A stretch of DNA of 64,000 nt from the NCBI GenBank assembly GCA_963664875.1, contig OY761611.1, positions 1,600,001-1,664,000 on the forward strand, written 5' to 3'. Within the stretch, counting starts at the first letter, position 1; each line of letters starts with the position of its first letter. Below the pieces are notes generated by a model. It worked only from the letters and a program-made list of their open reading frames with translations. It ran no database searches and had not been told where the DNA came from. The position numbers and the translations under genes are program-made. This document shows positions 1 through 64,000 of this stretch, in pieces. The stretch comes from Candidatus Kapaibacterium sp. (GTDB lineage: Bacteria; Bacteroidota; Ignavibacteria; Kapaibacteriales; UBA2268).

Positions 1-477
1 AATTATCGCTTTGACATTTTCGTATAATTAATATTATCGCTTGACAAAAGAGAAAGTTTTTACTACATATTTAAAACTTATTTTCGCAAACAGCACCATT
101 TATTGAAGCAGCTAATATTGCTCAAATAGTGGCTAAATTTCTATAAATAATCACTTTTATTGTAATATATTGTATTAGCAACTCCATATTTTTGCCAATT
201 CAAATTATGATTTATACTTTGAGAATAGGATATAGATTTTTTTGAGGGAAGTATGCTTAAAAGCACTATTTTATTATTAGCTTTTATAGCTGTTACTTTT
301 GGTGTTGAATTTTTTTTATATTTTTTTTGAACAATTTTATTCAAAGTGATTATTGGCTACTTTTGGTAAGATATTAAATCTGTTTTGTGGGTTTATGCTA
401 TGACTTGGCAACTTTATCGAATCATTATTTTTTGTTTTACATGGGTTTTGCTTATTTCCGTAATCTCAGTAACCCTA

Positions 478-511
478 TAAAAATGCCCTGACCGATTTCC
501 CGGCAGGGCAT
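478..511 (-). terminator. Rho-independent terminator-like hairpin
   Basis: atgccctg(a)ccg...cgg-cagggcat stem with an A-run on its left, which is a U-tail on the minus strand. Confidence 0.5.
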
Positions 512-750
512 AATAATAATCCACACTAATTGTACTGTTTATTTGAATAATGGACTATTTGACTAAGATCATTGATTTTGCAGCTTTGTTTTGAGGCTGA
601 ACTCTTTCATATCATAATAACATGGTTTTATACTCCATAAGTAAAATTTAAACAAGAAACATTATCAACTTTATTATTCTCTTTTTTCCTCAATTTATTT
701 ATATTGTTTGCGATAGTGTGACAAAACAATTTATACTATAAGGTCAATCT

Positions 751-1488
751 ATGAACATTTGGAATTTAGAAGGCAGTACAGCGCTTGTAACCGGTGGCTC
801 TAAGGGTATAGGCAAAGCTATCTGTGAAGTTTTTGCAGGCTTAGGTGCTACTGTATTTAGGGTGGCACGCAACACAGATGAGTCAAATGATGCTAACATA
901 ATCAATATCTCTGCAGATATTACTACTCAAGATGGTATAAACAAAATAATGTCTGTACTCAATGATAAAGGCGGCAGACTGGATATACTTGTTAATAATG
1001 CAGGTACAAATATCAGAAAGAGAACAACAGACTTTGAAGACAGCGAAGTCGATTTCCTCTTTGAAACTAATTTTAAAGCTGCTTATAAACTCTGCAAAGA
1101 GTGCTATCCATTACTATCAAAATCGGATTATCCATCTATAATTAATATTGGCTCTCTCGCCGGCAAGCAGATAGTCAAAACAGGTGCGCCTTATGCTACT
1201 GCTAAGGCTGCTCTATCTCATCTTACCCGCTATCTATCGGTTGAGTGGGCAAAAGAGAAAATTCGGGTTAATGCGATAGAACCATGGTACATCGAAACGC
1301 CTCTGACCAAACCGGTTTTGGAGAATGAAGCGGCATTAGCGAAAATTTTGGACAGGACTCCATTGCAAAGAGTAGGCACTCCTGAGGAAATAGCAAATAC
1401 AGCTGCTTTCCTTGCGATGGGTGCTTCTTCCTATATTAGCGGACAGGTGATAGCAGTTGATGGAGCTGCAGGTATTTATATGTTTTAA
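751..1488 (+). CDS. SDR family oxidoreductase (tropinone reductase-like)
   Basis: TGGSKGIG Rossmann motif, NNAG, catalytic YxxxK (YATAK), and 'IRVNAIEPWYIETPL' typical of tropinone-reductase-like SDRs. Confidence 0.9.
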   Translation: MNIWNLEGSTALVTGGSKGIGKAICEVFAGLGATVFRVARNTDESNDANIINISADITTQDGINKIMSVLNDKGGRLDILVNNAGTNIRKRTTDFEDSEVDFLFETNFKAAYKLCKECYPLLSKSDYPSIINIGSLAGKQIVKTGAPYATAKAALSHLTRYLSVEWAKEKIRVNAIEPWYIETPLTKPVLENEAALAKILDRTPLQRVGTPEEIANTAAFLAMGASSYISGQVIAVDGAAGIYMF

Positions 1489-1506
1489 ATTTATACAAGA
1501 TAGTTA

Positions 1507-2268
1507 ATGATAAAATTTTTTGTAGTATTACTCCTTACTATATCAACGTACTCTGCTGTAGCACAGGTTAATACAGAAAAGCTAAGAAACGATGCACACG
1601 ATAGCGGTTTGTTTGCAGATTTCGATATTTCCGGAACTTTCACATCCGGCAATTCGGAATTTGTGAGATTCAATACAGGAGTGAGATTAGATTATATTGG
1701 ATCTGTTACTAATTCTTTTTTGATAGCAAAATTGGATTATAAAGAGGCTGATAACTCGATTTTGGTTAACAAGGGCTTTGTTCATTTAAGAAGTGCTCAT
1801 AGCTTAGCCGCACGCACTAAAATTGAGATATTTCTGCAAAAAGAATTCAACGAGTTTATTTCTCTGAAAGATAGAAATCTTGGCGGAGCCGGTTTTAGAT
1901 TTTTAATAGCAGAAAATAAAACTGATTCTTCGGCTGTGTCTTTTGCTTTTGGAGCCGGTCTGATGTATGAGGACGAAGATTTTAATGACAATGTTAAGGA
2001 AGATGCCGGTTTGGTGAGATCCACAAATTATCTCTCTTTAAATTGGAATATAGATAAACTCTTTTCTATCAAATCCGTCTCTTACTATCAAGTAGATGTA
2101 AGTAATTTTGACAATTACAGAGTGCTAAACGAATCAGATTTTTCAGTTAAAATATTCAAGAATCTGAGACTCTTTATGGGCTTGGAATATAGATACGACA
2201 GTCAGCCACCAATTGATGTAAAAAACTTCGATTTAGAAATAGTAAACGGAATAAGATTAACCCTTTAG
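1507..2268 (+). CDS. Outer-membrane beta-barrel protein (DUF481-like)
   Basis: Signal peptide, 'QVNTEKLR', 'SGNSE', alternating amphipathic strands. Confidence 0.7.
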   Translation: MIKFFVVLLLTISTYSAVAQVNTEKLRNDAHDSGLFADFDISGTFTSGNSEFVRFNTGVRLDYIGSVTNSFLIAKLDYKEADNSILVNKGFVHLRSAHSLAARTKIEIFLQKEFNEFISLKDRNLGGAGFRFLIAENKTDSSAVSFAFGAGLMYEDEDFNDNVKEDAGLVRSTNYLSLNWNIDKLFSIKSVSYYQVDVSNFDNYRVLNESDFSVKIFKNLRLFMGLEYRYDSQPPIDVKNFDLEIVNGIRLTL

Positions 2269-2279
2269 GATTATTTTTT

Positions 2280-2639
2280 ATGGATATAGAATCTTTAAGA
2301 GAATACTGTTTATCAAAAAAAGGAACAAGTGAAGATTTTCCTTTTGATGAGACTACTTTATGCTTTAGAGTCGGAGGCAAAATATTTTGCATAACTGATA
2401 CACATTCTCTTCCTTTTTCATTCAATTTGAAGTGTGACCCTGAGTGGGCTGTTTCTCTAAGAGAGCAATATGACAATATTCAGCCGGGCTGGCACATGAA
2501 TAAGAAGCATTGGAACACTGTTCAGCCTGATGAAGCAATTCCTTTTGAGCTTCTTAGACAAATGATAGATGAATCCTACAATCTTGTATTTAAAAGTCTA
2601 AAAAAAGCAGACCGAGATAAAATTTTGTCGGAAGATTAG
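2280..2639 (+). CDS. MmcQ/YjbR family DNA-binding protein
   Basis: 'EDFPFDE', 'NLKCDPE', 'PGWHMNKKHWNTV' family signature. Confidence 0.93.
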   Translation: MDIESLREYCLSKKGTSEDFPFDETTLCFRVGGKIFCITDTHSLPFSFNLKCDPEWAVSLREQYDNIQPGWHMNKKHWNTVQPDEAIPFELLRQMIDESYNLVFKSLKKADRDKILSED

Positions 2640-2737
2640 AGACGCACTTATAAGTTAGACTTTCTTTGATTGAATTTATAATTTAATCTGGACATCTGCG
2701 TTTGTCCAATTTGAACTTAATCAGGAGATATAATATT

Positions 2738-2974
2738 ATGGCAGACACATTATTCGATAGAGTAAACGAAGTCATCGAAAAAGATATTAAACATTTTATC
2801 GAAGCAGACGGTGGCTATATCAATCTAAACAGAGTAGAAGACGGTATAGTTTATGTAACTCTTGCCGGCGCTTGTGCTACATGCCCTGCAGCAAGTATGA
2901 CTTTACGTGGCGGTGTAGAAAGAATCCTAAAAAGCAAAATAGATGAGATTCTTGCTGTAGAAATGGGAGAATAA
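2738..2974 (+). CDS. NifU C-terminal domain (NfuA-like) Fe-S carrier protein
   Basis: 'ADGG..L', 'GACATCPAASMTL' CxxC motif; ATG at 2738 preceded by AGGAG. Confidence 0.9.
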   Translation: MADTLFDRVNEVIEKDIKHFIEADGGYINLNRVEDGIVYVTLAGACATCPAASMTLRGGVERILKSKIDEILAVEMGE

Positions 2975-3005
2975 TCCCAAAAAGAGATGTCTTATAACGC
3001 ATTAT

Positions 3006-3055
3006 AAAAAAACTCCTACTTTGCAATGGATGCTATAAGAGTAGGAGTTTTTTTT
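3006..3055. terminator. Bidirectional intrinsic terminator between nifU-like gene and nuoB
   Basis: aaaaaaactcctact ... agtaggagttttttt inverted repeat between convergent genes. Confidence 0.8.
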
Positions 3056-3074
3056 ATATTTATTTTGCAAAGAA

Positions 3075-3641
3075 TTAGATGATAATCTTCGCATTATCAG
3101 AATCAAAGTAAGCAGCTTCTTTGTTTGGTAAAGGCATCTTAGAAACATCTTTACCAAAGTTGGCTATATCAGGTCTGTGTACTTTTTGAATTTTTTCCTG
3201 AATAGTCATAAGCCCTTTTATTACAGCTTCCGGTCTTGGCGGGCAACCTGCTACATAAACATCAACAGGTAAAAATTCATCAATACCCTGCACTACAGGA
3301 TAGCTTCTGAACATACCGCCGGAAGAAGCACAAACGCCCATAGCCATTACCCATTTAGGGTCAGGCATCTGGTCATAAATTTTTCTAACTACCCAAGCCA
3401 TTTTATAAGTAACCGTGCCGGCTACAATTAAGAAATCAGATTGGCGAGGAGTCATACGAAAAACCTCAGATCCGAAGCGGGCTACGTCAAAACGAGAAGA
3501 AGCAAACGCCATCATTTCGATACCGCAGCATGAAATGCCAAGCGGCATAGGCCATGCGGAGTTTTTCTGAGCCCATTTAAGAACCTGTCCGAAGGATGTG
3601 GTCAGGAAGCCATCTCTTTCCAAAGTTTCATTTAGTCCCAA
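3075..3641 (-). CDS. nuoB: NADH-quinone oxidoreductase subunit B
   Basis: '[10 protein letters not shown]', 'PRQSD', 'GVCASSGG', 'GCPPRPE'; likely TTG start (MGLNETLE) overlapping the nuoA end. Confidence 0.95.
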
Positions 3642-3988
3642 TTCAAGCCTCCTTTCTTCAATTCCCAAAAATATCCTAAGAATAAAATCACGATAAATAC
3701 AGTCATAGCCCAAAATGCGGTTAGTCCCATATCTCCGAGGCTTACTGCCCAAGGGTACATGAAGACTACTTCTATATCAAACACAATGAATGATACTGCT
3801 ACCATATAGAACTTAACGGAAAATCTATCCCTGGCAGTGCCTACAGGTTCCATACCGCTTTCGTAAGTTGTAACTTTGCCCGGAGTGCCTCTTCGAGCTC
3901 CTAACCATTCGGATAGTAGAAGAAACAAACCCGCTACAGCAAAGCCAACTATCAACATGATAATTAATGGTAAGTATTCGCCTAACAT
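3632..3988 (-). CDS. nuoA: NADH-quinone oxidoreductase subunit A
   Basis: 'YESGMEP', '[24 protein letters not shown]', 'KKGGLNWD'. Confidence 0.96.
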
Positions 3989-4010
3989 AATGCTTTCTCT
4001 AAAAATAAAA

Positions 4011-4074
4011 TACTCTGATAGAACAACACGCTACAAAACCGTTTTTGTTGTATAAATATTGTTCTATCAGAGTA
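4011..4074. repeat. Perfect 16-bp inverted repeat just upstream of nuoA (terminator/attenuator-like)
   Basis: tactctgatagaacaa (4011-4026) / ttgttctatcagagta (4059-4074); a U-rich tail follows on the minus strand. Confidence 0.75.
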
Positions 4075-4091
4075 AAAAAATATTGGTAAAT

Positions 4092-4826
4092 CTACAGAGC
4101 AAAAATTAGTCTTAATACCTCAGCACCCTTTTGAGCAAGGAATTTATATCCTAAAAATGTGCCAAAGCCAATGAATGTAAATCCTGTAAATTGACGGATT
4201 TTACCAAGTAGCTTCGGAGACATTCTGTCTTTGTAACGGATAATAATTTTAACTAAGGTGTAGAGCCAAGCAAAATTACCTAATCCAAATCCTATAGAAA
4301 ACATTAGGCTGCTGATAGCATTTACATCGTACAAATTGTGATCCAATGCATAAGATTTCACAGCAGAAACTATAAAAGTCAAAGAAGGCAAAAATGTAGG
4401 ATTAGGGATGTTTGTTAGTGCTATGGCAATACCTAAAAGGAAAGGACCTTTGTTTTTGAGGTATCTGATAATTTTTGAGTTAGAATATTCAGCGGGGTTT
4501 TGCAAAACCTCTCCGCTTTGGGAGTCTGTTTTTCTGACATTAAAAATGCCATATATAAAAAGAGCTATTATTATTGCGATTTGAACAAACAAGTATAAGT
4601 TCGGATAGTCATCAGTAAATCCCCCCAATGCGGCTTGGACAGCAGTAGCCATAGACATAGCGAAAACACAGAAGATGAAATCCATAAATCCTGTGCCCAA
4701 TGCTAAGTGAGTCCCGGCTTTACTGCCTTTATTGACCCCCATATTTATTGCCATTACTCCGACCGGCCCCGGCGGCATCGCCAGGAAAAAGCCTGTCAAA
4801 AATCCGGCTAATATGGCTATAATCAA
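4092..4826 (-). CDS. LysE family translocator
   Basis: N-terminal 'AMPPGPVG', 'LTNIPNP', multiple transmembrane segments. Confidence 0.8.
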   Translation of the reverse strand: MIIAILAGFLTGFFLAMPPGPVGVMAINMGVNKGSKAGTHLALGTGFMDFIFCVFAMSMATAVQAALGGFTDDYPNLYLFVQIAIIIALFIYGIFNVRKTDSQSGEVLQNPAEYSNSKIIRYLKNKGPFLLGIAIALTNIPNPTFLPSLTFIVSAVKSYALDHNLYDVNAISSLMFSIGFGLGNFAWLYTLVKIIIRYKDRMSPKLLGKIRQFTGFTFIGFGTFLGYKFLAQKGAEVLRLIFAL

Positions 4827-5302
4827 TTGAACCTCGATATGTTTTTAATATATTTGATGCGTAAATAAAAGCAAAATCGCTTTTTATTTATACTATTTTG
4901 TATCGGCTTTTAGCCCATACTGTTTAATATATTCCACACAATATATAGAATGACAGTGTAATAACCAAAAAATTACACAAATTATTTTACACAATCTTCA
5001 TAACACATTGATATATATAGCTATTATGATTGTAAAAAATATTTAACATTTTTTGCTTTTTAGCATTGCCTTGCACTTTGTTTTAGATTATCCTGTTTGT
5101 TTTTCGTAAATTTATCTTGAAATATTACGTCGAAAGAATAAAAAGAGTGGCATACGAAGCATCACGAAGTGGAAAATGATTCCACTTCATTTAAAGCAAA
5201 ACTATCAGCTCTTGAATTCTGCTATCTTCCAAAGCGAAACTCAAAAGCATATTCTTCGACTCTACCAGGCAAAAGATTTTATCCAAATAGAAAGAAAACA
5301 AT

Positions 5303-6181
5303 ATGAAAACGGTTTACGAAACTAACTTTCCCGACATAAAGCTGCTACGAAAAGGCAAAGTAAGAGAAGTTTACGAAGTTGAGGATTTTATACTTTTTGT
5401 AGCTTCAGACAGAATCTCTGCGTTTGATGTAATTATGAATGAACCTGTTCCCGGCAAAGGTGCATTGCTTTCTGCAATTTCAAAATTTTGGTTTGAAAAA
5501 ACAACAGGTATAATTCCTAATCATTTCATTTCTGATGATGTAAACGAATACCCTGAAGTTTGCAAGCAATATGCTGAAGACTTGGAAGGCAGATCTATGC
5601 TTGTTAAAAAAGCAAAACCACTACCTGTAGAATTTGTTGTCAGAGGCTACGTCGCAGGCTCAGGATGGAAAGAATATCAGCAAACAGGAGAAATTACCGG
5701 AATTAAGCTCCCAGAAGGATTGAAAAAATACAGTAAATTGCCTGAGCCAATTTTCACACCTGCCACAAAAGCAGAAGAAGGACATGATGAAAACATCAAT
5801 TTTGAGCAATGTTCTGAAATTCTGGGTGAAGAGATGGCTGCAAAGTTGAGAGATATATCTATCGCTTTGTATAATTTCGGAGCTGAGTATTTAGATAGCA
5901 AAGGAATTATTCTTTGTGACACAAAATTTGAGTTTGGTCAGTTGGAAGACGGTAGTCTTATTTTGATTGATGAAGCACTAACTCCTGACTCTTCAAGATT
6001 TTGGCTTAAATCAGAATGGGAGCCCGGAAAAGAAGTAGTAAACTTTGACAAACAAGTTCTAAGAGACTATCTGGAAACTTTGGACTGGGACAAACAGCCC
6101 CCAGCACCTGCATTGCCACAAGAGATAATCGACAAAGCTCTATCTAAGTATAAGCTGGCTTACGACAAGATAGTAGGTTAG
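5303..6181 (+). CDS. purC: Phosphoribosylaminoimidazole-succinocarboxamide synthase
   Basis: 'KGKVREVY', 'SDRISAFD', 'FTPATKAEEGHDENI', 'DTKFEFG', 'DEALTPDSSRFW'. Confidence 0.97.
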   Translation: MKTVYETNFPDIKLLRKGKVREVYEVEDFILFVASDRISAFDVIMNEPVPGKGALLSAISKFWFEKTTGIIPNHFISDDVNEYPEVCKQYAEDLEGRSMLVKKAKPLPVEFVVRGYVAGSGWKEYQQTGEITGIKLPEGLKKYSKLPEPIFTPATKAEEGHDENINFEQCSEILGEEMAAKLRDISIALYNFGAEYLDSKGIILCDTKFEFGQLEDGSLILIDEALTPDSSRFWLKSEWEPGKEVVNFDKQVLRDYLETLDWDKQPPAPALPQEIIDKALSKYKLAYDKIVG

Positions 6182-6206
6182 TCGAACATTACATACAGAA
6201 ATAAAC

Positions 6207-6246
6207 GAAGAGGGCAGAATATAACATATTTTGCCCTTTCATTTTT
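6207..6246. terminator. Intrinsic terminator between purC and the recombinase-like gene
   Basis: agggcagaatat-aac-atattttgccct hairpin between convergent genes. Confidence 0.65.
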
Positions 6247-6271
6247 AGATTACTCATAATTTGAAACTTCG

Positions 6272-7186
6272 CTATATATCGTAGTTCGCAGCAATTTCTT
6301 TGTATTTGATAGCCAATCTGTCAGTTTTGAGACCGAAGCGCTTCATGATTGCCTCAGTTGATCTGTACTTTGTAGCAAATATGACAGCCGAAGTATGCTT
6401 GATTATACTTGGTGTCAAATCGCTATGATTTCTCAAAAGTACTTTCTTGTCACTTAAGATGGTATCAATAATCAATCTCACAGCACGATCAGACAGACGT
6501 CTGAAAGCCGTACGGTTGCTGTAACTCAAAAACAAAGGAAGTTCCTCAGTGCCGGGCAGCAATCTTAATCTTAAATACTGCTCAAAAAGATCATTATACT
6601 TGACATCAAAACTCATTTTTTTGAGTGAAATATCAGGCAGACTGTCATATTTCAAGTACCATTTTTGCCTAAATTTATAAAAATCCGGAACATTTAGAGC
6701 AGTAATTTCATCTGCCCTGACAGAACCGAAAAGCATAATAGCCAAAAGCGTATAATCACGCAAATGGTAGGCATCATTATAATTTATACCTGAAAATATA
6801 AGATCAATATCTGACGGAGTAAGATATGTGATTTCTTTTTGGCTGTAGTCGTTTGCACACTGCACCCTTTTTGCAGGGTTTTTATCTAAAACCCCTTTGC
6901 TAATCAGAAAGTTGAAAAACTGTCTGATCGAAGTAAAATAAGACCTTACCGATAACGAACGGAGCTGTTTCTCCTCTTCCAAATAAGACTTATACCTTAC
7001 AACATCTTCTACTCGGAAAAAGAAGCTGTTATTTCTGGCAAAAAAGGTAGAAAATTCTTTTAATAATCTTTTATAAGTAATTTTCGTATCTTCGCTACCA
7101 TAGTTATAAGTATTTAGGAACTCGTCGATATATCGGGAAAGTTCTTCCTGCGATATTTCTATCTTTTCAAAACTATCCTGGATCAT
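6272..7186 (-). CDS. XerC/D-like tyrosine recombinase homologue with degenerate catalytic motifs
   Basis: N-terminal SAM-like domain ('SIRQFFNFL...NPAK'), 'RDYTLLAIMLFGSVRADEI', 'LFLS', 'LTPSIIKHT' in place of TPHxLRH, 'RFGL' in place of LGH, Tyr in 'IKY'. Confidence 0.8.
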   Translation of the reverse strand: MIQDSFEKIEISQEELSRYIDEFLNTYNYGSEDTKITYKRLLKEFSTFFARNNSFFFRVEDVVRYKSYLEEEKQLRSLSVRSYFTSIRQFFNFLISKGVLDKNPAKRVQCANDYSQKEITYLTPSDIDLIFSGINYNDAYHLRDYTLLAIMLFGSVRADEITALNVPDFYKFRQKWYLKYDSLPDISLKKMSFDVKYNDLFEQYLRLRLLPGTEELPLFLSYSNRTAFRRLSDRAVRLIIDTILSDKKVLLRNHSDLTPSIIKHTSAVIFATKYRSTEAIMKRFGLKTDRLAIKYKEIAANYDI

Positions 7187-7325
7187 AAGAAATAATGAAC
7201 GATTGTTATACGTTGTTGACTTTTCAAAAATAGCAAATCTAAGTTCAATATAAAAATTAAATTTGCAAAAAGTACTAAAAAAAATAAGATACTACAGATT
7301 ATAAAGAGTAAATAATTTAAATACT

Positions 7326-8750
7326 ATGAGTAAAAACCGAACCAATACAGAAATCACATTAGAAATAAGTGCTTTAGGCTTCGAAGGCGGAGCGATAGCA
7401 AAAAAGGACGACATGGTTTATTTTGTCAAAGGTGCAGTACCCGGAGATAAAGTTAACGCCATAATAACAAAAAAAAAGAAAAACTTCCGTGAAGCCTTTA
7501 CAAAAGAAATCATAGAATATTCAGCTGACAGAGTAGAACCAAAATGCGAACATTTTGGGGTATGCGGTGGTTGCAAATGGCAGCAGCTCAATTACGAAAA
7601 GCAACTCTACTGGAAGAGACAGCACGTCAAAGATGCGTTTGAAAGAATAGCCAAAGTAGAATATGGAACTCTATGCGAGACGATGCCCTCCCCTAATATA
7701 TTTAATTACAGAAACAAAATGGAATTCTCGTTTGGTGGTTCTCGCTGGGTAACTGACGAAGAGATAGCAAACAATACTGAAATAGCTCACAAAGATTTTG
7801 GGCTTGGTCTGCATATCCCGGGAAGGTTTGACAAAATACTGGATGTAAACAGGTGCCACCTTCAGGTAGATTCTGCGAATGAAATCCTTACTTTATGCAG
7901 GAATAAAGCTTTAGAACTGGGAGTGCCTGCATACAATCAGAAAACACACGAAGGATTCCTTCGCAACCTCATGATTCGCTCGACTTTGGCAAATAGTGAG
8001 ATATTGGCATTACTTATCACTAATACACCAAAAAACGAAGCAGAAGAAAACTACCTCAAATGGTTTTCCAATGATTTGATTAGCTTAGCTCCTCAGCTTA
8101 CCAATCTCGGCACTGCTATCAATGATACAAAATCACCTGTAACAATAAAAAGTATTAAGTTTTATCACGGGAAAGACTACATTTCCGAAAATATTCTGGG
8201 CGTTGAATATCAGATTTCACCAACATCCTTTTTCCAAACCAACTCGTTCCATTTAGATGGCTTTATAGGTGAGATTATAGATTATGCCGGGGATATATCG
8301 GAAAAAGTAGTTTGGGATTTGTATTGCGGCACCGGCTCAATCACTCTTCCTACAGCCAAAAGATGCAAAGAGATATATGGAATAGAACTTGTAGAAAGTT
8401 CGATTACTGATGCAAAAGCAAATGCTGAAAGAAATCAAATAAGCAATGCAGAGTTTTTCTGTGCTGATTTACATCTGAAAGAGACACCCGAGCTATTAGA
8501 AAAGCTACCGAGCCCCGATGTAATAATAATTGATCCGCCAAGAGCCGGAATGCACAAAAATCTGATACCTCACATCTTACAGGCAAATGCCAAAACAATC
8601 GTCTATGTGAGTTGCAATCCGGCAACGCAGGCAAGGGATTGTGAATTACTATCAGAGAAGTATGAGGTAAGAAAAGTGCAACCTGTAGATATGTTTCCTC
8701 ATACCTATCATGTAGAATCAATAGCATTACTGGAAAGAAAGGAAGGATGA
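7326..8750 (+). CDS. rlmD: 23S rRNA (uracil-C5)-methyltransferase RlmD/RumA
   Basis: TRAM domain, 'CEHFGVCGGC' Fe-S motif, 'SFFQTN', 'DLYCGTG', 'DPPRAG', 'YVSCNPATQARD', 'DMFPHTYHVE'. Confidence 0.95.
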   Translation: MSKNRTNTEITLEISALGFEGGAIAKKDDMVYFVKGAVPGDKVNAIITKKKKNFREAFTKEIIEYSADRVEPKCEHFGVCGGCKWQQLNYEKQLYWKRQHVKDAFERIAKVEYGTLCETMPSPNIFNYRNKMEFSFGGSRWVTDEEIANNTEIAHKDFGLGLHIPGRFDKILDVNRCHLQVDSANEILTLCRNKALELGVPAYNQKTHEGFLRNLMIRSTLANSEILALLITNTPKNEAEENYLKWFSNDLISLAPQLTNLGTAINDTKSPVTIKSIKFYHGKDYISENILGVEYQISPTSFFQTNSFHLDGFIGEIIDYAGDISEKVVWDLYCGTGSITLPTAKRCKEIYGIELVESSITDAKANAERNQISNAEFFCADLHLKETPELLEKLPSPDVIIIDPPRAGMHKNLIPHILQANAKTIVYVSCNPATQARDCELLSEKYEVRKVQPVDMFPHTYHVESIALLERKEG

Positions 8751-8754
8751 TAAA

Positions 8755-9405
8755 TTGAAATATAATATTTCTGAAATATTTTATTCTGTGCAGGGCGAAG
8801 GCAGCAGAGCCGGTCGCCCTTGTGTATTTCTAAGGTTGCAGGGATGCGACTTGCGTTGCTCTTGGTGCGACACTCCATACGCTTTGGAAATCAAAGAAAC
8901 TGCCACTCTGATGAGTTTAGAAGAAATACTTGGGGCTATAGCAAAATTCGATTGCAACCTTATAAATATCACCGGCGGTGAACCTTTAATCCACAAAAAC
9001 ATAAATATAATAATAGATGCTCTTCTTGCAAGAGATTTCGAAGTTACAATCGAAACTAATGGACATGCTGATATATCTATAGCAAATGATGCAATCAGAA
9101 TAATGGATTTGAAGTGTCCCGATTCCGGAATGTCAAAATTCAATAATTTCAAAAATATAGATTATATTAGTAAAAAAGATGAAATCAAATTTGTTGTAGC
9201 TTCTAAAGCAGATTTCGACTGGGCAATGAAAATAATCGGGGACTACAATCTTGAAAGCAAAGCCGGTGATATTTTTATTTCACCCGTATTTGGTAAAATT
9301 GATTTGGAAGAGCTGGCTAATCTGGTAATTCATTCGGGCAAGAGAATACGAATGCAGCTTCAGATGCACAAGTTTATTTGGGATCCCGACAAACGTGGTG
9401 TATAA
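8755..9405 (+). CDS. queE: 7-carboxy-7-deazaguanine synthase (radical SAM)
   Basis: 'EIFYSVQGEG', 'GCDLRCSWCDT', 'ITGGEP', 'IETNG', 'LQMHKFIW'. Confidence 0.93.
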   Translation: MKYNISEIFYSVQGEGSRAGRPCVFLRLQGCDLRCSWCDTPYALEIKETATLMSLEEILGAIAKFDCNLINITGGEPLIHKNINIIIDALLARDFEVTIETNGHADISIANDAIRIMDLKCPDSGMSKFNNFKNIDYISKKDEIKFVVASKADFDWAMKIIGDYNLESKAGDIFISPVFGKIDLEELANLVIHSGKRIRMQLQMHKFIWDPDKRGV

Positions 9406-9425
9406 TTATATCCTCAGGTGTTTCT

Positions 9426-11486
9426 TTGGAAAAGCAAAATATAATAATAGGTCAAGATGATAATCTCGCTATTGTCAGAAAGGCAATTAGAAACGTAAAA
9501 AAAGGAAATGGCGGTATAATAGGCATTGCCGGCGAACCCGGAGTAGGCAAAAGCTATTTCCTTAATAACCTTATCGAAAATCTACATAGCGATATAGAAC
9601 TTGATTTTGTAATTGTTGACTGCCAGGCACCAATAGGCAATTTCAATGTTGCAAACATCAAACCTCTTGATCCATTTAGCCGTGCTATACACCATATACT
9701 CAACAAATCGAATCTCACTGCTCAGCAGCGATTTAGTAAAAACGTAGCGTTAACTCTTTTTTCTGCAGTTCCTTTTATCGGTGATGCATTTTATGCTGTG
9801 AAAGAGCTCGGAAGAGATTGGAGGCAATATAAACGGGAAAAATCCTCGGAGAACAAAGGAAAAGCCAAAAATGTTACTGCTGATTACTATGATTCTCTAA
9901 TGTCTTTGTCTGATAAGAAAAAGATGGTAATCCTTTTTGACGATTTTCACTGGGCAGACCCTCAATCAGTCGAGCTTATGAATATTCTTATTGATGACAT
10001 TACTGATTTGCCGATTTTGATAGCATTCAACTTTTCTCAGAGTGTAGTCGAAAATCAGACTTTGCCGCTTGGTTCCTTCCTAAATAATGTTTCAGAGAAA
10101 GAGAGCTACAAAGAGCTTACTCTCGAAGCATTTGATTTGGATCAAATCAGCATGTACTGTTCAAAAGCGTTAGATTATTATATCCCTAATCCTGAGTTTG
10201 AGCAGTGGATTTTAGAGAAATCTTTCGGGGTGCAGGGAGTTGTCGCCGAATATATACGATATTTCAAACAGTACCCTCCATTTGATGCCCAAGGCAATTT
10301 GGTAACAAATTTTGAAGATAATGAATATCTACCTTCTTCCCTTCAGGTACTTTTTGCCCGGGGCTTAGATGACATGAGCGAAGAAGACAAAAATATATTT
10401 GCTATATGCAGTGCAGAAGGAAAAACGTTTACTGCTGCAGTTGTTTCGCAACTTTTAAATAAAGACGTTTTGAGCACTATCAAAAAGCTCAGAATCCTGC
10501 AAAAGACAGGCATAATTAAAAGTATGGGCCCCAAGGTTCGATACGGCATAAAAACAACATGTTACCGATTTACACAAGCTTTTTACCATACTTATTTCGA
10601 GCAGACTCTCGAATACGAAGAATATGTAGCTCTACATGGTCAAATTGCTGCGTTTTTGAAACAAAAGTTTGAAGAAACTGATAATGCTATGCTGAAAGAG
10701 GAAATTGCTCCATATCTTGCTGCTCATAGTGCAGAAGCTGAAGACAAAGACACAGCAAAAGATATGCTCATACAATCCGCTAAAGCTGCCGAAAAATACG
10801 GCAACGACGATGTCATCAATGCTGCTCTTACGAGATTAAAAGGACTGGGACAGCTTAGCACTACAGATTTGGAAAAGCTCTCTGCAAATGACAAGATTGC
10901 AGAGCTTGCAGGCATAGAAAAAGACTTCGAAGGTGGAGTTATTACTGTTAGCTCCGATTTTTCGAACCAAGAGCGACCTGAGGATTTTTATACTATTCGC
11001 AAAGTGCTTGTGCAGCTGTATCACTCCGAGAAATATTCAAAACTAGTATTGACTGCCGGTAGCTATTTGGACAGGTTTGCCGATGAGTTACGACTCTCTG
11101 AAAAAATACAGATAAACGCAATGATAGCTAAAGCCTATATAGAAGAAGGAAATAATTCGGAAGCGGAAGATTATGTTCGCAACGCTCTGGATCTGGCAGA
11201 AAAGTCCGGCGATCCGCAATCAGAATGTATTGCTCTAAATATCAACGGTGTTTACCTGTTTTCTGTGGGTAAAATAAGAGAAGGGCAGAATGTTATGGAA
11301 AAAGCAGCTAAGTTGTCGTTGGATCTTCCGCCGGAGCTACGATTGCTTACACTAACTAACATTGCATTGAGTATGAAAAATATTGCTCCGGAAATCGCCG
11401 GAAAATACTACAACGCAGCACGAAAATTAGCATCTAACTTGAATTTTCAGGATTTTGCGAACGATATGCTCGGTGGTTATAATTGA
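9426..11486 (+). CDS. STAND/AAA_16-like P-loop ATPase with C-terminal TPR-like repeats
   Basis: Walker A GEPGVGKS, Walker B 'ILFDDFHWAD', 'YRFTQAFY', 'LAAH', helical C-terminus; TTG start inferred after the queE stop. Confidence 0.75.
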   Translation: MEKQNIIIGQDDNLAIVRKAIRNVKKGNGGIIGIAGEPGVGKSYFLNNLIENLHSDIELDFVIVDCQAPIGNFNVANIKPLDPFSRAIHHILNKSNLTAQQRFSKNVALTLFSAVPFIGDAFYAVKELGRDWRQYKREKSSENKGKAKNVTADYYDSLMSLSDKKKMVILFDDFHWADPQSVELMNILIDDITDLPILIAFNFSQSVVENQTLPLGSFLNNVSEKESYKELTLEAFDLDQISMYCSKALDYYIPNPEFEQWILEKSFGVQGVVAEYIRYFKQYPPFDAQGNLVTNFEDNEYLPSSLQVLFARGLDDMSEEDKNIFAICSAEGKTFTAAVVSQLLNKDVLSTIKKLRILQKTGIIKSMGPKVRYGIKTTCYRFTQAFYHTYFEQTLEYEEYVALHGQIAAFLKQKFEETDNAMLKEEIAPYLAAHSAEAEDKDTAKDMLIQSAKAAEKYGNDDVINAALTRLKGLGQLSTTDLEKLSANDKIAELAGIEKDFEGGVITVSSDFSNQERPEDFYTIRKVLVQLYHSEKYSKLVLTAGSYLDRFADELRLSEKIQINAMIAKAYIEEGNNSEAEDYVRNALDLAEKSGDPQSECIALNINGVYLFSVGKIREGQNVMEKAAKLSLDLPPELRLLTLTNIALSMKNIAPEIAGKYYNAARKLASNLNFQDFANDMLGGYN

Positions 11487-11621
11487 TATAACTTTTTTAT
11501 AGTTCTAATATTTATTAAATTTGTAGTCGTTTAGAGTGTATCTTTTGTAAAAGATCTGCGTAAAGTATTAGATACTCTTCCCGAATTAATCTGATAAAAA
11601 CCATAAAATAGGATAATAGAA

Positions 11622-12386
11622 TTGAATAAGTACACTTCACTTTCAGTATTTATTTTTGCAGTAATGCTTATGATGTCATGCGGCAGTGTTGACAAAAAAG
11701 ATAGAGTGCAAACTGCGGAAGATGCTTTCAAAAGAGGAATGGAGTATTTCGACGATGAAGACTGGATAGAAGCAAAGGCGATGTTCGACGTTGTAAGGTT
11801 GCAGTATCCTACCAGCGAATATGCAGACGATGCTCAATACTATCTTGCAAGAGTTAGCGAAGAGCGAGGCGAATTTATCATGGCTGCTTTCAACTACAAC
11901 AGGATAAGAAAACTTTACCCTGCCAGCGATTTCGCAAAAGATGCTCTTTTTAAAGCTGCTGACAGCTATTACAAAATTTCTCCTCATTTTGAAAGAGATC
12001 AGGAATATACTGTCAAAGCGATTGAATCATTTCAGGAGTTTCAATATCTTTACCCTGATAAAGATAGTTTATTTAGCGTAGCATCAGAGAAAATTTCTGA
12101 ACTAAGAACTAAATTAGCTCATCGCGAGTACTTTACTGCTACTCTTTATAGAAAATTGAATGCTCCTCTTGCTGCGAAAATCTATTTTGACAGAGTAATA
12201 AATGACTATGATGATACTGAATATTACGAACCGGCATATTTTGAAAAAATTGAAGTGCTTTTTGAAATGGAAAAATATGACGAAGTAATCTCTTTAGGTC
12301 AACTTTATCTTAGATTATTCAATAAAGAATCTAACAAAGAAAGAGTGGAAGAGCTCACTAAACGTGCTGCAGAACTGAAAAAATAG
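11622..12386 (+). CDS. bamD: Outer membrane protein assembly factor BamD
   Basis: Lipobox 'MMSC', TPRs, 'YPTSEYADDAQYYLA', 'RDQEYTVKAI..FQEF...YP'. Confidence 0.9.
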   Translation: MNKYTSLSVFIFAVMLMMSCGSVDKKDRVQTAEDAFKRGMEYFDDEDWIEAKAMFDVVRLQYPTSEYADDAQYYLARVSEERGEFIMAAFNYNRIRKLYPASDFAKDALFKAADSYYKISPHFERDQEYTVKAIESFQEFQYLYPDKDSLFSVASEKISELRTKLAHREYFTATLYRKLNAPLAAKIYFDRVINDYDDTEYYEPAYFEKIEVLFEMEKYDEVISLGQLYLRLFNKESNKERVEELTKRAAELKK

Positions 12387-12456
12387 CAAAATTTGATATG
12401 ACTTATACATAGGTTGATTGGCTGAAGGTAGAATTTCTCTCCACCAATCAACTTTT

Positions 12457-12867
12457 TTATAAAACTCCGATTTCTTTAAGATATATAGCAAATTTCTTAT
12501 CATGCGTTTTAAGATGAGAATACCACCAATTGATGAGATAAGCATTTAATTCGATAGAAAGATGCATCGTAGAACCAAAGACCTTAGATTTCTCCTCAAT
12601 TTCTTCAATTTTATCTGTAAAAAGTTTATGTTCATCTAAATGCTCATCAGCATAAGGATAATTAAACTGACGAAAATACTCAGCTTCAGTCTCGAAATGC
12701 TCAACTGCATATTGTTTAAGATAGCTTAACGCAACACCGAAACTATCCTCGTCATTGATTTCCTCCACATTCCCTACCAATTCATTTATTCTAAGAAATA
12801 ATGCTTTGTGCTGGTTATCTATCCTTTTTATTCCGGTAAGAATATCGTCATCCCACTTTAGTATCAT
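12457..12867 (-). CDS. Bacteriohemerythrin
   Basis: 'W...ILTGIKRIDNQHKALF', 'HFETE', 'H..EH', 'HLKTHD' iron ligands; ATG at 12867 with GAGG RBS. Confidence 0.92.
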   Translation of the reverse strand: MILKWDDDILTGIKRIDNQHKALFLRINELVGNVEEINDEDSFGVALSYLKQYAVEHFETEAEYFRQFNYPYADEHLDEHKLFTDKIEEIEEKSKVFGSTMHLSIELNAYLINWWYSHLKTHDKKFAIYLKEIGVL

Positions 12868-12993
12868 TTTGTCCTCAAGATTAGCTAAATTATTATATGA
12901 CAAAACGTAAATATTATAAAATAAGTGCATAAAAAAAAGGACAGCCTCTATTTTTTTATAAAGACTGCCCTTAAAGTAAATTAGTTATCTTTC

Positions 12994-15900
12994 TTATTTA
13001 TTTACAATAAATTCTTTTGTAAATGAAACCTTTTCGCTTTCTATTCTGATGTAATATGTGCCATTGGCAAAATTATTTAGATTAAGTGTTTTCTCGAAAT
13101 TGCCATCAAGGCTAATTGATTCTGAAAGCATTGTAGCCCCATTCAAATCAGAAATTTCCATTTTTGCATTACCCAATATTTCAGATATCCTCAATGTAAC
13201 TTCTTCCTTAGCTGGAATTGGAGACAATTGAAGAAGAGCCTGCAAATTAGCTTCTTTTACATAAGAGATATCTCCCGTTCTGAATGAGTAATGTATGCCT
13301 GCACCAAAATCAGGATTAAATACTTTCAACAAAGTACCCTCGATAGATTTGATAGCAAGTGTACCATTACCTTGAGCAGGATATGCCCAATAGCTCAAAC
13401 CATACTGAGCCTGATCGTTCACTTCTAAAGTCAAACAAGCATTATTTACAGTTATTGTATCGCGATAGTAAGTGTTTGCTTTCATAGAGTTGTAGTTGCG
13501 TTTAACTAATACATCGCCATCTATATCTGATATGATATAATTAAAATGCTCAGGTCTTGCATTTGTTTTAAGCTCAACTATCACTTTTTTATTGTAAAAG
13601 TCAGGTAACTCGAATGTTGTTTCATAAGAGTCATTGTCTGCGTATTCATCTTGCTTACCGTTAGGTTCTGCCACAGTTACCATAAATTTATGCTGCTCGT
13701 CGCCTATCCAGAACGATGCGTCATCTACAGGAAGAGATATTATTTCTTTAGTGTGAGGCTTTACATTGCCTGTCCAGTTAAGAGTTTGGATGTTGTTATT
13801 GCCGGAAACATTATAGCTTATTTTCAACGAAGTCAGGTTTTCACTGCCGTTATTTCTGATTACTATAGTAGGGTCTGAGCAAATTGGATTCATCCTTGAA
13901 AATGCAGGCCAATTGTTTGGATTGTAAACGTCATAAATTTCTACATCATTTGCAAATGAGTTTTCGCCATATTCCACTACATGGAATGCCATTCTGTATT
14001 GACCGTTTGCCATACCCTGATTGTTTGCAGGTAAAGGAGTAATGGAATAATCAAGATTCAAGCTATTGTTCGATACGTATTGCGTCAATTCGAACTCATC
14101 TTCTCTTACCAAATCACCCGGACACCAACCTTCTCTTGCTCCAGGCCAAGTACCACCCTGAGGATACACAGGATTAAGAGCACAATCATCTCTCCATATT
14201 TTCCATGCAGCTATTTGATTGCCGTTTGAAAGCAAATAATGAGTATTCTCTTTCCACTCGCAGCAATGCGGATAATCGCCTGTATTAGAATTGTGTCCAT
14301 GGCCTGTTATTCTTGTTTTCATTTTCCATTGGCTTGCCTCCGGATTTAATGCTACGTCCGTAGCAGAAAGTTTAGAGTCGTCGCTTAGTGGACCATAAAG
14401 ATATTGAGCCTGAGTGCCCCATGGGCGTTTGATTGATTTTACCTGACGAGGTGGAGTGCCTTTGATAAATTCGAATCTAACATCAATCAATTCCTGTTGA
14501 TTACCTGCCTGCATATCAACTTCGCCTTTGAGAAGAGGAGCATAATCAGTTACGTCGTATATCCACGTAAAACCATCAGGTCCGAGATCAAGATTGATAC
14601 CATAAGGAGTAATAAATCTACCAATTTCCCAAACATCGATTTTTTCGAATGGTTCAGAATAATAGCTTACATTTTCATTAGTAATCGTATTTTCAGGGAC
14701 AACCATGGTGGAATCTTTTTTGTTGCCGTCTAAGTCATAAGAATATGTATAAATATCAGCAGGATAAACATACATGATGTTGTCAATTACAAACTTTTTG
14801 TTTTCTGCTTTGTACTCTACAATGGATATTTGTTTAACAGGTTCTTGAATAGTCTCGACATTGCCTTTAGTAGTGATATCATTATCACCCTGCACAAAAC
14901 CTGCAGCCGGCCTTACATCTAATTTGACTTCTTGATCTATAATTTCTGAATATGGATAAGGTGCAACGCTTGCTGGTCCTATTATAGTACCGTCATTACC
15001 TGCATCAGATTTATCTTCTATCACATAGTCATTAACAGACTCCATATCGTAATTCAATATCAAATTTGAATAATATGGATGTGAATTGTCAAGCGATTTG
15101 TTATACCAATCTTTGATAGTGTTGCCATCTACAGCTTTTGTCCAAACACGCACATCATCTAAGTCACCGTCAAAAGTATCTTCTCCGGTATATCGTGCAG
15201 CTACAGAGTAAGGAAAATCAATATCAATAGTTTTAGATGGAATATCTGTGCTATAATTCAGCGGACTTTCTTCACCGTTTACGTATAATTTTAATTTGTC
15301 CTGATTGGTAGCTCCTTTACCGTTGAAAACCATAGCGATATGCGTCCAAACGCCCTTCATTACTGCAGAATTATTGTAGCCATGCTCATTATTTCCGTTG
15401 CGCACCTGCAAATAGATTTCTCCGTTTGCATCACCAAGCTCTATAATGGTTTTAATTTCTTTACCCATTACTTTAGCCCAGTTTTTCCATTCATCTACTC
15501 TTATCCATGTTTCATAAGTAAATTCCTCAACAGCGTTAAGCTCTTCGTTAATATCTGTAACGATATAGTCGTTATTGCCGTCAAATGTCATTTTATTGTT
15601 GCGAATATCTCTGTGCAATACTTGTGTATTCGAGTTGCCATAAAACATAACATCTTCTTCCGAGCTGTCGTATTTGAGTTCAATAACAACACCTGTAGAG
15701 CCGGTCCAATAAAAAGGAGTCTGTAGATTTACATAATTCCAGCCATCGTTTGCTAAATCTATATCGCCTTCGTACAGTAAAATCATCATCGAAGATTGCA
15801 ATTCATCAAGAGACTCCTTGCTGTATTTTCTGATACTTATAGAGGCATTTTTTAGTTTGCCTTTGCCTGTGTGAAGTTTTAAAAGTTTTATCGCTTCAGC

Positions 15901-16431
15901 TCTTACACCTGCAGTTTTAAGTTCTTCTTCAGTATAATAAAACTGGATTTGATGAGCTGTTCCTTTTTCTAAGATTAGACTTTCGCTACCATCGCCAACG
16001 GAAAACTCATTTTGAGGATCGATACTATTGATAGTAGTTTCGATTTGGAGTTTTTCTCTTGTATTAAATATTGGTTGAGTAGTGTATGGTATCTCTTGTG
16101 GAGCTGTTCTACCTAATCTGTATCTTTTGGCAGTAACTAAATTCGAATCCATTTCACCGGTATTAAAAAACAAACGGTTATAGGTATCGTAGTCCCATTC
16201 TCCACAATTATACGAATCCTGCTTAGTCTGAGGATCACATTTCAAGGTATAATACATTAGGATTTTTCTATACTGATCAGTATTATCAGGAAATTTCCAA
16301 ATACCTCTTCTTGTTGTAATTGAGTCAAAAGTCAGAGTCTGGACAACATCTTTTTCAGCAGCAGACGCATCCGGGAGCAATAAAGTACCGGCAAAAACTG
16401 CACCGGCAAATAACTTAAGAAACCTCTTCAT
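12994..16431 (-). CDS. Secreted peptide-N-glycosidase F-related protein with LamG domain and T9SS C-terminal domain
   Basis: Signal peptide; 'CGEWDY', 'EIGRFITPYG', 'ITGHG', 'CCEW', 'CALNPVYPQGGTW...GWCPG'; LamG 'WTHIAMVF...LYVNG...GDLDDVRVW'; CTD 'SPIPA...GTYYIRI'. Confidence 0.85.
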   Translation of the reverse strand: MKRFLKLFAGAVFAGTLLLPDASAAEKDVVQTLTFDSITTRRGIWKFPDNTDQYRKILMYYTLKCDPQTKQDSYNCGEWDYDTYNRLFFNTGEMDSNLVTAKRYRLGRTAPQEIPYTTQPIFNTREKLQIETTINSIDPQNEFSVGDGSESLILEKGTAHQIQFYYTEEELKTAGVRAEAIKLLKLHTGKGKLKNASISIRKYSKESLDELQSSMMILLYEGDIDLANDGWNYVNLQTPFYWTGSTGVVIELKYDSSEEDVMFYGNSNTQVLHRDIRNNKMTFDGNNDYIVTDINEELNAVEEFTYETWIRVDEWKNWAKVMGKEIKTIIELGDANGEIYLQVRNGNNEHGYNNSAVMKGVWTHIAMVFNGKGATNQDKLKLYVNGEESPLNYSTDIPSKTIDIDFPYSVAARYTGEDTFDGDLDDVRVWTKAVDGNTIKDWYNKSLDNSHPYYSNLILNYDMESVNDYVIEDKSDAGNDGTIIGPASVAPYPYSEIIDQEVKLDVRPAAGFVQGDNDITTKGNVETIQEPVKQISIVEYKAENKKFVIDNIMYVYPADIYTYSYDLDGNKKDSTMVVPENTITNENVSYYSEPFEKIDVWEIGRFITPYGINLDLGPDGFTWIYDVTDYAPLLKGEVDMQAGNQQELIDVRFEFIKGTPPRQVKSIKRPWGTQAQYLYGPLSDDSKLSATDVALNPEASQWKMKTRITGHGHNSNTGDYPHCCEWKENTHYLLSNGNQIAAWKIWRDDCALNPVYPQGGTWPGAREGWCPGDLVREDEFELTQYVSNNSLNLDYSITPLPANNQGMANGQYRMAFHVVEYGENSFANDVEIYDVYNPNNWPAFSRMNPICSDPTIVIRNNGSENLTSLKISYNVSGNNNIQTLNWTGNVKPHTKEIISLPVDDASFWIGDEQHKFMVTVAEPNGKQDEYADNDSYETTFELPDFYNKKVIVELKTNARPEHFNYIISDIDGDVLVKRNYNSMKANTYYRDTITVNNACLTLEVNDQAQYGLSYWAYPAQGNGTLAIKSIEGTLLKVFNPDFGAGIHYSFRTGDISYVKEANLQALLQLSPIPAKEEVTLRISEILGNAKMEISDLNGATMLSESISLDGNFEKTLNLNNFANGTYYIRIESEKVSFTKEFIVNK

Positions 16432-16715
16432 AGCACACTTCTATTGATATGAATAAAATTTATTTATTACTCTTAAAATACTAAAAAGAATTGAGAATAG
16501 GAATAGTGAATCCCTATTCAATTCAATTTTTCTAATATTTTTTTATCTGCACCTTAAATATTTTTCAACAAGTATTGTTTTGTATTCCTAAAATCAGTTT
16601 TTATTTATCCATATTCACCTTGCCGGTGTAAAAATGTATAAGTTTCAAGCTATGCAGTATATAAATCTCTAATTATCCCAAAATTCGATTCAATATCCAA
16701 GAAACATAATATTAG

Positions 16716-16743
16716 AAAAGCTCTGCTTTTTAGGGCAGAGCTT
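16716..16743 (-). terminator. Intrinsic terminator of the TonB-dependent receptor gene
   Basis: aagctctgc...gcagagctt hairpin, ~30 nt after the stop codon. Confidence 0.65.
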
Positions 16744-16770
16744 CACAATTATTCGTTATCTACTTTGTGC

Positions 16771-18954
16771 TTATAAAGTAGTTTTCAAACCAAAGAATAT
16801 TTTTCTAAGAGCCTGCGGAGCTCTATGCATAACCCAGCCTGATTCTGCATAAGGCGCTGCACCATAATGCTTAGTACCCAAAACATTATCCACCGCAAGA
16901 TTTACTGCAAAATGCTTGCTTATTTGGTAATTAAGATTTAGATAAGTCAAAAATGCACCTTCAAACTCGTATGATTTATCTCCAGCATCTCCGTAAACAG
17001 CATTTTCTTTCAAGGTTTGTACTTTTGAATACCATCTAAGAGAGACTGCTGCAGTAAAGTCACCTAAGCTATAATCAGTTTTTAAGTTTACTTTATGTGG
17101 TGAAACCTTTGCGATAGGATGATCTTTCTCTTCATCTTTACCATCGATAAATGAATATGTAAGATTGAACATTAGATTGCTGTATTTATAGTTAACATCA
17201 ATCTCGAATCCCTGAGTATAAATTTTGCCAAGGTTAGTGTTGATTTCAGCCCAATCCACACTTGGATTCTCACCCAAAACTGTGCGGTATGGATTGTAAT
17301 AATTTTGCCCCTGATTAAATTCTGTACCTACTACTGCAGCACCAATCACATCGGTGAGATTGTTTCTGAAAAGGTCTAATCTGATTGATAGATTATTTGA
17401 GGCATAGTAAGTCGAACTTAGAGATATATTTGTGATTTTTTCCGGTTTGATATCCTCATTTGGTACATGCAGAATAAATGGATTTGCAAAATTTTCCCAT
17501 CTGTAATAATTAGACGGCTGAATATATGCTGTACCTACAAGGGCTTTAAGAGATAAATCTGAAGAAGGTTTATAAACTAAACCTGCACGAGGATTTATTG
17601 TTTCTTCGTATATCGAGTTATAGTCTAATCTACCGCCTAAAGTTAGCGTTAGATTTTTCATCAAATCAATATCGCCTTGAAGGAAAAATCCGGTGTTAGT
17701 GTAATTTCTCTCTCCAAACTTACTGTCAGTTAGTCCAACAAGCCCAAAAACATAACCTGTAGCAGGATCGACCAATCTACTCATATCATCAACAAGGTTA
17801 CCGTCTGTCCGAAACGGTCCGTCATCAAGATTTTTTGTTTTTGGGAAGGAGAGTACATCTTCAAAAGAAACACCTGTGATAATATTGACAGCTTCGCTGA
17901 TTGTCCAGTCCAACTGAACCTCAGCTTTATAATATCTTGAATATCCATATTTGTACGAGGCAGCTGTTTTGCTTAGCTCAGTATCTTGAAAAAGAAGGAA
18001 GTTAGATGCAGGATTGATTTCATAATCACCGGCAGAAACAGTAGCACTAAGCAGGATGTCCTCATTTAGACTTTTATCATAATTAATATAAGCATGACGC
18101 AAATCCTGTCCCCAAAGATAAGAATCGCTATAAGCATAATTGCTTGGGATCGTCGCAGGGGCATTTGTTTCCATTGTATGTTGCCAATCAAATCCTATGG
18201 TAAAATCTTGATGCTTTACTTTGCTAAACAGGTTGAAGTTTTGAATAGGATACTCTGTAGTTAGCGATTCGTCTTTATATTTGTTTACTACATCATAATC
18301 TTCATAGTCTTCGTGTAGTTTGTAATCCTGTCCGTTATAGGCACGCAGACCAACGATAACGTCAGTTTCATCATTGACTTTTCCACCATAAAGCAAATCC
18401 GCAATGAGGGCTTCTGTGCTTGCATAAGTAACGCTGGCTTCCACTCCGTTTACGTCAGCACCGTCTTTGGTAATTAGATTGATAACACCCGAATAGGCAT
18501 CAGCTCCATAAAGTGCAGAAGCAGGTCCATAAACGATTTCCACTCTTTTGTAAAAGCTGAGAGGAATGTTATGCCCGTATATAAATCTTTCGCCTGTTGT
18601 TGGATTGTATTTTTTACCATCCTGAAGGATAGCAATTTTTTGGTTGCCCATAATGCCACGCATTAAAACTAAAGAGCGGACTTCTCCCTGATTGTCATAG
18701 GATACATCTACACCGGGTAAAGTCCTAAAGATATCTTTCAAATCTCGATAGCCGTATTTCTTAATTTGGTCTTCCGAAATTGAAATTACTGTGGCAGGTG
18801 CATCTGAAATTTTTTGAGCCTTTTTGCTGGCAGTAACAACTTCAGTGTTTAGTAATTCTTCCAATGACAAATCCATTAAGTCATCAGACTCCTGAGCCAT
18901 TAGGCTTTGAAGAGAAATTGCAAAAATAAAAATGAGTAACAAATACTTTTTCAT
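16771..18954 (-). CDS. TonB-dependent receptor
   Basis: Signal peptide from ATG 18954, 'DLSLEELLNTEVVTASK', plug motif 'RVEIVYGPASALYGADAYSGVINLITK', barrel strands. Confidence 0.93.
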   Translation of the reverse strand: MKKYLLLIFIFAISLQSLMAQESDDLMDLSLEELLNTEVVTASKKAQKISDAPATVISISEDQIKKYGYRDLKDIFRTLPGVDVSYDNQGEVRSLVLMRGIMGNQKIAILQDGKKYNPTTGERFIYGHNIPLSFYKRVEIVYGPASALYGADAYSGVINLITKDGADVNGVEASVTYASTEALIADLLYGGKVNDETDVIVGLRAYNGQDYKLHEDYEDYDVVNKYKDESLTTEYPIQNFNLFSKVKHQDFTIGFDWQHTMETNAPATIPSNYAYSDSYLWGQDLRHAYINYDKSLNEDILLSATVSAGDYEINPASNFLLFQDTELSKTAASYKYGYSRYYKAEVQLDWTISEAVNIITGVSFEDVLSFPKTKNLDDGPFRTDGNLVDDMSRLVDPATGYVFGLVGLTDSKFGERNYTNTGFFLQGDIDLMKNLTLTLGGRLDYNSIYEETINPRAGLVYKPSSDLSLKALVGTAYIQPSNYYRWENFANPFILHVPNEDIKPEKITNISLSSTYYASNNLSIRLDLFRNNLTDVIGAAVVGTEFNQGQNYYNPYRTVLGENPSVDWAEINTNLGKIYTQGFEIDVNYKYSNLMFNLTYSFIDGKDEEKDHPIAKVSPHKVNLKTDYSLGDFTAAVSLRWYSKVQTLKENAVYGDAGDKSYEFEGAFLTYLNLNYQISKHFAVNLAVDNVLGTKHYGAAPYAESGWVMHRAPQALRKIFFGLKTTL

Positions 18955-19445
18955 ACATACCTCAATACTGTTTAAACGTTGTTTGGCTAAATATACACTA
19001 ATTTTATTAAATTTCAATACGTAGGATGTTAAATCCATAAGTATTTTTGCGTAAGCATTTTCCGCAATATTTTAGTAAACGTATGATATTCAACGATATT
19101 ATGCAGGATTACAACGCATTCGTGAGCGAGATATGAAAACAACAAATAAGTATTTTTGTAGATTGATGTTAATTTTTACACTTAATCAGTTTTATTGAGA
19201 AATATAAGTATTTTATGCAAAAATCGAAATTGAAGAAACCTAAATGCTACAAAAGTACTATACTAAAAGCACTTAGCAGTGATTCTCACTATGATAGCAT
19301 TCTTCCTTAAAGATCAAAAGAAAAGATATAACTTAGGAGTATAAATAGAAGCCGGAAAAAAAGTGTTGCTTGAAAAAAGAAAAGCTGCTTAATAAGAATA
19401 GAAAGCAGCTAGGTCTTAATTTTTATGGTTTACTTTAGGAAGGGA

Positions 19446-20102
19446 TTACTCAACTTCAGAAAGCACTTCTCTTATGCGGTCGTAAACGTGCTCTAAAGAG
19501 CCTACTCCGTTTATTCTGCGAGCCTGATTCGTTTGTTCATAAAATTCTAAAAGGGGCTCTGTTTGATTTTTATAAACTTCCAGGCGTTGCAACACTGTTC
19601 GTATAGAATCATCATCTCGTTGGAATAATTCTCCGCCACAAGGAGCATCACAAAAGCCTTCATTTTTTGGCGGATTGAATTTCAGATGGTAAACTCTGCC
19701 GCAATCTTTACAGGTACGTCGTGCGGTTAGCCTTTCAACGAGCTCACTTCTCGGCACTTCGAGTACCACTACAACATCGAGTTTTGTATTAAATTCTTCA
19801 AGTAACTCAATTAGTGCTTCAGCTTGGGGAACTGTGCGGGGGAAACCGTCAAATATGCACCCTTTTTCGATATAATCCCCTCTTTGAAGTTCTTCTTTGA
19901 GTATTCCTATCATCAAATCGTCGGGTATCAAATTGCCATGCGAAATATATTTGTCTGCTTCTATTCCTATAGGTGTACCCTCCCTTATGTTTTTTCTGAG
20001 CAGTTCGCCCGTAGAAAGCTGTCTCACACCGTAGTCTTCTACAATATGAGCACACTGCGTTCCTTTACCTGCTCCCGGAGGTCCTAAAAAAATCAAATTC
20101 AT
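19446..20102 (-). CDS. adk: Adenylate kinase (zinc-lid type)
   Basis: 'GPPGAGKGTQ', 'DGFPRT', lid 'CKDC...CDAPC', 'QRDDD'. Confidence 0.97.
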   Translation of the reverse strand: MNLIFLGPPGAGKGTQCAHIVEDYGVRQLSTGELLRKNIREGTPIGIEADKYISHGNLIPDDLMIGILKEELQRGDYIEKGCIFDGFPRTVPQAEALIELLEEFNTKLDVVVVLEVPRSELVERLTARRTCKDCGRVYHLKFNPPKNEGFCDAPCGGELFQRDDDSIRTVLQRLEVYKNQTEPLLEFYEQTNQARRINGVGSLEHVYDRIREVLSEVE

Positions 20103-20498
20103 CTGTATGTCCGTTCTTTTAAGTAGAGAACAATATTAAGGTATTAATCCCAAACAACAGGGAAAAAATATTAATATTTATAATATGTAATAGATGTTTT
20201 ACTAAGTATCCAAGAACTTTGCTGCTAACTGCCTCGTTTAATAAAAGTCTTAATCACCGTATAAACTATGTTAAAGTCTAAATCAAACAAAGCTACGCGT
20301 TTAGCTCTTGAAAAAAAGTATAAATATATGATAAAAATATCAAATATCCATAAGCAATTTTTGCACTTACAAAGAAAGCAGTTCAAAATTACTACTAAAG
20401 TCAAGTATATTAGTCGATTTTAGCATGAAATTATTTGAAATTTTGGTTAATTTCATCTCGTTTATAGAAACTATAAAGTACTTAGCTTTGGATTCTGA

Positions 20499-22622
20499 TT
20501 AGCCTATATTCAACTGCGCCTGGATTTCTATTTCGGTGTCAGCAGGGAGCTCTGTATAGCTTATTACACTCACCATAGGGAATGGAGTGCGTACCATTCG
20601 ATACAAATATGGTCTTACCTGAGCAGAGCAAATCACCACAGGAAGATACCCTGCCATAGTAATCTCATCTATCGAATCAGACATAGCTTTCTGGATATCC
20701 TGTACATAATTTGGAGGAAGTCCCAATGTAATCGAAGTGCTTGCCTGATTGTCTGACTGCAGAGCTCTTGTCATTTGGTCTTCTATCTGCGGACTAACTG
20801 CAATGGCATGAATCACTCCATTTTGGTCCTGATAGAGTTTCTTGATTGTTTCAGACAGATTGTGACGGACATATTCTGTCAGCACATCTACGTTCTGAGT
20901 AACTTTCACATACTCTAAGAGTGATTCAATAATAATTGGTAAATCTCTTACAGGAATGTTTTCCATCAATAAGTTTTGGAGGACTTTCTGAAGGATAGAT
21001 ATAGGAAGTCTATCCGGTGTAGCTTCTTCTATAAGAGCCGGGTAGTCTGATTTCAAGTTATCAACGAGATGTTTCGTATCCTGTCTTGTAAGCAATTTAT
21101 GAGAATTTCTTCGTAATAGTTCTGTCAAGTGCGTAGTTAGTACAGTAGCAGCTTCGACAACTGTATATCCATATACTTCTGCATCTTCTCTGTCTGCATG
21201 TCCTATCCATGTAGCCGGCAAGCCAAATACCGGTTCGGTAACCTGAATGCCTTTCAAATCACCATCCGCAGTACCCGGATTCATAGCTAAAAGCATTTGA
21301 GGATGCAAAATGTTTCTGGCAATCTCATTTCCTCTGATTTTGATTACATATTCCTGAGGATCGAGTTGCAGATTGTCTCTAACTCTCACAGGAGGCAAGA
21401 TTATACCAAGCTCAGTAGCAAGCTGTCTTCTGACATTAGTAATACGTTTAAACACATCTCCCCCTTGGCTTTCATCAACCAGAGAGATTAGACTGTAGCC
21501 AAGTTCTATCTCGACCGGATCAACTCTAAGAAGCTCTTCCACAGGGGACTCTTCCGGCTTTTTAGATTTTTCTGCAGTGGCTACTTCCAAAGCAAGCTGA
21601 GTTTCTTCTTCTTTTTGTATTTGCTTTGTTCTGTAATAAGCAGCGTAACCTATAATAGCTGCAAGCAACCAGAAAGGAATACTTGGGAAACCGGGTAGAA
21701 ATGAAACTACCATCAGAGCAAAAGAGGCTAATGCCATTGGTTTTGGCTTTCCGGCAAACTGTCTGCCCATCTCCACGTCTATGTTGTCAGAAGATGCAGA
21801 ACGTGTAACAACCAAGCCGGCTGCAATAGAAATCAATAAAGAAGGAATCTGCGAAACTAAACCATCACCAATTGTAAGTATAGTATATGTTGCAGCAGCA
21901 TCTGCCAGCTCCATATCGAGTTGCATAATACCAATAATAAAACCACCAATAATGTTTATCGCGGCTATGATAAGACCAGCTATGGCATCACCTTTGATAA
22001 ATTTGGCAGCACCATCCATCGAACCAAAAAAGTCTGACTCAGCAGTCAGCTCTGAGCGACGTTTTCGGGCAGTTTGTTCATCTATAAATCCGGCATTCAA
22101 ATCAGCATCTATACTCATCTGTTTGCCCGGCAATGCATCTAATGTAAATCGGGCAGTTACTTCTGCAATACGGGTGGAACCTTTGATAACTACAACAAAG
22201 TTGATAATTAACAGGATAAGAAATATAATTACACCAACTACATAGTTGCCCTTGATAACAAACTCTCCAAAGGCATGAATAATATCTCCGGCGTTTGCCT
22301 CGCCAAGAATCAAACGGGTAGAGGCAACATTCAAGCCGAGCCTGAATATAGTAGATATTAGCAATACAGTTGGAAAAGATGAAAATTCTAATGGAGATTT
22401 GAGATAAACCGCGACAAGCAATATAAGCACAGAGAAGGCTATATTAACTGCCAGAAAAAGATCCAGCATCATTGCAGGCAGCGGAATAATGAGCAATGAC
22501 AAAATAAGAAGTACACCCATAGCCACTGCCAAATCTGGGTTTTTGGTCAAATATGGCAATATATTCTTTAAATCCGGCAAAATACCGGGCTGGAATGCAC
22601 TTGCTTGTTTATTTTTAGCCAT
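20499..22622 (-). CDS. flhA: Flagellar export apparatus protein FlhA
   Basis: 'RLGLNVASTRLIL', 'RIAEVTARFTLDALPGKQMSIDADL', 'FFGSMDGAAKFIKGDAIAG', 'IGDGLVSQIP', 'EPVFGLPATWI' (flagellar type). Confidence 0.95.
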   Translation of the reverse strand: MAKNKQASAFQPGILPDLKNILPYLTKNPDLAVAMGVLLILSLLIIPLPAMMLDLFLAVNIAFSVLILLVAVYLKSPLEFSSFPTVLLISTIFRLGLNVASTRLILGEANAGDIIHAFGEFVIKGNYVVGVIIFLILLIINFVVVIKGSTRIAEVTARFTLDALPGKQMSIDADLNAGFIDEQTARKRRSELTAESDFFGSMDGAAKFIKGDAIAGLIIAAINIIGGFIIGIMQLDMELADAAATYTILTIGDGLVSQIPSLLISIAAGLVVTRSASSDNIDVEMGRQFAGKPKPMALASFALMVVSFLPGFPSIPFWLLAAIIGYAAYYRTKQIQKEEETQLALEVATAEKSKKPEESPVEELLRVDPVEIELGYSLISLVDESQGGDVFKRITNVRRQLATELGIILPPVRVRDNLQLDPQEYVIKIRGNEIARNILHPQMLLAMNPGTADGDLKGIQVTEPVFGLPATWIGHADREDAEVYGYTVVEAATVLTTHLTELLRRNSHKLLTRQDTKHLVDNLKSDYPALIEEATPDRLPISILQKVLQNLLMENIPVRDLPIIIESLLEYVKVTQNVDVLTEYVRHNLSETIKKLYQDQNGVIHAIAVSPQIEDQMTRALQSDNQASTSITLGLPPNYVQDIQKAMSDSIDEITMAGYLPVVICSAQVRPYLYRMVRTPFPMVSVISYTELPADTEIEIQAQLNIG

Positions 22623-22676
22623 TTTATATATTATATAAGGTATTTTTCAAGTAAATATCGAGTTTTCAGATACATT

Positions 22677-22692
22677 TGCAATTATTTTGCCA
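22677..22692 (-). promoter_or_regulatory. Sigma-54 (-24/-12) promoter of flhA
   Basis: Minus strand TGGCAAAATAATTGCA matches GG-N10-GC, ~55 nt upstream of the flhA ATG. Confidence 0.75.
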
Positions 22693-22873
22693 ATTATCCT
22701 ATTTTGCTCGACATATAGGAAAATACTTCCCAAGCTACCAGCAAAAACACCTTATATTATATAACAAATTCTTACGAAGTTAATCCCTATTTATCCCTAC
22801 CTCCTGCCCTTCTGATCTCTTACTTTTATACTGAAAGTAATAAGACAGGAGTAGTATAGGATTCCGGTAGCTT

Positions 22874-23974
22874 CTATCTGCTCATTCCTCGAGCATCTAT
22901 TTTTATTTCACTAACTGACTCTTCTTCAAGCAGCAAATATCTGTCAAACAAATTGACTACAGCACAAGCATGATTAGGTATAATCAGTAGCTTTTCGCCA
23001 ACATTAAACTCTTCTTCAGGATTGTCTATGATACCGTGTTCCTCTGATACTCGAGAAATAACAGAATCTCTATCTAGTATTTTTCCATATCCTTCAAGCA
23101 TATTAGTTCCGTGAGCTCCTTTATCTAAACCAAGAGCTTTTGAACCTGCATCAATCACAACTCGGTCTTTATGAACACCAATAACAGTAGCAACAACATA
23201 AAGAGCTACTTCATCTTCTGTGCATGAGCCCAAAGCAATCTGCATATTATCATTAAAAATATAGTTGCCCGGTCGAAGTTCTGTCAGATGTTCAGTTTTC
23301 TTGATATGCTTCAGTTCGGGAGTAGAACCAATACCAGCAGATGGGCATTTGAATCCTTCTTCTTTGAGAGATTTGACAAAATGGCTCATCAACCGGATAG
23401 ATTCTTTGCTTATTTCAGAAATTTCTTCGGGAGACTGTGCGGAATAAACACTACCTGCATGAGTATAAATTCCGGCAAAATTGAGGTTGTCTTTTTCGAG
23501 TATAGCATTTGCAAGAAGCAAAAGCTGATCTTTTGTAGAAACACCGTTTCTATTAAGTCCGTAGTTTACTTCAATCTGGACATTAAAATAAATATCGTTT
23601 GCACGAGCTACATTGTCAGCTTCTTCAATATGTTCCAAACAGTCCACTCCAAAAGTCAAGTGATCCACCATATTGTGGATTTCTACAAGTCTATTGTATT
23701 TATGCTCTCCGGTTAGCACGTTGACTATCTGAATATCTTTAATACCTGCATCAGCAAGGCACAAAGCCTCTTCAGTTTTGGCACAAGCCATGCCGATAGC
23801 CCCCTTACTGAGTTGTAGCTTAGCTAATTCGATAGATTTATGAGTCTTAAAGTGAGGTCTGAGATTGAGTATCTTATTAGTTGCCAATTTTTGTACAAAA
23901 TCTAAATTTTCATGCATTTTTACCGAATCTATAAGAAGAGCCGGCGTATCGATAGTTTGTAGAGAAAAATTCAT
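22874..23974 (-). CDS. PLP-dependent D-threonine aldolase / D-serine dehydratase-like (alanine racemase fold) enzyme
   Basis: 'DTPALLID', 'RPHFKTHK', 'GSTP', 'ELRPGNYIF', 'DAGSKAL', 'SEEHG', 'PNHAC'. Confidence 0.88.
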   Translation of the reverse strand: MNFSLQTIDTPALLIDSVKMHENLDFVQKLATNKILNLRPHFKTHKSIELAKLQLSKGAIGMACAKTEEALCLADAGIKDIQIVNVLTGEHKYNRLVEIHNMVDHLTFGVDCLEHIEEADNVARANDIYFNVQIEVNYGLNRNGVSTKDQLLLLANAILEKDNLNFAGIYTHAGSVYSAQSPEEISEISKESIRLMSHFVKSLKEEGFKCPSAGIGSTPELKHIKKTEHLTELRPGNYIFNDNMQIALGSCTEDEVALYVVATVIGVHKDRVVIDAGSKALGLDKGAHGTNMLEGYGKILDRDSVISRVSEEHGIIDNPEEEFNVGEKLLIIPNHACAVVNLFDRYLLLEEESVSEIKIDARGMSR

Positions 23975-24051
23975 ACTAAAATCTCCATTTTGGCTTCAAA
24001 ATTGCTTGCTTTGTATCTTAGCGATACGAGTTATTTAATACGGGTACACCA

Positions 24052-24660
24052 ATGAAAGCAATATATATATTTTCCGTCATTTTGATGTTTGGCTTTTTTG
24101 CCTCATGCTCCCCTGTGCGATCAAGGTACTATCACGACAATAATTCGAGAAATAACGAGCAAACACAAGATAAAGAATTAGAAGCAAACGAAGAAGAAAT
24201 CATTTCGGAAAATGATTTCATAGATGCACGTTTCGCTGACACAGCAGTTGTAATAATGCCGATAGCTCAAAACGGCACGACAAATCGTGCATTAGGAGAT
24301 ATATTTAGTGAAGCTGTCAGAGATTTTGACGGGGAAAATTATAAATCAGCCTGCAGCAAGTTCGAAGCATTTTCCGGTACTCTACGCAAAAATGATTCGC
24401 TATATTTTGAAACTATGTTCTACAAAAGTGAATGTAATATCCTGAACAACGAATTTGATTCAGCTCTTTCCATATTGTCCACTCTTTTGGAAGATAAAAA
24501 TTTACCATCTCAGATTTACGAAAAAACACTTGTCAGACTCGGACAGGTTTACTGCGTTACTGACTCCAAAGCAAAAGCAGAGGAAATGTTCGGAAGACTC
24601 AAAAAGGAATTCCCAAATTCAATTTATCTTAAATTAGCTGACTGTAGCGTTGTAGAATAG
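24052..24660 (+). CDS. TPR-containing lipoprotein
   Basis: Lipobox 'FASC', TPR-like helices, C-terminal 'FPNSIY'. Confidence 0.7.
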   Translation: MKAIYIFSVILMFGFFASCSPVRSRYYHDNNSRNNEQTQDKELEANEEEIISENDFIDARFADTAVVIMPIAQNGTTNRALGDIFSEAVRDFDGENYKSACSKFEAFSGTLRKNDSLYFETMFYKSECNILNNEFDSALSILSTLLEDKNLPSQIYEKTLVRLGQVYCVTDSKAKAEEMFGRLKKEFPNSIYLKLADCSVVE

Positions 24661-24770
24661 ATAAACTCCATCAAGTATATATATTTGCCCTAAATCTATC
24701 GTAAAGGAAGCTACCTATAATTTATTATTAGGTATTTTTTGCTATGGATAAAAACTTTCTCTTGGAAATT

Positions 24771-24814
24771 TTAACACCGTTAATTATATTGCTACTGTTA
24801 GTATTTTTAACAGT
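24771..24814. promoter_or_regulatory. Putative TetR operator palindromes
   Basis: ttaacaccgttaa (24771-24783) and actgtta-N7-taacagt (24794-24814) directly upstream of the TetR start. Confidence 0.45.
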
Positions 24815-24830
24815 TGAAAAGAGTTTAAAG

Positions 24831-25373
24831 ATGGTTAATCAACTCAAGCAGGAAAATATACGAGGTATATTTATCCAGGCAGCAAAGAACACTCTAAAGA
24901 GTGAAGGCATTAAGGCGCTTAGTGCAAGAGAAATTGGCAAAGCAACGGGCTTCTCTTATGCTACAATTTATAATTATTTTAAGGATATGAACGAGCTATG
25001 CGAAGTTTGTATGTTAGAGTTTTTAGAAGAATGTAAAGAGCATGTACTCTCTTCTGCAAAATCAAAGAGCATAAAAGATATGCTAAAGGCTTATGCAATG
25101 TTTTTTGTACAGTATCCGGGCTTATACGCTCTGATTTTTACAGATGGGAATTATGTTGGTCGATTTTACAAGCAGTTCTCAGAAAAAACTGAAGATATGT
25201 ACAAAGCAGTTTTTGATGCAAGCGAAGTAGAAACAGACAATCAGAAAGTGCCGGTACTTGCATTTAATGCAATTAACGGTTTGCTTCTCGCATATATAAA
25301 TCGTAATACTCCAAGTGACTTTGCAGAATTTATGCAGATGTTAGACGCCCAGATAGAATTATTATCTATTTAA
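24831..25373 (+). CDS. TetR/AcrR family transcriptional regulator
   Basis: HTH 'ALSAREIGKATGFSYATIYNYF'; start placed at MVNQ. Confidence 0.88.
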   Translation: MVNQLKQENIRGIFIQAAKNTLKSEGIKALSAREIGKATGFSYATIYNYFKDMNELCEVCMLEFLEECKEHVLSSAKSKSIKDMLKAYAMFFVQYPGLYALIFTDGNYVGRFYKQFSEKTEDMYKAVFDASEVETDNQKVPVLAFNAINGLLLAYINRNTPSDFAEFMQMLDAQIELLSI

Positions 25374-25425
25374 AATTGTTTATGGCAGGCGGTTTTATTA
25401 TTTTATTTTTTTTGAAATCGACAAA

Positions 25426-26745
25426 ATGAGAATGAAAAAAGTACTTATAGTGGCTTATTACTTCCCTCCTTCCGGTGGCCCGGGAGTGCAGAGAGTGCTT
25501 AAGCACATAAAATATCTTCCCGAATTTGGTTGGCAGCCTGTGGTGCTGACTGTTTCAAATGGTCAGTACCCTGCCATAGATGAGTCTTTACTCGTGCAGG
25601 TGCCCGAATCTACTATCATATATAAGAGTAGAATACTTGAGCCTTATGACTTATATCGTAAGTTCACGGGCAAAAAGAAAGGAACAGCAATCGATGTAAA
25701 TACTATCAAAAAAGAGGGACAGAAAGTTTCTTTTACCGAAAAAATTGCAGAGCTTATTAGAGCTACTTTTTTCATACCGGATGCAAGAGTGGGTTGGCTT
25801 TTTACTGCAAAAGATGCAGTTGCTCAAATCCTCAAAGAGCACAAAATAGACGCTGTTTATTCAAGCTCGCCTCCTTACACTTGCTCTCTGATTGCTAATC
25901 ATGTGAAAAAGATTACAAATATGCCATGGGTGGCAGGTTTTCGTGATCCTTGGACAGGATTTATATCATCTCCGAACAGATGGTTTTTGCCAAAGATGAT
26001 AGATAAGAAGATGGAATTCAACACATTTAACAATGCAGATGCGGTTGAATGTGCATGGCAGGGAATCATCAAAGACGCAATGGGAAAATATCCGAGATTG
26101 GACGAATCTAAATTTTTCCATGTGCCAAACGGATTTGACTCATCTGACTTTCCTCAGGTGGAGGAAGTGCAAAATGATAAGTTTACCGTTACATATACGG
26201 GCTCGATGTATGGCAGACGCAACCCGGCAAGTTTCTTTGAAGCAATCGAAAAGCTCATTAGTCAAAACCTCATAGATCCTCAAAAGCTGCATCTTCGATT
26301 TGTTGGCAGGTTTGGCGGAGAAGTAGAAGAAATGTTTGAAAAAGCATCGTTCTCTTCTCAGATTGAAAAAGTCAGCTATGTGCCTCATCACGAAAGTATC
26401 AAATACCTTATGCAGTCCGACGCACTACTGCTTGTAGTCGATGAATCCAAAGAGAGTGAGGAAATAGTGCCGGGCAAAGTCTATGAATATGTAGGCTGCA
26501 AACGTCCGATAATAGCCATTGCACCACCAAAAAGTGCAATAGCTAATTTGATGCACGAAACAAACTCGGGCAGGATAGCTCACCAAAGCGAAATCGACAA
26601 AACTTGTGATATAATATTGGAATATTACAGGAATTGGCAGTCAGGCGGAAAAAATTATGCACCCAATACAGATATTATACGTAAATACGAAAGACGCGAA
26701 GCCGCTAAAACTTTAGCAGAGCTTTTAAATAATTTTACTAAATAG
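25426..26745 (+). CDS. Glycosyltransferase family 4 protein
   Basis: 'YYFPPSGGPGVQR', 'FRDPW', 'PNGFD', 'PGKVYEY'. Confidence 0.9.
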   Translation: MRMKKVLIVAYYFPPSGGPGVQRVLKHIKYLPEFGWQPVVLTVSNGQYPAIDESLLVQVPESTIIYKSRILEPYDLYRKFTGKKKGTAIDVNTIKKEGQKVSFTEKIAELIRATFFIPDARVGWLFTAKDAVAQILKEHKIDAVYSSSPPYTCSLIANHVKKITNMPWVAGFRDPWTGFISSPNRWFLPKMIDKKMEFNTFNNADAVECAWQGIIKDAMGKYPRLDESKFFHVPNGFDSSDFPQVEEVQNDKFTVTYTGSMYGRRNPASFFEAIEKLISQNLIDPQKLHLRFVGRFGGEVEEMFEKASFSSQIEKVSYVPHHESIKYLMQSDALLLVVDESKESEEIVPGKVYEYVGCKRPIIAIAPPKSAIANLMHETNSGRIAHQSEIDKTCDIILEYYRNWQSGGKNYAPNTDIIRKYERREAAKTLAELLNNFTK

Positions 26746-26756
26746 ATCGGTGTTAC

Positions 26757-28811
26757 ATGAGAGATTTCATCAAAACTCTTAAAACTGTTGCCATTGCTAC
26801 GGCGATAGCTTCATCTTCTCTTTTTGCCGAGGAAGGAATGTGGACTTTTGACAATCCGCCTCTTCAGAAACTGAAAGACAAATATAACTTTATGCCTGAC
26901 AAAAACTGGTTAGAGCATATAAGACTTTCATCAGTGCGAATAAATGACGGTGGCTCGGGCTCATTTGTCAGCCCTTATGGTTTGATTATGACTAACCACC
27001 ACGTTGCACTTTCTCAGATACAAAAGCTTTCAACTCAGGATTTTGACATTGTAAAAAATGGCTTTTATGCTCCTAATCAGGGAGATGAGCTAAAATGTAA
27101 AGATCTTGAAATCAATGTGCTTATGGAAATGCACAACGTTACTGACAGAGTAAATGCTGTTATTAACGAAGACATGGATTTGGAAGAAATTGAAGCAAAA
27201 AAAGGCGAAATTTTTGAGGATATCAGAAATGAATTTGCTGACAAGACAGGTCTCAGAGCGGACAAAGTAAACCTATACTACGGTGGTGAATACTGGATAT
27301 ATTTGTACAAAAAATATACAGATATTAGATTAGTATTTGCTCCTGAGTACAAAGCCGGTTTCTTTGGTGATGCTTATGACAACTTTACTTATCCGCGTTA
27401 TAACTTGGATTGCACTTTTCTTCGTGCTTATGAAGACGGCAAACCTGTAAATTCTACAAACTTTCTCAAATGGAATACTCAGGGAGTAAAAGCTGACGAA
27501 CTTGTTTTCATGGCAGGCAATCCCGGAACTACTAAAAGACTATATACAAATGATCAGCTACTCGACGAAAGAGATAACGTCATCCCAATGCTTTTAGAAA
27601 CATTTGAATATACTTTAGAGCAGCTTCATGCTTATGCTGACAAATCAGAAGAAAATGCAAGAAGAGCTCAAATCAATATAATGTATCTCGAAAACAGCTA
27701 TAAGGCTTATAAAGGAATTTATGACGGATTAAATAACAAGCGTCTTATCAAACAGCATTTGGACAATGAAAATGATTTGCGGAACAAAATAAAAGCTAAC
27801 GACGAGTTAGATGATTTATACGGCGATGCTTGGGAAGAAATCAGTGATTTGATGGAAGAAAAAAAGGATTTCTATACAGCTTACTTCTACCATAGTCTTG
27901 GAAGAACTTCTCTTTTGAGATATGCAGGTGAATTGCAGGCTTGGGCAAAAGAAACCGACAAAACTATTGACAAAAATAGTGAAAGAATTGAAAACTTAGA
28001 ACGTTCAATGTTAGCTCCTATTCCTTTCTACAAAGATTTGGAAGAAGTAATGTTGCGTTCTCAGTTAGTGCTTGCAGCTAGAAACCTCGACAAAAGTGAC
28101 CCGTTTTTGAAAGCGGTGCTAAAAGGCAGAACTCCTGAACAGGCTGCCAAAGAAATAATCGCAGGTACTAAAATTGGCGACGTCGAATATCGTCGCGAGC
28201 TTCTCAAAGGTAATTCGTCTTCGGTAGAAAATTCTGATGATGCGTTCCTTGAAGTTTATAATGCTATCAAGGAAATCTCAGCTAAAGAAGGTCATTGGTT
28301 CAACGAAAATATTTACCGCCCATTATCAAAATACAGCGAACAAATAGCAAAAGCACGATTCGCAGTATATGGCAGAAATGTTTACCCTGATGCAAACTTT
28401 ACTCCACGTATAACATACGGCACTGTAAAAGGTTATGCCATGAACGGCACTCTTGCACCTCCTTTTACAACCTTGCACGGACTTTACAATAGAGCTCTTG
28501 GTTTCAACGACGAAGGTGATTTCAAGCTGCCTGAAAGATATTGGGAAAGAAAAGACAAAGTTGATTTAACTACACCATGTAATTTTGTAAGCACTTGCGA
28601 CATTATCGGAGGCAACTCAGGTTCTCCTACTTTCAATAAACGTGGCGAGATAGTCGGCCTTGTGTTTGATGGCAATATGGAATCTTTGCCGGGCAATTTT
28701 GTCTATGATTACGAAGCAAACCGAGCTTTGTCAGTTGATGCAAGATATATGATAGAAGCTTTTAGAAAACTCTATGATGCAAATAATCTTGCAGATGAGC
28801 TGACTAAATAG
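26757..28811 (+). CDS. S46 family dipeptidyl peptidase
   Basis: 'EEGMW', 'GSGSFVS..GLIMTNHHV', 'YPDANFT.RITYG', catalytic 'DIIGGNSGSP'. Confidence 0.95.
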   Translation: MRDFIKTLKTVAIATAIASSSLFAEEGMWTFDNPPLQKLKDKYNFMPDKNWLEHIRLSSVRINDGGSGSFVSPYGLIMTNHHVALSQIQKLSTQDFDIVKNGFYAPNQGDELKCKDLEINVLMEMHNVTDRVNAVINEDMDLEEIEAKKGEIFEDIRNEFADKTGLRADKVNLYYGGEYWIYLYKKYTDIRLVFAPEYKAGFFGDAYDNFTYPRYNLDCTFLRAYEDGKPVNSTNFLKWNTQGVKADELVFMAGNPGTTKRLYTNDQLLDERDNVIPMLLETFEYTLEQLHAYADKSEENARRAQINIMYLENSYKAYKGIYDGLNNKRLIKQHLDNENDLRNKIKANDELDDLYGDAWEEISDLMEEKKDFYTAYFYHSLGRTSLLRYAGELQAWAKETDKTIDKNSERIENLERSMLAPIPFYKDLEEVMLRSQLVLAARNLDKSDPFLKAVLKGRTPEQAAKEIIAGTKIGDVEYRRELLKGNSSSVENSDDAFLEVYNAIKEISAKEGHWFNENIYRPLSKYSEQIAKARFAVYGRNVYPDANFTPRITYGTVKGYAMNGTLAPPFTTLHGLYNRALGFNDEGDFKLPERYWERKDKVDLTTPCNFVSTCDIIGGNSGSPTFNKRGEIVGLVFDGNMESLPGNFVYDYEANRALSVDARYMIEAFRKLYDANNLADELTK

Positions 28812-28851
28812 ATAAAAATATAAAACATTTCCAGATCAAAATGCTTTAGAT

Positions 28852-28892
28852 AAAAAAGCTGCTAATATTGAGAAATAATAGCAGCTTTTTTT
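28852..28892. terminator. Bidirectional intrinsic terminator
   Basis: aaaaaagctgcta ... tagcagcttttttt between convergent genes. Confidence 0.8.
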
Positions 28893-28956
28893 GCTTATAA
28901 ACAAAGAAACAATGTTTCTAATATGGTTGATTTCGAAAATACAAATAAAAGCACTC

Positions 28957-30411
28957 CTAAGGAAGATTGTCAGTAACTACGTCTTCATCAGTATTATAGA
29001 CATTCCCGTTTTTGCAGTCAGTAAAGCTATTCCCGGTATGGCTAAGTTCTGTGTAATTGCTTAGCATAATACCAAAGTTTGCACTGTGCCTGAAGGAACA
29101 GTTTTCTAATGACAGCTTAGCATATTCAATTTTCAAATCAGCATAATCATTCATACCGCCATGCTCAATTGTACAATAAGAAAGTGCATTGTCATGAGTT
29201 GAAACTATCTCCAGCCCTTTCCAATAACCTGCTTGCTGGTTTTTACCATACAAACGAATAGGTTTTTGTGCGTTACCGTTTGCTTTGATTATGCCATCTT
29301 CGTTTACATAAAAATAAGTACCCGAATCAAAAGCAATATTTACACCTGCTTCTATAGTTAAAGTAGCATTGCCGAGCCAAATAGATCCTGCAGCCAAATA
29401 TGGAATATTTATCTCATGAATAGTAAGATTGCTCTCAATACTTTCGTTGTTTACAGTAATCAGATTGACTACATTATTACTAAAATCAGAGCTCATATCA
29501 AATTTTGCAACTTGACTGAAGCGGTAACATGTAATCGGTTTCGCACAAGTGTTGATTACATTATTTTCGAAAGCAAGGAATTTGGCATTATCAAACAAGT
29601 AAATACCATTGCTCAAAGAACCGGAAATTCGAGAGTTCTTGAGTGATAACTGTGCTTCGTAGTCTAAAATCAATGCCCCTTCGCCATTATTTATACCTGC
29701 GTTTTCTATGACTACATAATTCCAAACATTATCTGATCGGTTCGATCTTATTCTGATACCTCTCCAAGCACCGGGATTTTGATTATTCACTGGCCCAGTA
29801 AAAATCACAGGATTTTCAGATGTTCCTGTAATTTTGATTCCGGCATTTTCTTCTACAACTATTTCACCATCTACCCCGGTAAAAGCAATTTTTACTCCGG
29901 CTTCGATTGTCAAAAGTGCATTACCTGCGATACTTAGATAGCCATCAACAATATAATCAATTCCATCCCCACGATTTTTTAGAACTCGGTTTTCATTCAT
30001 TTCCCCACTTAGAGTCAGCGGTCCTTCGTTGCTTAAAGAAATTGTAGCTGTAAATTGAGCTTTGGAGCCATCTTCAGCAGTAATAGTATAAATTACAGGA
30101 TTTGAAAAATCTTGTGCGACACCTGATGCAGGGCTGATAGCTGCCTTTTCAGAAATTGTTATAATAGGAATAAGAGAAGTCAGATCTGTCAGAGCGGGAA
30201 CAGTTGCGGTAATAGTCATCGTATTGTTGTCAATGATGCCGGAAACTGCAGGAGTCAAATTACTAATCATAAACGATGTAATTTTCTTCTCGCTGCTTTT
30301 TGTTGTAGGTACAGCCGGATTGTCATCATCACTGCTGCAGGAATTAGCAGACAGCAATAAAACCGGTAAAATAATAGCTATCCACAGTATGTTGTAATAA
30401 TTTCTTCTCAT
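28957..30411 (-). CDS. Lipoprotein with Ig-like (DUF5018-like) domain and right-handed beta-helix repeats
   Basis: Lipobox 'NSC-SSDDD', 'QDFSNPVIYTITAEDG', repeated 'LTIEAGV.IAF...G....P..F.G....G.W.G'. Confidence 0.72.
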   Translation of the reverse strand: MRRNYYNILWIAIILPVLLLSANSCSSDDDNPAVPTTKSSEKKITSFMISNLTPAVSGIIDNNTMTITATVPALTDLTSLIPIITISEKAAISPASGVAQDFSNPVIYTITAEDGSKAQFTATISLSNEGPLTLSGEMNENRVLKNRGDGIDYIVDGYLSIAGNALLTIEAGVKIAFTGVDGEIVVEENAGIKITGTSENPVIFTGPVNNQNPGAWRGIRIRSNRSDNVWNYVVIENAGINNGEGALILDYEAQLSLKNSRISGSLSNGIYLFDNAKFLAFENNVINTCAKPITCYRFSQVAKFDMSSDFSNNVVNLITVNNESIESNLTIHEINIPYLAAGSIWLGNATLTIEAGVNIAFDSGTYFYVNEDGIIKANGNAQKPIRLYGKNQQAGYWKGLEIVSTHDNALSYCTIEHGGMNDYADLKIEYAKLSLENCSFRHSANFGIMLSNYTELSHTGNSFTDCKNGNVYNTDEDVVTDNLP

Positions 30412-30541
30412 CGCATGCTCTCCGAAATATTGGAATACAATAACTTGATTTTTGCATTTAGCTTAATGAGAAGCAATATATTGTTTCGAGTTTAGAAAAT
30501 ATTGTAAAAAAACCGCAATATTGCAAAACAACAATCTTTTC

Positions 30542-31378
30542 CTAAATCGTTTCGTTCACACCTGATATAGTTTTTAGTAAATCATTTTGTTTACGGAAGA
30601 ATTGCCGAGGATTGAAACCTGTCAGTTCTCTAAAATCTTTCATAAAATGAGCTTGGTCGTAGTAATTACTATCTGAAAGAAAGGAGTTGTAATCGAAATT
30701 GTTACGCTTTACCATTTTATTGAAAATTGCATTGACTCGTGCTATGCGTATTAGCTTTTTCATGCTGACACCAGTTCTTTTCAAGAATTTTCTTTGCAGA
30801 CTACTAACAGAGCAGTAAGCATTATCAATCATTTCGTGAAGAGGTTTATGCAAACAATTATCCAGAATATTGAGATAGATATTGTCAATAGTATCGCAAA
30901 TATACACCTCTCTTGAAATACTTTTGATAAACTCCGAGAATACTTCTATTCTCTCAAGATTATCTCTTTTTTTTTCAAGGAGTTCCCAAAGCCCATTAAG
31001 TGTGTCAGGAGTCTGTGTAATCGGATAAGGAGAAGATAGTAAATCTATTTTAAAAACTTTGGATAAAATTGAAGCATTGCATATAGCAATAAACGAATCC
31101 AAATTTCCATTTATCTTTAGCTGCAGTGGCTTATTAGCAATTGAAGCAATAAATAGGGGTTTGAGTTCGAAGACTTCAGGCATAAGCACCTTAGGAATAG
31201 CACCAAAATTGAAAACAATTGCAACATCGGGGCGCGGGATAAAATTGTCTGTCATTCCTACGCTTATAAAATCAGATTTGATGGTTTCAAAGTACCTAAC
31301 TAACCATTGGATTCCGGCATCCGGTTTATAGTAATTCGTAACCAAATTAGTTGAATTTTGGTGTGATATATCATTCAT
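30542..31378 (-). CDS. AraC family transcriptional regulator
   Basis: 'SLQRKFLKRTGVS', 'YYDQAHFMKDFRELTGFNP'. Confidence 0.88.
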   Translation of the reverse strand: MNDISHQNSTNLVTNYYKPDAGIQWLVRYFETIKSDFISVGMTDNFIPRPDVAIVFNFGAIPKVLMPEVFELKPLFIASIANKPLQLKINGNLDSFIAICNASILSKVFKIDLLSSPYPITQTPDTLNGLWELLEKKRDNLERIEVFSEFIKSISREVYICDTIDNIYLNILDNCLHKPLHEMIDNAYCSVSSLQRKFLKRTGVSMKKLIRIARVNAIFNKMVKRNNFDYNSFLSDSNYYDQAHFMKDFRELTGFNPRQFFRKQNDLLKTISGVNETI

Positions 31379-31634
31379 AGCCAACCTTTCAGCAATTGAA
31401 TATAAAGTAGTATATCCAAGCAATCCTCATTCTGAGGAGAAGTCTAAACAATCGAAATTGAATATTAGTATGAATATATTTCTACTAATTTATCACATTT
31501 TAAATCTAATTCCTATATAATTCTTCTTATTCAATCGAGAGAGTTGCTTTGTATTGGCAATTCTAATAATGGAAATGTGGTAAAATTGATTAACTTTGTA
31601 GTTAGCGTTTTTATATACAAATTTGTACTGCTAA

Positions 31635-32675
31635 ATGTCCGACAGAAAATTGATAAAATCATTTTTCCAGTTTCTTTTTTCTTTAGTATTGAGAAATAAG
31701 AAGCTTATGCAAGGAGTGGAGCCTTCGAAGCTAAAAAAAGTTTTGATTATTAGACACGATGCTCTCGGGGACATGATTATTACTCTCCCTTCAATTTATT
31801 TACTTCGTAAGTTGGCACCTCAGGCAAAGATACATATACTTGCATCCAAGCGAAACTTCAAAATCTTGAAGAATGTAAAAGAAATAGATAAGGTATTTAT
31901 AGCCGAAGACGGAACACCTGAGTTCTTGAAACAGTTACTTACCATGAAAGAAGAAAAATACTCTTTAATCATTACTGCCATAACTCAGAAAATAACAAAG
32001 CAAGGCTTGACAGCTTATATCATAGGTGGACGTAGCACTCCTAAAGCACTCTATTTCAGAGGAGATGATAAATATGTGTTCTTCAATTTCCAATCTAAAA
32101 TCGCACGTAATTATGTGATTGAGTGGGAAAGAATGTACGCTCTCTTTGCTGATACTCTATCTAATGAATTTGATATTGATGATATGGATATAAGACTCGA
32201 AAAAGATATCCAAGAATCGAGTTTAGTAAAGGAATACCTGGCTGAAAACAAAGTTGAACAATATATCGTAATAAATTTGTCAGCCGGTCAGGCACGTAAT
32301 GAACTATCAGAAGAAACCTATCGGGAGATACTCAAGTGCGTATCCGAGTTCGACACTTTTAAAATCATTTTTATCTGTATGAATAAAGATATGGAAAAAG
32401 CACGATTGCTTTCCGACAAAAACACTTTGCTTTATCCACCATCAGATATATTAAACATAACAGAACTGATAAGAAATGCTTCCCTATGCATTACACCGGA
32501 TACTTCAATCGTACACCTTGCCTGTGTGCTCAGGATACCAACTATCGGCATTTATTCCAATGACGAAGATGCTGCAAGCTGGTCTCCCTACAAAGTTGAA
32601 GGAGGATGTATTATGAATTATGAAAATTTGTCGGAAAGGCTTACTGATTACTGTAAACAAATCCTAACAAAATAG
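31635..32675 (+). CDS. Glycosyltransferase family 9 (heptosyltransferase-like)
   Basis: 'RHDALGDMI', 'TPDTSIVHLA'. Confidence 0.88.
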   Translation: MSDRKLIKSFFQFLFSLVLRNKKLMQGVEPSKLKKVLIIRHDALGDMIITLPSIYLLRKLAPQAKIHILASKRNFKILKNVKEIDKVFIAEDGTPEFLKQLLTMKEEKYSLIITAITQKITKQGLTAYIIGGRSTPKALYFRGDDKYVFFNFQSKIARNYVIEWERMYALFADTLSNEFDIDDMDIRLEKDIQESSLVKEYLAENKVEQYIVINLSAGQARNELSEETYREILKCVSEFDTFKIIFICMNKDMEKARLLSDKNTLLYPPSDILNITELIRNASLCITPDTSIVHLACVLRIPTIGIYSNDEDAASWSPYKVEGGCIMNYENLSERLTDYCKQILTK

Positions 32676-32678
32676 AGA

Positions 32679-33743
32679 ATGGCAAAACCAAATAAAATAA
32701 AAAAGATAATACTTAAGATTCTTTCTTTTTTCTTAAAAAACAAGAGATATGAAAGGGGTATCAATCCGGATAAGGTAAAAAAAATACTGGTTATCCGAAA
32801 CGATGCTTTGGGCGATATGCTTATTACTATGCCTGCCCTTGCTTTATTAAAGCAAATCGCACCGAGAGCAGAGCTTCATGTTTTAGCGTCTAATAAAAAT
32901 TATCGCCTATTAGAAAACGACAGCAATATCGATCGTATTTTTATTGACGAAACTTCAACAATAAAGAAACTAAAACAAGCGGTTGATTTAAGAAAAGAAA
33001 GCTACGATGTAATAATATCTACAATTTATGTTGGAATTACTAAACAGGGACTTTTAGCCAACATCATTGGCGGAAGACAATGTTTTAAATCTTTACTCTA
33101 TTCCGGCGAGGATAAATATACTTATTTCAATTTCCAATCTAAAATTGCGGAAATGCAAATACCTATGTGGGAAAAAATGTACGCTCAGTTTGCTGACACT
33201 TTTGATTACCCCATAGATTTCAACAATATTATTCCTTATCTTGAAACCGGTGATAAAGACAAATTAGCACTGAAACAAATATCAGAGACTTATTCTCTCA
33301 AGCATAAAGACTATATAGTAGTTAATCTATCTGCAGGTCAGGAAAGAAACCAAATTTCGCAAAGCGAGTATGTGGAAATCTTAGACATTATCAACAGAGT
33401 TTTCCACACGAAAATTGTACTTATCCACATGCCTAATGAAAGTAATATAGCGGAAGGACTATGTAACGATAATGTCATAGCTTTAAGCAATCTTGATATT
33501 TTGACAGTTGCAGAGCTAATACGAAATGCGATTTTGTGCGTTTCACCTGATACAGGAATTGTGCATCTTGCTTCAGCTGTAAGGACAGCGACTATAGCTA
33601 TTTTCAACAGCGAATATCATAGTAGATTTTGGGCTCCGTATAAAGTCGCCGGAGGGAAAATTGTCAGAGACAAAGATATGCTCTTTCAAATAGAAGAATT
33701 GGCAAAAAAAACAAAGCAACATTTAGATAAACATTACGAATAA
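32679..33743 (+). CDS. Glycosyltransferase family 9 (heptosyltransferase-like), paralogue of upstream gene
   Basis: 'RNDALGDML', 'SPDTGIVHLA'; shares 'ITKQGL', 'FNFQSKIA', 'NLSAGQ.RN' with 31635..32675. Confidence 0.88.
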   Translation: MAKPNKIKKIILKILSFFLKNKRYERGINPDKVKKILVIRNDALGDMLITMPALALLKQIAPRAELHVLASNKNYRLLENDSNIDRIFIDETSTIKKLKQAVDLRKESYDVIISTIYVGITKQGLLANIIGGRQCFKSLLYSGEDKYTYFNFQSKIAEMQIPMWEKMYAQFADTFDYPIDFNNIIPYLETGDKDKLALKQISETYSLKHKDYIVVNLSAGQERNQISQSEYVEILDIINRVFHTKIVLIHMPNESNIAEGLCNDNVIALSNLDILTVAELIRNAILCVSPDTGIVHLASAVRTATIAIFNSEYHSRFWAPYKVAGGKIVRDKDMLFQIEELAKKTKQHLDKHYE

Positions 33744-33776
33744 ATATTTGACTATAAAACAAGGATTAGTAAAATC

Positions 33777-34787
33777 ATGTGGAAATATATATTTGTTTTA
33801 GCTCTTGTTCCTATTTTGGCTTTCTCTCAAAGTGGAACACCATTGCAGCAAGATTCAATTAAAAAAGTTATTCTCGGCAAAATTCAATTTGGTCCCGGAG
33901 CTGACAGTTTATCTGATTTCAAGTTTGAGGCAGCATTCAATATCGCTCTTAGTTTCGCTAAGAATTACAGATTAGTGCCTACAGATTACCGAGATTCTGT
34001 TATTAGCAGCCTTAAAGAGCACAATTCAAATGTAACCATGATAGACATTGCAAATGAATGCGACGCTGATATTATCGCTGTGGCAAATATAGGCATCTTA
34101 AAAAATATGATGCGGGTAGATTTGACTCTTGCAGATATAAGCAATAGGTTGAATTACAGAGGAGTTGGCTATGACTTGCTCAACTATAGAAAAATTGATG
34201 AAAAGCCACTTTACGACCCCACTTTAGTAACAGCTACGCAAAGAGCTTTTGCCGATGCATTAGAAAATGACAGTCTCTACAAAGACGCTCCGGAAGATTA
34301 CCGGGTATTGCCTGCAGCTCCACTGGTGGTAGGCGGTATCGAATTTATTAACGATTTGCCACCACAGGATTCTTTGATGACTTGGGATCTATTCGCAAAA
34401 AAAGAAATAAACTCCTTTGATGTATGTGAGTCTATATTTGAACAGGCAGCACTAAGCAAAAATTTTGCAACTTATGACCTTGATACTCGAGACTCGCTTT
34501 ACGCAATGCTCAATCTTTTTGGTACTGAGAACTATACGCCTCCGACTTCTATCGAGATTTTTGGATTGGCAAAAATTGAAGTTGAATATTATATAACAGG
34601 CAAATTAACGCAGCTTCCTTTCGCAGCCCGGTTAGAACTTAGTTTGTTTAGAATCAATGCCCAAGGCGGAATATTTGAAATTAATAATGTTAAGGGATTA
34701 CTTAAGCAAGACAGCATTGACGAACTGCGAAAAGTAACCAAAAAGTTGACCCAAGAGCTATTAGAGCCGAAGTTAGATGAAGAATAA
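33777..34787 (+). CDS. Hypothetical exported protein
   Basis: 336-aa ORF with Sec signal peptide, in operon context. Confidence 0.6.
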   Translation: MWKYIFVLALVPILAFSQSGTPLQQDSIKKVILGKIQFGPGADSLSDFKFEAAFNIALSFAKNYRLVPTDYRDSVISSLKEHNSNVTMIDIANECDADIIAVANIGILKNMMRVDLTLADISNRLNYRGVGYDLLNYRKIDEKPLYDPTLVTATQRAFADALENDSLYKDAPEDYRVLPAAPLVVGGIEFINDLPPQDSLMTWDLFAKKEINSFDVCESIFEQAALSKNFATYDLDTRDSLYAMLNLFGTENYTPPTSIEIFGLAKIEVEYYITGKLTQLPFAARLELSLFRINAQGGIFEINNVKGLLKQDSIDELRKVTKKLTQELLEPKLDEE

Positions 34788-34907
34788 TTATGATTCTTCA
34801 TCTACTCCATCTTCTATCTAATTCGCTGTAGGAGCGACTAAGTATAAAATATTTGAGTGTTTTTATACTCTTTAGTGTTTTAATTCAACATTTTTGAAAG
34901 AATAATT

Positions 34908-35882
34908 ATGAGAAAATTTACAGTACTCATCGTTTTAGTCTTACTCAGTATAAGTTGCGGTGAATCTGCCTCCAAAAAGGTATTTGTAGTTAGCTCGCAC
35001 CCAATGTATGCTATACTTTCTGAGATTGTGGGCAACAAAGCAGATTTGCATAGATTAGTTCCACCCGGTGCTTCTCCCCACGCATACGCTCCTAAGCCTT
35101 CTGATTTGATGAAAGTAGAAATAGCCGATGCAATATTTTATACCAATGAAATGCTGGACTCATGGATTATAGATTTTAGCAACAAGAGCACAATAGCACT
35201 CTTTGATTTTGTACCTAAAGATAAACTTAATTTTTTTGTACCTCATCAACATAGTCACCCAGAAAATGAACAGGAAGATGCATCATTAACGCACGAACAT
35301 GATGGACACAGCCATGATACTGAAGCAAAAACAGGCAATGCCAAAGTCGAAAACATAGACATAACCGGCGATTCGCTTGTTCCTGACCCACACTTTTGGA
35401 TGAGCCCTAACACTGTAAGAGCAATTCTGCCTGCATTATTAGATACTTTAAGCAAATTGGATCCTGAAAATGCTGCATTTTATGCTGCAAATACAGATAG
35501 ATTTACAAAAAGGTTGGAACTTTTGGATAAGCAAATTGCAAAAGCACTTGCACCACATACAGGAAAAACTGTATTCCTGTTCCACCCATCAATGCTTTAT
35601 CTTTTGAGAGATTACAAAATAATATATGGCGGTAGCTTAGAAGAGATTCCCGGTAAGGAAGCAACTGCAAATCATATTAAACTTCTGGCAGACAAAATCA
35701 ACAGTGCCGGAGCCAAATCTATATTTTCAGAGCCCCAACTATCTCGTGCTCCCGCAGAAACTCTTGCCGAAGCAGCGAATGTCGCGATTTATATTTTAGA
35801 TCCGGTAGGGGGCACAGAAGGCAAAATCAGATACGCAGATTTAATTTTATATAATGTCAATACACTTAAAGTAGCCTTATAA
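34908..35882 (+). CDS. znuA: Zn/Mn ABC transporter substrate-binding lipoprotein
   Basis: 'GASPHAY', His-rich loop, 'DPHFWMSP', 'FHPS', 'IFSEPQ', 'LDP'. Confidence 0.85.
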   Translation: MRKFTVLIVLVLLSISCGESASKKVFVVSSHPMYAILSEIVGNKADLHRLVPPGASPHAYAPKPSDLMKVEIADAIFYTNEMLDSWIIDFSNKSTIALFDFVPKDKLNFFVPHQHSHPENEQEDASLTHEHDGHSHDTEAKTGNAKVENIDITGDSLVPDPHFWMSPNTVRAILPALLDTLSKLDPENAAFYAANTDRFTKRLELLDKQIAKALAPHTGKTVFLFHPSMLYLLRDYKIIYGGSLEEIPGKEATANHIKLLADKINSAGAKSIFSEPQLSRAPAETLAEAANVAIYILDPVGGTEGKIRYADLILYNVNTLKVAL

Positions 35883-36634
35883 TGGATATAGCAATAAAAA
35901 TCGATAGCCTAACTATAGATTACTCAGGCAAAACTGCTGTAGATAATCTGACAGTCAGTTTTGAAAAGGACAAATTCATTGCTATAGTCGGGCCAAACGG
36001 CTCCGGCAAATCCAGTCTGCTTAAAGCAATAACAGGACTAATCAAATGCTCCGCAGGAAGCATAATAGTGGACGGCATATCTAACGGGAAAGACAGAAGT
36101 AACATAATTGGCTATGTTCCTCAGATAAAAACATTAGATAGAAACTTCCCTGCAAAGGCTCTTGAATTAGTTGCCAGCGGATATAAAAAGAATTGGCCTG
36201 GACGACTGTCCAATTCTTTAAAATCAATAGCTCATGAAGCATTAGAAATTATCGGAGCCGGAAATCTGGCAGAAAAGCAGCTTTCCGAAATGTCAGGAGG
36301 CGAACTGCAAAAAATATATTTAGCAAGAGCTTTAGTCAAGAAGCCAAAGATATTGCTATTAGATGAACCTGCGACCGGCATAGATATGGTGTGTGAGCGT
36401 TCTTTAAATCACACAATAGAAGAATACAAGGCAGAGAACTCTGCGACTGTGATAATGGTAACTCACGATTGGTCATCGGCTTATTATCATGCAAATAATG
36501 TATTGTTATTAAACAAAAAAAAAGTATATTATGGTGCAGCAAAAGAAGCCTTTGATAATGCGAATCTACAGTTAGCATTTTCGCATCCAGGGCATAAACA
36601 CAATGTAGAATTTGGACTAAGAGAAAATGCTTGA
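35882..36634 (+). CDS. znuC: Metal ABC transporter ATP-binding protein
   Basis: GPNGSGKS, 'IGYVPQ', MSGGE, 'LLLDEP', 'VTHD', His-rich tail. Confidence 0.85.
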   Translation: MDIAIKIDSLTIDYSGKTAVDNLTVSFEKDKFIAIVGPNGSGKSSLLKAITGLIKCSAGSIIVDGISNGKDRSNIIGYVPQIKTLDRNFPAKALELVASGYKKNWPGRLSNSLKSIAHEALEIIGAGNLAEKQLSEMSGGELQKIYLARALVKKPKILLLDEPATGIDMVCERSLNHTIEEYKAENSATVIMVTHDWSSAYYHANNVLLLNKKKVYYGAAKEAFDNANLQLAFSHPGHKHNVEFGLRENA

Positions 36635-37436
36635 TATATTGGCAATGCCCTTCATGCTTAGGGCGTTTGCGGGGGGAATTATTATAGCATTCTTGGGAAG
36701 CTTTTTCGGCAGTTTTGTCGTTCAAAGAAAGATGAGCTTTTTGGGGAGCGGGCTTGCACATTCTGCTTTTGGTGGAATAGCATTGGGTCTGTTGCTCGGA
36801 ATAGAGCCTATATATGTGGCTTTCCCATTTACTTTAGCAGTAGCTCTAATAATCAATTACCTCTCAAAAAACACCCGAATATCGGCAGATACGGGCATTG
36901 GCGTTGTTTTTTCATTTGCCTTTGCTCTTGGCACTATTTTTATAGCATTGAAAGATAACTATAGCGTAGATGCTTTTTCTTATCTGTTTGGTTCGATTAT
37001 TACAACTAACTATTCAGATTTGATATTTGGCATTGTTGTCCTTGCAATCTCTGCAATAGCATCGTTTAAGCATTGGAATAACTGGGCTTATGCGACATTT
37101 GACAAAGATTTGGCGACAGCAGACGGTATAAATACTGATAGAGATGATTATATCCTGACTTTGCTAATAGCACTTACTGTCGTAGTCTCAGTGAAAATTG
37201 TCGGTATAGTGTTAGTAACTGCTTTTTTGGTGTTGCCTCCGGCAGCAGCCAAATTAATAAGCGATTCTTTTTATTGTTTAACAATCAGAGCAGTTATAAT
37301 AGGAATAATCAGTGTTGTCTTAGGACTGTTTACATCTGTGATGACAGATTTACCGTCCGGTGCTGTGATTATTATTATACAGACTTTAGTATTTTTCCTG
37401 TTTTTTGTAATCAACAAAGCGACTAAGAAAAGTTAG
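36627..37436 (+). CDS. znuB: Metal ABC transporter permease
   Basis: 'SFLGSGLAHSAFGG', 'YLFGSI', 'VGIVLVTAFLVLP', 'DLPSGA'. Confidence 0.85.
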   Translation: MLDILAMPFMLRAFAGGIIIAFLGSFFGSFVVQRKMSFLGSGLAHSAFGGIALGLLLGIEPIYVAFPFTLAVALIINYLSKNTRISADTGIGVVFSFAFALGTIFIALKDNYSVDAFSYLFGSIITTNYSDLIFGIVVLAISAIASFKHWNNWAYATFDKDLATADGINTDRDDYILTLLIALTVVVSVKIVGIVLVTAFLVLPPAAAKLISDSFYCLTIRAVIIGIISVVLGLFTSVMTDLPSGAVIIIIQTLVFFLFFVINKATKKS

Positions 37437-37605
37437 ACGTCAATCCGCCTAATTGCTTTAGTTTGTTGAAGATTGCACAATGCGAATCCCTTTAAATTTG
37501 CAAAAAACGGGATGTTGAGATTTTTGACTTTTCGATAAGTAAATACTATTTGTCTATCTAACTGTTATAGAGTATATTGATTAAGTTCCACAATCATTTT
37601 TCCAA

Positions 37606-40092
37606 ATGCGGGGCAATTTTATGTTAGCAAATTCTACTCCACCTAAGATAATTATATCATTATTTTTCATGGTGATACTGGCGTTCGTATCTCCTAATAC
37701 AGTTTATTCTCAGTCAAACACAGGCAGCCAAAACGAAAAAAATCTCTTCCAAGATGAATACGGGGAACTGGATTCGGAGGGAGAAGTTGAAATCATCGAA
37801 GATGCCTTTGTCCTACAAACATTAGAAAAGTCGAGGCAAAAATACCTTAAAGCACTGATTTTGATAGAAAGAGGCGACACAACCTCAGCAGCTAAGTATT
37901 TTAATCAGGCTATTGAAGATTTGAACATCATAGCCAGCTATCCCAATATAGAAAAAAATGAAAATTTTACTGACCTCGCTCAGCTAATCATCGAAGATTA
38001 CGAAAACTTTGTGGATAATATCAATGATCTTGATGTTGGCTCGAATATTTTTATCATCAGAGAAAAACTATTCCAGGAAGTCGAAACTTACGAGATTATT
38101 GACTTAGATAAATTCCAAGCCCAAGCAGGTCACGAACCTGAAGGGAAGCCTGGATTTATTGATCCTCCTGACTCTTTAGAAATAGATATGCCTGTCAATG
38201 ACTTTGTAAAAAGAAATATTGCGTTTTGGACTAATCCAAAGCGTGGCGAAAAAGTCTTCTATCGCATACTCTCTCGTACTTCCCGCTATTTACCTATGAT
38301 ATTTCGAATAGCAGAAGAAGAAGGATTACCTAAAGAAATAGCTTATCTTGCTATTACCGAATCTGCATTAAGACCGGATGCAGTTTCAAGAGCTAAAGCT
38401 GTGGGTTTGTGGCAATTTATGAGAGCAACCGGCGAAATGTACGGACTCAATGATGCGAGTGATTCTTACTGGGTGGACGAACGAAGAGACCCTGAGAAAG
38501 CAACAAGAGCAGCAATGAGACACCTTAAAGACCTTTATGTACGCTTTGGTGATTGGCATTTGGCATTCGCAGCATATAATTGCGGTGCGGGATGTGTCAG
38601 TAGGGCTATCAGAAGATCAAAAATGTCTAATCCAAATTTTTGGGATTTAGTAACATACTTACCTAAAGAAACCAAATACTATGTACCTTGGTATATAGCT
38701 ACTTCAATGATTGCAATGAACCCTGAAGCTTACGGTTTCAATTTAGACTCAGTTGAGTTTCAGGAAGAATACAAATATGATGTTTTTAAACTTCATGAAC
38801 CGGTGAATATTACTGCTCTTGCGAAATGTGCGGAAATCACTGTAGAAGAGCTTTTAGAGCTTAATCCTGAACTAATCAAAGCGACTACTCCTCCGGATTT
38901 GCCTGAATACGAACTAAAAATCCCGGCAAACACCTATTCTCAGTTTGCTGTCAACTATGACTCTCTGACTATTCAAGACAAACAGCCATGGTTTGAGCAT
39001 ATTGTTCAGAAACGTGAATCATTGAGGACTCTTGCTACTAAATATAAAGTATCAAGATATGACATCGCTTTACTAAATAATATCGAGCCAAGAGCTCGTT
39101 TAAAACGAAATGATGTTATAAAAATTCCTATCAGTCAGGAAGTTGACATAGAAGAATTAGCAGCAGCAACCGGGGTGTCCGAAGGTAGTGAAGATATCTA
39201 TCACGTTGTAAAACGTGGTGAAACGCTTTCTTCGATAGCACGCAAACATGGTGTTAGAATCACTGCTCTAAGAAATTTGAACAACATATCTTACAGCAAT
39301 GACAAAATACATCCTGGGCAGAAATTGGTAATTGCCAAAGCACCGGCGAAAAGGCAGACTGCAAAACAGAATGACAATTCTGATCTTGCAGCAAAAACAG
39401 CTCCTAAAGTCAAAAACGCACCTGCGGCAAATAAACAACAGGATTTAGCTTCTGCAGGAGCTGATGATGACGACGAAGAAGAATTAGCAGAGGAAGAAGA
39501 AACTGAAGAAGAAGTTTCCGCACCTGCTCAAAAACGAACAAAAGTAGAAAAAATACAACAACCGGTAATTGTGAAGCATACTGTGAAAAAAGGCGAAAGT
39601 TTATTCTCTATCAGCCAGCTTTACGATGTACCCGTTGAAGTAATCACACAAGACAATAGAATCAGAAATGACCATATTTATCCTGAGCAGATATTGAAAA
39701 TCAGAACGAATGCAGGTGATGTAGCATCTAACAAAGCAAAAGTTGAAGCTGCAAAACCTCAGATGATTGTTCATAAAGTGAAAAACGGACAATCTTTAGG
39801 TCTGATAGCTCAAAGATACGGTGTAAAAGAATCGCAAATTAAGCAGTGGAATCCTGATCAGGTATCAGGCAATACAATCTTTGCAGGTTCGAAACTAAAA
39901 ATTTATCCTGACGAAACTTACAAAGGCAGCACGAAATCCAATAGTACTCCTGTATATTACACTGTCAGAAAGAATGATACTCTTGCAAAAATTGCTCGTA
40001 AATACGGAGTATCAGTTAATCATTTAGAAAAAATGAATAAGAACCTAAATCCAACAAGGATGCAGGTAGGCGACAAAATTAGAATTCAATAG
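37606..40092 (+). CDS. MltD-like lytic transglycosylase with multiple LysM domains
   Basis: SLT motifs 'ITESAL', 'AVGLWQFM', 'DERRDP', 'AAYNCG', 'LPKET..YVP'; five LysM-like repeats; alternative start at 37621. Confidence 0.92.
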   Translation: MRGNFMLANSTPPKIIISLFFMVILAFVSPNTVYSQSNTGSQNEKNLFQDEYGELDSEGEVEIIEDAFVLQTLEKSRQKYLKALILIERGDTTSAAKYFNQAIEDLNIIASYPNIEKNENFTDLAQLIIEDYENFVDNINDLDVGSNIFIIREKLFQEVETYEIIDLDKFQAQAGHEPEGKPGFIDPPDSLEIDMPVNDFVKRNIAFWTNPKRGEKVFYRILSRTSRYLPMIFRIAEEEGLPKEIAYLAITESALRPDAVSRAKAVGLWQFMRATGEMYGLNDASDSYWVDERRDPEKATRAAMRHLKDLYVRFGDWHLAFAAYNCGAGCVSRAIRRSKMSNPNFWDLVTYLPKETKYYVPWYIATSMIAMNPEAYGFNLDSVEFQEEYKYDVFKLHEPVNITALAKCAEITVEELLELNPELIKATTPPDLPEYELKIPANTYSQFAVNYDSLTIQDKQPWFEHIVQKRESLRTLATKYKVSRYDIALLNNIEPRARLKRNDVIKIPISQEVDIEELAAATGVSEGSEDIYHVVKRGETLSSIARKHGVRITALRNLNNISYSNDKIHPGQKLVIAKAPAKRQTAKQNDNSDLAAKTAPKVKNAPAANKQQDLASAGADDDDEEELAEEEETEEEVSAPAQKRTKVEKIQQPVIVKHTVKKGESLFSISQLYDVPVEVITQDNRIRNDHIYPEQILKIRTNAGDVASNKAKVEAAKPQMIVHKVKNGQSLGLIAQRYGVKESQIKQWNPDQVSGNTIFAGSKLKIYPDETYKGSTKSNSTPVYYTVRKNDTLAKIARKYGVSVNHLEKMNKNLNPTRMQVGDKIRIQ

Positions 40093-40117
40093 TTCCATTT
40101 TGTTATATATTTTAATT

Positions 40118-40154
40118 CGGAACGACAAGCTGATTGTCGTTCCGTCTTTGTTTT
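40118..40154 (+). terminator. Intrinsic terminator-like hairpin
   Basis: cggaacgacaa-gctga-ttgtcgttccg followed by a T-rich tail. Confidence 0.65.
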
Positions 40155-40177
40155 AATTACAGCGGTTGATTTAAAAG

Positions 40178-41155
40178 ATGAAAATCCTAATTGTTCAGCT
40201 CGGTCGCATTGGAGATATGATATTGCTAACTCCTGCAATAGATGCAATCAAAAGCAAGTACCCAAAATCACAACTGGATATACTCGCAGGAAGACACAAC
40301 TATCAGGCTATAAAAAATAATCCGAGTATAGACAACATCATTGTTTACGAAAAATCACCTTTGAAACTATGCAAAACACTAGGCAATCTTATCAAGACTA
40401 AATATGATTATTATATAGACCCCAAAGATCATAAGTCATCAGAAAGTAAAATCTTGGCGACAATCGCGAGAGCTAAACAAAAAATCGGACTCAATATTGA
40501 CAGCAGCAAAGTATTTGATTATTCTATTCCATCCGAATCTGACAATCAGGGTTTGCACTTTTCGCAGAGAGCTTTCAGAGCATTAAATCATCTTTATATA
40601 GAAACGCCTGCAATAGTTCCAAAGCCATTTCTATACAATACGCAAGATTCATTGGAATACGTAGATAGATTTATCAATGCCGAACGGCTCGATTCCTTTA
40701 TAGTCCTCAACCTCTCGGCAAGTATGGAACATAAAATGTGGGATACTGAGAACTGGATACGACTATTTAACGAATTTGAACATCTGCAGGAAAAAACTGT
40801 GTTGTCTTATGCTCCTGCAGAGACAGAAAAGGCAGCACTATTGCTAAAGAGCTGCCCCCGTATTCATAATTTCAAATCCAAAAGCCTCCATGACGCGATA
40901 GCACTTATCTCTAGATCAGATTTATTAATTTCGCCGGACACTGCAATGGTTCATGTTGCAGCTGCATTTAATATCCCTTTGCTTGGATTATATAGCGGCT
41001 TAGATGATTTCTACGACAAATTTTTCGCAGCTTGCGATCATAAGATTATTATTCGTGCAAAAAATGGGGACTATGGAATCAAATCTATAGAATACGGTCA
41101 GGTAAAAGCTGGTCTAATCAAAACACTTACTCTATTACAGGAAAATAAATCATGA
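40178..41155 (+). CDS. Glycosyltransferase family 9
   Basis: 'QLGRIGDMIL', 'ISPDTAMVHVAAAF'. Confidence 0.88.
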   Translation: MKILIVQLGRIGDMILLTPAIDAIKSKYPKSQLDILAGRHNYQAIKNNPSIDNIIVYEKSPLKLCKTLGNLIKTKYDYYIDPKDHKSSESKILATIARAKQKIGLNIDSSKVFDYSIPSESDNQGLHFSQRAFRALNHLYIETPAIVPKPFLYNTQDSLEYVDRFINAERLDSFIVLNLSASMEHKMWDTENWIRLFNEFEHLQEKTVLSYAPAETEKAALLLKSCPRIHNFKSKSLHDAIALISRSDLLISPDTAMVHVAAAFNIPLLGLYSGLDDFYDKFFAACDHKIIIRAKNGDYGIKSIEYGQVKAGLIKTLTLLQENKS

Positions 41156-41901
41156 TAATCAGTAGCGGACAATTCGCAGAAAAAGTAATTCAGGGAGAAT
41201 TTGAATTCGTAGATCACGGTTTCAATACCGGGAAGTATAATATGGATTTCGACGTTGAGCATACCAAAGCAGTAGAGGCAGGCGAAGCAAAACCAATATT
41301 CAGAGTTTACGGCTGGACCCCTTGGTGCCTAAGTCTAGGAGCAAATCAAAAAGAAGAAGATATAGATAGCTCAAAATGCAGGGAATACGGATTTGATATT
41401 GTCCGCAGGCCCACAGGAGGCAGAGCTGTTCTCCATGCACATGAAATCACCTATTCTGTGATAATGCCTCTCCCCTATGGCACAACTGTTCATGATGTAT
41501 ATAGAGACATCCACACTTTATTTGTAAAAAGCTTTGCATCTCTTGGAGTAAATCTAGATTTTCAGAAATCGCAACCTGATTTCAAAGATTTTTATTCGAG
41601 AGAGTCTGTTTCTGTGTCATGCTTTGCAAGCTCTGCACGCTATGAAATTGAAAAGGACGGAAAAAAGCTTGTGGGCTCAGCTCAGAGGTTGTTTGGCGGC
41701 ACTTTACTACAACATGGTTCTATTCTGATAGGAGCAGGTCATGAAAAGCTTGCAGAGATTGCCAACGTGAGTAGTGAAGCGAAAAGAGATATTCTAAGAA
41801 AGTATATTTCTGAACACAGTACCACACTTAGCGAGGTTGCAGACCGTCCGATAACTTATGACGAATGTGCCCGTATTATCGAAGAGACTATCAAACTCTA
41901 A
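41152..41901 (+). CDS. Lipoate-protein ligase / LipM-like octanoyltransferase family protein
   Basis: 'NMDFD', 'VRRPTGGRAVLH', 'KLVGSAQR', 'LQHGSI'. Confidence 0.9.
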   Translation: MIISSGQFAEKVIQGEFEFVDHGFNTGKYNMDFDVEHTKAVEAGEAKPIFRVYGWTPWCLSLGANQKEEDIDSSKCREYGFDIVRRPTGGRAVLHAHEITYSVIMPLPYGTTVHDVYRDIHTLFVKSFASLGVNLDFQKSQPDFKDFYSRESVSVSCFASSARYEIEKDGKKLVGSAQRLFGGTLLQHGSILIGAGHEKLAEIANVSSEAKRDILRKYISEHSTTLSEVADRPITYDECARIIEETIKL

Positions 41902-41946
41902 ACAATACTTTTCGGTAAATTGATTTTTTTAGGAACGGATTTAACA

Positions 41947-42168
41947 ATGAAGTTTTTGGTAATATTGCTCGGTATTTTTTTGGCAGTTTTTTTGTTTATC
42001 GCTTGGATATTCAAAAAAATTAGCAGTCTCTTTATGCCTTTCAGAGCGGCATCTGCTAAAAAAGACACTTTCTCGCAAGAGCAGCATAATCGTCAGGACT
42101 CAACCGTAATTTATAAAAAAAATGATGTGGTTGTGATGAAAGGCGATGCAGGCAAAAAGAACAATTAA
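41947..42168 (+). CDS. Small single-pass membrane protein
   Basis: Hydrophobic N-terminal helix; fills the gap in the operon. Confidence 0.6.
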   Translation: MKFLVILLGIFLAVFLFIAWIFKKISSLFMPFRAASAKKDTFSQEQHNRQDSTVIYKKNDVVVMKGDAGKKNN

Positions 42169-42179
42169 GGTTACTTAAA

Positions 42180-43739
42180 ATGGTGAATAAAAGTCAGCTT
42201 ATCGCTGCTATTGATGTTGGAACAAACTCTTTTCACATGGTTGTTGCTTCTGTGGACAACAAGGGAATGCTCAGCATAAAAAGCAGGGATAAAGAAATGG
42301 TAAGGCTCGGCTCCAGTGGCGGCGACATGAAATATTTACAACCGGATGCCATAAGAAGAGGAGTCAACACACTCAAAAATTTTTCCGAAATAGCAAAATC
42401 CCTTGGTGCAGATGTCTTTGCAGTTGCCACAAGTGCTACACGAGAGGCTATCAATAAAGAAGAATTCCTCGAAAAGGCAAAGCGAGAAGTTGGAATTGAC
42501 ATTGAAGTCATCTCGGGTCTGGAAGAAGCCAGATTGATTTATATAGGTGCCTTGCACGCTCTCCCTATTTACGATACAAAAACTTTAATAATTGATATAG
42601 GTGGCGGCAGCACAGAAACAGTAGTTGGCTTTCAGAGTGAAATGCTTTTTTCAAACAGCCAAAAACTTGGCTCTATAAGAATGACCAAAGCATTTTTCCC
42701 TGACGGTGAACCAAGCTCTCAGCAAATAGAAGCATGCAGAAATTACATCAGAGGTGTCTGGTCCACAAAGCTAAAGATGATAAAAGAAATTGGCTTTGAC
42801 AAGGTTATAGGTACTTCGGGAACTATACAAACTCTTGCAGCAATGGCTCTTGCAGCCAACCATGAACCGCTTCCGGAGATACTAAACGGCATCACAATCA
42901 AAGCTGCAGATATTCTCAAAATTATCCAAAAAATTATCAAAGCTAAAAACAACAAAGTTCGTGCTGCCATGCCGGGAATGGAATTAAAAAGAGCAGACAT
43001 TATACTTGGCGGAGCACTTATTTTAGAGCAAATTTTGCTTGAATTAAATATTGATAAAATTACTATCTCTGCTTATGCTCTACGCGAAGGCATTGTATTT
43101 GATAAACACAGTAAAAAAATCAATAACGACAGCTTTGGGCATTTGACTCATCTTAGATATGACACTATCAAAAATCTATGTGAACATTTCAAAATCGATA
43201 ACGTTCACGCTGAGCATGTCAGAGAAACCGCACTTAACATTTTTGATGGCTTGCAAAGCTATCACGGGCTAACTTCCAAAGAAAGAGAGCTTCTCGAAGC
43301 AGCATCTATGCTGCATGATGTTGGCTACCATATCTCGCACGACGGTCATCATAAACACAGCTACTATATTTTACTCCACTGTATGATGCCCGGATTTACA
43401 AATGCAGAAGCCGAGATAATAGCCAATATTGCAAGATACCACAGGAAAAGTCATCCAAAACGCAAGCATTCGGGCTTTGCATCACTTTCTTCAGACAAGC
43501 AAAATACGGTACGAATTCTAAGTGGCATATTGCGAATTGCAGAAGGTGTTGATAGAAGACAACAACAATTAGTAAGCTCAGTAGCTGCAAAAATGGAAAA
43601 CGGCAATATTTTGATTACTCTTTATGCTGACTCTTCCAAGCAGCTCCCTGATATAGAACTGTGGGGTGCTAACCGCAGGAAAATGCTATTAGAAGAAGCC
43701 ATGAGCTTAGAAGTAAAGTTCGAACTTGTGAAAGAGTAA
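42180..43739 (+). CDS. ppx: Ppx/GppA exopolyphosphatase with HD domain
   Basis: 'AIDVGTNSFHM', 'ATSATREA', 'DIGGGSTE', 'LREG', 'LHDVG', 'HHKHSYY'. Confidence 0.92.
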   Translation: MVNKSQLIAAIDVGTNSFHMVVASVDNKGMLSIKSRDKEMVRLGSSGGDMKYLQPDAIRRGVNTLKNFSEIAKSLGADVFAVATSATREAINKEEFLEKAKREVGIDIEVISGLEEARLIYIGALHALPIYDTKTLIIDIGGGSTETVVGFQSEMLFSNSQKLGSIRMTKAFFPDGEPSSQQIEACRNYIRGVWSTKLKMIKEIGFDKVIGTSGTIQTLAAMALAANHEPLPEILNGITIKAADILKIIQKIIKAKNNKVRAAMPGMELKRADIILGGALILEQILLELNIDKITISAYALREGIVFDKHSKKINNDSFGHLTHLRYDTIKNLCEHFKIDNVHAEHVRETALNIFDGLQSYHGLTSKERELLEAASMLHDVGYHISHDGHHKHSYYILLHCMMPGFTNAEAEIIANIARYHRKSHPKRKHSGFASLSSDKQNTVRILSGILRIAEGVDRRQQQLVSSVAAKMENGNILITLYADSSKQLPDIELWGANRRKMLLEEAMSLEVKFELVKE

Positions 43740-43785
43740 GAGATAAGTAGAACCTTTAAATTAGCATTTGAATTCCACACTTAAC

Positions 43786-43827
43786 AAAACCAAAGTGCCC
43801 TGCATAAGCAAGGCACTCTGTTTTTTT
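43786..43827. terminator. Bidirectional intrinsic terminator
   Basis: agtgccctgc-ataa-gcaaggcact hairpin with T-run, between convergent genes. Confidence 0.7.
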
Positions 43828-43853
43828 AGTGAAACTCAGTGTTAGTCAAATTG

Positions 43854-46739
43854 CTATTTGGTAATAGCAACAGGCAATACAGTTATTTCGTCTGCTATTG
43901 TAACTTTTAGGTAATACATACCTGAAGTTATAGCATTAACATCGATTTTGTGATTTTCGTTAGATTTGACAGTACCTTTGTAAAGAGATACACCGTTTAC
44001 ATCAACGAGTTGCACTTTAGCGTCAGAGTTTAAAGTACCCAAATTAACAGTAAGTGTAGTTACAGCAGGATTTGGATATAAGCTCAATTCCGCGAATATT
44101 TTGTCTTCTACCGAAGTTGATGATTCGTTTAGTGTCATTGTATTTACGTCCAATTCTTTATTGTTGTCATCAATTTCAGCCCACATAGAAAGACCATCGA
44201 AACCAACTTTATCAACAACGATATTATATCTGCCGTTAGGTAAGTTTTCGATTGCAAAATCGCCTAAAGTATTTGTGCGTTTAAATTCTACGATATTTCC
44301 GGCTTCATCAATTGTGTAAACTAAAGCACCGCTGATTGGCTCTGCATCGCCTTCTACCATTCCGATTCCTTTTTTGCCTTTTTTAGCTATCTTACCTCTG
44401 ATAATGCCGATGCCTTTTACATCTTCCATTTTTTGCAATTTGATTGTTTTACCTGCGATAGTGCCATCTTCGGAAACAGCAACTTTTGTAGCTTCTTTCC
44501 AATCTATAGAAGCGAAATCATTTTCTACGAAGTAACCAGGAGCAAGGTCAATGTCTTCAGGGAATGCAAGCAATACATAATTACCCGGCAAGATACTTTC
44601 GAAAGAAAACGCACCATTTTGGTCTGCTTCAGTAGTGAATCCCCAGTTAATATGGTCTTGGTTGTCTTTATCTGTATCTACTAAGAAAGCAACTACCCAT
44701 GCAGGAGAGACTATGTTATTATCTCCATCTACAACGCTGCCTGAAAGCGAATTTTCAAAATCAAATGATTTTGCCAAAGCAAAGTCAATATTTTCCAAAT
44801 CTTCTTCTAAAGAAAGCACTTCTGCTTCAGAGATATTAGTAACATCGTTATAGTATTCAGGTATATAAAGATTTAGAGTATCTTGATGATTTACGCCCGG
44901 TCTCCAGCAAGTAGTAGAAGCCTGAGCGATATATTCGAAATTATCGTCTAACTCTGCTACATAGTAACCATCGCTATCTGTAAGTACTATCATGTGTATT
45001 TTTTGATTTTTATCGTTAGAGCCTTCGAATGCAACTAAAGCCTGTCCGATACCAGCACCTGTTTCTTCATCAGTTACTCTACCTGAAATAGTTTTATACT
45101 CAGGCATAGTATATTTTGCTACTGATGCATCAAAAGTATAGCTATTACCACATTCCAATTCGATAATTGTAGCATTATCAAAATCGTAAGCATTTTCCCA
45201 AAATTCTTCTTCAAATGCACCATAGCTTGTAAACCATAGATAGTATGAACCTGCATCTGCCTGCAAAGAATATTCACCATTAGTGATTTCTGCATAATTG
45301 CTGTAATATGGTTTATGACCAACATTAGCACTATCTAATACATCGGCAGACATCAAAACGGCATAGCCAAATTCAACCGGTTCTAATTCTGACGCACCAT
45401 CAGGATTATCATACACTACTGTGCCGCTAACAGTAATAGGAGTTGCGCAAGTAAATACATTTAGTGTGAAAGACATCACTGCCATATTTTCTGTTCCATT
45501 TGCATCATAAGCAATTACTGCAAAGTAATACATACCTGATTCAGTAGGAAGCCAGCTAAGTTCACCTGTGAGTTCATTTATTGTCATTCCTTCCGGTGCT
45601 TCTTCGAGTTTGTATCTGATTGCTATTTGATCGTCATCGCACTCAGCATCTACATCGAATGTCCAAGTAGAATTAACACCAAGTTTCAAATCTTCATCAG
45701 TAGGATAAGTAGAGAAGTAAATTCTGTCTTTGTGCCAGTTTTCTTTTTCTAATTCTACTTCAAAATATAAAGAGTCTCCGCAACTTAGAACTACAGATTC
45801 CTGATTGATAAGTTCCGCTGTTGACATCATTTTATAGCCAGGAGCACCTATCATTAGTTTAAACTCGCCTGCATCTGCCTCAATAGTAAATTCACCGTTA
45901 TGAATTTCACTTGTGAAAGACGGATTGCCGAATAATGTAGAATCAGCAGATTCTTCCATCAGAGAAGCAAAGCCCTGCTTAATCAGTTTGCCTTCTTTGT
46001 TTTTCACAAGTCCGGTTACTACAGTGCGCTCTGTGCAAGATTTTACGTAAAGATAAAAAGCTGCATCTGCATAATTGTAAGCATTGTTTTCTTCGTAAGC
46101 AATAACTCTAAATTGAACAGAGCCACCAACAGAAGGAGTCCATTCTATCAAGCCAGTATTTTCGTCAATAGTCATCCCTGCCGGAGCTTCTTCCAAGCTA
46201 TATTTTATAGTAACTTCATCAGATTCTGTTTCAGCATCAACGTCGTATTGCCATAAAGAACCTTTTAGAATAACTACATCTTCGAGATATGGATTTGTAA
46301 TATAGATTCTATCGCCCCAATCATTGCCTCTAATACTTACAGACAATAGGTTGGAAGCTGCTGATTCACCATCTTGATTATATGCTGTTACATAAAACGA
46401 ATAATCGCCTTTGTCCAATCCATAAACAAAATGATAAAATTCGTCCATCGGAAAATTACCAAGAGAGTCGCTTGGCATTTCCAAAACATCACGTAAAGTG
46501 AAATCGCTTGGAGTTTGTGTAATCTCTGATGCCATGTAAATGTTAAATCCATCGAATGGCTGAGTATTATCGTCCATTTCCCAAGACAGAAGAACTCCAT
46601 GCGGCATATTGCCACCTTTGTCTTCTACTTTCAAATCTTTTGGTGCGTTAGGAGCACCGGCATAACTTGCCATTGTGCCTGCCACTGCCAACAATAACAG
46701 CAGTACTAAGCCTCGAAAAGTTCTGATTGCATTATTCAT
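43854..46739 (-). CDS. Large secreted multi-Ig/Fn3/carboxypeptidase-regulatory-like protein with T9SS CTD
   Basis: Signal peptide from ATG 46739; Fn3 'YVTAYNQDGES'; two 'APxGMTIxExTGxxxWxP' putative Ig repeats; 'ISGRVTDEETG'; CTD 'LYPNPA...GMYYLKV'. Confidence 0.82.
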   Translation of the reverse strand: MNNAIRTFRGLVLLLLLAVAGTMASYAGAPNAPKDLKVEDKGGNMPHGVLLSWEMDDNTQPFDGFNIYMASEITQTPSDFTLRDVLEMPSDSLGNFPMDEFYHFVYGLDKGDYSFYVTAYNQDGESAASNLLSVSIRGNDWGDRIYITNPYLEDVVILKGSLWQYDVDAETESDEVTIKYSLEEAPAGMTIDENTGLIEWTPSVGGSVQFRVIAYEENNAYNYADAAFYLYVKSCTERTVVTGLVKNKEGKLIKQGFASLMEESADSTLFGNPSFTSEIHNGEFTIEADAGEFKLMIGAPGYKMMSTAELINQESVVLSCGDSLYFEVELEKENWHKDRIYFSTYPTDEDLKLGVNSTWTFDVDAECDDDQIAIRYKLEEAPEGMTINELTGELSWLPTESGMYYFAVIAYDANGTENMAVMSFTLNVFTCATPITVSGTVVYDNPDGASELEPVEFGYAVLMSADVLDSANVGHKPYYSNYAEITNGEYSLQADAGSYYLWFTSYGAFEEEFWENAYDFDNATIIELECGNSYTFDASVAKYTMPEYKTISGRVTDEETGAGIGQALVAFEGSNDKNQKIHMIVLTDSDGYYVAELDDNFEYIAQASTTCWRPGVNHQDTLNLYIPEYYNDVTNISEAEVLSLEEDLENIDFALAKSFDFENSLSGSVVDGDNNIVSPAWVVAFLVDTDKDNQDHINWGFTTEADQNGAFSFESILPGNYVLLAFPEDIDLAPGYFVENDFASIDWKEATKVAVSEDGTIAGKTIKLQKMEDVKGIGIIRGKIAKKGKKGIGMVEGDAEPISGALVYTIDEAGNIVEFKRTNTLGDFAIENLPNGRYNIVVDKVGFDGLSMWAEIDDNNKELDVNTMTLNESSTSVEDKIFAELSLYPNPAVTTLTVNLGTLNSDAKVQLVDVNGVSLYKGTVKSNENHKIDVNAITSGMYYLKVTIADEITVLPVAITK

Positions 46740-47043
46740 AATGCTTCCCTTTATTATGTTAATTAAACTATTATATAAATGGGATACTTGTCTTTTTAAA
46801 CAGGTTTGATTATCCTGCTCATAAGGAAATACACAAGAAGTTTTTTTTGGTTGCAAACATATTTGATTTTTTTATCGGATTTATGCAATTCTATAAATAG
46901 CAGAGTCAGTATATATTATAGTACAGTAGAAAAAAGATTCTGATTTTGTATTTGTTATTCTTTGAACCTTCTTATTACTGAGGAGTATTACTTAATAACG
47001 AGTTGACATTCGTTTCGCTCGCTCCTTGAATAGAAAACAGATT

Positions 47044-47083
47044 AGGCAGATTCGTAATTGAGTGATGAATCTGCCTTTTTTTT
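47044..47083 (+). terminator. Intrinsic terminator in a divergent intergenic region (no upstream + strand CDS)
   Basis: aggcagattc-N13-gaatctgcct followed by T7. Confidence 0.75.
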
Positions 47084-47238
47084 ATTCTATTAAGTGCAGT
47101 CCTCCAACCGATTTTTATAACTAAGGCTTTGGCATATCAATTATTCTATTTTCTTGAAATAATGTAATTTGAGTAAAGTCCGATATTAGTTATCTTGCCT
47201 TGATATTATAATTGGTTGATTCACTTTTTGGAGATTTG

Positions 47239-49134
47239 ATGATGTATAATAAAAAAGGAAAGTTTACATCATTACTTATTGTGTTGTTTATTGTAATGGG
47301 TGGGTTCAGCACTATGTTGTTAGCTCAATCTGATCTCAAAACCCGAGATCAAATAGAAGATAAATACAAATGGAATTTGGCTGACGTTTATGCTACTGAG
47401 TCAGATTGGAATAAAGAGTTTGACTATGTACAAAGCAAGCTCGGCGATTATAAAAAGTTCGAGGGTAAATTAAATAACCCCAAAGCCATAGCTGATTGCT
47501 ACAAAGTACACTTTGATTTGTTGCAGCGTCTAAATAAGCTATATATTTACTCTTCTCTTGGTAAAGATACTGATTTGAAAAATGCTAAGTATCAGGGAAT
47601 GTACGAAAAAGTTTCAAAATTGGGAAGCGAAGTTTCTGCAGCGTCTTCTTTCATGGTGCCTGAAATCACTTCCATTCCAAAAGAAACTATGGACAAATTT
47701 ATTCAAAGTGCAGAGCTAAAAGACTACAAACAGCTTTTAGAAAATATGTTCAGAACTAAAGCTCACACTCTTTCAACTAAGGAAGAGCAAATACTTGCTA
47801 AGTTTTCGCAGGTCAAATCAGTGCCTACTCAGACTTACAATATTCTAAACGATGCTGAGTTACCTTTCCCGATAATCAAAGATGAAAACGGAAATGACGT
47901 TAGATTGTCTCACGGTCGTTATCGCTCCGGACTTTACTCAGATGACAGAGCCTATAGAGAAAGAGTTTACAAAGGTACTTACGTACCTTATATGTCTCTG
48001 AAAAATACTTTTGCTGCTCTTTACAACGGTAGAGTAAAAACAAGAATAACCGAAGCTGAAATTCGCGGATATGAAACTCCTGTCCATGCTGCTTTAGATG
48101 AAAACAATATTCCTGTTTCTGTCTATGAAAATTTGATTGCTACTATTGATAAATATAAAAATGTAATGCACCGTTGGGCTGCACTTAAGAAAAAAGTGCT
48201 TGGTGTAGAACAGCTTCATCCTTACGACTCCTATGCTCCTTTATTCCCTGGTGTACAAAAATCTTACACTTACGATGAAGCAGTCAAAATGGTAACTGAG
48301 GCTCTCAAGCCACTTGGTGAAGAGTATGTAAAAACTGTTAAATATGGTTTTGAAAATCGCTGGATTGACGTTTACGAAACTCAAAACAAACGCTCAGGAG
48401 CTTATTCAAACTCCACAGGATGCGGACCGCATCCGTTCATATTATTGAATTGGACTAATACTCTTGACGATGTATTTACTTTGGCTCATGAAGTTGGTCA
48501 CAATATGCACTCTTTCTTCTCTGAGAAAAATCAACCGTTTCACTATGCAGGCTATTCAATCTTTGTAGCTGAAGTTGCTTCTATCACGAACGAAGCCCTT
48601 CTACTTGATTACTTGATTGAAAATGCCGGCTCTATAGAAGAAAAAATGGCTCTTTACGAAAAATTCCTCGTTGGAGCGCAATCCACTTTCTTCCGTCAGG
48701 CTCGCTTTGGTGAGTTCGAAAAAGAAGTGCATGACATCGCTGTGAAAGAAGGAAAAATTCTAAGTGCTGATGAACTTACTGAACTATTTGGCAAAATGTA
48801 TGCGAAATACTGGGGCTCTGACATGGTGGTAGATGTTGAAGAAGGTCACTCATGGGCAAGAATTCCTCACCTTTTCAAATACAATTTCTATGTATATCAG
48901 TATGCTACCGGTTTTGTGGCTGCTCAGGCACTTTCCGAGCAAATCAAAAAAGAAGGCGAACCTGCAATCAAACGCTATTTAGGCTTCCTTTCTTCCGGTG
49001 AATCTGACTATGCTATCAATGTTCTTCGCAAAGCAGGTGTAGATATGTCTAAGCCTGACCCTGTAAAAGCAACATTGGACAAAATAGACAGATATATAAC
49101 TGATTTGGAAAAACTAATAGAGCAAAAAAAGTAA
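47239..49134 (+). CDS. pepF: Oligoendopeptidase F (M3B) with N-terminal signal peptide
   Basis: 'KWNLADVY', 'RWIDVYE...KRSGAYS', HExxH 'TLAHEVGHNMHS', 'IFVAEVAS', 'WARIPH..YNFYVYQYATG'. Confidence 0.95.
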   Translation: MMYNKKGKFTSLLIVLFIVMGGFSTMLLAQSDLKTRDQIEDKYKWNLADVYATESDWNKEFDYVQSKLGDYKKFEGKLNNPKAIADCYKVHFDLLQRLNKLYIYSSLGKDTDLKNAKYQGMYEKVSKLGSEVSAASSFMVPEITSIPKETMDKFIQSAELKDYKQLLENMFRTKAHTLSTKEEQILAKFSQVKSVPTQTYNILNDAELPFPIIKDENGNDVRLSHGRYRSGLYSDDRAYRERVYKGTYVPYMSLKNTFAALYNGRVKTRITEAEIRGYETPVHAALDENNIPVSVYENLIATIDKYKNVMHRWAALKKKVLGVEQLHPYDSYAPLFPGVQKSYTYDEAVKMVTEALKPLGEEYVKTVKYGFENRWIDVYETQNKRSGAYSNSTGCGPHPFILLNWTNTLDDVFTLAHEVGHNMHSFFSEKNQPFHYAGYSIFVAEVASITNEALLLDYLIENAGSIEEKMALYEKFLVGAQSTFFRQARFGEFEKEVHDIAVKEGKILSADELTELFGKMYAKYWGSDMVVDVEEGHSWARIPHLFKYNFYVYQYATGFVAAQALSEQIKKEGEPAIKRYLGFLSSGESDYAINVLRKAGVDMSKPDPVKATLDKIDRYITDLEKLIEQKK

Positions 49135-49162
49135 TATCTGACTAATAACTGTTATTAAACAC

Positions 49163-49199
49163 TCCCTTCGCTGATATTTTTGGCGAGGGGATTTTTTTT
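49163..49199 (+). terminator. pepF terminator
   Basis: tcccttcgct...ggcgagggga followed by T8. Confidence 0.8.
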
Positions 49200-49595
49200 A
49201 TTGACAACATAAAGTTCTATTACAATCTAATATTTACTATTAGAGACAGGATAATTGATGTGCAATAATGACATATTGGAGGAAAATCCTGCTATTGAGT
49301 GCATAAAATGACGCATAGAAGCCCTACATCGCTTAGTTAAAGTAGTTGTAAATGTGAAATTATTCGACGGCAGAATATATGTTTACAGCAAATATGATTT
49401 AGAGGCAAAAAAAAAAATGACACTATTTGAATTATTTTCTTGCTTATCATTTTCTGAATTACGATATTTGTAACGAATGAAATAGAAAATATTATTATGA
49501 CTATACTTTTGTAATTACAAATTATCAGCTTTGCAATTCAAAAAGAGTACTTACAAAATAGCCACTTTTTGTTATTTTTTTGAGGAGAAAACTTT

Positions 49596-51011
49596 ATGAG
49601 ATGGATTTTATTCTTGATTTTGTCTTTACCTTTGCTACAACTCGAATCTGCCGAATACAAATGGAATGTGATTAAAGACAATTCTGCAAATTTATTATCT
49701 GCTAATCATATAGCTTCTATTGATTCTAATAGTTATATAGTTGCCAAATCTAAAGGATATTCATTAAACAATTTCAGATATATAATAAAAACAGAAGATT
49801 ATGGTATGACGTGGGACACTCTCTTTTTTGAAGATATTCCTATGACTACTGATTTTGGTGACTATGCTATTACTGATTTAGTTGCTATAAATGACAAGCA
49901 CATTTTTGCTGCTTATGGATTTAACTCATATCTAAAATCTACAAATGGAGGAAAAGACTGGGAAGACTTTAGATTTCAAGATACATCATTTAACTTTTTA
50001 AGAATTACGCAAGATAATAATCTCATATTCTTAGGGGAAAACAGGACAGGAAAATATGCAGTTAGCAACGATTTTGGGAAATCATGGGAAGTTAAACATA
50101 TAAATTTTTCAATTGACTCGATAGATAAATATGATAACATTATGTATGATACTCCCTGGAGAAAAAAAGATACATTATATTCATTGATTTACCTTCAAAC
50201 CAAAGTGCCATTTATGTCATATTTGTCTTTTATTACTAACAGTTTATTGATTTACAGTGCTGATGACGGGCATTCCTGGCAACAGATGATTTATGTTGAA
50301 GAATTAGGAATCATGCGAAGTATGGCGATGTATGATAACAAAATCATTACTCAGGTCATCAATAATACTTTTCATCCTGAATTGGTAGTATCGCCCGATG
50401 ATGGATCGCTTGATACGTTTTGGGTCTCCAGTGCTCACAAAAGAATAGCTGCCTTTGATAAGACAGATGGCTCTTGTACATTCCTGACAGATTCTGTTGA
50501 TTTTAAAATGGGAAATGTAGTCGATATGCAATACTATGAAAATGGTTTGCTAAGTATGGCAACTGAAATCTATACTTATGTATCTAAGGATTACGGGGTT
50601 ACATGGGAGAAAGAAGAAACTAATGAGGAAAAACCAATATCAAAAGTGGCAAGACCATGTATCAATAAAGGTTTAATGATAGGAGACAATTACTATGCAA
50701 TCCTCGAACCTATCACTTCTGTTTTTAATAACCGAAGTTTGCTTCCGGAAACGATTTCTCTTTTCCCAAATCCAATATCCAAAAGTAACAAACTGCATAT
50801 CGAGTTCGAAGTAGAAATTCAGGGAGAATATTCCTTCAGTTTGACTTCTGCGGATGGTGCCAAATTTGATTTTAATCAGAAGTATTTCGCAGTTCCCGGC
50901 AACAACACAATATCTTTGGATATTCCGAAAGAAGTTGCTGCAGGAGCATATTTCCTAAGCATCGCAAAAGACGGAGAAATCCTTGCAGTGAAGCAATTAG
51001 TAGTACATTAA
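49596..51011 (+). CDS. Secreted Asp-box (BNR) beta-propeller-like protein with T9SS CTD, copy A
   Basis: Signal peptide; Asp-boxes TEDYGMTW, STNGGKDW, SNDFGKSW, SADDGHSW, SKDYGVTW; CTD 'LFPNP...AGAYFLSI...KQLVV'. Confidence 0.82.
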   Translation: MRWILFLILSLPLLQLESAEYKWNVIKDNSANLLSANHIASIDSNSYIVAKSKGYSLNNFRYIIKTEDYGMTWDTLFFEDIPMTTDFGDYAITDLVAINDKHIFAAYGFNSYLKSTNGGKDWEDFRFQDTSFNFLRITQDNNLIFLGENRTGKYAVSNDFGKSWEVKHINFSIDSIDKYDNIMYDTPWRKKDTLYSLIYLQTKVPFMSYLSFITNSLLIYSADDGHSWQQMIYVEELGIMRSMAMYDNKIITQVINNTFHPELVVSPDDGSLDTFWVSSAHKRIAAFDKTDGSCTFLTDSVDFKMGNVVDMQYYENGLLSMATEIYTYVSKDYGVTWEKEETNEEKPISKVARPCINKGLMIGDNYYAILEPITSVFNNRSLLPETISLFPNPISKSNKLHIEFEVEIQGEYSFSLTSADGAKFDFNQKYFAVPGNNTISLDIPKEVAAGAYFLSIAKDGEILAVKQLVVH

Positions 51012-51026
51012 ATATTAACCCTAACA

Positions 51027-51062
51027 ACTCCCTTTTTATAGATTGAGCTATAAAAAGGGAGT
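51027..51062 (+). terminator. Perfect 15-bp hairpin between the duplicated genes
   Basis: actccctttttatag-attgag-ctataaaaagggagt followed by a T-rich tract. Confidence 0.7.
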
Positions 51063-51090
51063 AATTTATTTTTTTTGAGGAGAAAACTTT

Positions 51091-52506
51091 ATGAGATGGA
51101 TTTTATTGTTGATTTTGACTTTACCTTTGCTACAACTTGAATCTGCCGAATACAAATGGAATGTGATTAAAGACAATTCTACAAATTTTTTATCTGTTAA
51201 TCATATAGCTTCTATTGATTCTAATAGTTATATAGTTGCCAAATCTAAAGGATATTCATTAAACAATTTCAGATATATAATAAAAACAGAAGATTATGGT
51301 ATGACGTGGGACACTCTCTTTGTTGAAGATATTCCTATGACTACTGATTTTATGGACTATGCTATCTCTGATTTAGTTGCAATAGATGACAAGCACATTT
51401 TTGCTGCTTATGGATTTAACTCCTATCTAAAATCTACAAATGGGGGAAAAGACTGGGAAGACTTTAGATTTCAAGATACCTCATTTAACTTTTTAAGAAT
51501 TACGCAAGATAATAATCTCTTATTCTTAGGGGAAAACAGGACAGGAAAATATGCAGTTAGCAATGATTTTGGGAAATCATGGGAAGTTAGGCACATCAAT
51601 TTTTCGATTGATTCGATAGATAAATATGATAACATTATGTATGATACTCCCTGGAGAAAAAAAGATACATTATATTCATTGATTTACCTTCAAACCAAAG
51701 TACCATTTATGTCAAATTTATCTTTTATTACCAACAGTTTGTTGATTCACAGCACTGATGACGGGCAATCCTGGCAACAGATGATTTATGTTGAAGAATT
51801 AGGAATCATGCCAAGTATGGCAATGTATGATAACAAAATCATTACTCAGGTCATCAATAATACTTTCCATCCTGAATTGGTAGTATCGCCCGATGATGGA
51901 TCGCTTGATACGTTTTGGGTCTCCAGTGCTCACAAAAGAATAGCTGCCTTTGATAAGACAGATGGCTCTTGTACATTCCTGACAGATTCTGTTGATTTTA
52001 AAATGGGAAATGTAGTCGATATGCAATATTATGAAAATGGTTTGCTAAGTATGGCAACTGAAATCTATACTTATGTATCTAAGGATTACGGTGTTACATG
52101 GGAGAAAGAAGAAACTAATGATAAAAAACCAATATCAAAAGTGGAAAGACCATGTATCAATAAAGGTTTAATGATAGGAGACAATTACTATGCAATCCTC
52201 GAACCTATCACTTCTGTTTTTAATAACCGAAATTTGCTTCCGGAAACGATTTCTCTTTTCCCAAATCCAATATCCAAAAGTAACAAACTGCATATCGAGT
52301 TCGAAGTAGAAAATCAGGGAGAATATTCCTTCAGTTTGACTGCTGCTGATGGTGCCAAATTTGATTTTAATCAGAAGTATTTCGCAGTTCCCGGCAACAA
52401 CACAATATCTTTGGATATTCCGAAAGAAGTTGCTGCAGGAGCATATTTCCTAAGCATCGCAAAAGACGGAGAAATCCTTGCAGTGAAGCAATTAGTAGTA
52501 CAGTAA
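51091..52506 (+). CDS. Secreted Asp-box beta-propeller-like protein with T9SS CTD, copy B
   Basis: ~95% identical to 49596..51011. Confidence 0.82.
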   Translation: MRWILLLILTLPLLQLESAEYKWNVIKDNSTNFLSVNHIASIDSNSYIVAKSKGYSLNNFRYIIKTEDYGMTWDTLFVEDIPMTTDFMDYAISDLVAIDDKHIFAAYGFNSYLKSTNGGKDWEDFRFQDTSFNFLRITQDNNLLFLGENRTGKYAVSNDFGKSWEVRHINFSIDSIDKYDNIMYDTPWRKKDTLYSLIYLQTKVPFMSNLSFITNSLLIHSTDDGQSWQQMIYVEELGIMPSMAMYDNKIITQVINNTFHPELVVSPDDGSLDTFWVSSAHKRIAAFDKTDGSCTFLTDSVDFKMGNVVDMQYYENGLLSMATEIYTYVSKDYGVTWEKEETNDKKPISKVERPCINKGLMIGDNYYAILEPITSVFNNRNLLPETISLFPNPISKSNKLHIEFEVENQGEYSFSLTAADGAKFDFNQKYFAVPGNNTISLDIPKEVAAGAYFLSIAKDGEILAVKQLVVQ

Positions 52507-52531
52507 TTTTTATAGAGTATAAATAACTTTG

Positions 52532-52570
52532 AAAAAGCTGTAGGCAGAAAACAACACTACAGCTTTTTTT
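52532..52570 (+). terminator. Intrinsic terminator
   Basis: aaaaagctgtag...ctacagcttttttt. Confidence 0.8.
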
Positions 52571-52650
52571 ATGGCTTTAAGCCTGTGAGTTGCTAATTTA
52601 ACCCAAAATGTCATTAGAAAAGCCAAATAAGTCATTATCTTGTTTCTTGG

Positions 52651-52847
52651 GAGGCTGTCTCATAAGTCAAAATTTGCAACATATTCTTGATGTTTGTAAG
52701 TTTTACCGACAGCTGAAGCAGTCGGTTGCACTTGTGTAACTCATTGCAACCGCATGCTTTAGCTTGCGGTAGAATAAAATATAATGTTTGTTTTTCCTCT
52801 ACTTTTACTAAAGAGTATGACAAAACTCAGACTTATGAGACAGTCCC
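52651..52847. mobile_element. MITE-like non-coding element with terminal inverted repeats and an internal REP-like pair
   Basis: ctgtctcataagtc (52655-52668) / gacttatgagacag (52830-52843) perfect 14-bp TIR; internal palindromes at 52705-52726 and 52749-52770. Confidence 0.7.
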
Positions 52848-53057
52848 TTCAAAGATACCATTGGTAAGTTTTTCTTAGATTTACGAATTGAATTCTTCTT
52901 TCCAAATTAAGTATCTTGCTAGTGTTTTGATTTCAAATGACAAATAAGGAATAATTGAACCGGTAAGCCCGGAGCAAAGAAGAAATATATTCTTAGAGCA
53001 TATCAACGTCTTTGTATATTTGTCTAATCACAATTTTCGGATTAGATTCGCTGAGTA

Positions 53058-54362
53058 TTATTCCTCTTCTTTATCTTTGATTTTGATAACTACAGTTTGG
53101 ATTTGACGTGTAGTTCGATCAACTATTCTTGCGAAAAACTCGTCGAATTCGATTATTTCACCTACTTCCGGTATTCTGCCTGTTTCTGATGTAATAAGCC
53201 CGCCAACTGTCTCATAATCTTCGCTTTCAGGCAAATCTATTGGCAGAAAGTCGTTTGCATCGTCGATTATCATCTGAGCCGAAATAGAATATTCTTTCTC
53301 AGAAAGCTTTTTGAGCAAAGGCAGCTCTTCGTCGTATTCGTCTTGGATTTCGCCGACTATTTCTTCTAATATATCTTCTAAAGTTACAAGACCTGCAGTA
53401 CCTCCAAATTCATTGAGAACAACTGCAATGTGCATCTTCCTTTTCTGAAGTGAACGCAAAAGGTCGTCTATCATGCTGTCTTCTGAGACAAAGTAAGGTT
53501 TCCTAAGGATATCTTTTAGTCTGAAATCTTCCGAATTTTTGAGCAAGCGAAGTATATCTTTTGCAAACACCATACCGATAATATTGTCTATATTGCCTTC
53601 ATATACGGGCATACGTGAGTACCCCTCTTCTATTATGGTATCGATAGTTTCGTTTTTGCTCATATTTACTTCTACAGCTATAATTTTATTGCGGGGTATC
53701 ATTATCTGCTTTACCTGAGTTTCCGCAAAATCAAAAACATTTTCTATCATTTTCTGCTCGGTGTCGTCTATCATGCCGCTTCTGCTACTTTCGGCAATTA
53801 TATATTTCAGCTCTTCGGGTGAGTGCATTTCCGAACCTTCCGATGGGGGTTTCACTCCAATAATACGCAGCATCATATTGGCAAAATTGTTTAGTACCCA
53901 TATCGCCGGTTTGAAAATAATATAAAACAGTCTCAATGGAAATGATACGCTAAGTGCCACCTGCTCTGAATATTGGATAGCAAGTGATTTTGGTGCAAGC
54001 TCTCCAAATACAATATGTAAAAATGTAATAAGTGCAAACGACAGTGGGAGTGCTATCTGATGTGCCGATTCCGGATTTAGATTTATGCCTACCAATTCGA
54101 GAGTGTTGATTACAATTTGGGCAACAACGCTTTCGCCTATCCAACCAAGCCCAAGCGAAGCAAGAGTGATCCCCAGCTGAGTAGCCGATAGGTAGCCATC
54201 GAGATGAGTTACCATGCTTTGTGCAATTTTTGCCATTTTGTTGCCTTCGCGGACTCTAAGTTCGATTTGCGAAGCTCGTACTTTGACAATGGCAAATTCT
54301 GCTGCCACAAAAAATCCGTTTAAAACTACGAAAAACAGGGTCAGGGCTATGTCAGATATCAT
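53058..54362 (-). CDS. Hemolysin family / CNNM-CBS-CorC domain protein
   Basis: 'NGFFVAAEFA', 'QLGITLASLGLGW', 'GELAPKS', 'YSRMPVY', 'EFGGTAGLVTLEDILEEIVGEIQDEYD'. Confidence 0.93.
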   Translation of the reverse strand: MISDIALTLFFVVLNGFFVAAEFAIVKVRASQIELRVREGNKMAKIAQSMVTHLDGYLSATQLGITLASLGLGWIGESVVAQIVINTLELVGINLNPESAHQIALPLSFALITFLHIVFGELAPKSLAIQYSEQVALSVSFPLRLFYIIFKPAIWVLNNFANMMLRIIGVKPPSEGSEMHSPEELKYIIAESSRSGMIDDTEQKMIENVFDFAETQVKQIMIPRNKIIAVEVNMSKNETIDTIIEEGYSRMPVYEGNIDNIIGMVFAKDILRLLKNSEDFRLKDILRKPYFVSEDSMIDDLLRSLQKRKMHIAVVLNEFGGTAGLVTLEDILEEIVGEIQDEYDEELPLLKKLSEKEYSISAQMIIDDANDFLPIDLPESEDYETVGGLITSETGRIPEVGEIIEFDEFFARIVDRTTRQIQTVVIKIKDKEEE

Positions 54363-54376
54363 ATTTATTTTTTCTT

Positions 54377-55123
54377 CTACTTCAAAAACAACTGTTTAGA
54401 TTTGAAAAAGACCTTCTTGTCCAAATGATAAGCAAAATATCTTGTAAAAAAGTCCACCAGCTCGCCGGCTTCTTTATCTGTCAGTTCGATTTCAGATATT
54501 TTGGAATGCTCTAATATAAAAATGTAATATAATTTTATATACGTTTCTTTTTCGATTGTAATATAATTGGAAGCAAAATTAGGCTCCTCGAGCAACCTCC
54601 CGCTATCAAGCGAAAATTTGCATAGGCTTTTGCCAAGGCGAAAGAGCTCTAAGTCTTCCAGAATATGCGGATCGAACTCGAAACCTAATTCAATAGCCAA
54701 ATGTATGCCAAAGCTGACAAAATAGGTGTACGGGGATTTGGGCAGGGAGTTCAAATCCTCCAAAATTAAGCGAAAGAAATCGAACAATTCGACATGGGGC
54801 GCGTTTAGTTCCTGAGTGATAAGCACAGATTCAGCTATCAGCAACGCCGCTCCTGTGTGGTCAAATGAGGTACTTATCTTTCTATATGGAACAATAATAT
54901 CAGCCTCAGCCAAGACGTGCAAATCCCTATTGGGTTTATGGTAAAATTTTATTTCTATATAGCTTAGTGGCTCGAGAGAAGCCGAAAATTTGGACTTCGC
55001 CTTGCGTACTCCTTTAGCGATAACAGTAATTTTGCCGTAATCCTTTGTGTACAAATTAACTATCTTGCTTGTGTCACCAAATTTTCTTGTATGCAATACT
55101 ATAGCTTCGGTTTTTTCAATCAT
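54377..55123 (-). CDS. recO: DNA repair protein RecO
   Basis: 'TEAIVL....GDTSKIV..YT...GKI..IAKGVRK.KSKF...LEP'. Confidence 0.9.
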   Translation of the reverse strand: MIEKTEAIVLHTRKFGDTSKIVNLYTKDYGKITVIAKGVRKAKSKFSASLEPLSYIEIKFYHKPNRDLHVLAEADIIVPYRKISTSFDHTGAALLIAESVLITQELNAPHVELFDFFRLILEDLNSLPKSPYTYFVSFGIHLAIELGFEFDPHILEDLELFRLGKSLCKFSLDSGRLLEEPNFASNYITIEKETYIKLYYIFILEHSKISEIELTDKEAGELVDFFTRYFAYHLDKKVFFKSKQLFLK

Positions 55124-55162
55124 GTGGCATTCTCATAATTTTAACGCAATATAAAATATTTC

Positions 55163-55193
55163 TTGCATAATTTTACAAAATAGTCTATTTTTG
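55163..55193 (+). promoter_or_regulatory. Bacteroidota-type promoter of first tRNA-Asn
   Basis: TTGCA-N18-TATTTTTG (TAnnTTTG -7 box); identical spacing upstream of the second copy. Confidence 0.6.
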
Positions 55194-55205
55194 TGTCGCT
55201 TTGAT

Positions 55206-55279
55206 TCCTGAGTAGCTCAGCTGGTTAGAGCATCTGACTGTTAATCAGAGGGTCCGCGGTTCAAGTCCGTGCTCAGGAG
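55206..55279 (+). tRNA. tRNA-Asn (GTT), copy 1
   Basis: Acceptor TCCTGAG/CTCAGGA, D-arm GCTC/GAGC, anticodon arm TCTGA-CTGTTAA-TCAGA, T-loop TTCAAGT; CCA not encoded. Confidence 0.97.
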
Positions 55280-55324
55280 CTTTAGTTCTAAAAAAAAAAA
55301 GATTTTCAAGTGCAAAAATATTAC

Positions 55325-55355
55325 TTGCACAATTAGAGAAAAACATTTATTTTTG
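55325..55355 (+). promoter_or_regulatory. Bacteroidota-type promoter of second tRNA-Asn
   Basis: TTGCA-N18-TATTTTTG. Confidence 0.6.
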
Positions 55356-55368
55356 TTTCTCTTTTGAT

Positions 55369-55442
55369 TCCTGAGTAGCTCAGCTGGTTAGAGCATCTGA
55401 CTGTTAATCAGAGGGTCCGCGGTTCAAGTCCGTGCTCAGGAG
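55369..55442 (+). tRNA. tRNA-Asn (GTT), copy 2
   Basis: Identical to copy 1. Confidence 0.97.
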
Positions 55443-55484
55443 CATTGAAAATCTATTTGATACTTATCCATGTGGTAAGTATAT

Positions 55485-55558
55485 TCCTGAGTAGCTCAGC
55501 TGGTTAGAGCATCTGACTGTTAATCAGAGGGTCCGCGGTTCAAGTCCGTGCTCAGGAG
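55485..55558 (+). tRNA. tRNA-Asn (GTT), copy 3
   Basis: Identical to copy 1. Confidence 0.97.
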
Positions 55559-55559
55559 C

Positions 55560-55591
55560 AAAAAGCTAATCCAAACGGGTTAGCTTTTTTT
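55560..55591 (+). terminator. tRNA cluster terminator
   Basis: aaaagctaatcc-aaac-gggttagctttttt. Confidence 0.85.
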
Positions 55592-55768
55592 GTTTTTAGA
55601 AACTCTTCTCAGTATGTCTGTGATTTCTGCCACTTATTCCCACTCATTCTCTATACCAATTTTTTCAAATCACCAATTTCTTGGCTCTGCTCATTTGTTT
55701 TCCGGCAAATGAAAAAGCAGAATTTATAAACGATATTTACTATTGTTAGCAAATCCAGTTAGCTGAAC

Positions 55769-55825
55769 AAAAAAATGGCTCTAATTGCATCTAATACCAG
55801 AAGTAAAAACAATTTGGAGCCATTT
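55769..55825 (-). terminator. Terminator of the T9SS paralogue array
   Basis: aaaatggctctaattg ... caatttggagccatttt inverted repeat with an A-run on its left. Confidence 0.6.
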
Positions 55826-55885
55826 ATATGCTTTTTGCAAACATAGGATAATTATATTTTATCAGATAATCGAAACAGGTACAAT

Positions 55886-57304
55886 CTATTGTATTACCAC
55901 CTTCTGAGCAGCTACAAACTGACCTTCTTTATAGATAGAAAGTATATATATTCCGGAAGCCAGCTCTGTGCTTAGATTGAGTGAAACTCTATTTAGTCCT
56001 GCGGTAAGTGTTTCCGTTTGCTTAATATTGCACTCCGATCCATCGAGTGCTGTGAGCTGCAGTGTATATTTGCCTGCCTCGTTTGCCTTGATATCTATTG
56101 TTATTTCATCATCTTTGCCTGCCGGATTCGGATAAACTGCTATTTCTGATGTCAATGGATTATGCTCGCTTACTGAGGTTGCGGGTTCGAGGGTGGCGAT
56201 AATACCTATCCCTACGGCTATTCCCTTCGAATGACTAACTCTTTCTACTTTGTCAAAAGAAGCTGTTTTTGAATCATTCTTCACTCTTAACTCTTCCTCC
56301 CAAGTATCTCCGTTATCAGTAGAAATATAGGCTCCCGAACGCATGTTCAAGCAGATAATATTGCCAAATTTTCTTAGGCTATTGAGACGATTCATTTTCA
56401 TTGAATTTGAATCTGCAAGGACAACCATTTCTCCTGATTCCCTGTTTATTTTTACAATCTTATAGTGAGGGGTTGCAGTGTAAACTGTATCTATTTCGCC
56501 TTTGGAGTTTTTTACAAGTACTTCTTCAAATGTGTATTCAGCAGTTTGAGTAAATATTGACTCCTGATCTACCACAAAATATTCTGAAAGCTCAACTTTT
56601 CTATTTGTATAAAACTGTTTCCAGGTCTCTCCATTGTCCGAACTCTCAAGGTAAACATTATGAATATAATTATTAAAATTGGACACGAAATTAGCTTTAT
56701 CAAAGAAAAAAATAGATTTATAGATTTTATCCTGAAAGAAAACCGGTTTACCTACCTTTATTTTTTCGTATATTTCTAACGAATCAATAGAATATAGAGG
56801 CTCTAATATTTCCCATGTATTTCCCAGGTCAGTGCTTTTTGCATACTTATCCATAGCACCAGCTATAAAGACAATGCTATCTCTCGCAGAGATTTTGTTA
56901 TAAGTAAATGATTCGTCAGAAAGTTTTGATTCTTTCCAGGTAATTCCCTTATCTTCGGATTTGAGCAGAGACATATAACCACAAAGGGCTATAATATTGC
57001 TTTTATCTAAATATTTAATATCTGTAAAGAAATAGTTAGCAGCTTCAGGGTATCCCTTGTCTGTAATATCTTCAAAAAAAAGTGTATCCCACGTTTTGCC
57101 ATAGTCTGTAGTTTGTTCAATCATCCTATAATAAATAAAATCGAATCCTGAACTTGCACAAATATAAGTGGAGCTATCCAGAGCAGAAATAAAATGCCCA
57201 GCCATTGGATTATAGTCCCATTTTTCAGAAACATTCCATTGGTAGTCTGAAGCGGAAAGTATGTAGGACATACAAAACAAAAGAATAAAAGAGAAGTAAC
57301 GCAT
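55886..57304 (-). CDS. Secreted Asp-box beta-propeller-like protein with T9SS CTD (array member 1)
   Basis: Signal peptide MRYFSFILLFC..., Asp-boxes TTDYGKTW/STDLGNTW/SSDNGETW/STDNGDTW, CTD 'VYPNPA...SGIYILSI'. Confidence 0.82.
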   Translation of the reverse strand: MRYFSFILLFCMSYILSASDYQWNVSEKWDYNPMAGHFISALDSSTYICASSGFDFIYYRMIEQTTDYGKTWDTLFFEDITDKGYPEAANYFFTDIKYLDKSNIIALCGYMSLLKSEDKGITWKESKLSDESFTYNKISARDSIVFIAGAMDKYAKSTDLGNTWEILEPLYSIDSLEIYEKIKVGKPVFFQDKIYKSIFFFDKANFVSNFNNYIHNVYLESSDNGETWKQFYTNRKVELSEYFVVDQESIFTQTAEYTFEEVLVKNSKGEIDTVYTATPHYKIVKINRESGEMVVLADSNSMKMNRLNSLRKFGNIICLNMRSGAYISTDNGDTWEEELRVKNDSKTASFDKVERVSHSKGIAVGIGIIATLEPATSVSEHNPLTSEIAVYPNPAGKDDEITIDIKANEAGKYTLQLTALDGSECNIKQTETLTAGLNRVSLNLSTELASGIYILSIYKEGQFVAAQKVVIQ

Positions 57305-57682
57305 AGTAATCCTATATAGTTGAGTAAATGAAATCATTGTGCATTTTAAAACGATGCCAAATATTTATTCGGAAATAACCACCTTCTGAGCAGCTACAAA
57401 CAGCCCTTCTTTATAGATAGTAAGTATATATATTCCGGAAGCCAGCTCTGTGCTTAGATTGAGTGAAACTCTATTTAGTCCGGCGGAAAGTGTTTCCGTT
57501 TGCTTAATATTGCACTCCGAACCATCGAGTGCTGTGAGCTGCAGTGTATATTTGCCTGCCTCGTGTGCCTCAAAGTCTATTGTTATTTCATCATCTTTGC
57601 CTGCCGGATTCGGATAAACTGCTATTTCTGATGTCAATGGATTATGCTCGCTTACTGAGGTTGCGGGTTCGAGGGTGGCGAT
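57233..57682 (-). repeat. ~450-bp direct repeat (second copy 60385-60835) spanning CTD + intergenic region + next signal peptide
   Basis: 'tgagtaaatgaaatcattgtgcatttt(t)aaaacgatgccaaatatttat' and 'gtatgtaggacatacaaaacaaaagaataaa' occur in both copies. Confidence 0.92.
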
Positions 57683-58783
57683 ATATCCGGGACCTACCAT
57701 CATGCCCTGAGAAACAGAGACTCTATCTATGCCGCTGAAAAAATGAGTTTTTCCTGAAGAACTATAGAATGCTTCTTCTTCCCACGATATTCCAAAATCC
57801 GTTGAAATATATGAACTTGTTATAGTGCTCAAGCATAAAGTGTTAGCAAATTTGTCCATAGACCTTATTGCAGGCCAATAATAAGATGTTGAATCCGAGA
57901 GGATTGTTTTTTCTCCGGAGAACTTGTCAATTTTTATAATTTCATAATATCCGGTCGCAAAATGTGCGGTATCAATATTCCCATCCGGATCTTTCACAAT
58001 TGTAGTATCAAAAATATTATATCCTGCTTGCCCCCAGATAAATTGTTCATCAACAGAAAAAACAGGACTCAATTCATACTCATTAACAAAGAACAAACTT
58101 TCCCAGCTTTCCCCTAAATCTGTACTGAAAAGAAACAAACAATCAGTAAAATAGTTTAAGTTTGAAATAAACGGTACTTTTGTCTGCAAATACTTAATGG
58201 TATAAAGCGTATCTTGATACATAACCGGAGTCAATGTAAACGTATTATCATAAGTATAATTAGAATCTGTAACAATATCAACACTCTTTAGCTCCCAAGT
58301 TCTTCCCATGTCTTTACTAATGACAAATTGATTATTTACTCCGCCTAACATAATTATGCTGTCTTTAGAATAAATATTGCTAAAATGAACAGTAGAGTCA
58401 AAATAAGATGTATCAATCCAAGATTGCCCCCCATTAGTGGTCTGAAGAATTTGTTGATTCCCACATAAGGCAATAATATTATCTTTATCCAAGAATGTGA
58501 CATCATAAATAAAATGTCGCTTGTAATCAAAACTTTCTTCTATTGTTGAGGCATATAAGGTATCCCATGTTTTTCCTTTATTGAAGGTCCAAAGCAATGC
58601 CCTATATTTGTTATTGTTTGAGGTAGAGAAAGATCTTACGTACGAGTTGGAATCAAGTGCAGAAATACGATCAATTGATAAATCGTTAGAATTACTTACT
58701 CTTTCGATATTCCATTGATATTTACTCTCTGCATATAACATACTATTCAGCAACAAAGATATAATTACGATTATATAAAACAT
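57365..58783 (-). CDS. Secreted Asp-box beta-propeller-like protein with T9SS CTD (array member 2)
   Basis: Signal peptide, Asp-boxes SKDMGRTW/STDLGESW/STDFGISW, constant CTD. Confidence 0.82.
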   Translation of the reverse strand: MFYIIVIISLLLNSMLYAESKYQWNIERVSNSNDLSIDRISALDSNSYVRSFSTSNNNKYRALLWTFNKGKTWDTLYASTIEESFDYKRHFIYDVTFLDKDNIIALCGNQQILQTTNGGQSWIDTSYFDSTVHFSNIYSKDSIIMLGGVNNQFVISKDMGRTWELKSVDIVTDSNYTYDNTFTLTPVMYQDTLYTIKYLQTKVPFISNLNYFTDCLFLFSTDLGESWESLFFVNEYELSPVFSVDEQFIWGQAGYNIFDTTIVKDPDGNIDTAHFATGYYEIIKIDKFSGEKTILSDSTSYYWPAIRSMDKFANTLCLSTITSSYISTDFGISWEEEAFYSSSGKTHFFSGIDRVSVSQGMMVGPGYIATLEPATSVSEHNPLTSEIAVYPNPAGKDDEITIDFEAHEAGKYTLQLTALDGSECNIKQTETLSAGLNRVSLNLSTELASGIYILTIYKEGLFVAAQKVVISE

Positions 58784-59028
58784 AACAATTCCTTTTTTAA
58801 TAAACGAAGCTTGTGTTGCGATGCATTCTATTTTGTCTCGGTTGATAGCCCAACCGTAACCTGATTGAAACGCATCTATAACTTGTTTTTAAGACTAAGC
58901 ACTCAGCAAAACACACCTATGCTCAAAGTGTCTTGAACAAACCGTACGTCAGTAACAACAACAGAAAAGATGTAAATACCAATGCTTTATAGTGTATTTA
59001 CGTTGTACTCCATGCAATACTAAACAAT

Positions 59029-60456
59029 CTATTGTATTACCACCTTCTGAGCAGCTACAAACAGCCCTTCTTTATAGATAGAAAGTATATATATGCCTGA
59101 AGCCAGCTCTGCGCTTAGATTAAGTGAAACTCTATTTAGTCCGGTGGAAAGTGTTTCCGTTTGCTTAATATTGCACTCCGATCCATCGAGTGCTGTGAGC
59201 TGCAGTGTATATTTGCCTGACTCGTGTGCCTCAAAGTCTATTGTTATTTCATCATCTTTGCCTGCCGGATTCGGATAAACTGCTATTTCTGATGTCAAGG
59301 GATTATGCTCGCTTACTGAGGTTGCGGGTTCGAGGGTAGCGAAACAGCTCAAACCAACTGCCATACCTTTTGTACTCGTCGTTCTTGCAAGATCAAAAAA
59401 GAGCGAAACTTCTCCTTCTTTTGTGATTCTTTTCTCTTCGAACCAAGATTTTCCGAAATCTGAAGATTTGTATGATTTTGTATTTGCGGAAGCCATTATG
59501 TCGGAATTTATAATATCCAAATTGCTTATAGAAGGCATGTTTAAAACAGCAGTGTCAACAATTGTCCGATTAGTACCGTCACTCAAATCGACTGCCATAA
59601 TTTTTCTGTGCGGAGTAGCAACAAACAGCGTATCTACACCATCGCCATTAGGCTTGTTGACTAAAACATCTTTAAATGTATAATCAGTAGCCTGCAAAAA
59701 CAATTCTCCATTATGAATTACAAAATCTGTGCTAACTTCAAACTCATCTAACAGCAAAAGATTCTCCCACGTTTCTCCACTATCAGTACTTTTCAAATAC
59801 AAACAATGCTTGTGGTATGACAATGTGGACATAAACTCAATTTCATCTAACAAAAAAACAGGGAGGTATAGGTTTCCGTCAAACTCTTTAGGAGGAAAAA
59901 TAGAAATGTTCTCATATTTATCAACTGAATCAATCTCAATTTGAATTTGCTGCAAATTCCAACTATTCCCTTTATCTCTGCTAATTCCTATATACTCTGA
60001 TGATGCCCCACCTACAAAAACATTATCTCCGTAGCTCATTATTTTTGTATAGTTGAATGATGGGTCAAAGTAATTTGTATCAATCCACGATTTGCCGCCA
60101 TCAGAAGTTCTTACTAAGCCATTGTACCCATAGACTGCAATTATGTTGTCTAAATCCAAAAAAGCTATGTCAGTAAACATAAAAAATAAGTAATCAGAAT
60201 ATTCATTTCCCATTTCCTTAAAATAGATTGTATCCCAAGATTGACCATAATCGTTGGTTAATTCAATAAATCTAAAAGCCGGTGGGTTAGTGTATGTTCT
60301 AGTTATAGCATAATTTAAAGAATCATAAGCTGAGATTTGTCCCATTGAGACTGGATTAGAATCGTCTTGAAGTTTAAATTTAAAATTCCATTGGTAGTCG
60401 GAAGCGGTAAGTATGTAGGACATACAAAACAAAAGAATAAAGGAGAAGTAACGCAT
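59029..60456 (-). CDS. Secreted Asp-box beta-propeller-like protein with T9SS CTD (array member 3)
   Basis: Signal peptide nearly identical to member 1, Asp-boxes TNDYGQSW/TSDGGKSW/STDSGETW/SSDFGKSW, constant CTD. Confidence 0.82.
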   Translation of the reverse strand: MRYFSFILLFCMSYILTASDYQWNFKFKLQDDSNPVSMGQISAYDSLNYAITRTYTNPPAFRFIELTNDYGQSWDTIYFKEMGNEYSDYLFFMFTDIAFLDLDNIIAVYGYNGLVRTSDGGKSWIDTNYFDPSFNYTKIMSYGDNVFVGGASSEYIGISRDKGNSWNLQQIQIEIDSVDKYENISIFPPKEFDGNLYLPVFLLDEIEFMSTLSYHKHCLYLKSTDSGETWENLLLLDEFEVSTDFVIHNGELFLQATDYTFKDVLVNKPNGDGVDTLFVATPHRKIMAVDLSDGTNRTIVDTAVLNMPSISNLDIINSDIMASANTKSYKSSDFGKSWFEEKRITKEGEVSLFFDLARTTSTKGMAVGLSCFATLEPATSVSEHNPLTSEIAVYPNPAGKDDEITIDFEAHESGKYTLQLTALDGSECNIKQTETLSTGLNRVSLNLSAELASGIYILSIYKEGLFVAAQKVVIQ

Positions 60457-60518
60457 AGATGAACCTGTATAATTGAGTAAATGAAATCATTGTGCATTTT
60501 TAAAACGATGCCAAATAT

Positions 60519-61949
60519 TTATCCGGAAATTACCACCTTCTGAGCAGCTACGAACTGACCTTCTTTATAGATAGAAAGTATATATATTCCGGAAGCCAGC
60601 TCTGAGCTTAGATTGAGTGAAACTCTATTTAGTCCGGCGGCAAGTGTTTCCGTTTGCTTAATATTGCTCTCTGAACCATCGAGTGCTGTGAGCTGCAGTG
60701 TATATTTGCCTGACTCGTTTGCCTTGATATCTATTGTTATTTCATCATCTTTGCCTGCCGGATTCGGATAAACTGCTATTTCTGATGTCAAGGGATTATG
60801 CTCGCTTACTGAGGTTGCGGGTTCGAGGGTAGCGAATTTCCCACTCCCCACCATGAAGCCTTTCGACATAGAGACTCTATCAAAATCATTAATCATACCG
60901 GCAGTTTTATTATTTGAATTCCAAACTTCTTTTACCCATGTATTCCCATAATCAGACGAATAAAATGACTGAAAAAAAGTAGAAATGAATAAGTAATCGT
61001 CAAACTTGTTCATATTAGTTATGCTTCCACAAGTAAAAGAGACAGAGTCAGTAATGACATCCATTTTACTATTGTGTCTGTTTATTTTTACCATTTGCCA
61101 ATGCGGAGTTGGCGATAATGTAGTATCGAGTCCTGTGCCGTCTGGTTTATAAACTAAAACAGTATCGAATGTATAATCAACTGATTGGGTATAAAAATAA
61201 GTATCATCAATTACATAATTTATTGATAGGCCGAGGTCATCAATTTTAAACATCTTTTGCCAATTTTTGCCTTTATCGGTACTATACATAAATAAATTAT
61301 CAGTCAGTAATTCCAACTGAGACTTAAAAGGGACTCTATGCCTCAAATGAACTAACGTATAAAGGGTATCGTTTCTCATCTTAGGAGTATAAATTATAGT
61401 ATCATCATATTGTCTCTCTTGGTTAAGCTCTATATTAATCGCCTGAAGCCTCCAAGTTTTGCCTAAATCATTACTAATTCCCATGAATTTATCTGTAGCA
61501 CTTGCAACTATAACTAAGCTGTCATACGAGTTGATTTCGTTATAAGCAAAGGAATCATCAAAATAGCTTGTATCTATCCATGACTTCCCACCATCGGTAC
61601 TTTGCAAAAAATTGTTAAAGCCACATATTGCTAAAATGTTATCCTTATCCAGATATTTGATATCAGTGATTACATATTTGTATATTTCCCAAGAATTATA
61701 ATTCAAATCTTCATAAAAGAGAGTATCCCAAGTTTGCCCATAATCATCTGTTTTTTCAATACATCTTGAATATGGATAGCTATATGTAGTTCTACTAACA
61801 ACTGCATGATTTTGATCAAGGCAGGATACCCTATTGACAGAAGCTGGGAGCACTTTTTCAGAACTCAGATGTGTAAACTTCCATTCGTAATCACTACAAA
61901 ATAGAGCAGAACAAGAGATAATAAATATAAGTAAAACTACACTCTTCAT
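60519..61949 (-). CDS. Secreted Asp-box beta-propeller-like protein with T9SS CTD (array member 4)
   Basis: Signal peptide, Asp-boxes TDDYGQTW/STDGGKSW/SNDLGKTW/SSDYGNTW, constant CTD. Confidence 0.82.
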   Translation of the reverse strand: MKSVVLLIFIISCSALFCSDYEWKFTHLSSEKVLPASVNRVSCLDQNHAVVSRTTYSYPYSRCIEKTDDYGQTWDTLFYEDLNYNSWEIYKYVITDIKYLDKDNILAICGFNNFLQSTDGGKSWIDTSYFDDSFAYNEINSYDSLVIVASATDKFMGISNDLGKTWRLQAINIELNQERQYDDTIIYTPKMRNDTLYTLVHLRHRVPFKSQLELLTDNLFMYSTDKGKNWQKMFKIDDLGLSINYVIDDTYFYTQSVDYTFDTVLVYKPDGTGLDTTLSPTPHWQMVKINRHNSKMDVITDSVSFTCGSITNMNKFDDYLFISTFFQSFYSSDYGNTWVKEVWNSNNKTAGMINDFDRVSMSKGFMVGSGKFATLEPATSVSEHNPLTSEIAVYPNPAGKDDEITIDIKANESGKYTLQLTALDGSESNIKQTETLAAGLNRVSLNLSSELASGIYILSIYKEGQFVAAQKVVISG

Positions 61950-62147
61950 GATATTGTCTCAATAAATAAGAATAAATTTGCTTTATCTACACACTAATAG
62001 TTAGAAGGTTCATATATAAATTTTTTTTGCATTTATGTTTAGAGTATTTTGTATCTCAATTCTCTATTACCATTTTTTAGCAAAAAGTTGTATCTTTGCT
62101 AATTAGGATTATGCTATTTATAATTTATCAATATATAGGTTTTTATC

Positions 62148-63500
62148 ATGGCTGATTCAAGATATAAATCGTTTAAGTACATCGAAGACCTTTATAAATT
62201 CGAAGGCGAAGTAGTTACTTTACGAGGTTGGCTTTATAACAAAACAGGCAAAGGCAAACTTCAATTCTTGCTCATGCGCGACGGCACAGGAGTGGCACAA
62301 TGTATATTGTTCAAACCAAATTTGGGCGAAGAAAAATTTGCTGAAGCTAAATCGCTTACTCAGGAATCTTCCTTCGAAGTAACCGGCAAAGTGGTTGCCA
62401 ACGAAAAAGCTCCGGGCGGATTCGAAATAGATGTGGAAGACTTCAAAGTATTTCAGATTGCAGAAGAGTACCCTATCACTCCTAAAGAGCATGGCGATTC
62501 TTTTTTAATTGAACACCGCCACCTTTGGTTGCGTTCTAAGCGCCAACATGCTATAATGAGAGTAAGAGCAGCAGTTGTAAAAGCAATTCGCGATTTCTTC
62601 GATGGCAACGGTTTCAAACTTATGGATTCTCCAATTTTGACTCCAAGCGCTTGCGAAGGCACTTCTACTTTGTTTGAGACTAACTATTTCGATCTTGGCA
62701 AAGCATATTTGTCTCAGTCAGGCCAGCTATACGCAGAAGCATCCGCTATGGCTCTCGGTAAAGTATATACATTCGGCCCTACGTTCCGTGCTGAGCAATC
62801 AAAAACAAGAAAGCATCTAACTGAGTTTTGGATGGTAGAACCTGAAATGGCTTTCTTCGATTTGAATGACGATATGGATTTGGCGGAAGATTTGGTAGAG
62901 TATATTGTTCACTATGCTGTCAAAACCTGCCAGCGCGAGCTAATTGATCTAGAAAGAGACATCACTAAATTAGAAAAAGTTGTTCGTCCTTTCAATCGCA
63001 TGAGCTACGACGACGCTGTAGATTGGTTGCAACAAAATGATATTCCTATTATCCGCAAAGTAGATGGGCAGGAAGTAAAAGAGCAGTTCCCTTGGGGTGA
63101 AGACCTTGGCACACCACAAGAAGAAGCAATAATGGAACAGTTCGACAAACCATGTATAATCCACCGCTATCCGTCTGAAGTGAAAGCATTTTACATGAAA
63201 CGCGACCCACAAAATGACAAAGTGGTATTGGCTATGGATATGCTTGCTCCTGAAAAGGCAGGAGAAATCATTGGTGGCAGTCAAAGAGAAGACAATATAG
63301 ACTTACTTTTGGAAAGAATCAGACATCATGAGCTTCCGGAAGAAGATTACAAATGGTATTTGGATTTGCGCCGCTACGGCTCAGTCCCTCACTCAGGATT
63401 TGGTCTTGGAGTAGAGCGTGTAGTCAAATGGATTACCGGTGCTAAGCACATCAGAGAGGTAATTCCAATGCCACGTATGATCCACAGGATTATCCCATAA
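62148..63500 (+). CDS. asnS: Asparagine--tRNA ligase
   Basis: OB-fold 'RDGTG', 'AYLSQSGQLYAE', 'FGPTFRAEQSKTRKHLTEFWMVEPE', 'GEIIGGSQRE', 'YGSVPHSGFGLGVER'; TATCTTTG promoter box near 62091. Confidence 0.96.
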   Translation: MADSRYKSFKYIEDLYKFEGEVVTLRGWLYNKTGKGKLQFLLMRDGTGVAQCILFKPNLGEEKFAEAKSLTQESSFEVTGKVVANEKAPGGFEIDVEDFKVFQIAEEYPITPKEHGDSFLIEHRHLWLRSKRQHAIMRVRAAVVKAIRDFFDGNGFKLMDSPILTPSACEGTSTLFETNYFDLGKAYLSQSGQLYAEASAMALGKVYTFGPTFRAEQSKTRKHLTEFWMVEPEMAFFDLNDDMDLAEDLVEYIVHYAVKTCQRELIDLERDITKLEKVVRPFNRMSYDDAVDWLQQNDIPIIRKVDGQEVKEQFPWGEDLGTPQEEAIMEQFDKPCIIHRYPSEVKAFYMKRDPQNDKVVLAMDMLAPEKAGEIIGGSQREDNIDLLLERIRHHELPEEDYKWYLDLRRYGSVPHSGFGLGVERVVKWITGAKHIREVIPMPRMIHRIIP

Positions 63501-63523
63501 TCAAATAATTTGCTACAAGAGAC

Positions 63524-63562
63524 AAAGCAGTATTTCTAAGAAAAGAGATACTGCTTTTTTTT
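63524..63562 (+). terminator. asnS terminator
   Basis: aaagcagtatttct...agagatactgctttttttt. Confidence 0.8.
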
Positions 63563-63880
63563 AAACCTTTAACAATGGTTTTGAGTTAAAACTAAATTGA
63601 AATACTTGTCAAAATTCGAGTTCGAATGTAAATCAAAAATTCTTTACAGATCATTTTATAATATGATAATAGCTATCGATTACAAATTTCACTCTATAGA
63701 TAACCTCTTGTATATGGGTTTGTCATATTGAATTACATATCAAGAGATTATATATAGTTTCTAATTTTATCTTTATTTTTATTATATTGAGATTTTGTAT
63801 TAGTAACTGATATAGTTATTTATTTATAGAAGTTTTTATAATAATGCAAAATCAAAAAATCAGTAATTGTAGGAGTACTA

Positions 63881-64000
63881 ATGAGATTAGCGATTCTTCT
63901 TCTCGGATTATTCAGTTTTGTGAACTTACAGGCTGAAAATTATTATTGGGTTGGAGGCTCAGGAGATTGGGCTGAATATTTTTATCATTGGGCATACGAA
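63881..64000 (+). CDS. N-terminus of a secreted surface protein (truncated by the window edge)
   Basis: AGGAG RBS; MRLAILLLGLFSFVNLQAENYYWVGGSGDW..., a signal peptide followed by the 'YWVGGSG.W' start seen in large FCB surface proteins. Confidence 0.7.
   Translation, partial: MRLAILLLGLFSFVNLQAENYYWVGGSGDWAEYFYHWAYE

Follow-up and report, generated by a model that had tools for sequence, protein, structure and literature searches.

How do four neighbouring paralogous genes come to share almost the same DNA at their 3' ends when the rest of their sequence has diverged to synonymous saturation? The question is raised by a 64-kb window of Candidatus Kapaibacterium sp. (GCA_963664875.1, OY761611.1, 1,600,001–1,664,000), on whose minus strand lie four co-oriented ORFs, g1–g4, with products of 472–476 aa (Table 1). 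All four pass the curated cut-offs of the Pfam Por_Secre_tail family (35.8–37.7 bits, cut-off 27 bits) and of TIGR04183 (32.5–37.1 bits, cut-off 23 bits), and their bodies match BNR/Asp-box and Ycf48-like families in profile searches. In each protein, a Sec signal peptide would be followed by a ~350-aa Asp-box beta-propeller resembling Ycf48, a ~22-aa linker and, at the end, a type A CTD, and the product is expected to be secreted, with cleavage of the CTD. Start codon, signal peptide and CTD are present in 4/4 genes, all of which are thus complete; the g1 ORF extends to an in-frame upstream ATG at 57337, within a spacer shared with another junction, which is probably not the start in use. The intergenic spacers measure 60/245/60 nt. 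The four genes are anciently diverged paralogues in a narrow, Kapaibacteriaceae-like T9SS cargo family.

Table 1. Positions in the window of the array genes, their repeated segments and two further family members.
Feature	Position	Strand	Description
g4	60519–61949	−	T9SS cargo, 476 aa, transcribed first in the array; BNR/Asp-box propeller body, linker and type A CTD (ORF, Pfam/NCBIfam matches)
g4 module	60529–60835	−	307 nt, homogenised; 96.7% identical to g1 copy
R copy 1	60382–60835	−	g4 module, stop codon, 60-nt spacer, g3 signal peptide to the YQWN codons
g3	59029–60456	−	T9SS cargo, 475 aa (ORF, Pfam/NCBIfam matches)
g3 module	59036–59342	−	307 nt, homogenised; 94.5% identical to g1 copy
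g3–g2 unique spacer	58784–59028		245 nt; divides the array into two two-gene units
g2	57365–58783	−	T9SS cargo, 472 aa (ORF, Pfam/NCBIfam matches)
g2 module	57375–57681	−	307 nt, homogenised; 96.1% identical to g1 copy
R copy 2	57230–57681	−	g2 module, stop codon, 60-nt spacer, g1 signal peptide
g1	55886–57304	−	T9SS cargo, 472 aa counted from the MRYF start (ORF, N-terminus alignment)
g1 module	55893–56199	−	307 nt, homogenised
p5	49596–51011	+	Family member; one half of a whole-gene tandem duplicate
p6	51091–52506	+	Family member; other half of the duplicate

The bodies of g1–g4 share 50–52% nt and 33–37% aa identity, and their synonymous sites are saturated in all six pairs (pS 0.72–0.75), whereas the last 307 nt, coding for linker and CTD, are 93–97% identical at the nucleotide level; in the pairwise comparison of the CTD regions that gives pS 0.10–0.14 and pN 0.028–0.045, nucleotide identity is 93.2–95.5%. 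The contrast between diverged bodies and near-identical CTDs described in the first-pass annotation is thus real, and so is the sharp boundary that it placed at the ATLEP codons: the mean identity in 15-codon windows rises from 0.54 to 0.97 at this column, as a step at F|ATLEP and not as a gradient. At the DNA level, the identity begins in all four copies at TCGC(C/T)ACCCTCGAACCC, and the longest exact match between copies is 62–106 nt in the module and 10–14 nt in the bodies. The module starts with the linker (~22 aa, ATLEPATSVSEHNPLTSEIAV in g4), the Pfam CTD match beginning 22–25 residues further on. A blastn search for further copies of the module returned these four only in the window. 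That CTDs are otherwise poorly conserved among T9SS cargo, the premise of the earlier reading, agrees with two further T9SS CTDs in the window, which are just 21–22% identical to the module in amino acids, and with the variable CTDs of other Tannerella forsythia proteins mentioned in the available text of the report on KLIKK proteases (PMC4404884). The CTDs of p5 and p6 are of a type of their own, with 36–37% aa identity to the g1–g4 module.

The repeat comprises the CTD module, as had been annotated, and at two junctions, g2 to g1 and g4 to g3, it extends beyond the stop codon to take in the 60-nt spacer and the next signal peptide. The two copies of this junction repeat, R, are identical at 426/452 nt, and identity drops to 35/59 and 35/76 in the flanks. 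The CTD of g2 ends in VVISE, beyond which lie the spacer common to both junctions and the g1 signal peptide; g3 has its signal-peptide region in common with g1, and its CTD ends in VVIQ, after which the sequence is unique.

Within the module, 23 of the 307 sites are variable and 11 are informative (2:2). Every CTD polymorphism listed in the first-pass annotation was found, and the three mutually incompatible pairings are all present: 12|34 at three sites, 14|23 at seven and 13|24 at one, in the order AABBBBBACBB, with Rmin 4. Five of the seven 14|23 sites lie within one 11-nt patch and may represent one event, and the 13|24 split in the 3' tail (VVIQ versus VVIS) in fact marks the point where the copies run into two different flanks. 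When parallel hits were simulated on a no-recombination tree, assuming uniform rates, at least four incompatible sites arose in 0 of 200,000 runs (mean 0.10). Of the recombination tests that had been suggested, the four-gamete test is thus positive, while PHI, run by permutation on the 11 informative sites, gives no significant result (p 0.18, 0.41 and 0.52 at k = 1, 2 and 3). Four-gamete logic and the uniform-rate simulation therefore carry the statistical argument for a mosaic.

The same pattern was observed in relatives. In another genome (L003), a g4-type body (7465–8553) is 85.6% identical to that of g4 in nucleotides and 84% in amino acids (pS 0.40), whereas the CTD of this gene (10028–10360) shares with the g4 CTD only 49.5% nt and 37% aa identity (pS 0.70). 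This CTD is instead 93.9% identical in nucleotides to that of the neighbouring gene (10386–11807) over the first 76 codons (pS 0.125; 93.3% over 254 nt by blastn), although the two bodies share 39% aa identity (pS 0.76), and the homogenised tract begins at the same F-A-T-L codons. Likewise, the CTD of the g1-type gene in L001 begins with 148 nt that share 97.3% identity with the CTD of another paralogue in L002; in these two sister genomes, the flanking orthologous DNA is 91–93% identical. CTD sharing within one genome was seen in the window and in L003 only, and across genomes in L001/L002; P0001, P0003 and P0033–P0046 are proteins without genomic context.

In an identity matrix of 22 family proteins, g4 and P0033 share 72% in the body and 39% in the CTD, whereas P0033 and P0034 share 31% and 89%, and P0037 and P0005 23% and 84%, respectively. 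In trees of 17 of these 22 proteins, the bodies group g4 with P0033 (support 100) and the p5 group with P0034 (99), and the CTDs group g1–g4 with P0001 and P0003 (99) and P0033 with P0034 (97). AU tests, whose groups were chosen with the identity matrix already known, reject congruent body and CTD groupings (p 1.5e-5, about 1e-124 and 1.9e-4). P0003, a metagenome orthologue of g3, matches it at 282/291 body and 94/103 CTD positions (Fisher p 0.027); six of its nine CTD differences are states found in other copies in the window, and it ends in VVISE, like g2. P0001, a metagenome orthologue of g1, goes in the opposite direction, with 322/358 body and 98/103 CTD matches, its CTD being better conserved than its body (5/103 versus 36/358 mismatches, p 0.12). 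The first-pass annotation had named similar dS in body and CTD and a fixed body–CTD pairing as observations that would speak against its reading; dS is unlike in the two parts and the pairing varies among relatives, so neither was found.

We considered whether these observations could be explained otherwise. That the mosaic reflects a consensus built from reads wrongly assigned across collapsed repeats seems very unlikely: repeats of 307–452 nt spaced 1.5 kb apart are hard for short reads, contigs of relatives break at the CTD (that of L001 ends within it) and, according to the available text, the KLIKK loci were mis-assembled because of their repeats (PMC4404884), but the protein database places the window proteins on a 3,827,814-bp contig, four distinct copies are resolved at the 23 variable sites, and the same architecture recurs in independent assemblies (L003, L001/L002 and the contigs behind P0001 and P0003). 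It is extremely improbable that a nucleotide-level constraint, imposed for example by RNA folding or by a regulatory element within the sequence, holds the module identical, even if the non-coding 60-nt spacer is also conserved. The module folds no better than its shuffles (z -0.14; 42 of 100 fold as well or better), a Rfam search of positions 52000–64000 matched tRNAs only, the CTD sequences of relatives are quite different and yet locally homogenised, and the mosaic of incompatible sites would be left unaccounted for. A recent spread of one module, with duplication of the CTD or of a two-gene unit followed by very fast divergence of the bodies under diversifying selection, would suit the two-unit layout (body-R-body-CTD) and a family that does duplicate whole genes (nucleotide identity of p5 and p6 is 96% for the body and 98% for the CTD). 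We regard it as highly improbable, given the saturation of body synonymous sites and a body tree that pairs neither g4 with g2 nor g3 with g1; moreover, orthologues of the g4, g1, g3 and p5 body types are known from further genomes or samples, and the bodies therefore predate the modules, whose age is ~0.1 pS. This reading is thus contradicted by body saturation, by the L003 comparison and by the body tree.

The first-pass annotation had favoured a diversification system like a polymorphic-toxin cassette array, in which the constant CTD, and in g1 and g3 also the signal peptide, would provide homology arms, and the bodies would be swapped, shuffled or imported so that the surface varies. In fact, DNA on both sides of the g1 and g3 bodies is 94–95% identical, the pairing of bodies with CTD types has changed among lineages, the junction motif A-T-L-E/Q-P-x-T-S-V is retained across CTD types, and the g2-like end of P0003 suggests that the genes of another strain may be arrayed in a different order. 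Nevertheless, we consider such an exchange unlikely, since all four genes are complete and separately startable, and the array has no single expression site; neither truncated or silent cassettes nor, in the 60/245/60-nt spacers, small partner ORFs appear in the ORF list, and there is no recombinase near the array, the sole recombinase-like ORF seen being ~50 kb away (6272–7186). In addition, the PorU sortase removes the T9SS CTD, as described in the available text of PMC4804311, and swapping near-identical tags would therefore yield the same set of mature proteins. Bodies seem to be stable while CTDs change, because the bodies of orthologues found elsewhere are still 90% (g1) and 97% (g3) identical in amino acids.

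The recurrent, CTD-confined recombination that had also been proposed is, by contrast, well sustained by the dS contrast, Rmin 4, the L003 CTD and the incongruent trees. We thus think it probable that concerted evolution in the array is restricted to the CTD and driven by gene conversion or unequal recombination, and that now and then a body is paired anew with another CTD type. Linker and CTD, and at two junctions also the downstream spacer and the next signal peptide, would evolve in concert as direct repeats, between which homologous recombination over short tracts, by gene conversion and probably also by unequal crossing-over, would copy patches, holding the modules at 93–97% identity and leaving a mosaic of incompatible sites. 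RecA-type gene conversion is the presumed mechanism, and homogenisation would be largely a self-sustaining by-product of tandem repeats and not an adaptation. The process would halt at F|ATLEP because the upstream bodies have no exact match longer than 14 nt and so offer nothing for strand exchange; selection probably also acts against chimeric propellers. In the longer term, a body may acquire a wholly different CTD type, that of its current neighbours. Comparison of the window with L003 shows much greater divergence in the CTD (pS 0.70) than in the g4 body (pS 0.40), which simple concerted evolution from one ancestral CTD cannot explain, so that CTD-type replacement or body import is also needed; either would have to cross about 50% nt identity, a route that this model leaves without explanation.

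As an instance of concerted evolution, the array is clean but has precedents. KLIKK proteases of T. forsythia are encoded by clustered T9SS cargo genes with a 'virtually identical' CTD of ~86 aa, and a relative's homologue of one KLIKK body has a clearly different CTD (PMC4404884), two features that recur here. However, KLIKK bodies belong to unrelated catalytic classes and carry extra conserved segments, whereas here they are homologous propellers, 33–37% identical, and the KLIKK end motif is absent from the array, whose ends are VVIQ, VVISE and VVISG. The available text of that paper calls the origin unexplained and contains no recombination analysis ('recombination' has 0 occurrences), whereas here dS, the mosaic and the cross-genome data point to gene conversion. 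In Helicobacter pylori babA/babB and homA/homB, also paralogous surface-protein genes with a homogenised 3' segment, the 5' and middle regions track orthology between strains and the 3' region is most similar within a genome, which was attributed to concerted evolution by RecA-dependent intragenomic conversion (PMC3960876, in the text available, citing Pride & Blaser 2002). Phylum and export route are different, the homogenised part being an outer-membrane barrel there and a cleaved T9SS signal here; the bab loci are dispersed, and their conversion alters adhesin expression and yields chimeras. Porphyromonas gingivalis RgpA, Kgp and HagA are likewise T9SS cargo with a conserved CTD, in which recombination and allelic exchange rearrange the modular domains (PMC5266723, available text). 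There, adhesin modules of the mature protein are shuffled, between strains, whereas here the homogenised unit is the export tag.

Polymorphic toxins of the CdiA/Rhs type have arrayed copies and a conserved junction motif between constant and variable parts. The array shares both traits, but with reversed polarity and without orphan or silent cassettes, immunity-like partners or a toxin domain detected in the ORF list and by Pfam/NCBIfam. In g1–g4, the repeats could plausibly homogenise the tags and ease the gain, loss or reordering of whole genes.

The co-oriented T9SS cargo paralogues g1 to g4 encode products of 472–476 aa, in which a body of about 350 aa precedes a linker and a CTD; g1 has a further upstream ATG, but the alignment of the N-termini favours the MRYF start at 57304. 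By eye, each of the four proteins starts with a basic end, continues with some 15 hydrophobic residues and has a small-residue site ahead of (S/A)(D/E)YxW, the pattern of a putative Sec signal peptide. Por_Secre_tail (PF18962) is matched in all four at 35.8–37.7 bits (Pfam curated cut-off 27) and TIGR04183 (NCBIfam, T9SS type A sorting domain) at 32.5–37.1 bits (cut-off 23), while the two further family members of the window, p5 and p6, stay under the Por_Secre_tail cut-off at 20.0–20.2 bits. The bodies match BNR/Asp-box, Ycf48-like and Sortilin-Vps10 repeats. PSII_BNR exceeds its cut-off of 27 only in g1 (30.0 bits), as a repeat-level match, and the similarity to HCF136/Ycf48 and BNR sialidases in the PDB sequence profile search is likewise short and repeat-level (best match 5oj3, E 2.7e-7, about 45 residues). 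None of PorK/L/M/N, Sov/SprA, PorU and PorV was found among the 37 other window ORFs of at least 150 aa that were scanned.

Locations of the features discussed, in the window and in the loci of relatives
Feature	Sequence	Coordinates	Strand	Remark
g4	window	60519-61949	minus	ORF
g3	window	59029-60456	minus	ORF
g2	window	57365-58783	minus	ORF
g1	window	55886-57304	minus	ORF; further upstream ATG at 57337
p5	window	49596-51011	plus	family member, 3.4 kb from array
p6	window	51091-52506	plus	family member, tandem with p5
T9SS cargo gene	window	12994-16431	minus	one of this pair carries LamG and PNGase F-like domains, the other He_PIG and CarboxypepD_reg
second large T9SS cargo gene	window	43854-46856	minus	see preceding line
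FlhA (FHIPEP)	window	20499-22622	minus	synteny link to L002
recO	window	54377-55123		adjoins tRNA-Asn genes
three tandem tRNA-Asn(GTT)	window	55206-55559	plus
asnS (asparaginyl-tRNA synthetase)	window	62148-63500	plus	far side of array from tRNA-Asn
g4-body orthologue	L003 (uncultured bacterium)	7465-8553		362-aa ORF
DDE transposase gene	L003	8554-10027		459 aa, Pfam DUF772 and DDE_Tnp_1
CTD of the split g4-type gene	L003	10028-10360		110-aa ORF
next gene	L003	10386-11807
g1-type joint with seven-T run	L001 (Chlorobiota MAG)	10760-10912		contig ends inside CTD
g1-type gene	L002 (Candidatus Kapaibacterium MAG)	9096-9937		ends after about 190 codons
144-nt repeat	L004 (Candidatus Kapaibacterium MAG)	9983-10126 and 11506-11649		5' end of family gene

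Near-identical CTDs on highly diverged bodies, as described in the first-pass annotation, were recovered by codon alignment and Nei-Gojobori counts over the six pairs among g1 to g4. The bodies share 50–52% nt and 33–37% aa identity, with saturated synonymous divergence (pS 0.72–0.75), and the CTD regions 93.2–95.5% nt and 90–95% aa identity (pS 0.10–0.14, pN 0.028–0.045); the proposed comparison of synonymous divergence thus places the CTDs far under the bodies. Averaged over 15-codon windows, identity rises in a single step at the ATLEP column, from 0.54 to 0.97; at the DNA level its onset lies at one common place in all four copies. The homogenised segment (the module) spans 307 nt, with about 22 linker codons preceding the Pfam CTD match, and blastn within the window finds these four copies only. 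The two other T9SS cargo genes of the window serve as an internal control: their CTDs are 21–22% identical to the module at the amino acid level, and that of p5 is 36% identical. The modules have a G+C content of 0.43–0.44 and a GC3 of 0.36–0.38, the bodies 0.33 and about 0.30, and the window as a whole stands at 36.5% G+C; the excess of the modules is compatible with biased conversion and could equally reflect amino-acid composition, and it is much smaller in the CTDs of the L003 locus.

In gene order the array reads body4-R-body3-CTD, a unique 245-nt spacer, and body2-R-body1-CTD, where R is a junction repeat that opens with the module and extends over the stop codon and a 60-nt spacer into the signal-peptide region of the following gene. 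Past g2 the similarity runs through stop and spacer into the signal peptide of g1, and past g4 into that of g3, ending in both cases at the YQWN codons; the two R copies are identical at 426 of 452 nt and their flanks fall to 35/59 and 35/76, so that the g1 body and the g3 body each have near-identical DNA at either end. Beyond the array lie asnS on one side and, on the other, recO with three tRNA-Asn genes that are 93–99% identical to each other, flanks included. A promoter and terminator scan did no better than shuffles (34 promoter-like hits, 30.4 expected; two terminator-like hits, 3.3 expected). The p5/p6 pair is a whole-gene tandem duplicate (nt identity 96% in the body, 98% in the CTD) with a CTD type of its own.

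Variation inside the module is a mosaic. Of its 307 sites 23 are variable and 11 are informative with a 2:2 split, and all three partitions occur, as the first reading of the sequence had proposed: 12|34 at three sites (A), 14|23 at seven (B), five of them inside one 11-nt patch, and 13|24 at one (C). Their order along the module, AABBBBBACBB, gives a Hudson-Kaplan Rmin of 4, and at least four incompatible sites arose in none of 200,000 simulations of parallel hits without recombination. The four-gamete violations were not matched by a PHI-type permutation test on the 11 informative sites (p 0.18), which is not surprising given so few sites and such short patches. The pairing of VVIQ in g1 and g3 against VVIS in g2 and g4 is present as a pattern, but it marks the entry into two different flanks at the 3' end and is not a point polymorphism.

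We consider that the array is best read as concerted evolution that is limited to linker and CTD and in some places also takes in spacer and signal peptide; it would proceed by repeated short-tract gene conversion together with unequal recombination between tandem direct repeats. Homologous recombination requires roughly 20–30 nt of identity. The longest exact matches between copies measure 62–106 nt in the module and 10–14 nt in the bodies; because the latter lie under this need, exchange would be initiated and propagated within the module alone, and the boundary would therefore be self-sustaining. For a dependence on RecA-type homologous recombination, these match lengths are the sole support, and an indirect one. 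Two other explanations of the identity were weighed. Constraint at the nucleotide level, such as an RNA structure keeping the module identical, is unlikely, since the module folds no better than its shuffles (z -0.14) and the Rfam matches in 52000-64000 are limited to the three tRNAs. A recent duplication of the module, with the bodies diverging afterwards, fails on the bodies, whose pS is saturated and whose orthologues exist elsewhere.

These orthologues come from other samples and genomes. Module copies beyond the window were sought at the protein level in 'near' and 'longer' length ranges: the CTD-only search gave four 90%-identity clusters at E<=0.001 among 127 candidates, all of g1-g4 types, and none of 141 candidates scored among the longer proteins. 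The database protein P0001, from another sample, is a g1 orthologue (322/358 matching positions in the body, 98/103 in the CTD), and P0003, also from another sample, is a g3 orthologue (282/291 and 94/103). Relative to g3, P0003 has changed about three times more in the CTD than in the body (Fisher p 0.027), six of its nine CTD differences are states carried by other window copies, and it ends in VVISE, as does g2. P0001 shows the opposite trend, with 36/358 mismatches in the body and 5/103 in the CTD (p 0.12).

A genome scan with a five-sequence alignment returned 13 loci, the home genome not among them, and close family members were present in four. Among these, the L003 locus is decisive. 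Its g4-body orthologue is 85.6% identical to the g4 body in nucleotides and 84% in amino acids (pS 0.40), and its CTD is only 49.5% and 37% identical to that of g4 (pS 0.70); the same CTD is 93.9% identical in nucleotides (pS 0.125) to that of the next gene over the first 76 codons, while the bodies of these two genes share 39% aa identity (pS 0.76). The homogenised tract there likewise starts at the F-A-T-L codons. In this locus the g4-type gene carries the DDE transposase gene as an insertion some 10 codons ahead of the joint between body and CTD, which leaves separate body and CTD ORFs. Over its first 148 nt, the g1-type CTD in L001 matches at 97.3% the CTD of another paralogue from its sister genome L002, amid orthologous DNA that is 91–93% identical.

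Several irregularities were seen in these loci. The seven-T run of L001 lies exactly at the body/CTD joint and shifts the CTD frame; it could stem from faulty sequencing or assembly at a repeat, or be a real frameshift. The g1-type gene of L002 ends early relative to its 91–93% identical L001 counterpart and is followed, past the stop, by an in-frame remainder of unrelated CTD-like sequence, as if a deletion or rearrangement had left a scar within an array. The 144-nt repeat of L004 (99.3% identical) covers the signal-peptide region, lies just downstream of the family gene and abuts an opposite-strand RhuM-family gene, which suggests a second tandem member truncated by insertion. The only synteny link between the window and any relative is FlhA, 93% identical in amino acids to the L002 gene, which lies directly downstream of family genes. 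No gene besides the family is common to the window and the L003 locus.

The uncoupling of body and CTD identities extends across the family, which is narrow: an exhaustive representative search of 1.84 billion proteins gave 19 representatives at E<=1e-30. In an identity matrix of 22 proteins (fragments P0035, P0036, P0039 and P0050 omitted), g4 and P0033 share 72% of the body and 39% of the CTD, and the reverse holds for P0033/P0034 (31% and 89%), P0037/P0005 (23% and 84%) and P0038/P0041 (33% and 74%). The signal peptide is near-identical between P0033 and P0034. P0037 combines the p5/p6 CTD type (84% aa) with a very different body (23% aa), its identity beginning later, at the YPNP codons. 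Trees were built for 17 of the 22 matrix rows (P0037, P0042, P0043, P0044 and P0046 omitted): the body tree joins g4 with P0033 (SH-aLRT 100) and p5, p6 and P0005 with P0034 (99), and the CTD tree joins g1 to g4 with P0001 and P0003 (99) and P0033 with P0034 (97). AU tests, on groups chosen after the identity matrix was seen, reject g4+P0033 on the CTD data (p 1.5e-5), and the g1-g4 set (p ~1e-124) and P0033+P0034 (p 1.9e-4) on the body data. L003, the L001/L002 pair, the matrix and the AU tests together show that in this segment paralogues of one genome resemble each other more than orthologues of different genomes do, whereas similarity elsewhere in the gene follows orthology.

The first-pass annotation had gone further and seen in the array a system for surface-protein diversification, in which propeller bodies are swapped onto a constant tag. 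This was not borne out, as the genes are complete, truncated cassettes are lacking, no integrase lies near and the tag would be cleaved. A polymorphic-toxin-like arrangement with 5'-truncated, promoter-less orphans was rejected, g1 to g4 all being full length with their own start and putative signal peptide. No cognate small partner (immunity) gene was found in the 60-, 245- and 60-nt spacers by ORF listing (at least 80 aa), these being too short for a partner above about 80 aa; the only other ORF of at least 80 aa inside the array (86 aa) is antisense within g3, and about 50 kb separate the array from the one integrase-like ORF seen in the window. Since the CTD of such cargo is cleaved off by PorU, according to PMC4804311, swapping near-identical tags would leave the mature protein unchanged. 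Through the repeats, whole genes can nonetheless be deleted, duplicated or put in a new order, and the VVISE end of P0003 hints that way.

The comparison with L003 holds a further difficulty: CTD divergence there is far above that of the g4 body, and plain concerted evolution does not explain this. Either the CTD type or the body would have been replaced at some point, across about 50% nt identity, and the short conserved joint is a candidate microhomology for such a replacement. The g4 body being 85.6% identical in nucleotides to its orthologue while the CTDs are unrelated at the DNA level, the contrast could reflect recent import of a body rather than CTD turnover. In its full form, such a scheme would use the A-T-L-E/Q-P-x-T-S-V joint, the near-identical CTD and some shared spacer and signal peptide as homology arms, with the bodies as portable cassettes that a strain or species could acquire from another, lose or rearrange, giving lineage-specific propeller repertoires on one local tag, a reversed-polarity T9SS counterpart of polymorphic-toxin loci. 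We regard this as rather improbable; if true, it would be a new way to build strain-specific surface repertoires.

Concerted evolution of the module has known parallels, and the array is a further, solid and well-documented case. The 3' segments of babA/babB and homA/homB in H. pylori are a textbook example of intrastrain similarity ascribed to concerted evolution (in the part of PMC3960876 concerned), and both the within-genome similarity of a segment and the mosaic patches recur in the window family; domain shuffling between the gingipains and HagA of P. gingivalis is a related case (in an excerpt of PMC5266723). Another parallel comes from T. forsythia, whose clustered KLIKK proteases are T9SS cargo and carry 'virtually identical' CTDs; PMC4404884 terms this unusual and unexplained, and a relative's homologue has a different CTD. 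The g1-g4 products end in VVIQ, VVISE or VVISG without a KLIKK motif and match no peptidase family in Pfam or NCBIfam; they are thus analogues and not members. Our searches of the literature outside subscription journals turned up no account of gene conversion restricted to the CTDs of T9SS cargo.

The array is a naturally occurring, well-resolved instance of concerted evolution restricted to one domain, in which the export tags of these T9SS cargo proteins behave as a locally shared, recombining pool and the functional bodies evolve as stable orthologues, and it offers a possible mechanism for the unexplained identical CTDs of the KLIKK proteases. It also warns that cargo orthology is not to be inferred from CTD sequence and that such arrays break short-read assemblies, and it brings to light a narrow family of predicted secreted propellers, as yet uncharacterised, among Kapaibacteriaceae-like bacteria.

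Follow-up and report, generated by a model that had tools for sequence, protein, structure and literature searches.

Probable concerted evolution of secretion modules in a tandem array of old beta-propeller paralogs

Four neighboring genes in the window (the whole 64,000-nt stretch of DNA analyzed here) share near-identical DNA around very different cores. The locus raises the question of which part has moved: (i) the cores, exchanged between resident flanks; or (ii) the flanks, made alike around cores that stayed in place. The genes form a tandem array on the minus strand, transcribed in the order D, C, B, A. Gene A (55886-57304, 472 aa) encodes a signal peptide, a BNR/Asp-box Ycf48-like beta-propeller core and a type A C-terminal domain (CTD) of the type IX secretion system (T9SS). 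Its true start is the MRYF ATG at 57304; copy C does not keep the longer open reading frame (ORF) to 57337 in frame. Gene B (57365-58783, 472 aa), gene C (59029-60456, 475 aa) and gene D (60519-61949, 476 aa) have the same architecture. The signal peptide of C is 96% identical to that of A in nucleotides, that of B is unrelated to the others, and D has its own. The 245-nt spacer from C to B (58784-59028, minus strand) is unique and does not resemble the sequence upstream of D. On the opposite, plus strand lie a family paralog with a separate CTD type, gene E (49596-51011), and its recent whole-gene tandem duplicate, gene F (51091-52506), which is 96.6% identical to E over 1,443 nt (core dS 0.11, CTD dS 0.015).

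All four CTDs of A-D exceed the cut-offs of PF18962 (35.8-37.7 bits; cut-off 27) and TIGR04183 (32.5-37.1 bits; cut-off 23), which identifies the proteins as T9SS type A cargo by their C-terminal sorting domain (Por_Secre_tail/TIGR04183, a domain of about 75-100 aa). The CTDs of E and F fall short of the Pfam cut-off, at 20.0-20.2 bits, and give no TIGR04183 match. The A-D proteins end in VVIQ or VVISE/G. The signal peptide is putative: the N-terminus is hydrophobic, and the AlphaFold2 (AF2) model has a low-confidence helix at residues 2-15. No T9SS components were found among the 31 window ORFs searched with NCBIfam or the six searched with Pfam. The Asp-box family PF02012 is above its cut-off in five of the six proteins (C falls below, at 19.7 bits), and PF14870 in two of the six. 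The AF2 model of gene A (pLDDT 85.2) matched the Ycf48 entries 5ojp, 5ojr and 2xbg in a Foldseek search of the PDB, with TM scores of 0.68-0.71 normalized by target. By these measures the A-D cores are seven-blade-like BNR/Ycf48-type propellers, an assignment that does not imply catalytic function.

A reading made from the sequence alone had described a repeat of about 450 bp at 57233-57682 and 60385-60835, spanning CTD, spacer and signal peptide. We recovered this repeat, with true edges a few bases wider. Junction block 1 (57233-57686, minus strand) consists of the CTD of B (57368-57686), the stop codon and 60-nt spacer (57305-57367), and the signal peptide of A to DYQWN (57233-57304). Junction block 2 (60385-60840, minus strand) consists of the CTD of D, the stop codon and spacer (60457-60518), and the signal peptide of C to DYQWN (60385-60456). 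In global alignment, the two blocks are identical at 299/318 positions of CTD coding DNA (plus one gap column), 59/63 of stop and spacer (plus two gap columns), and 69/72 of the signal peptide, or 94-96% throughout coding and non-coding parts. Outside these edges identity collapses: it is 9/14 immediately upstream, and 21/28 immediately downstream, where the alignment has 12 gap columns. Microhomology hot spots were not found at the block edges; exact runs of at least 9 nt cluster at TWDT and GxYIL instead of DYQWN or ATLEP.

The sequence-only reading had the whole block in two copies, but its CTD part is more widespread. A CTD block of about 320 nt is 93-95% identical among all four genes, and only the stop, spacer and signal-peptide part occurs twice, at the junctions from B to A and from D to C. 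Repeat finding gave the same division: a four-copy family, 88-94% identical to its reference copy (55862-56161, 57344-57643, 59005-59304 and 60498-60797), and two two-copy families (57230-57306 and 60382-60458, 95%; 57311-57351 and 60464-60504, 93%) whose copies lie 3,152 and 3,153 nt apart. A 38-nt CTD pattern hit four sites with no mismatch, and a 48-nt signal-peptide pattern hit two sites with 0-1 mismatches; 100 shuffles gave an expectation of zero for each. The CTD blocks of A (55881-56204) and C (59024-59347), both on the minus strand, also include 5 nt past the stop codon that only these two genes have in common, to 55881 and 59024 (given as 20 nt in another count). The description of cores bracketed on both sides by conserved DNA fits A and C only, as B and D are without a conserved 5' flank.

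Divergence inside the window follows the same borders. The A-D cores have about 50% DNA identity and 33-36% amino acid identity, and their synonymous sites are saturated in six of six pairs (pS 0.72-0.76), far from the low divergence of the spacer. CTD dS is 0.107-0.154 in all six pairs, and signal-peptide dS between A and C is 0.17. Hence the CTD block in four genes, and the stop, spacer and signal peptide at two junctions, have recently been made near-identical (dS about 0.1). As the sequence-only reading had argued, duplication of a two-gene unit followed by drift is ruled out: spacer and synonymous sites are conserved like the coding flanks around saturated cores. Neither the cores nor the regions upstream of B and D hold any trace of such a duplication.

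We compared the window genes with loci from related Kapabacteria-like metagenome-assembled genomes, among them L003, L004 and L006, using trees of 21 cores and 19 CTDs. Orthologs cluster across genomes in the core tree, and the CTD tree clusters by genome. Core clades were recovered for the D type (window D, L003_7438, L004_9986 and L006_9986; support 100/100; four genomes), the E type (100/100; three genomes) and the A type (100/99; three genomes). CTD clades unite window A-D (100/100), the L003 pair (100/99), and L004 with L006 (97/96). The propeller cores are therefore lineages that predate the split from the related genomes. The core of window D is 87%, 72% and 58% identical in amino acids to its orthologs in L003, L004 and L006, respectively, with a dS of 0.54 to the first. 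The window-type CTDs are 39% identical in amino acids to those of L004 and 43% identical to a CTD of the L003 array, the latter measured on the neighbor of the window D ortholog, with whose CTD the ortholog's own CTD groups in the tree. In three of three comparisons, DNA homology between window D and its orthologs ends at 60808. Orthologous cores with genome-specific CTDs and this common end of homology indicate that the flanks were overwritten or homogenized.

The related arrays repeat the pattern with their own CTDs. The L004 pair has 31% core amino acid identity and 96% CTD nucleotide identity, and the L006 pair has 34% and 95%, respectively, with signal peptides 97% identical in nucleotides. 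The L003 pair is identical at 245/265 nt, starting at the same FATLxP border. The window-type CTD falls into only four protein clusters in a set of 5.8 billion, all of them array members or their orthologs, and homogenization is therefore local. A metagenomic ortholog of C, P0005, matches C at 282/291 core and 94/103 CTD positions, and its CTD carries A/D-like plus B-like states; the metagenome contigs behind P0005 and P0001 are short (1.4-2.1 kb) and possibly chimeric across repeats. Among the four window copies, informative CTD sites support all three partitions (AB|CD 4, AC|BD 6, AD|BC 8), and a few of the incompatible sites could be homoplasies. Like partitions cluster: among 17 pairs of neighboring sites, 11 agree (permutation p = 0.004, 18 sites), a signal that drops to p = 0.19 for the 13 sites left when a five-site cluster at the 3' end is set aside.

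Within the tracts, paralogs are closer to each other than orthologs are between genomes, by CTD and core identity matrices and by the discordant trees, and their homogeneity reaches synonymous and non-coding sites and stops at sharp borders, as gene conversion would leave it. We consider concerted evolution of the secretion modules, in a tandem array of old paralogs, to be probably the main process. Non-reciprocal homologous recombination between neighbors would copy these modules from paralog to paralog, by gene conversion, by unequal crossover between misaligned sister chromosomes, or by both. The conserved blocks serve as substrates of recombination: once homogenized, they form direct repeats at spacings of 1.48-1.66 kb, with 3.15 kb between the long junction blocks. 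The cores would escape because their DNA identity of about 50% prevents recombination. Exchanges ending within the propeller would probably yield misfolded chimeras that selection purges, which would explain why independent lineages have their tract ends at the same domain borders. The direct repeats would also permit gene loss, gain, re-ordering and core replacement by a diverged allele. Excision or amplification of the 3.15-kb two-gene unit, which the sequence-only reading had proposed, is possible in principle from the repeat arrangement. Against this account, a first transfer would have had to start between CTDs only about 50% identical. Converting the spacer and signal peptide requires homology on the far side, which is absent from the A and C cores, so the common 5' flank of these two genes may reflect a history of core replacement or double crossover.

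Such a history is the substance of the cassette replacement that the sequence-only reading had favored, with the resident junction and the downstream CTD as handles between which double crossover brought in the A and C cores from other family members or other strains. The common 5' and 3' flanks of A and C speak for it, and the alternative cores and rearrangements it predicts are present in L004 and L006. Between these two genomes the flanks are 92% identical in nucleotides, with flank-gene dS of 0.06-0.41. The D core has a dS of 1.57 (62% amino acid identity) between a signal peptide at dS 0.31 and a CTD at dS 0.28, and the divergent stretch has the same bounds in both (about 10160 and 11050). 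In the core tree, L004 D joins window D and L003 D to the exclusion of L006 D (99/96), contrary to the genome relationship. The gene order is E-D in one genome and D-E in the other, and a 472-nt junction block (L004 9595-10066, L006 11084-11555) is kept at 88% despite the swapped adjoining cores. However, L006 was assembled from short reads, and its gene order could be an artefact of assembly, as could strain chimerism across the 340-nt repeats. In the window the pattern is mostly the reverse, with old cores and a genome-specific CTD: orthologs of the D, E and A cores carry other CTDs elsewhere, so that for these window genes at least the flanks changed, not the cores. The 5' flank is lacking in B and D, and a CTD common to all four genes is not needed by a two-site cassette model. 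Cassette replacement is partly supported, by traces of core or order change at kept junctions in two relatives, and is an unlikely account of the array as a whole.

The remaining explanations are weaker. A programmed system (silent-cassette antigenic variation, a shufflon- or integron-type site-specific system, or a retroelement) is very improbable, although expression-site and cassette systems similarly have conserved flanks around variable bodies. In silent-cassette antigenic variation (pilE/pilS, msp2, vlsE), conserved flanking DNA guides homologous exchange of variable segments between one expression site and donors that are truncated and have no promoter. All four window copies are intact, full-length genes, each with its start codon, signal peptide and CTD, and a division into one expression locus and truncated or promoterless donors is lacking. 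A shufflon- or integron-like array would call for an adjacent recombinase and for inverted or att-type repeats at its cassette borders. No inverted repeats were found in 50000-64000, and the scanned neighbors (RecO, a CNNM/CBS transporter, AsnRS and an M3 peptidase) include neither a recombinase nor a reverse transcriptase. The single ORF that resembles a tyrosine recombinase lies about 49 kb off and scores far under its cut-off. Rfam matched three tRNAs only. Collapsed or chimeric repeats would be a concern for the relatives, whose short metagenome contigs break at repeats (the L001 contig ends within a CTD, and the contigs encoding P0001 and P0005 are 2,102 and 1,436 nt long). The window copies differ at 5-7% of sites, each with its own pattern, the contig recorded for B and D is 3.83 Mb long, and three other independent assemblies repeat the pattern, which makes an assembly artefact extremely improbable. 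Purifying selection alone, with T9SS and Sec machinery constraining CTD and signal peptide, is already refuted. These are functional modules and CTD dN/dS is low, but synonymous sites and the spacer are conserved equally, the E/F CTD in the same genome is only 35-37% identical in amino acids to that of A-D, and other genomes put different CTDs on orthologous cores.

Concerted evolution, which the abstract of PMC2720389 defines as within-genome paralogs being closer than between-genome orthologs, thus describes the array in sharply bounded tracts. Unlike the generic case, targeting modules alone are homogenized, and the tract border falls on a domain border in three or more lineages. The array is a new case within known gene-family evolution, like the bab/hom genes of Helicobacter pylori and the KLIKK proteases of Tannerella forsythia. 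According to passages of PMC3960876, the H. pylori Hop/Hom paralogs (babA/babB, sabA/sabB/hopQ, homA/homB) have near-identical 5' and 3' ends and a divergent middle; within-strain similarity of the 3' segment is taken there as concerted evolution (citing Pride and Blaser 2002), and chimeras arise by intragenomic gene conversion. Ends alike and middles unlike are common to both systems. The H. pylori loci are dispersed and encode a pathogen's outer-membrane beta-barrel adhesins, with conversion shown experimentally; ours are tandem, from an uncultured environmental lineage, and known by sequence comparison. The homogenized module here is, unlike theirs, a T9SS sorting domain together with an intergenic spacer and the signal peptide of the following gene. 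The six KLIKK genes, T9SS cargo in two clusters, carry a near-identical CTD on different bodies (passages of PMC4404884), a likeness of pattern and not of membership, as the KLIKK end motif is absent from A-D. Their bodies are of unrelated catalytic classes, whereas the window bodies are homologous propellers. The passages of PMC4404884 hold no DNA-level or gene-conversion analysis ("recombination" does not occur, and "nucleotide" once, in an unrelated sense), and a spacer-plus-signal-peptide junction repeat, present in the window, is absent from them.

"Concerted evolution," "gene conversion" and "type IX secretion" occur together in no paper among the top-ranked full-text matches. Four independent assemblies give a DNA-level case in which T9SS sorting domains evolve in concert, at times together with the neighboring spacer and signal peptide, while passenger domains retain deep histories of their own. 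In annotation and phylogeny, a similar CTD would then mark membership of the same array and not a shared protein-family history, and whole-protein trees would mislead; for assembly, repeats of 320-450 nt break or scramble short-read contigs. For biology, the array offers a simple route to reshuffling secreted or surface repertoires. A bolder and rather doubtful extension is that the CTD-spacer-signal-peptide junction, more than a by-product of conversion, is maintained as a portable linker through which T9SS cargo arrays become recombinationally modular, with cores permuted, lost, gained and replaced within and between Kapabacteria populations, and surface or secreted proteins diversified free of any recombinase. 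It draws on the junction kept whichever cores adjoin it in the two gene orders, and on the strongly diverged D core between its similar flanks.

Two smaller features of the window lie outside the array. A further CTD-bearing ORF occupies 43854-46856, and downstream of A, on the minus strand, a hairpin followed by a T7 run (55769-55823) appears terminator-like from its sequence and predicted fold.

Four tandem minus-strand genes, with D transcribed first and then C, B and A, span 55886-61949 of the window (A, 55886-57304; B, 57365-58783; C, 59029-60456; D, 60519-61949). The plus strand carries another two paralogs, E and F, at 49596-52506. All six share a common architecture: a hydrophobic N-terminus, a ~345-aa core with BNR/Asp-box and Ycf48-like matches, and a C-terminal T9SS type A sorting domain (CTD). 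The A-D CTDs score above the cut-off for PF18962 and TIGR04183, and those of E and F score under the Pfam cut-off. An AlphaFold model of A, computed from a 22-row family alignment (mean pLDDT 85.2), predicts an all-beta propeller with a beta-sandwich tail; residues 377-384 are modelled as a low-confidence linker. Ycf48 structures were the best compact PDB matches to this model (TM 0.68-0.71, normalised by target), and the modelled fold gives no readable catalytic role. Members are rare: just 7 cluster representatives out of 1.84 billion reached E <= 1e-30, and just 13 of the 7999 candidate proteins scored from a 5.8-billion set reached E <= 1e-5.

The sequence-only reading had singled out a two-copy repeat, at 57233-57682 and 60385-60835, made up of CTD DNA, spacer and the signal peptide of the next gene. 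Repeat finding and pattern searches established that it is genuine and far exceeds a chance match. Aligned end to end, the two blocks, whose edges lie at 57233-57686 and 60385-60840, are identical at 299/318 CTD coding positions, at 59/63 positions of the stop plus spacer and at 69/72 positions of the signal peptide up to DYQWN, and identity collapses within a few bases at both edges. The spacer and signal peptide do occur in two copies, but they are only part of the pattern: all four genes carry the CTD block, with nucleotide identities of 93-95%. Its 5' border is the same in each, at the codon before ATLEP (56204, 57686, 59347 and 60840), so that successive CTD repeats are 1.48, 1.66 and 1.49 kb apart. 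At the 3' end, A and C terminate in VVIQ and have 20 nt in common, reaching just beyond the stop; B and D terminate in VVISE/G, and the block runs on through the spacer into the next gene's signal peptide. The contrast first noted between a conserved non-coding spacer and divergent cores was borne out: CTD dS is 0.107-0.154, whereas synonymous sites are saturated in all six pairs of cores (pS 0.72-0.76). The blocks, silent and non-coding sites included, share a recent common origin.

We then compared cores and CTDs with those of related genomes. A family scan of one-genome-per-species contigs, a collection from which the window's own genome is absent, returned 13 loci. Eight (L001-L008) contain clear relatives and come from MAGs whose labels read Candidatus Kapaibacterium, Chlorobiota or uncultured bacterium; the other five (L009-L013) are weak or distant matches and were excluded from every count. 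In a maximum-likelihood tree the cores form clades that cross genomes: a D-type clade (W_D of the window with L003_7438, L004_9986 and L006_9986; support 100/100), an E-type clade (W_E/F, L004_8446 and L006_11475; 100/100) and an A-type clade (W_A, L001 and an L002 fragment; 100/99). The CTD tree sorts by genome, with window A-D at 100/100, the L003 pair at 100/99 and L004 plus L006 at 97/96. The W_D core is 87% identical to its L003 ortholog in amino acids (dS 0.54) and 72% to that of L004. The corresponding CTD values are 43% for W-type (A-D type) CTDs against the L003 array, measured on the D-ortholog's neighbour gene, and 39% for W_D against L004_9986. The L003 D-ortholog's own CTD lies beyond an IS insertion and outside the identity matrix, and clusters with that of its neighbour. 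DNA homology of W_D to all three orthologs ends at 60808, just inside the CTD block. The cores are therefore old, with orthologs in other genomes, and the CTDs are genome-specific.

The same homogenisation is repeated in other arrays. Paired genes in L004 have cores 31% identical in amino acids and CTDs 96% identical in nucleotides; in L006 the values are 34% and 95%, with signal peptides 97% identical in nucleotides; in L003 the cores are 38% identical and the CTDs match at 245/265 nt, beginning at the same FATLxP border. In the 5.8-billion set W-type CTDs are confined to four protein clusters, namely B and D together with the orthologs of A and C. A search for shorter fragments bearing one gave eight candidates, of which none was significant.

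Because old cores with orthologs elsewhere, genome-specific CTDs and recurrence in other arrays form its signature, we consider A-D to be probably a clear and sharply delimited case of a T9SS cargo array whose secretion modules evolve in concert. Cores would stay in place while a neighbour's secretion module overwrites the resident one, presumably by RecA-type gene conversion or unequal sister-chromosome exchange among neighbouring copies. Selection may remove exchanges that end within the propeller, which would explain why the tract border is also the domain border. The first such transfer would have taken place between CTDs only ~50% identical. Microhomology anchors at the block edges were considered and rejected, as exact runs of at least 9 nt in 33 non-homogenised pairs cluster at TWDT and GxYIL rather than at either DYQWN or ATLEP.

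The sequence-only reading had favoured cassette replacement by double crossover, with cores exchanged between conserved flanks. Support for it comes from the related genomes of L004 and L006, whose flanks are ~92% identical in nucleotides (flank genes, dS 0.06-0.41). E precedes D in L004 but follows it in L006, which also carries two extra family genes upstream, and a 472-nt CTD-spacer-signal-peptide junction is 88% identical (L004 9595-10066 versus L006 11084-11555) whichever cores adjoin it. Their D cores have diverged to dS 1.57 and 62% amino acid identity between clear breakpoints near 10160 and 11050, compared with dS 0.31 in the 5' flank and 0.28 in the CTD, and L004_D clusters with W_D/L003_D rather than L006_D (support 99/96). 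These data indicate that conserved blocks permit re-ordering and replacement of cores. However, L006 was assembled from short reads, and assembly or strain chimerism could account for some of the order and core differences; in the window the old cores appear to have stayed and the CTDs to have been overwritten. We therefore regard cassette replacement as partly supported but unlikely as the main account, while there are signs that homogenised junctions also mediate core shuffling; the 5' flank common to window A and C may reflect either conversion or core replacement. Residual traces of a two-gene-unit duplication were looked for and rejected: core amino acid identities are flat at 33-36% without A-C or B-D pairing, and the DNA preceding B shows no similarity to that preceding D.

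The four CTD blocks may retain mosaic traces of exchange between copies. All three groupings are present among their informative sites (AB|CD, 4; AC|BD, 6; AD|BC, 8). Like sites run together, with 11/17 neighbouring pairs alike (permutation p 0.004); p rises to 0.19 once five clustered sites at the 3' end are removed, which leaves the mosaic evidence suggestive, not strong. P0005, a metagenomic C ortholog on a 1436-nt, possibly chimeric contig, matches C at 282/291 core and 94/103 CTD positions, and its CTD carries A/D-like and B-like states. GC content is higher in the A-D CTDs (0.43-0.45) than in the cores (0.33-0.34). We rejected GC-biased conversion, as there is no consistent signature across CTDs: GC is also raised in those without a near-identical partner in our data (L005, 0.41; L007, 0.42) and in E/F (0.39), and the homogenised L003 CTD has a GC3 of 0.22.

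Two known systems are the closest parallels to the window array. In H. pylori, the bab/sab/hom paralogs have shared ends and 3' segments that are described as evolving in concert by intragenomic conversion (PMC3960876). The KLIKK proteases of T. forsythia, six T9SS cargos from clustered genes, have nearly identical CTDs; their origin, the authors suggest, lay in fusion with the coding sequences for SP, NTE and CTE (PMC4404884). Silent-cassette antigenic variation and site-specific cassette systems do not fit, because all copies are complete, no inverted repeats were found around the array and no recombinase is among the neighbour genes scanned. Among full texts available without subscription, none of those ranked highest brought type IX secretion together with both gene conversion and concerted evolution. 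The array would add a T9SS cargo case from an uncultured Kapabacteria-like organism to known concerted evolution.

Spacers of 60-62 nt versus 245 nt, and a hairpin plus T-run after A, suggest two transcription units, one of D and C and one of B and A. Such an arrangement would account for the long junction block falling exactly at the two short spacers. Counts of promoter-like sites (34 versus 29.7 +/- 5.0 in shuffles) and terminator-like sites (2 versus 3.6 +/- 1.8) were uninformative. A sigma-70-like TTGGCA-N16/17-AATGAT, a 9/12 match only, occupies equivalent positions in the two conserved spacers (57333-57360 and 60486-60514). A 45-nt terminator-like hairpin and T-run, the same in both genomes, precedes and follows the L004 (7002-7044, 11455-11499) and L006 (5613-5657, 12930-12973) arrays.

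E and F stem from a recent tandem duplication of a whole gene, as 49575-51017 and 51070-52512 are 96.6% identical in nucleotides. A 36-nt palindrome (51027-51062) separates them, and their CTD dS (0.015) is below their core dS (0.11). Three tandem tRNA-Asn(GTT) genes of identical tRNA sequence (55206-55559), the only Rfam hits, lie directly downstream of A-D, and an asparaginyl-tRNA synthetase gene (62148-63500) lies on the opposite side; apart from the tRNA copies, no direct repeats bracket the array.

Several related loci carry broken family genes. The L003 IS element (8548-10000; 462-aa ORF at 8603-9991 with DUF772 and DDE_Tnp_1 matches) interrupts the D-type ortholog just ahead of its CTD and the final codons of its core. 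In L001 the A-type ortholog (9634-10912) goes out of frame where core meets CTD, and the contig terminates within a CTD 97% identical to that of L002_9938. The A-type gene of L002 is reduced to a 202-aa stump (9072-9701) upstream of a full family gene. In L005 (11506-11649) and L007 (9892-10036) an orphan ~145-nt copy of a family gene's 5' end, 97-98% identical to 9982-10126, directly follows that gene, with unrelated reverse-strand genes next; it resembles the remnant of a second copy since lost. Other CTD-bearing ORFs nearby place the arrays in cargo-rich neighbourhoods: unrelated Por_Secre_tail ORFs just upstream in L003 (6385-7410), L004 (7316-8449) and L006 (6006-7040), and a 1000-aa ORF at 43854-46856, ~9 kb from the window array. 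The sole non-family window stretch matching a fetched locus in DNA is the gene for FlhA (flagellar export; 20515-22697), whose 77.7% identity to L002 11503-13685 gives a rough genome distance to that MAG.
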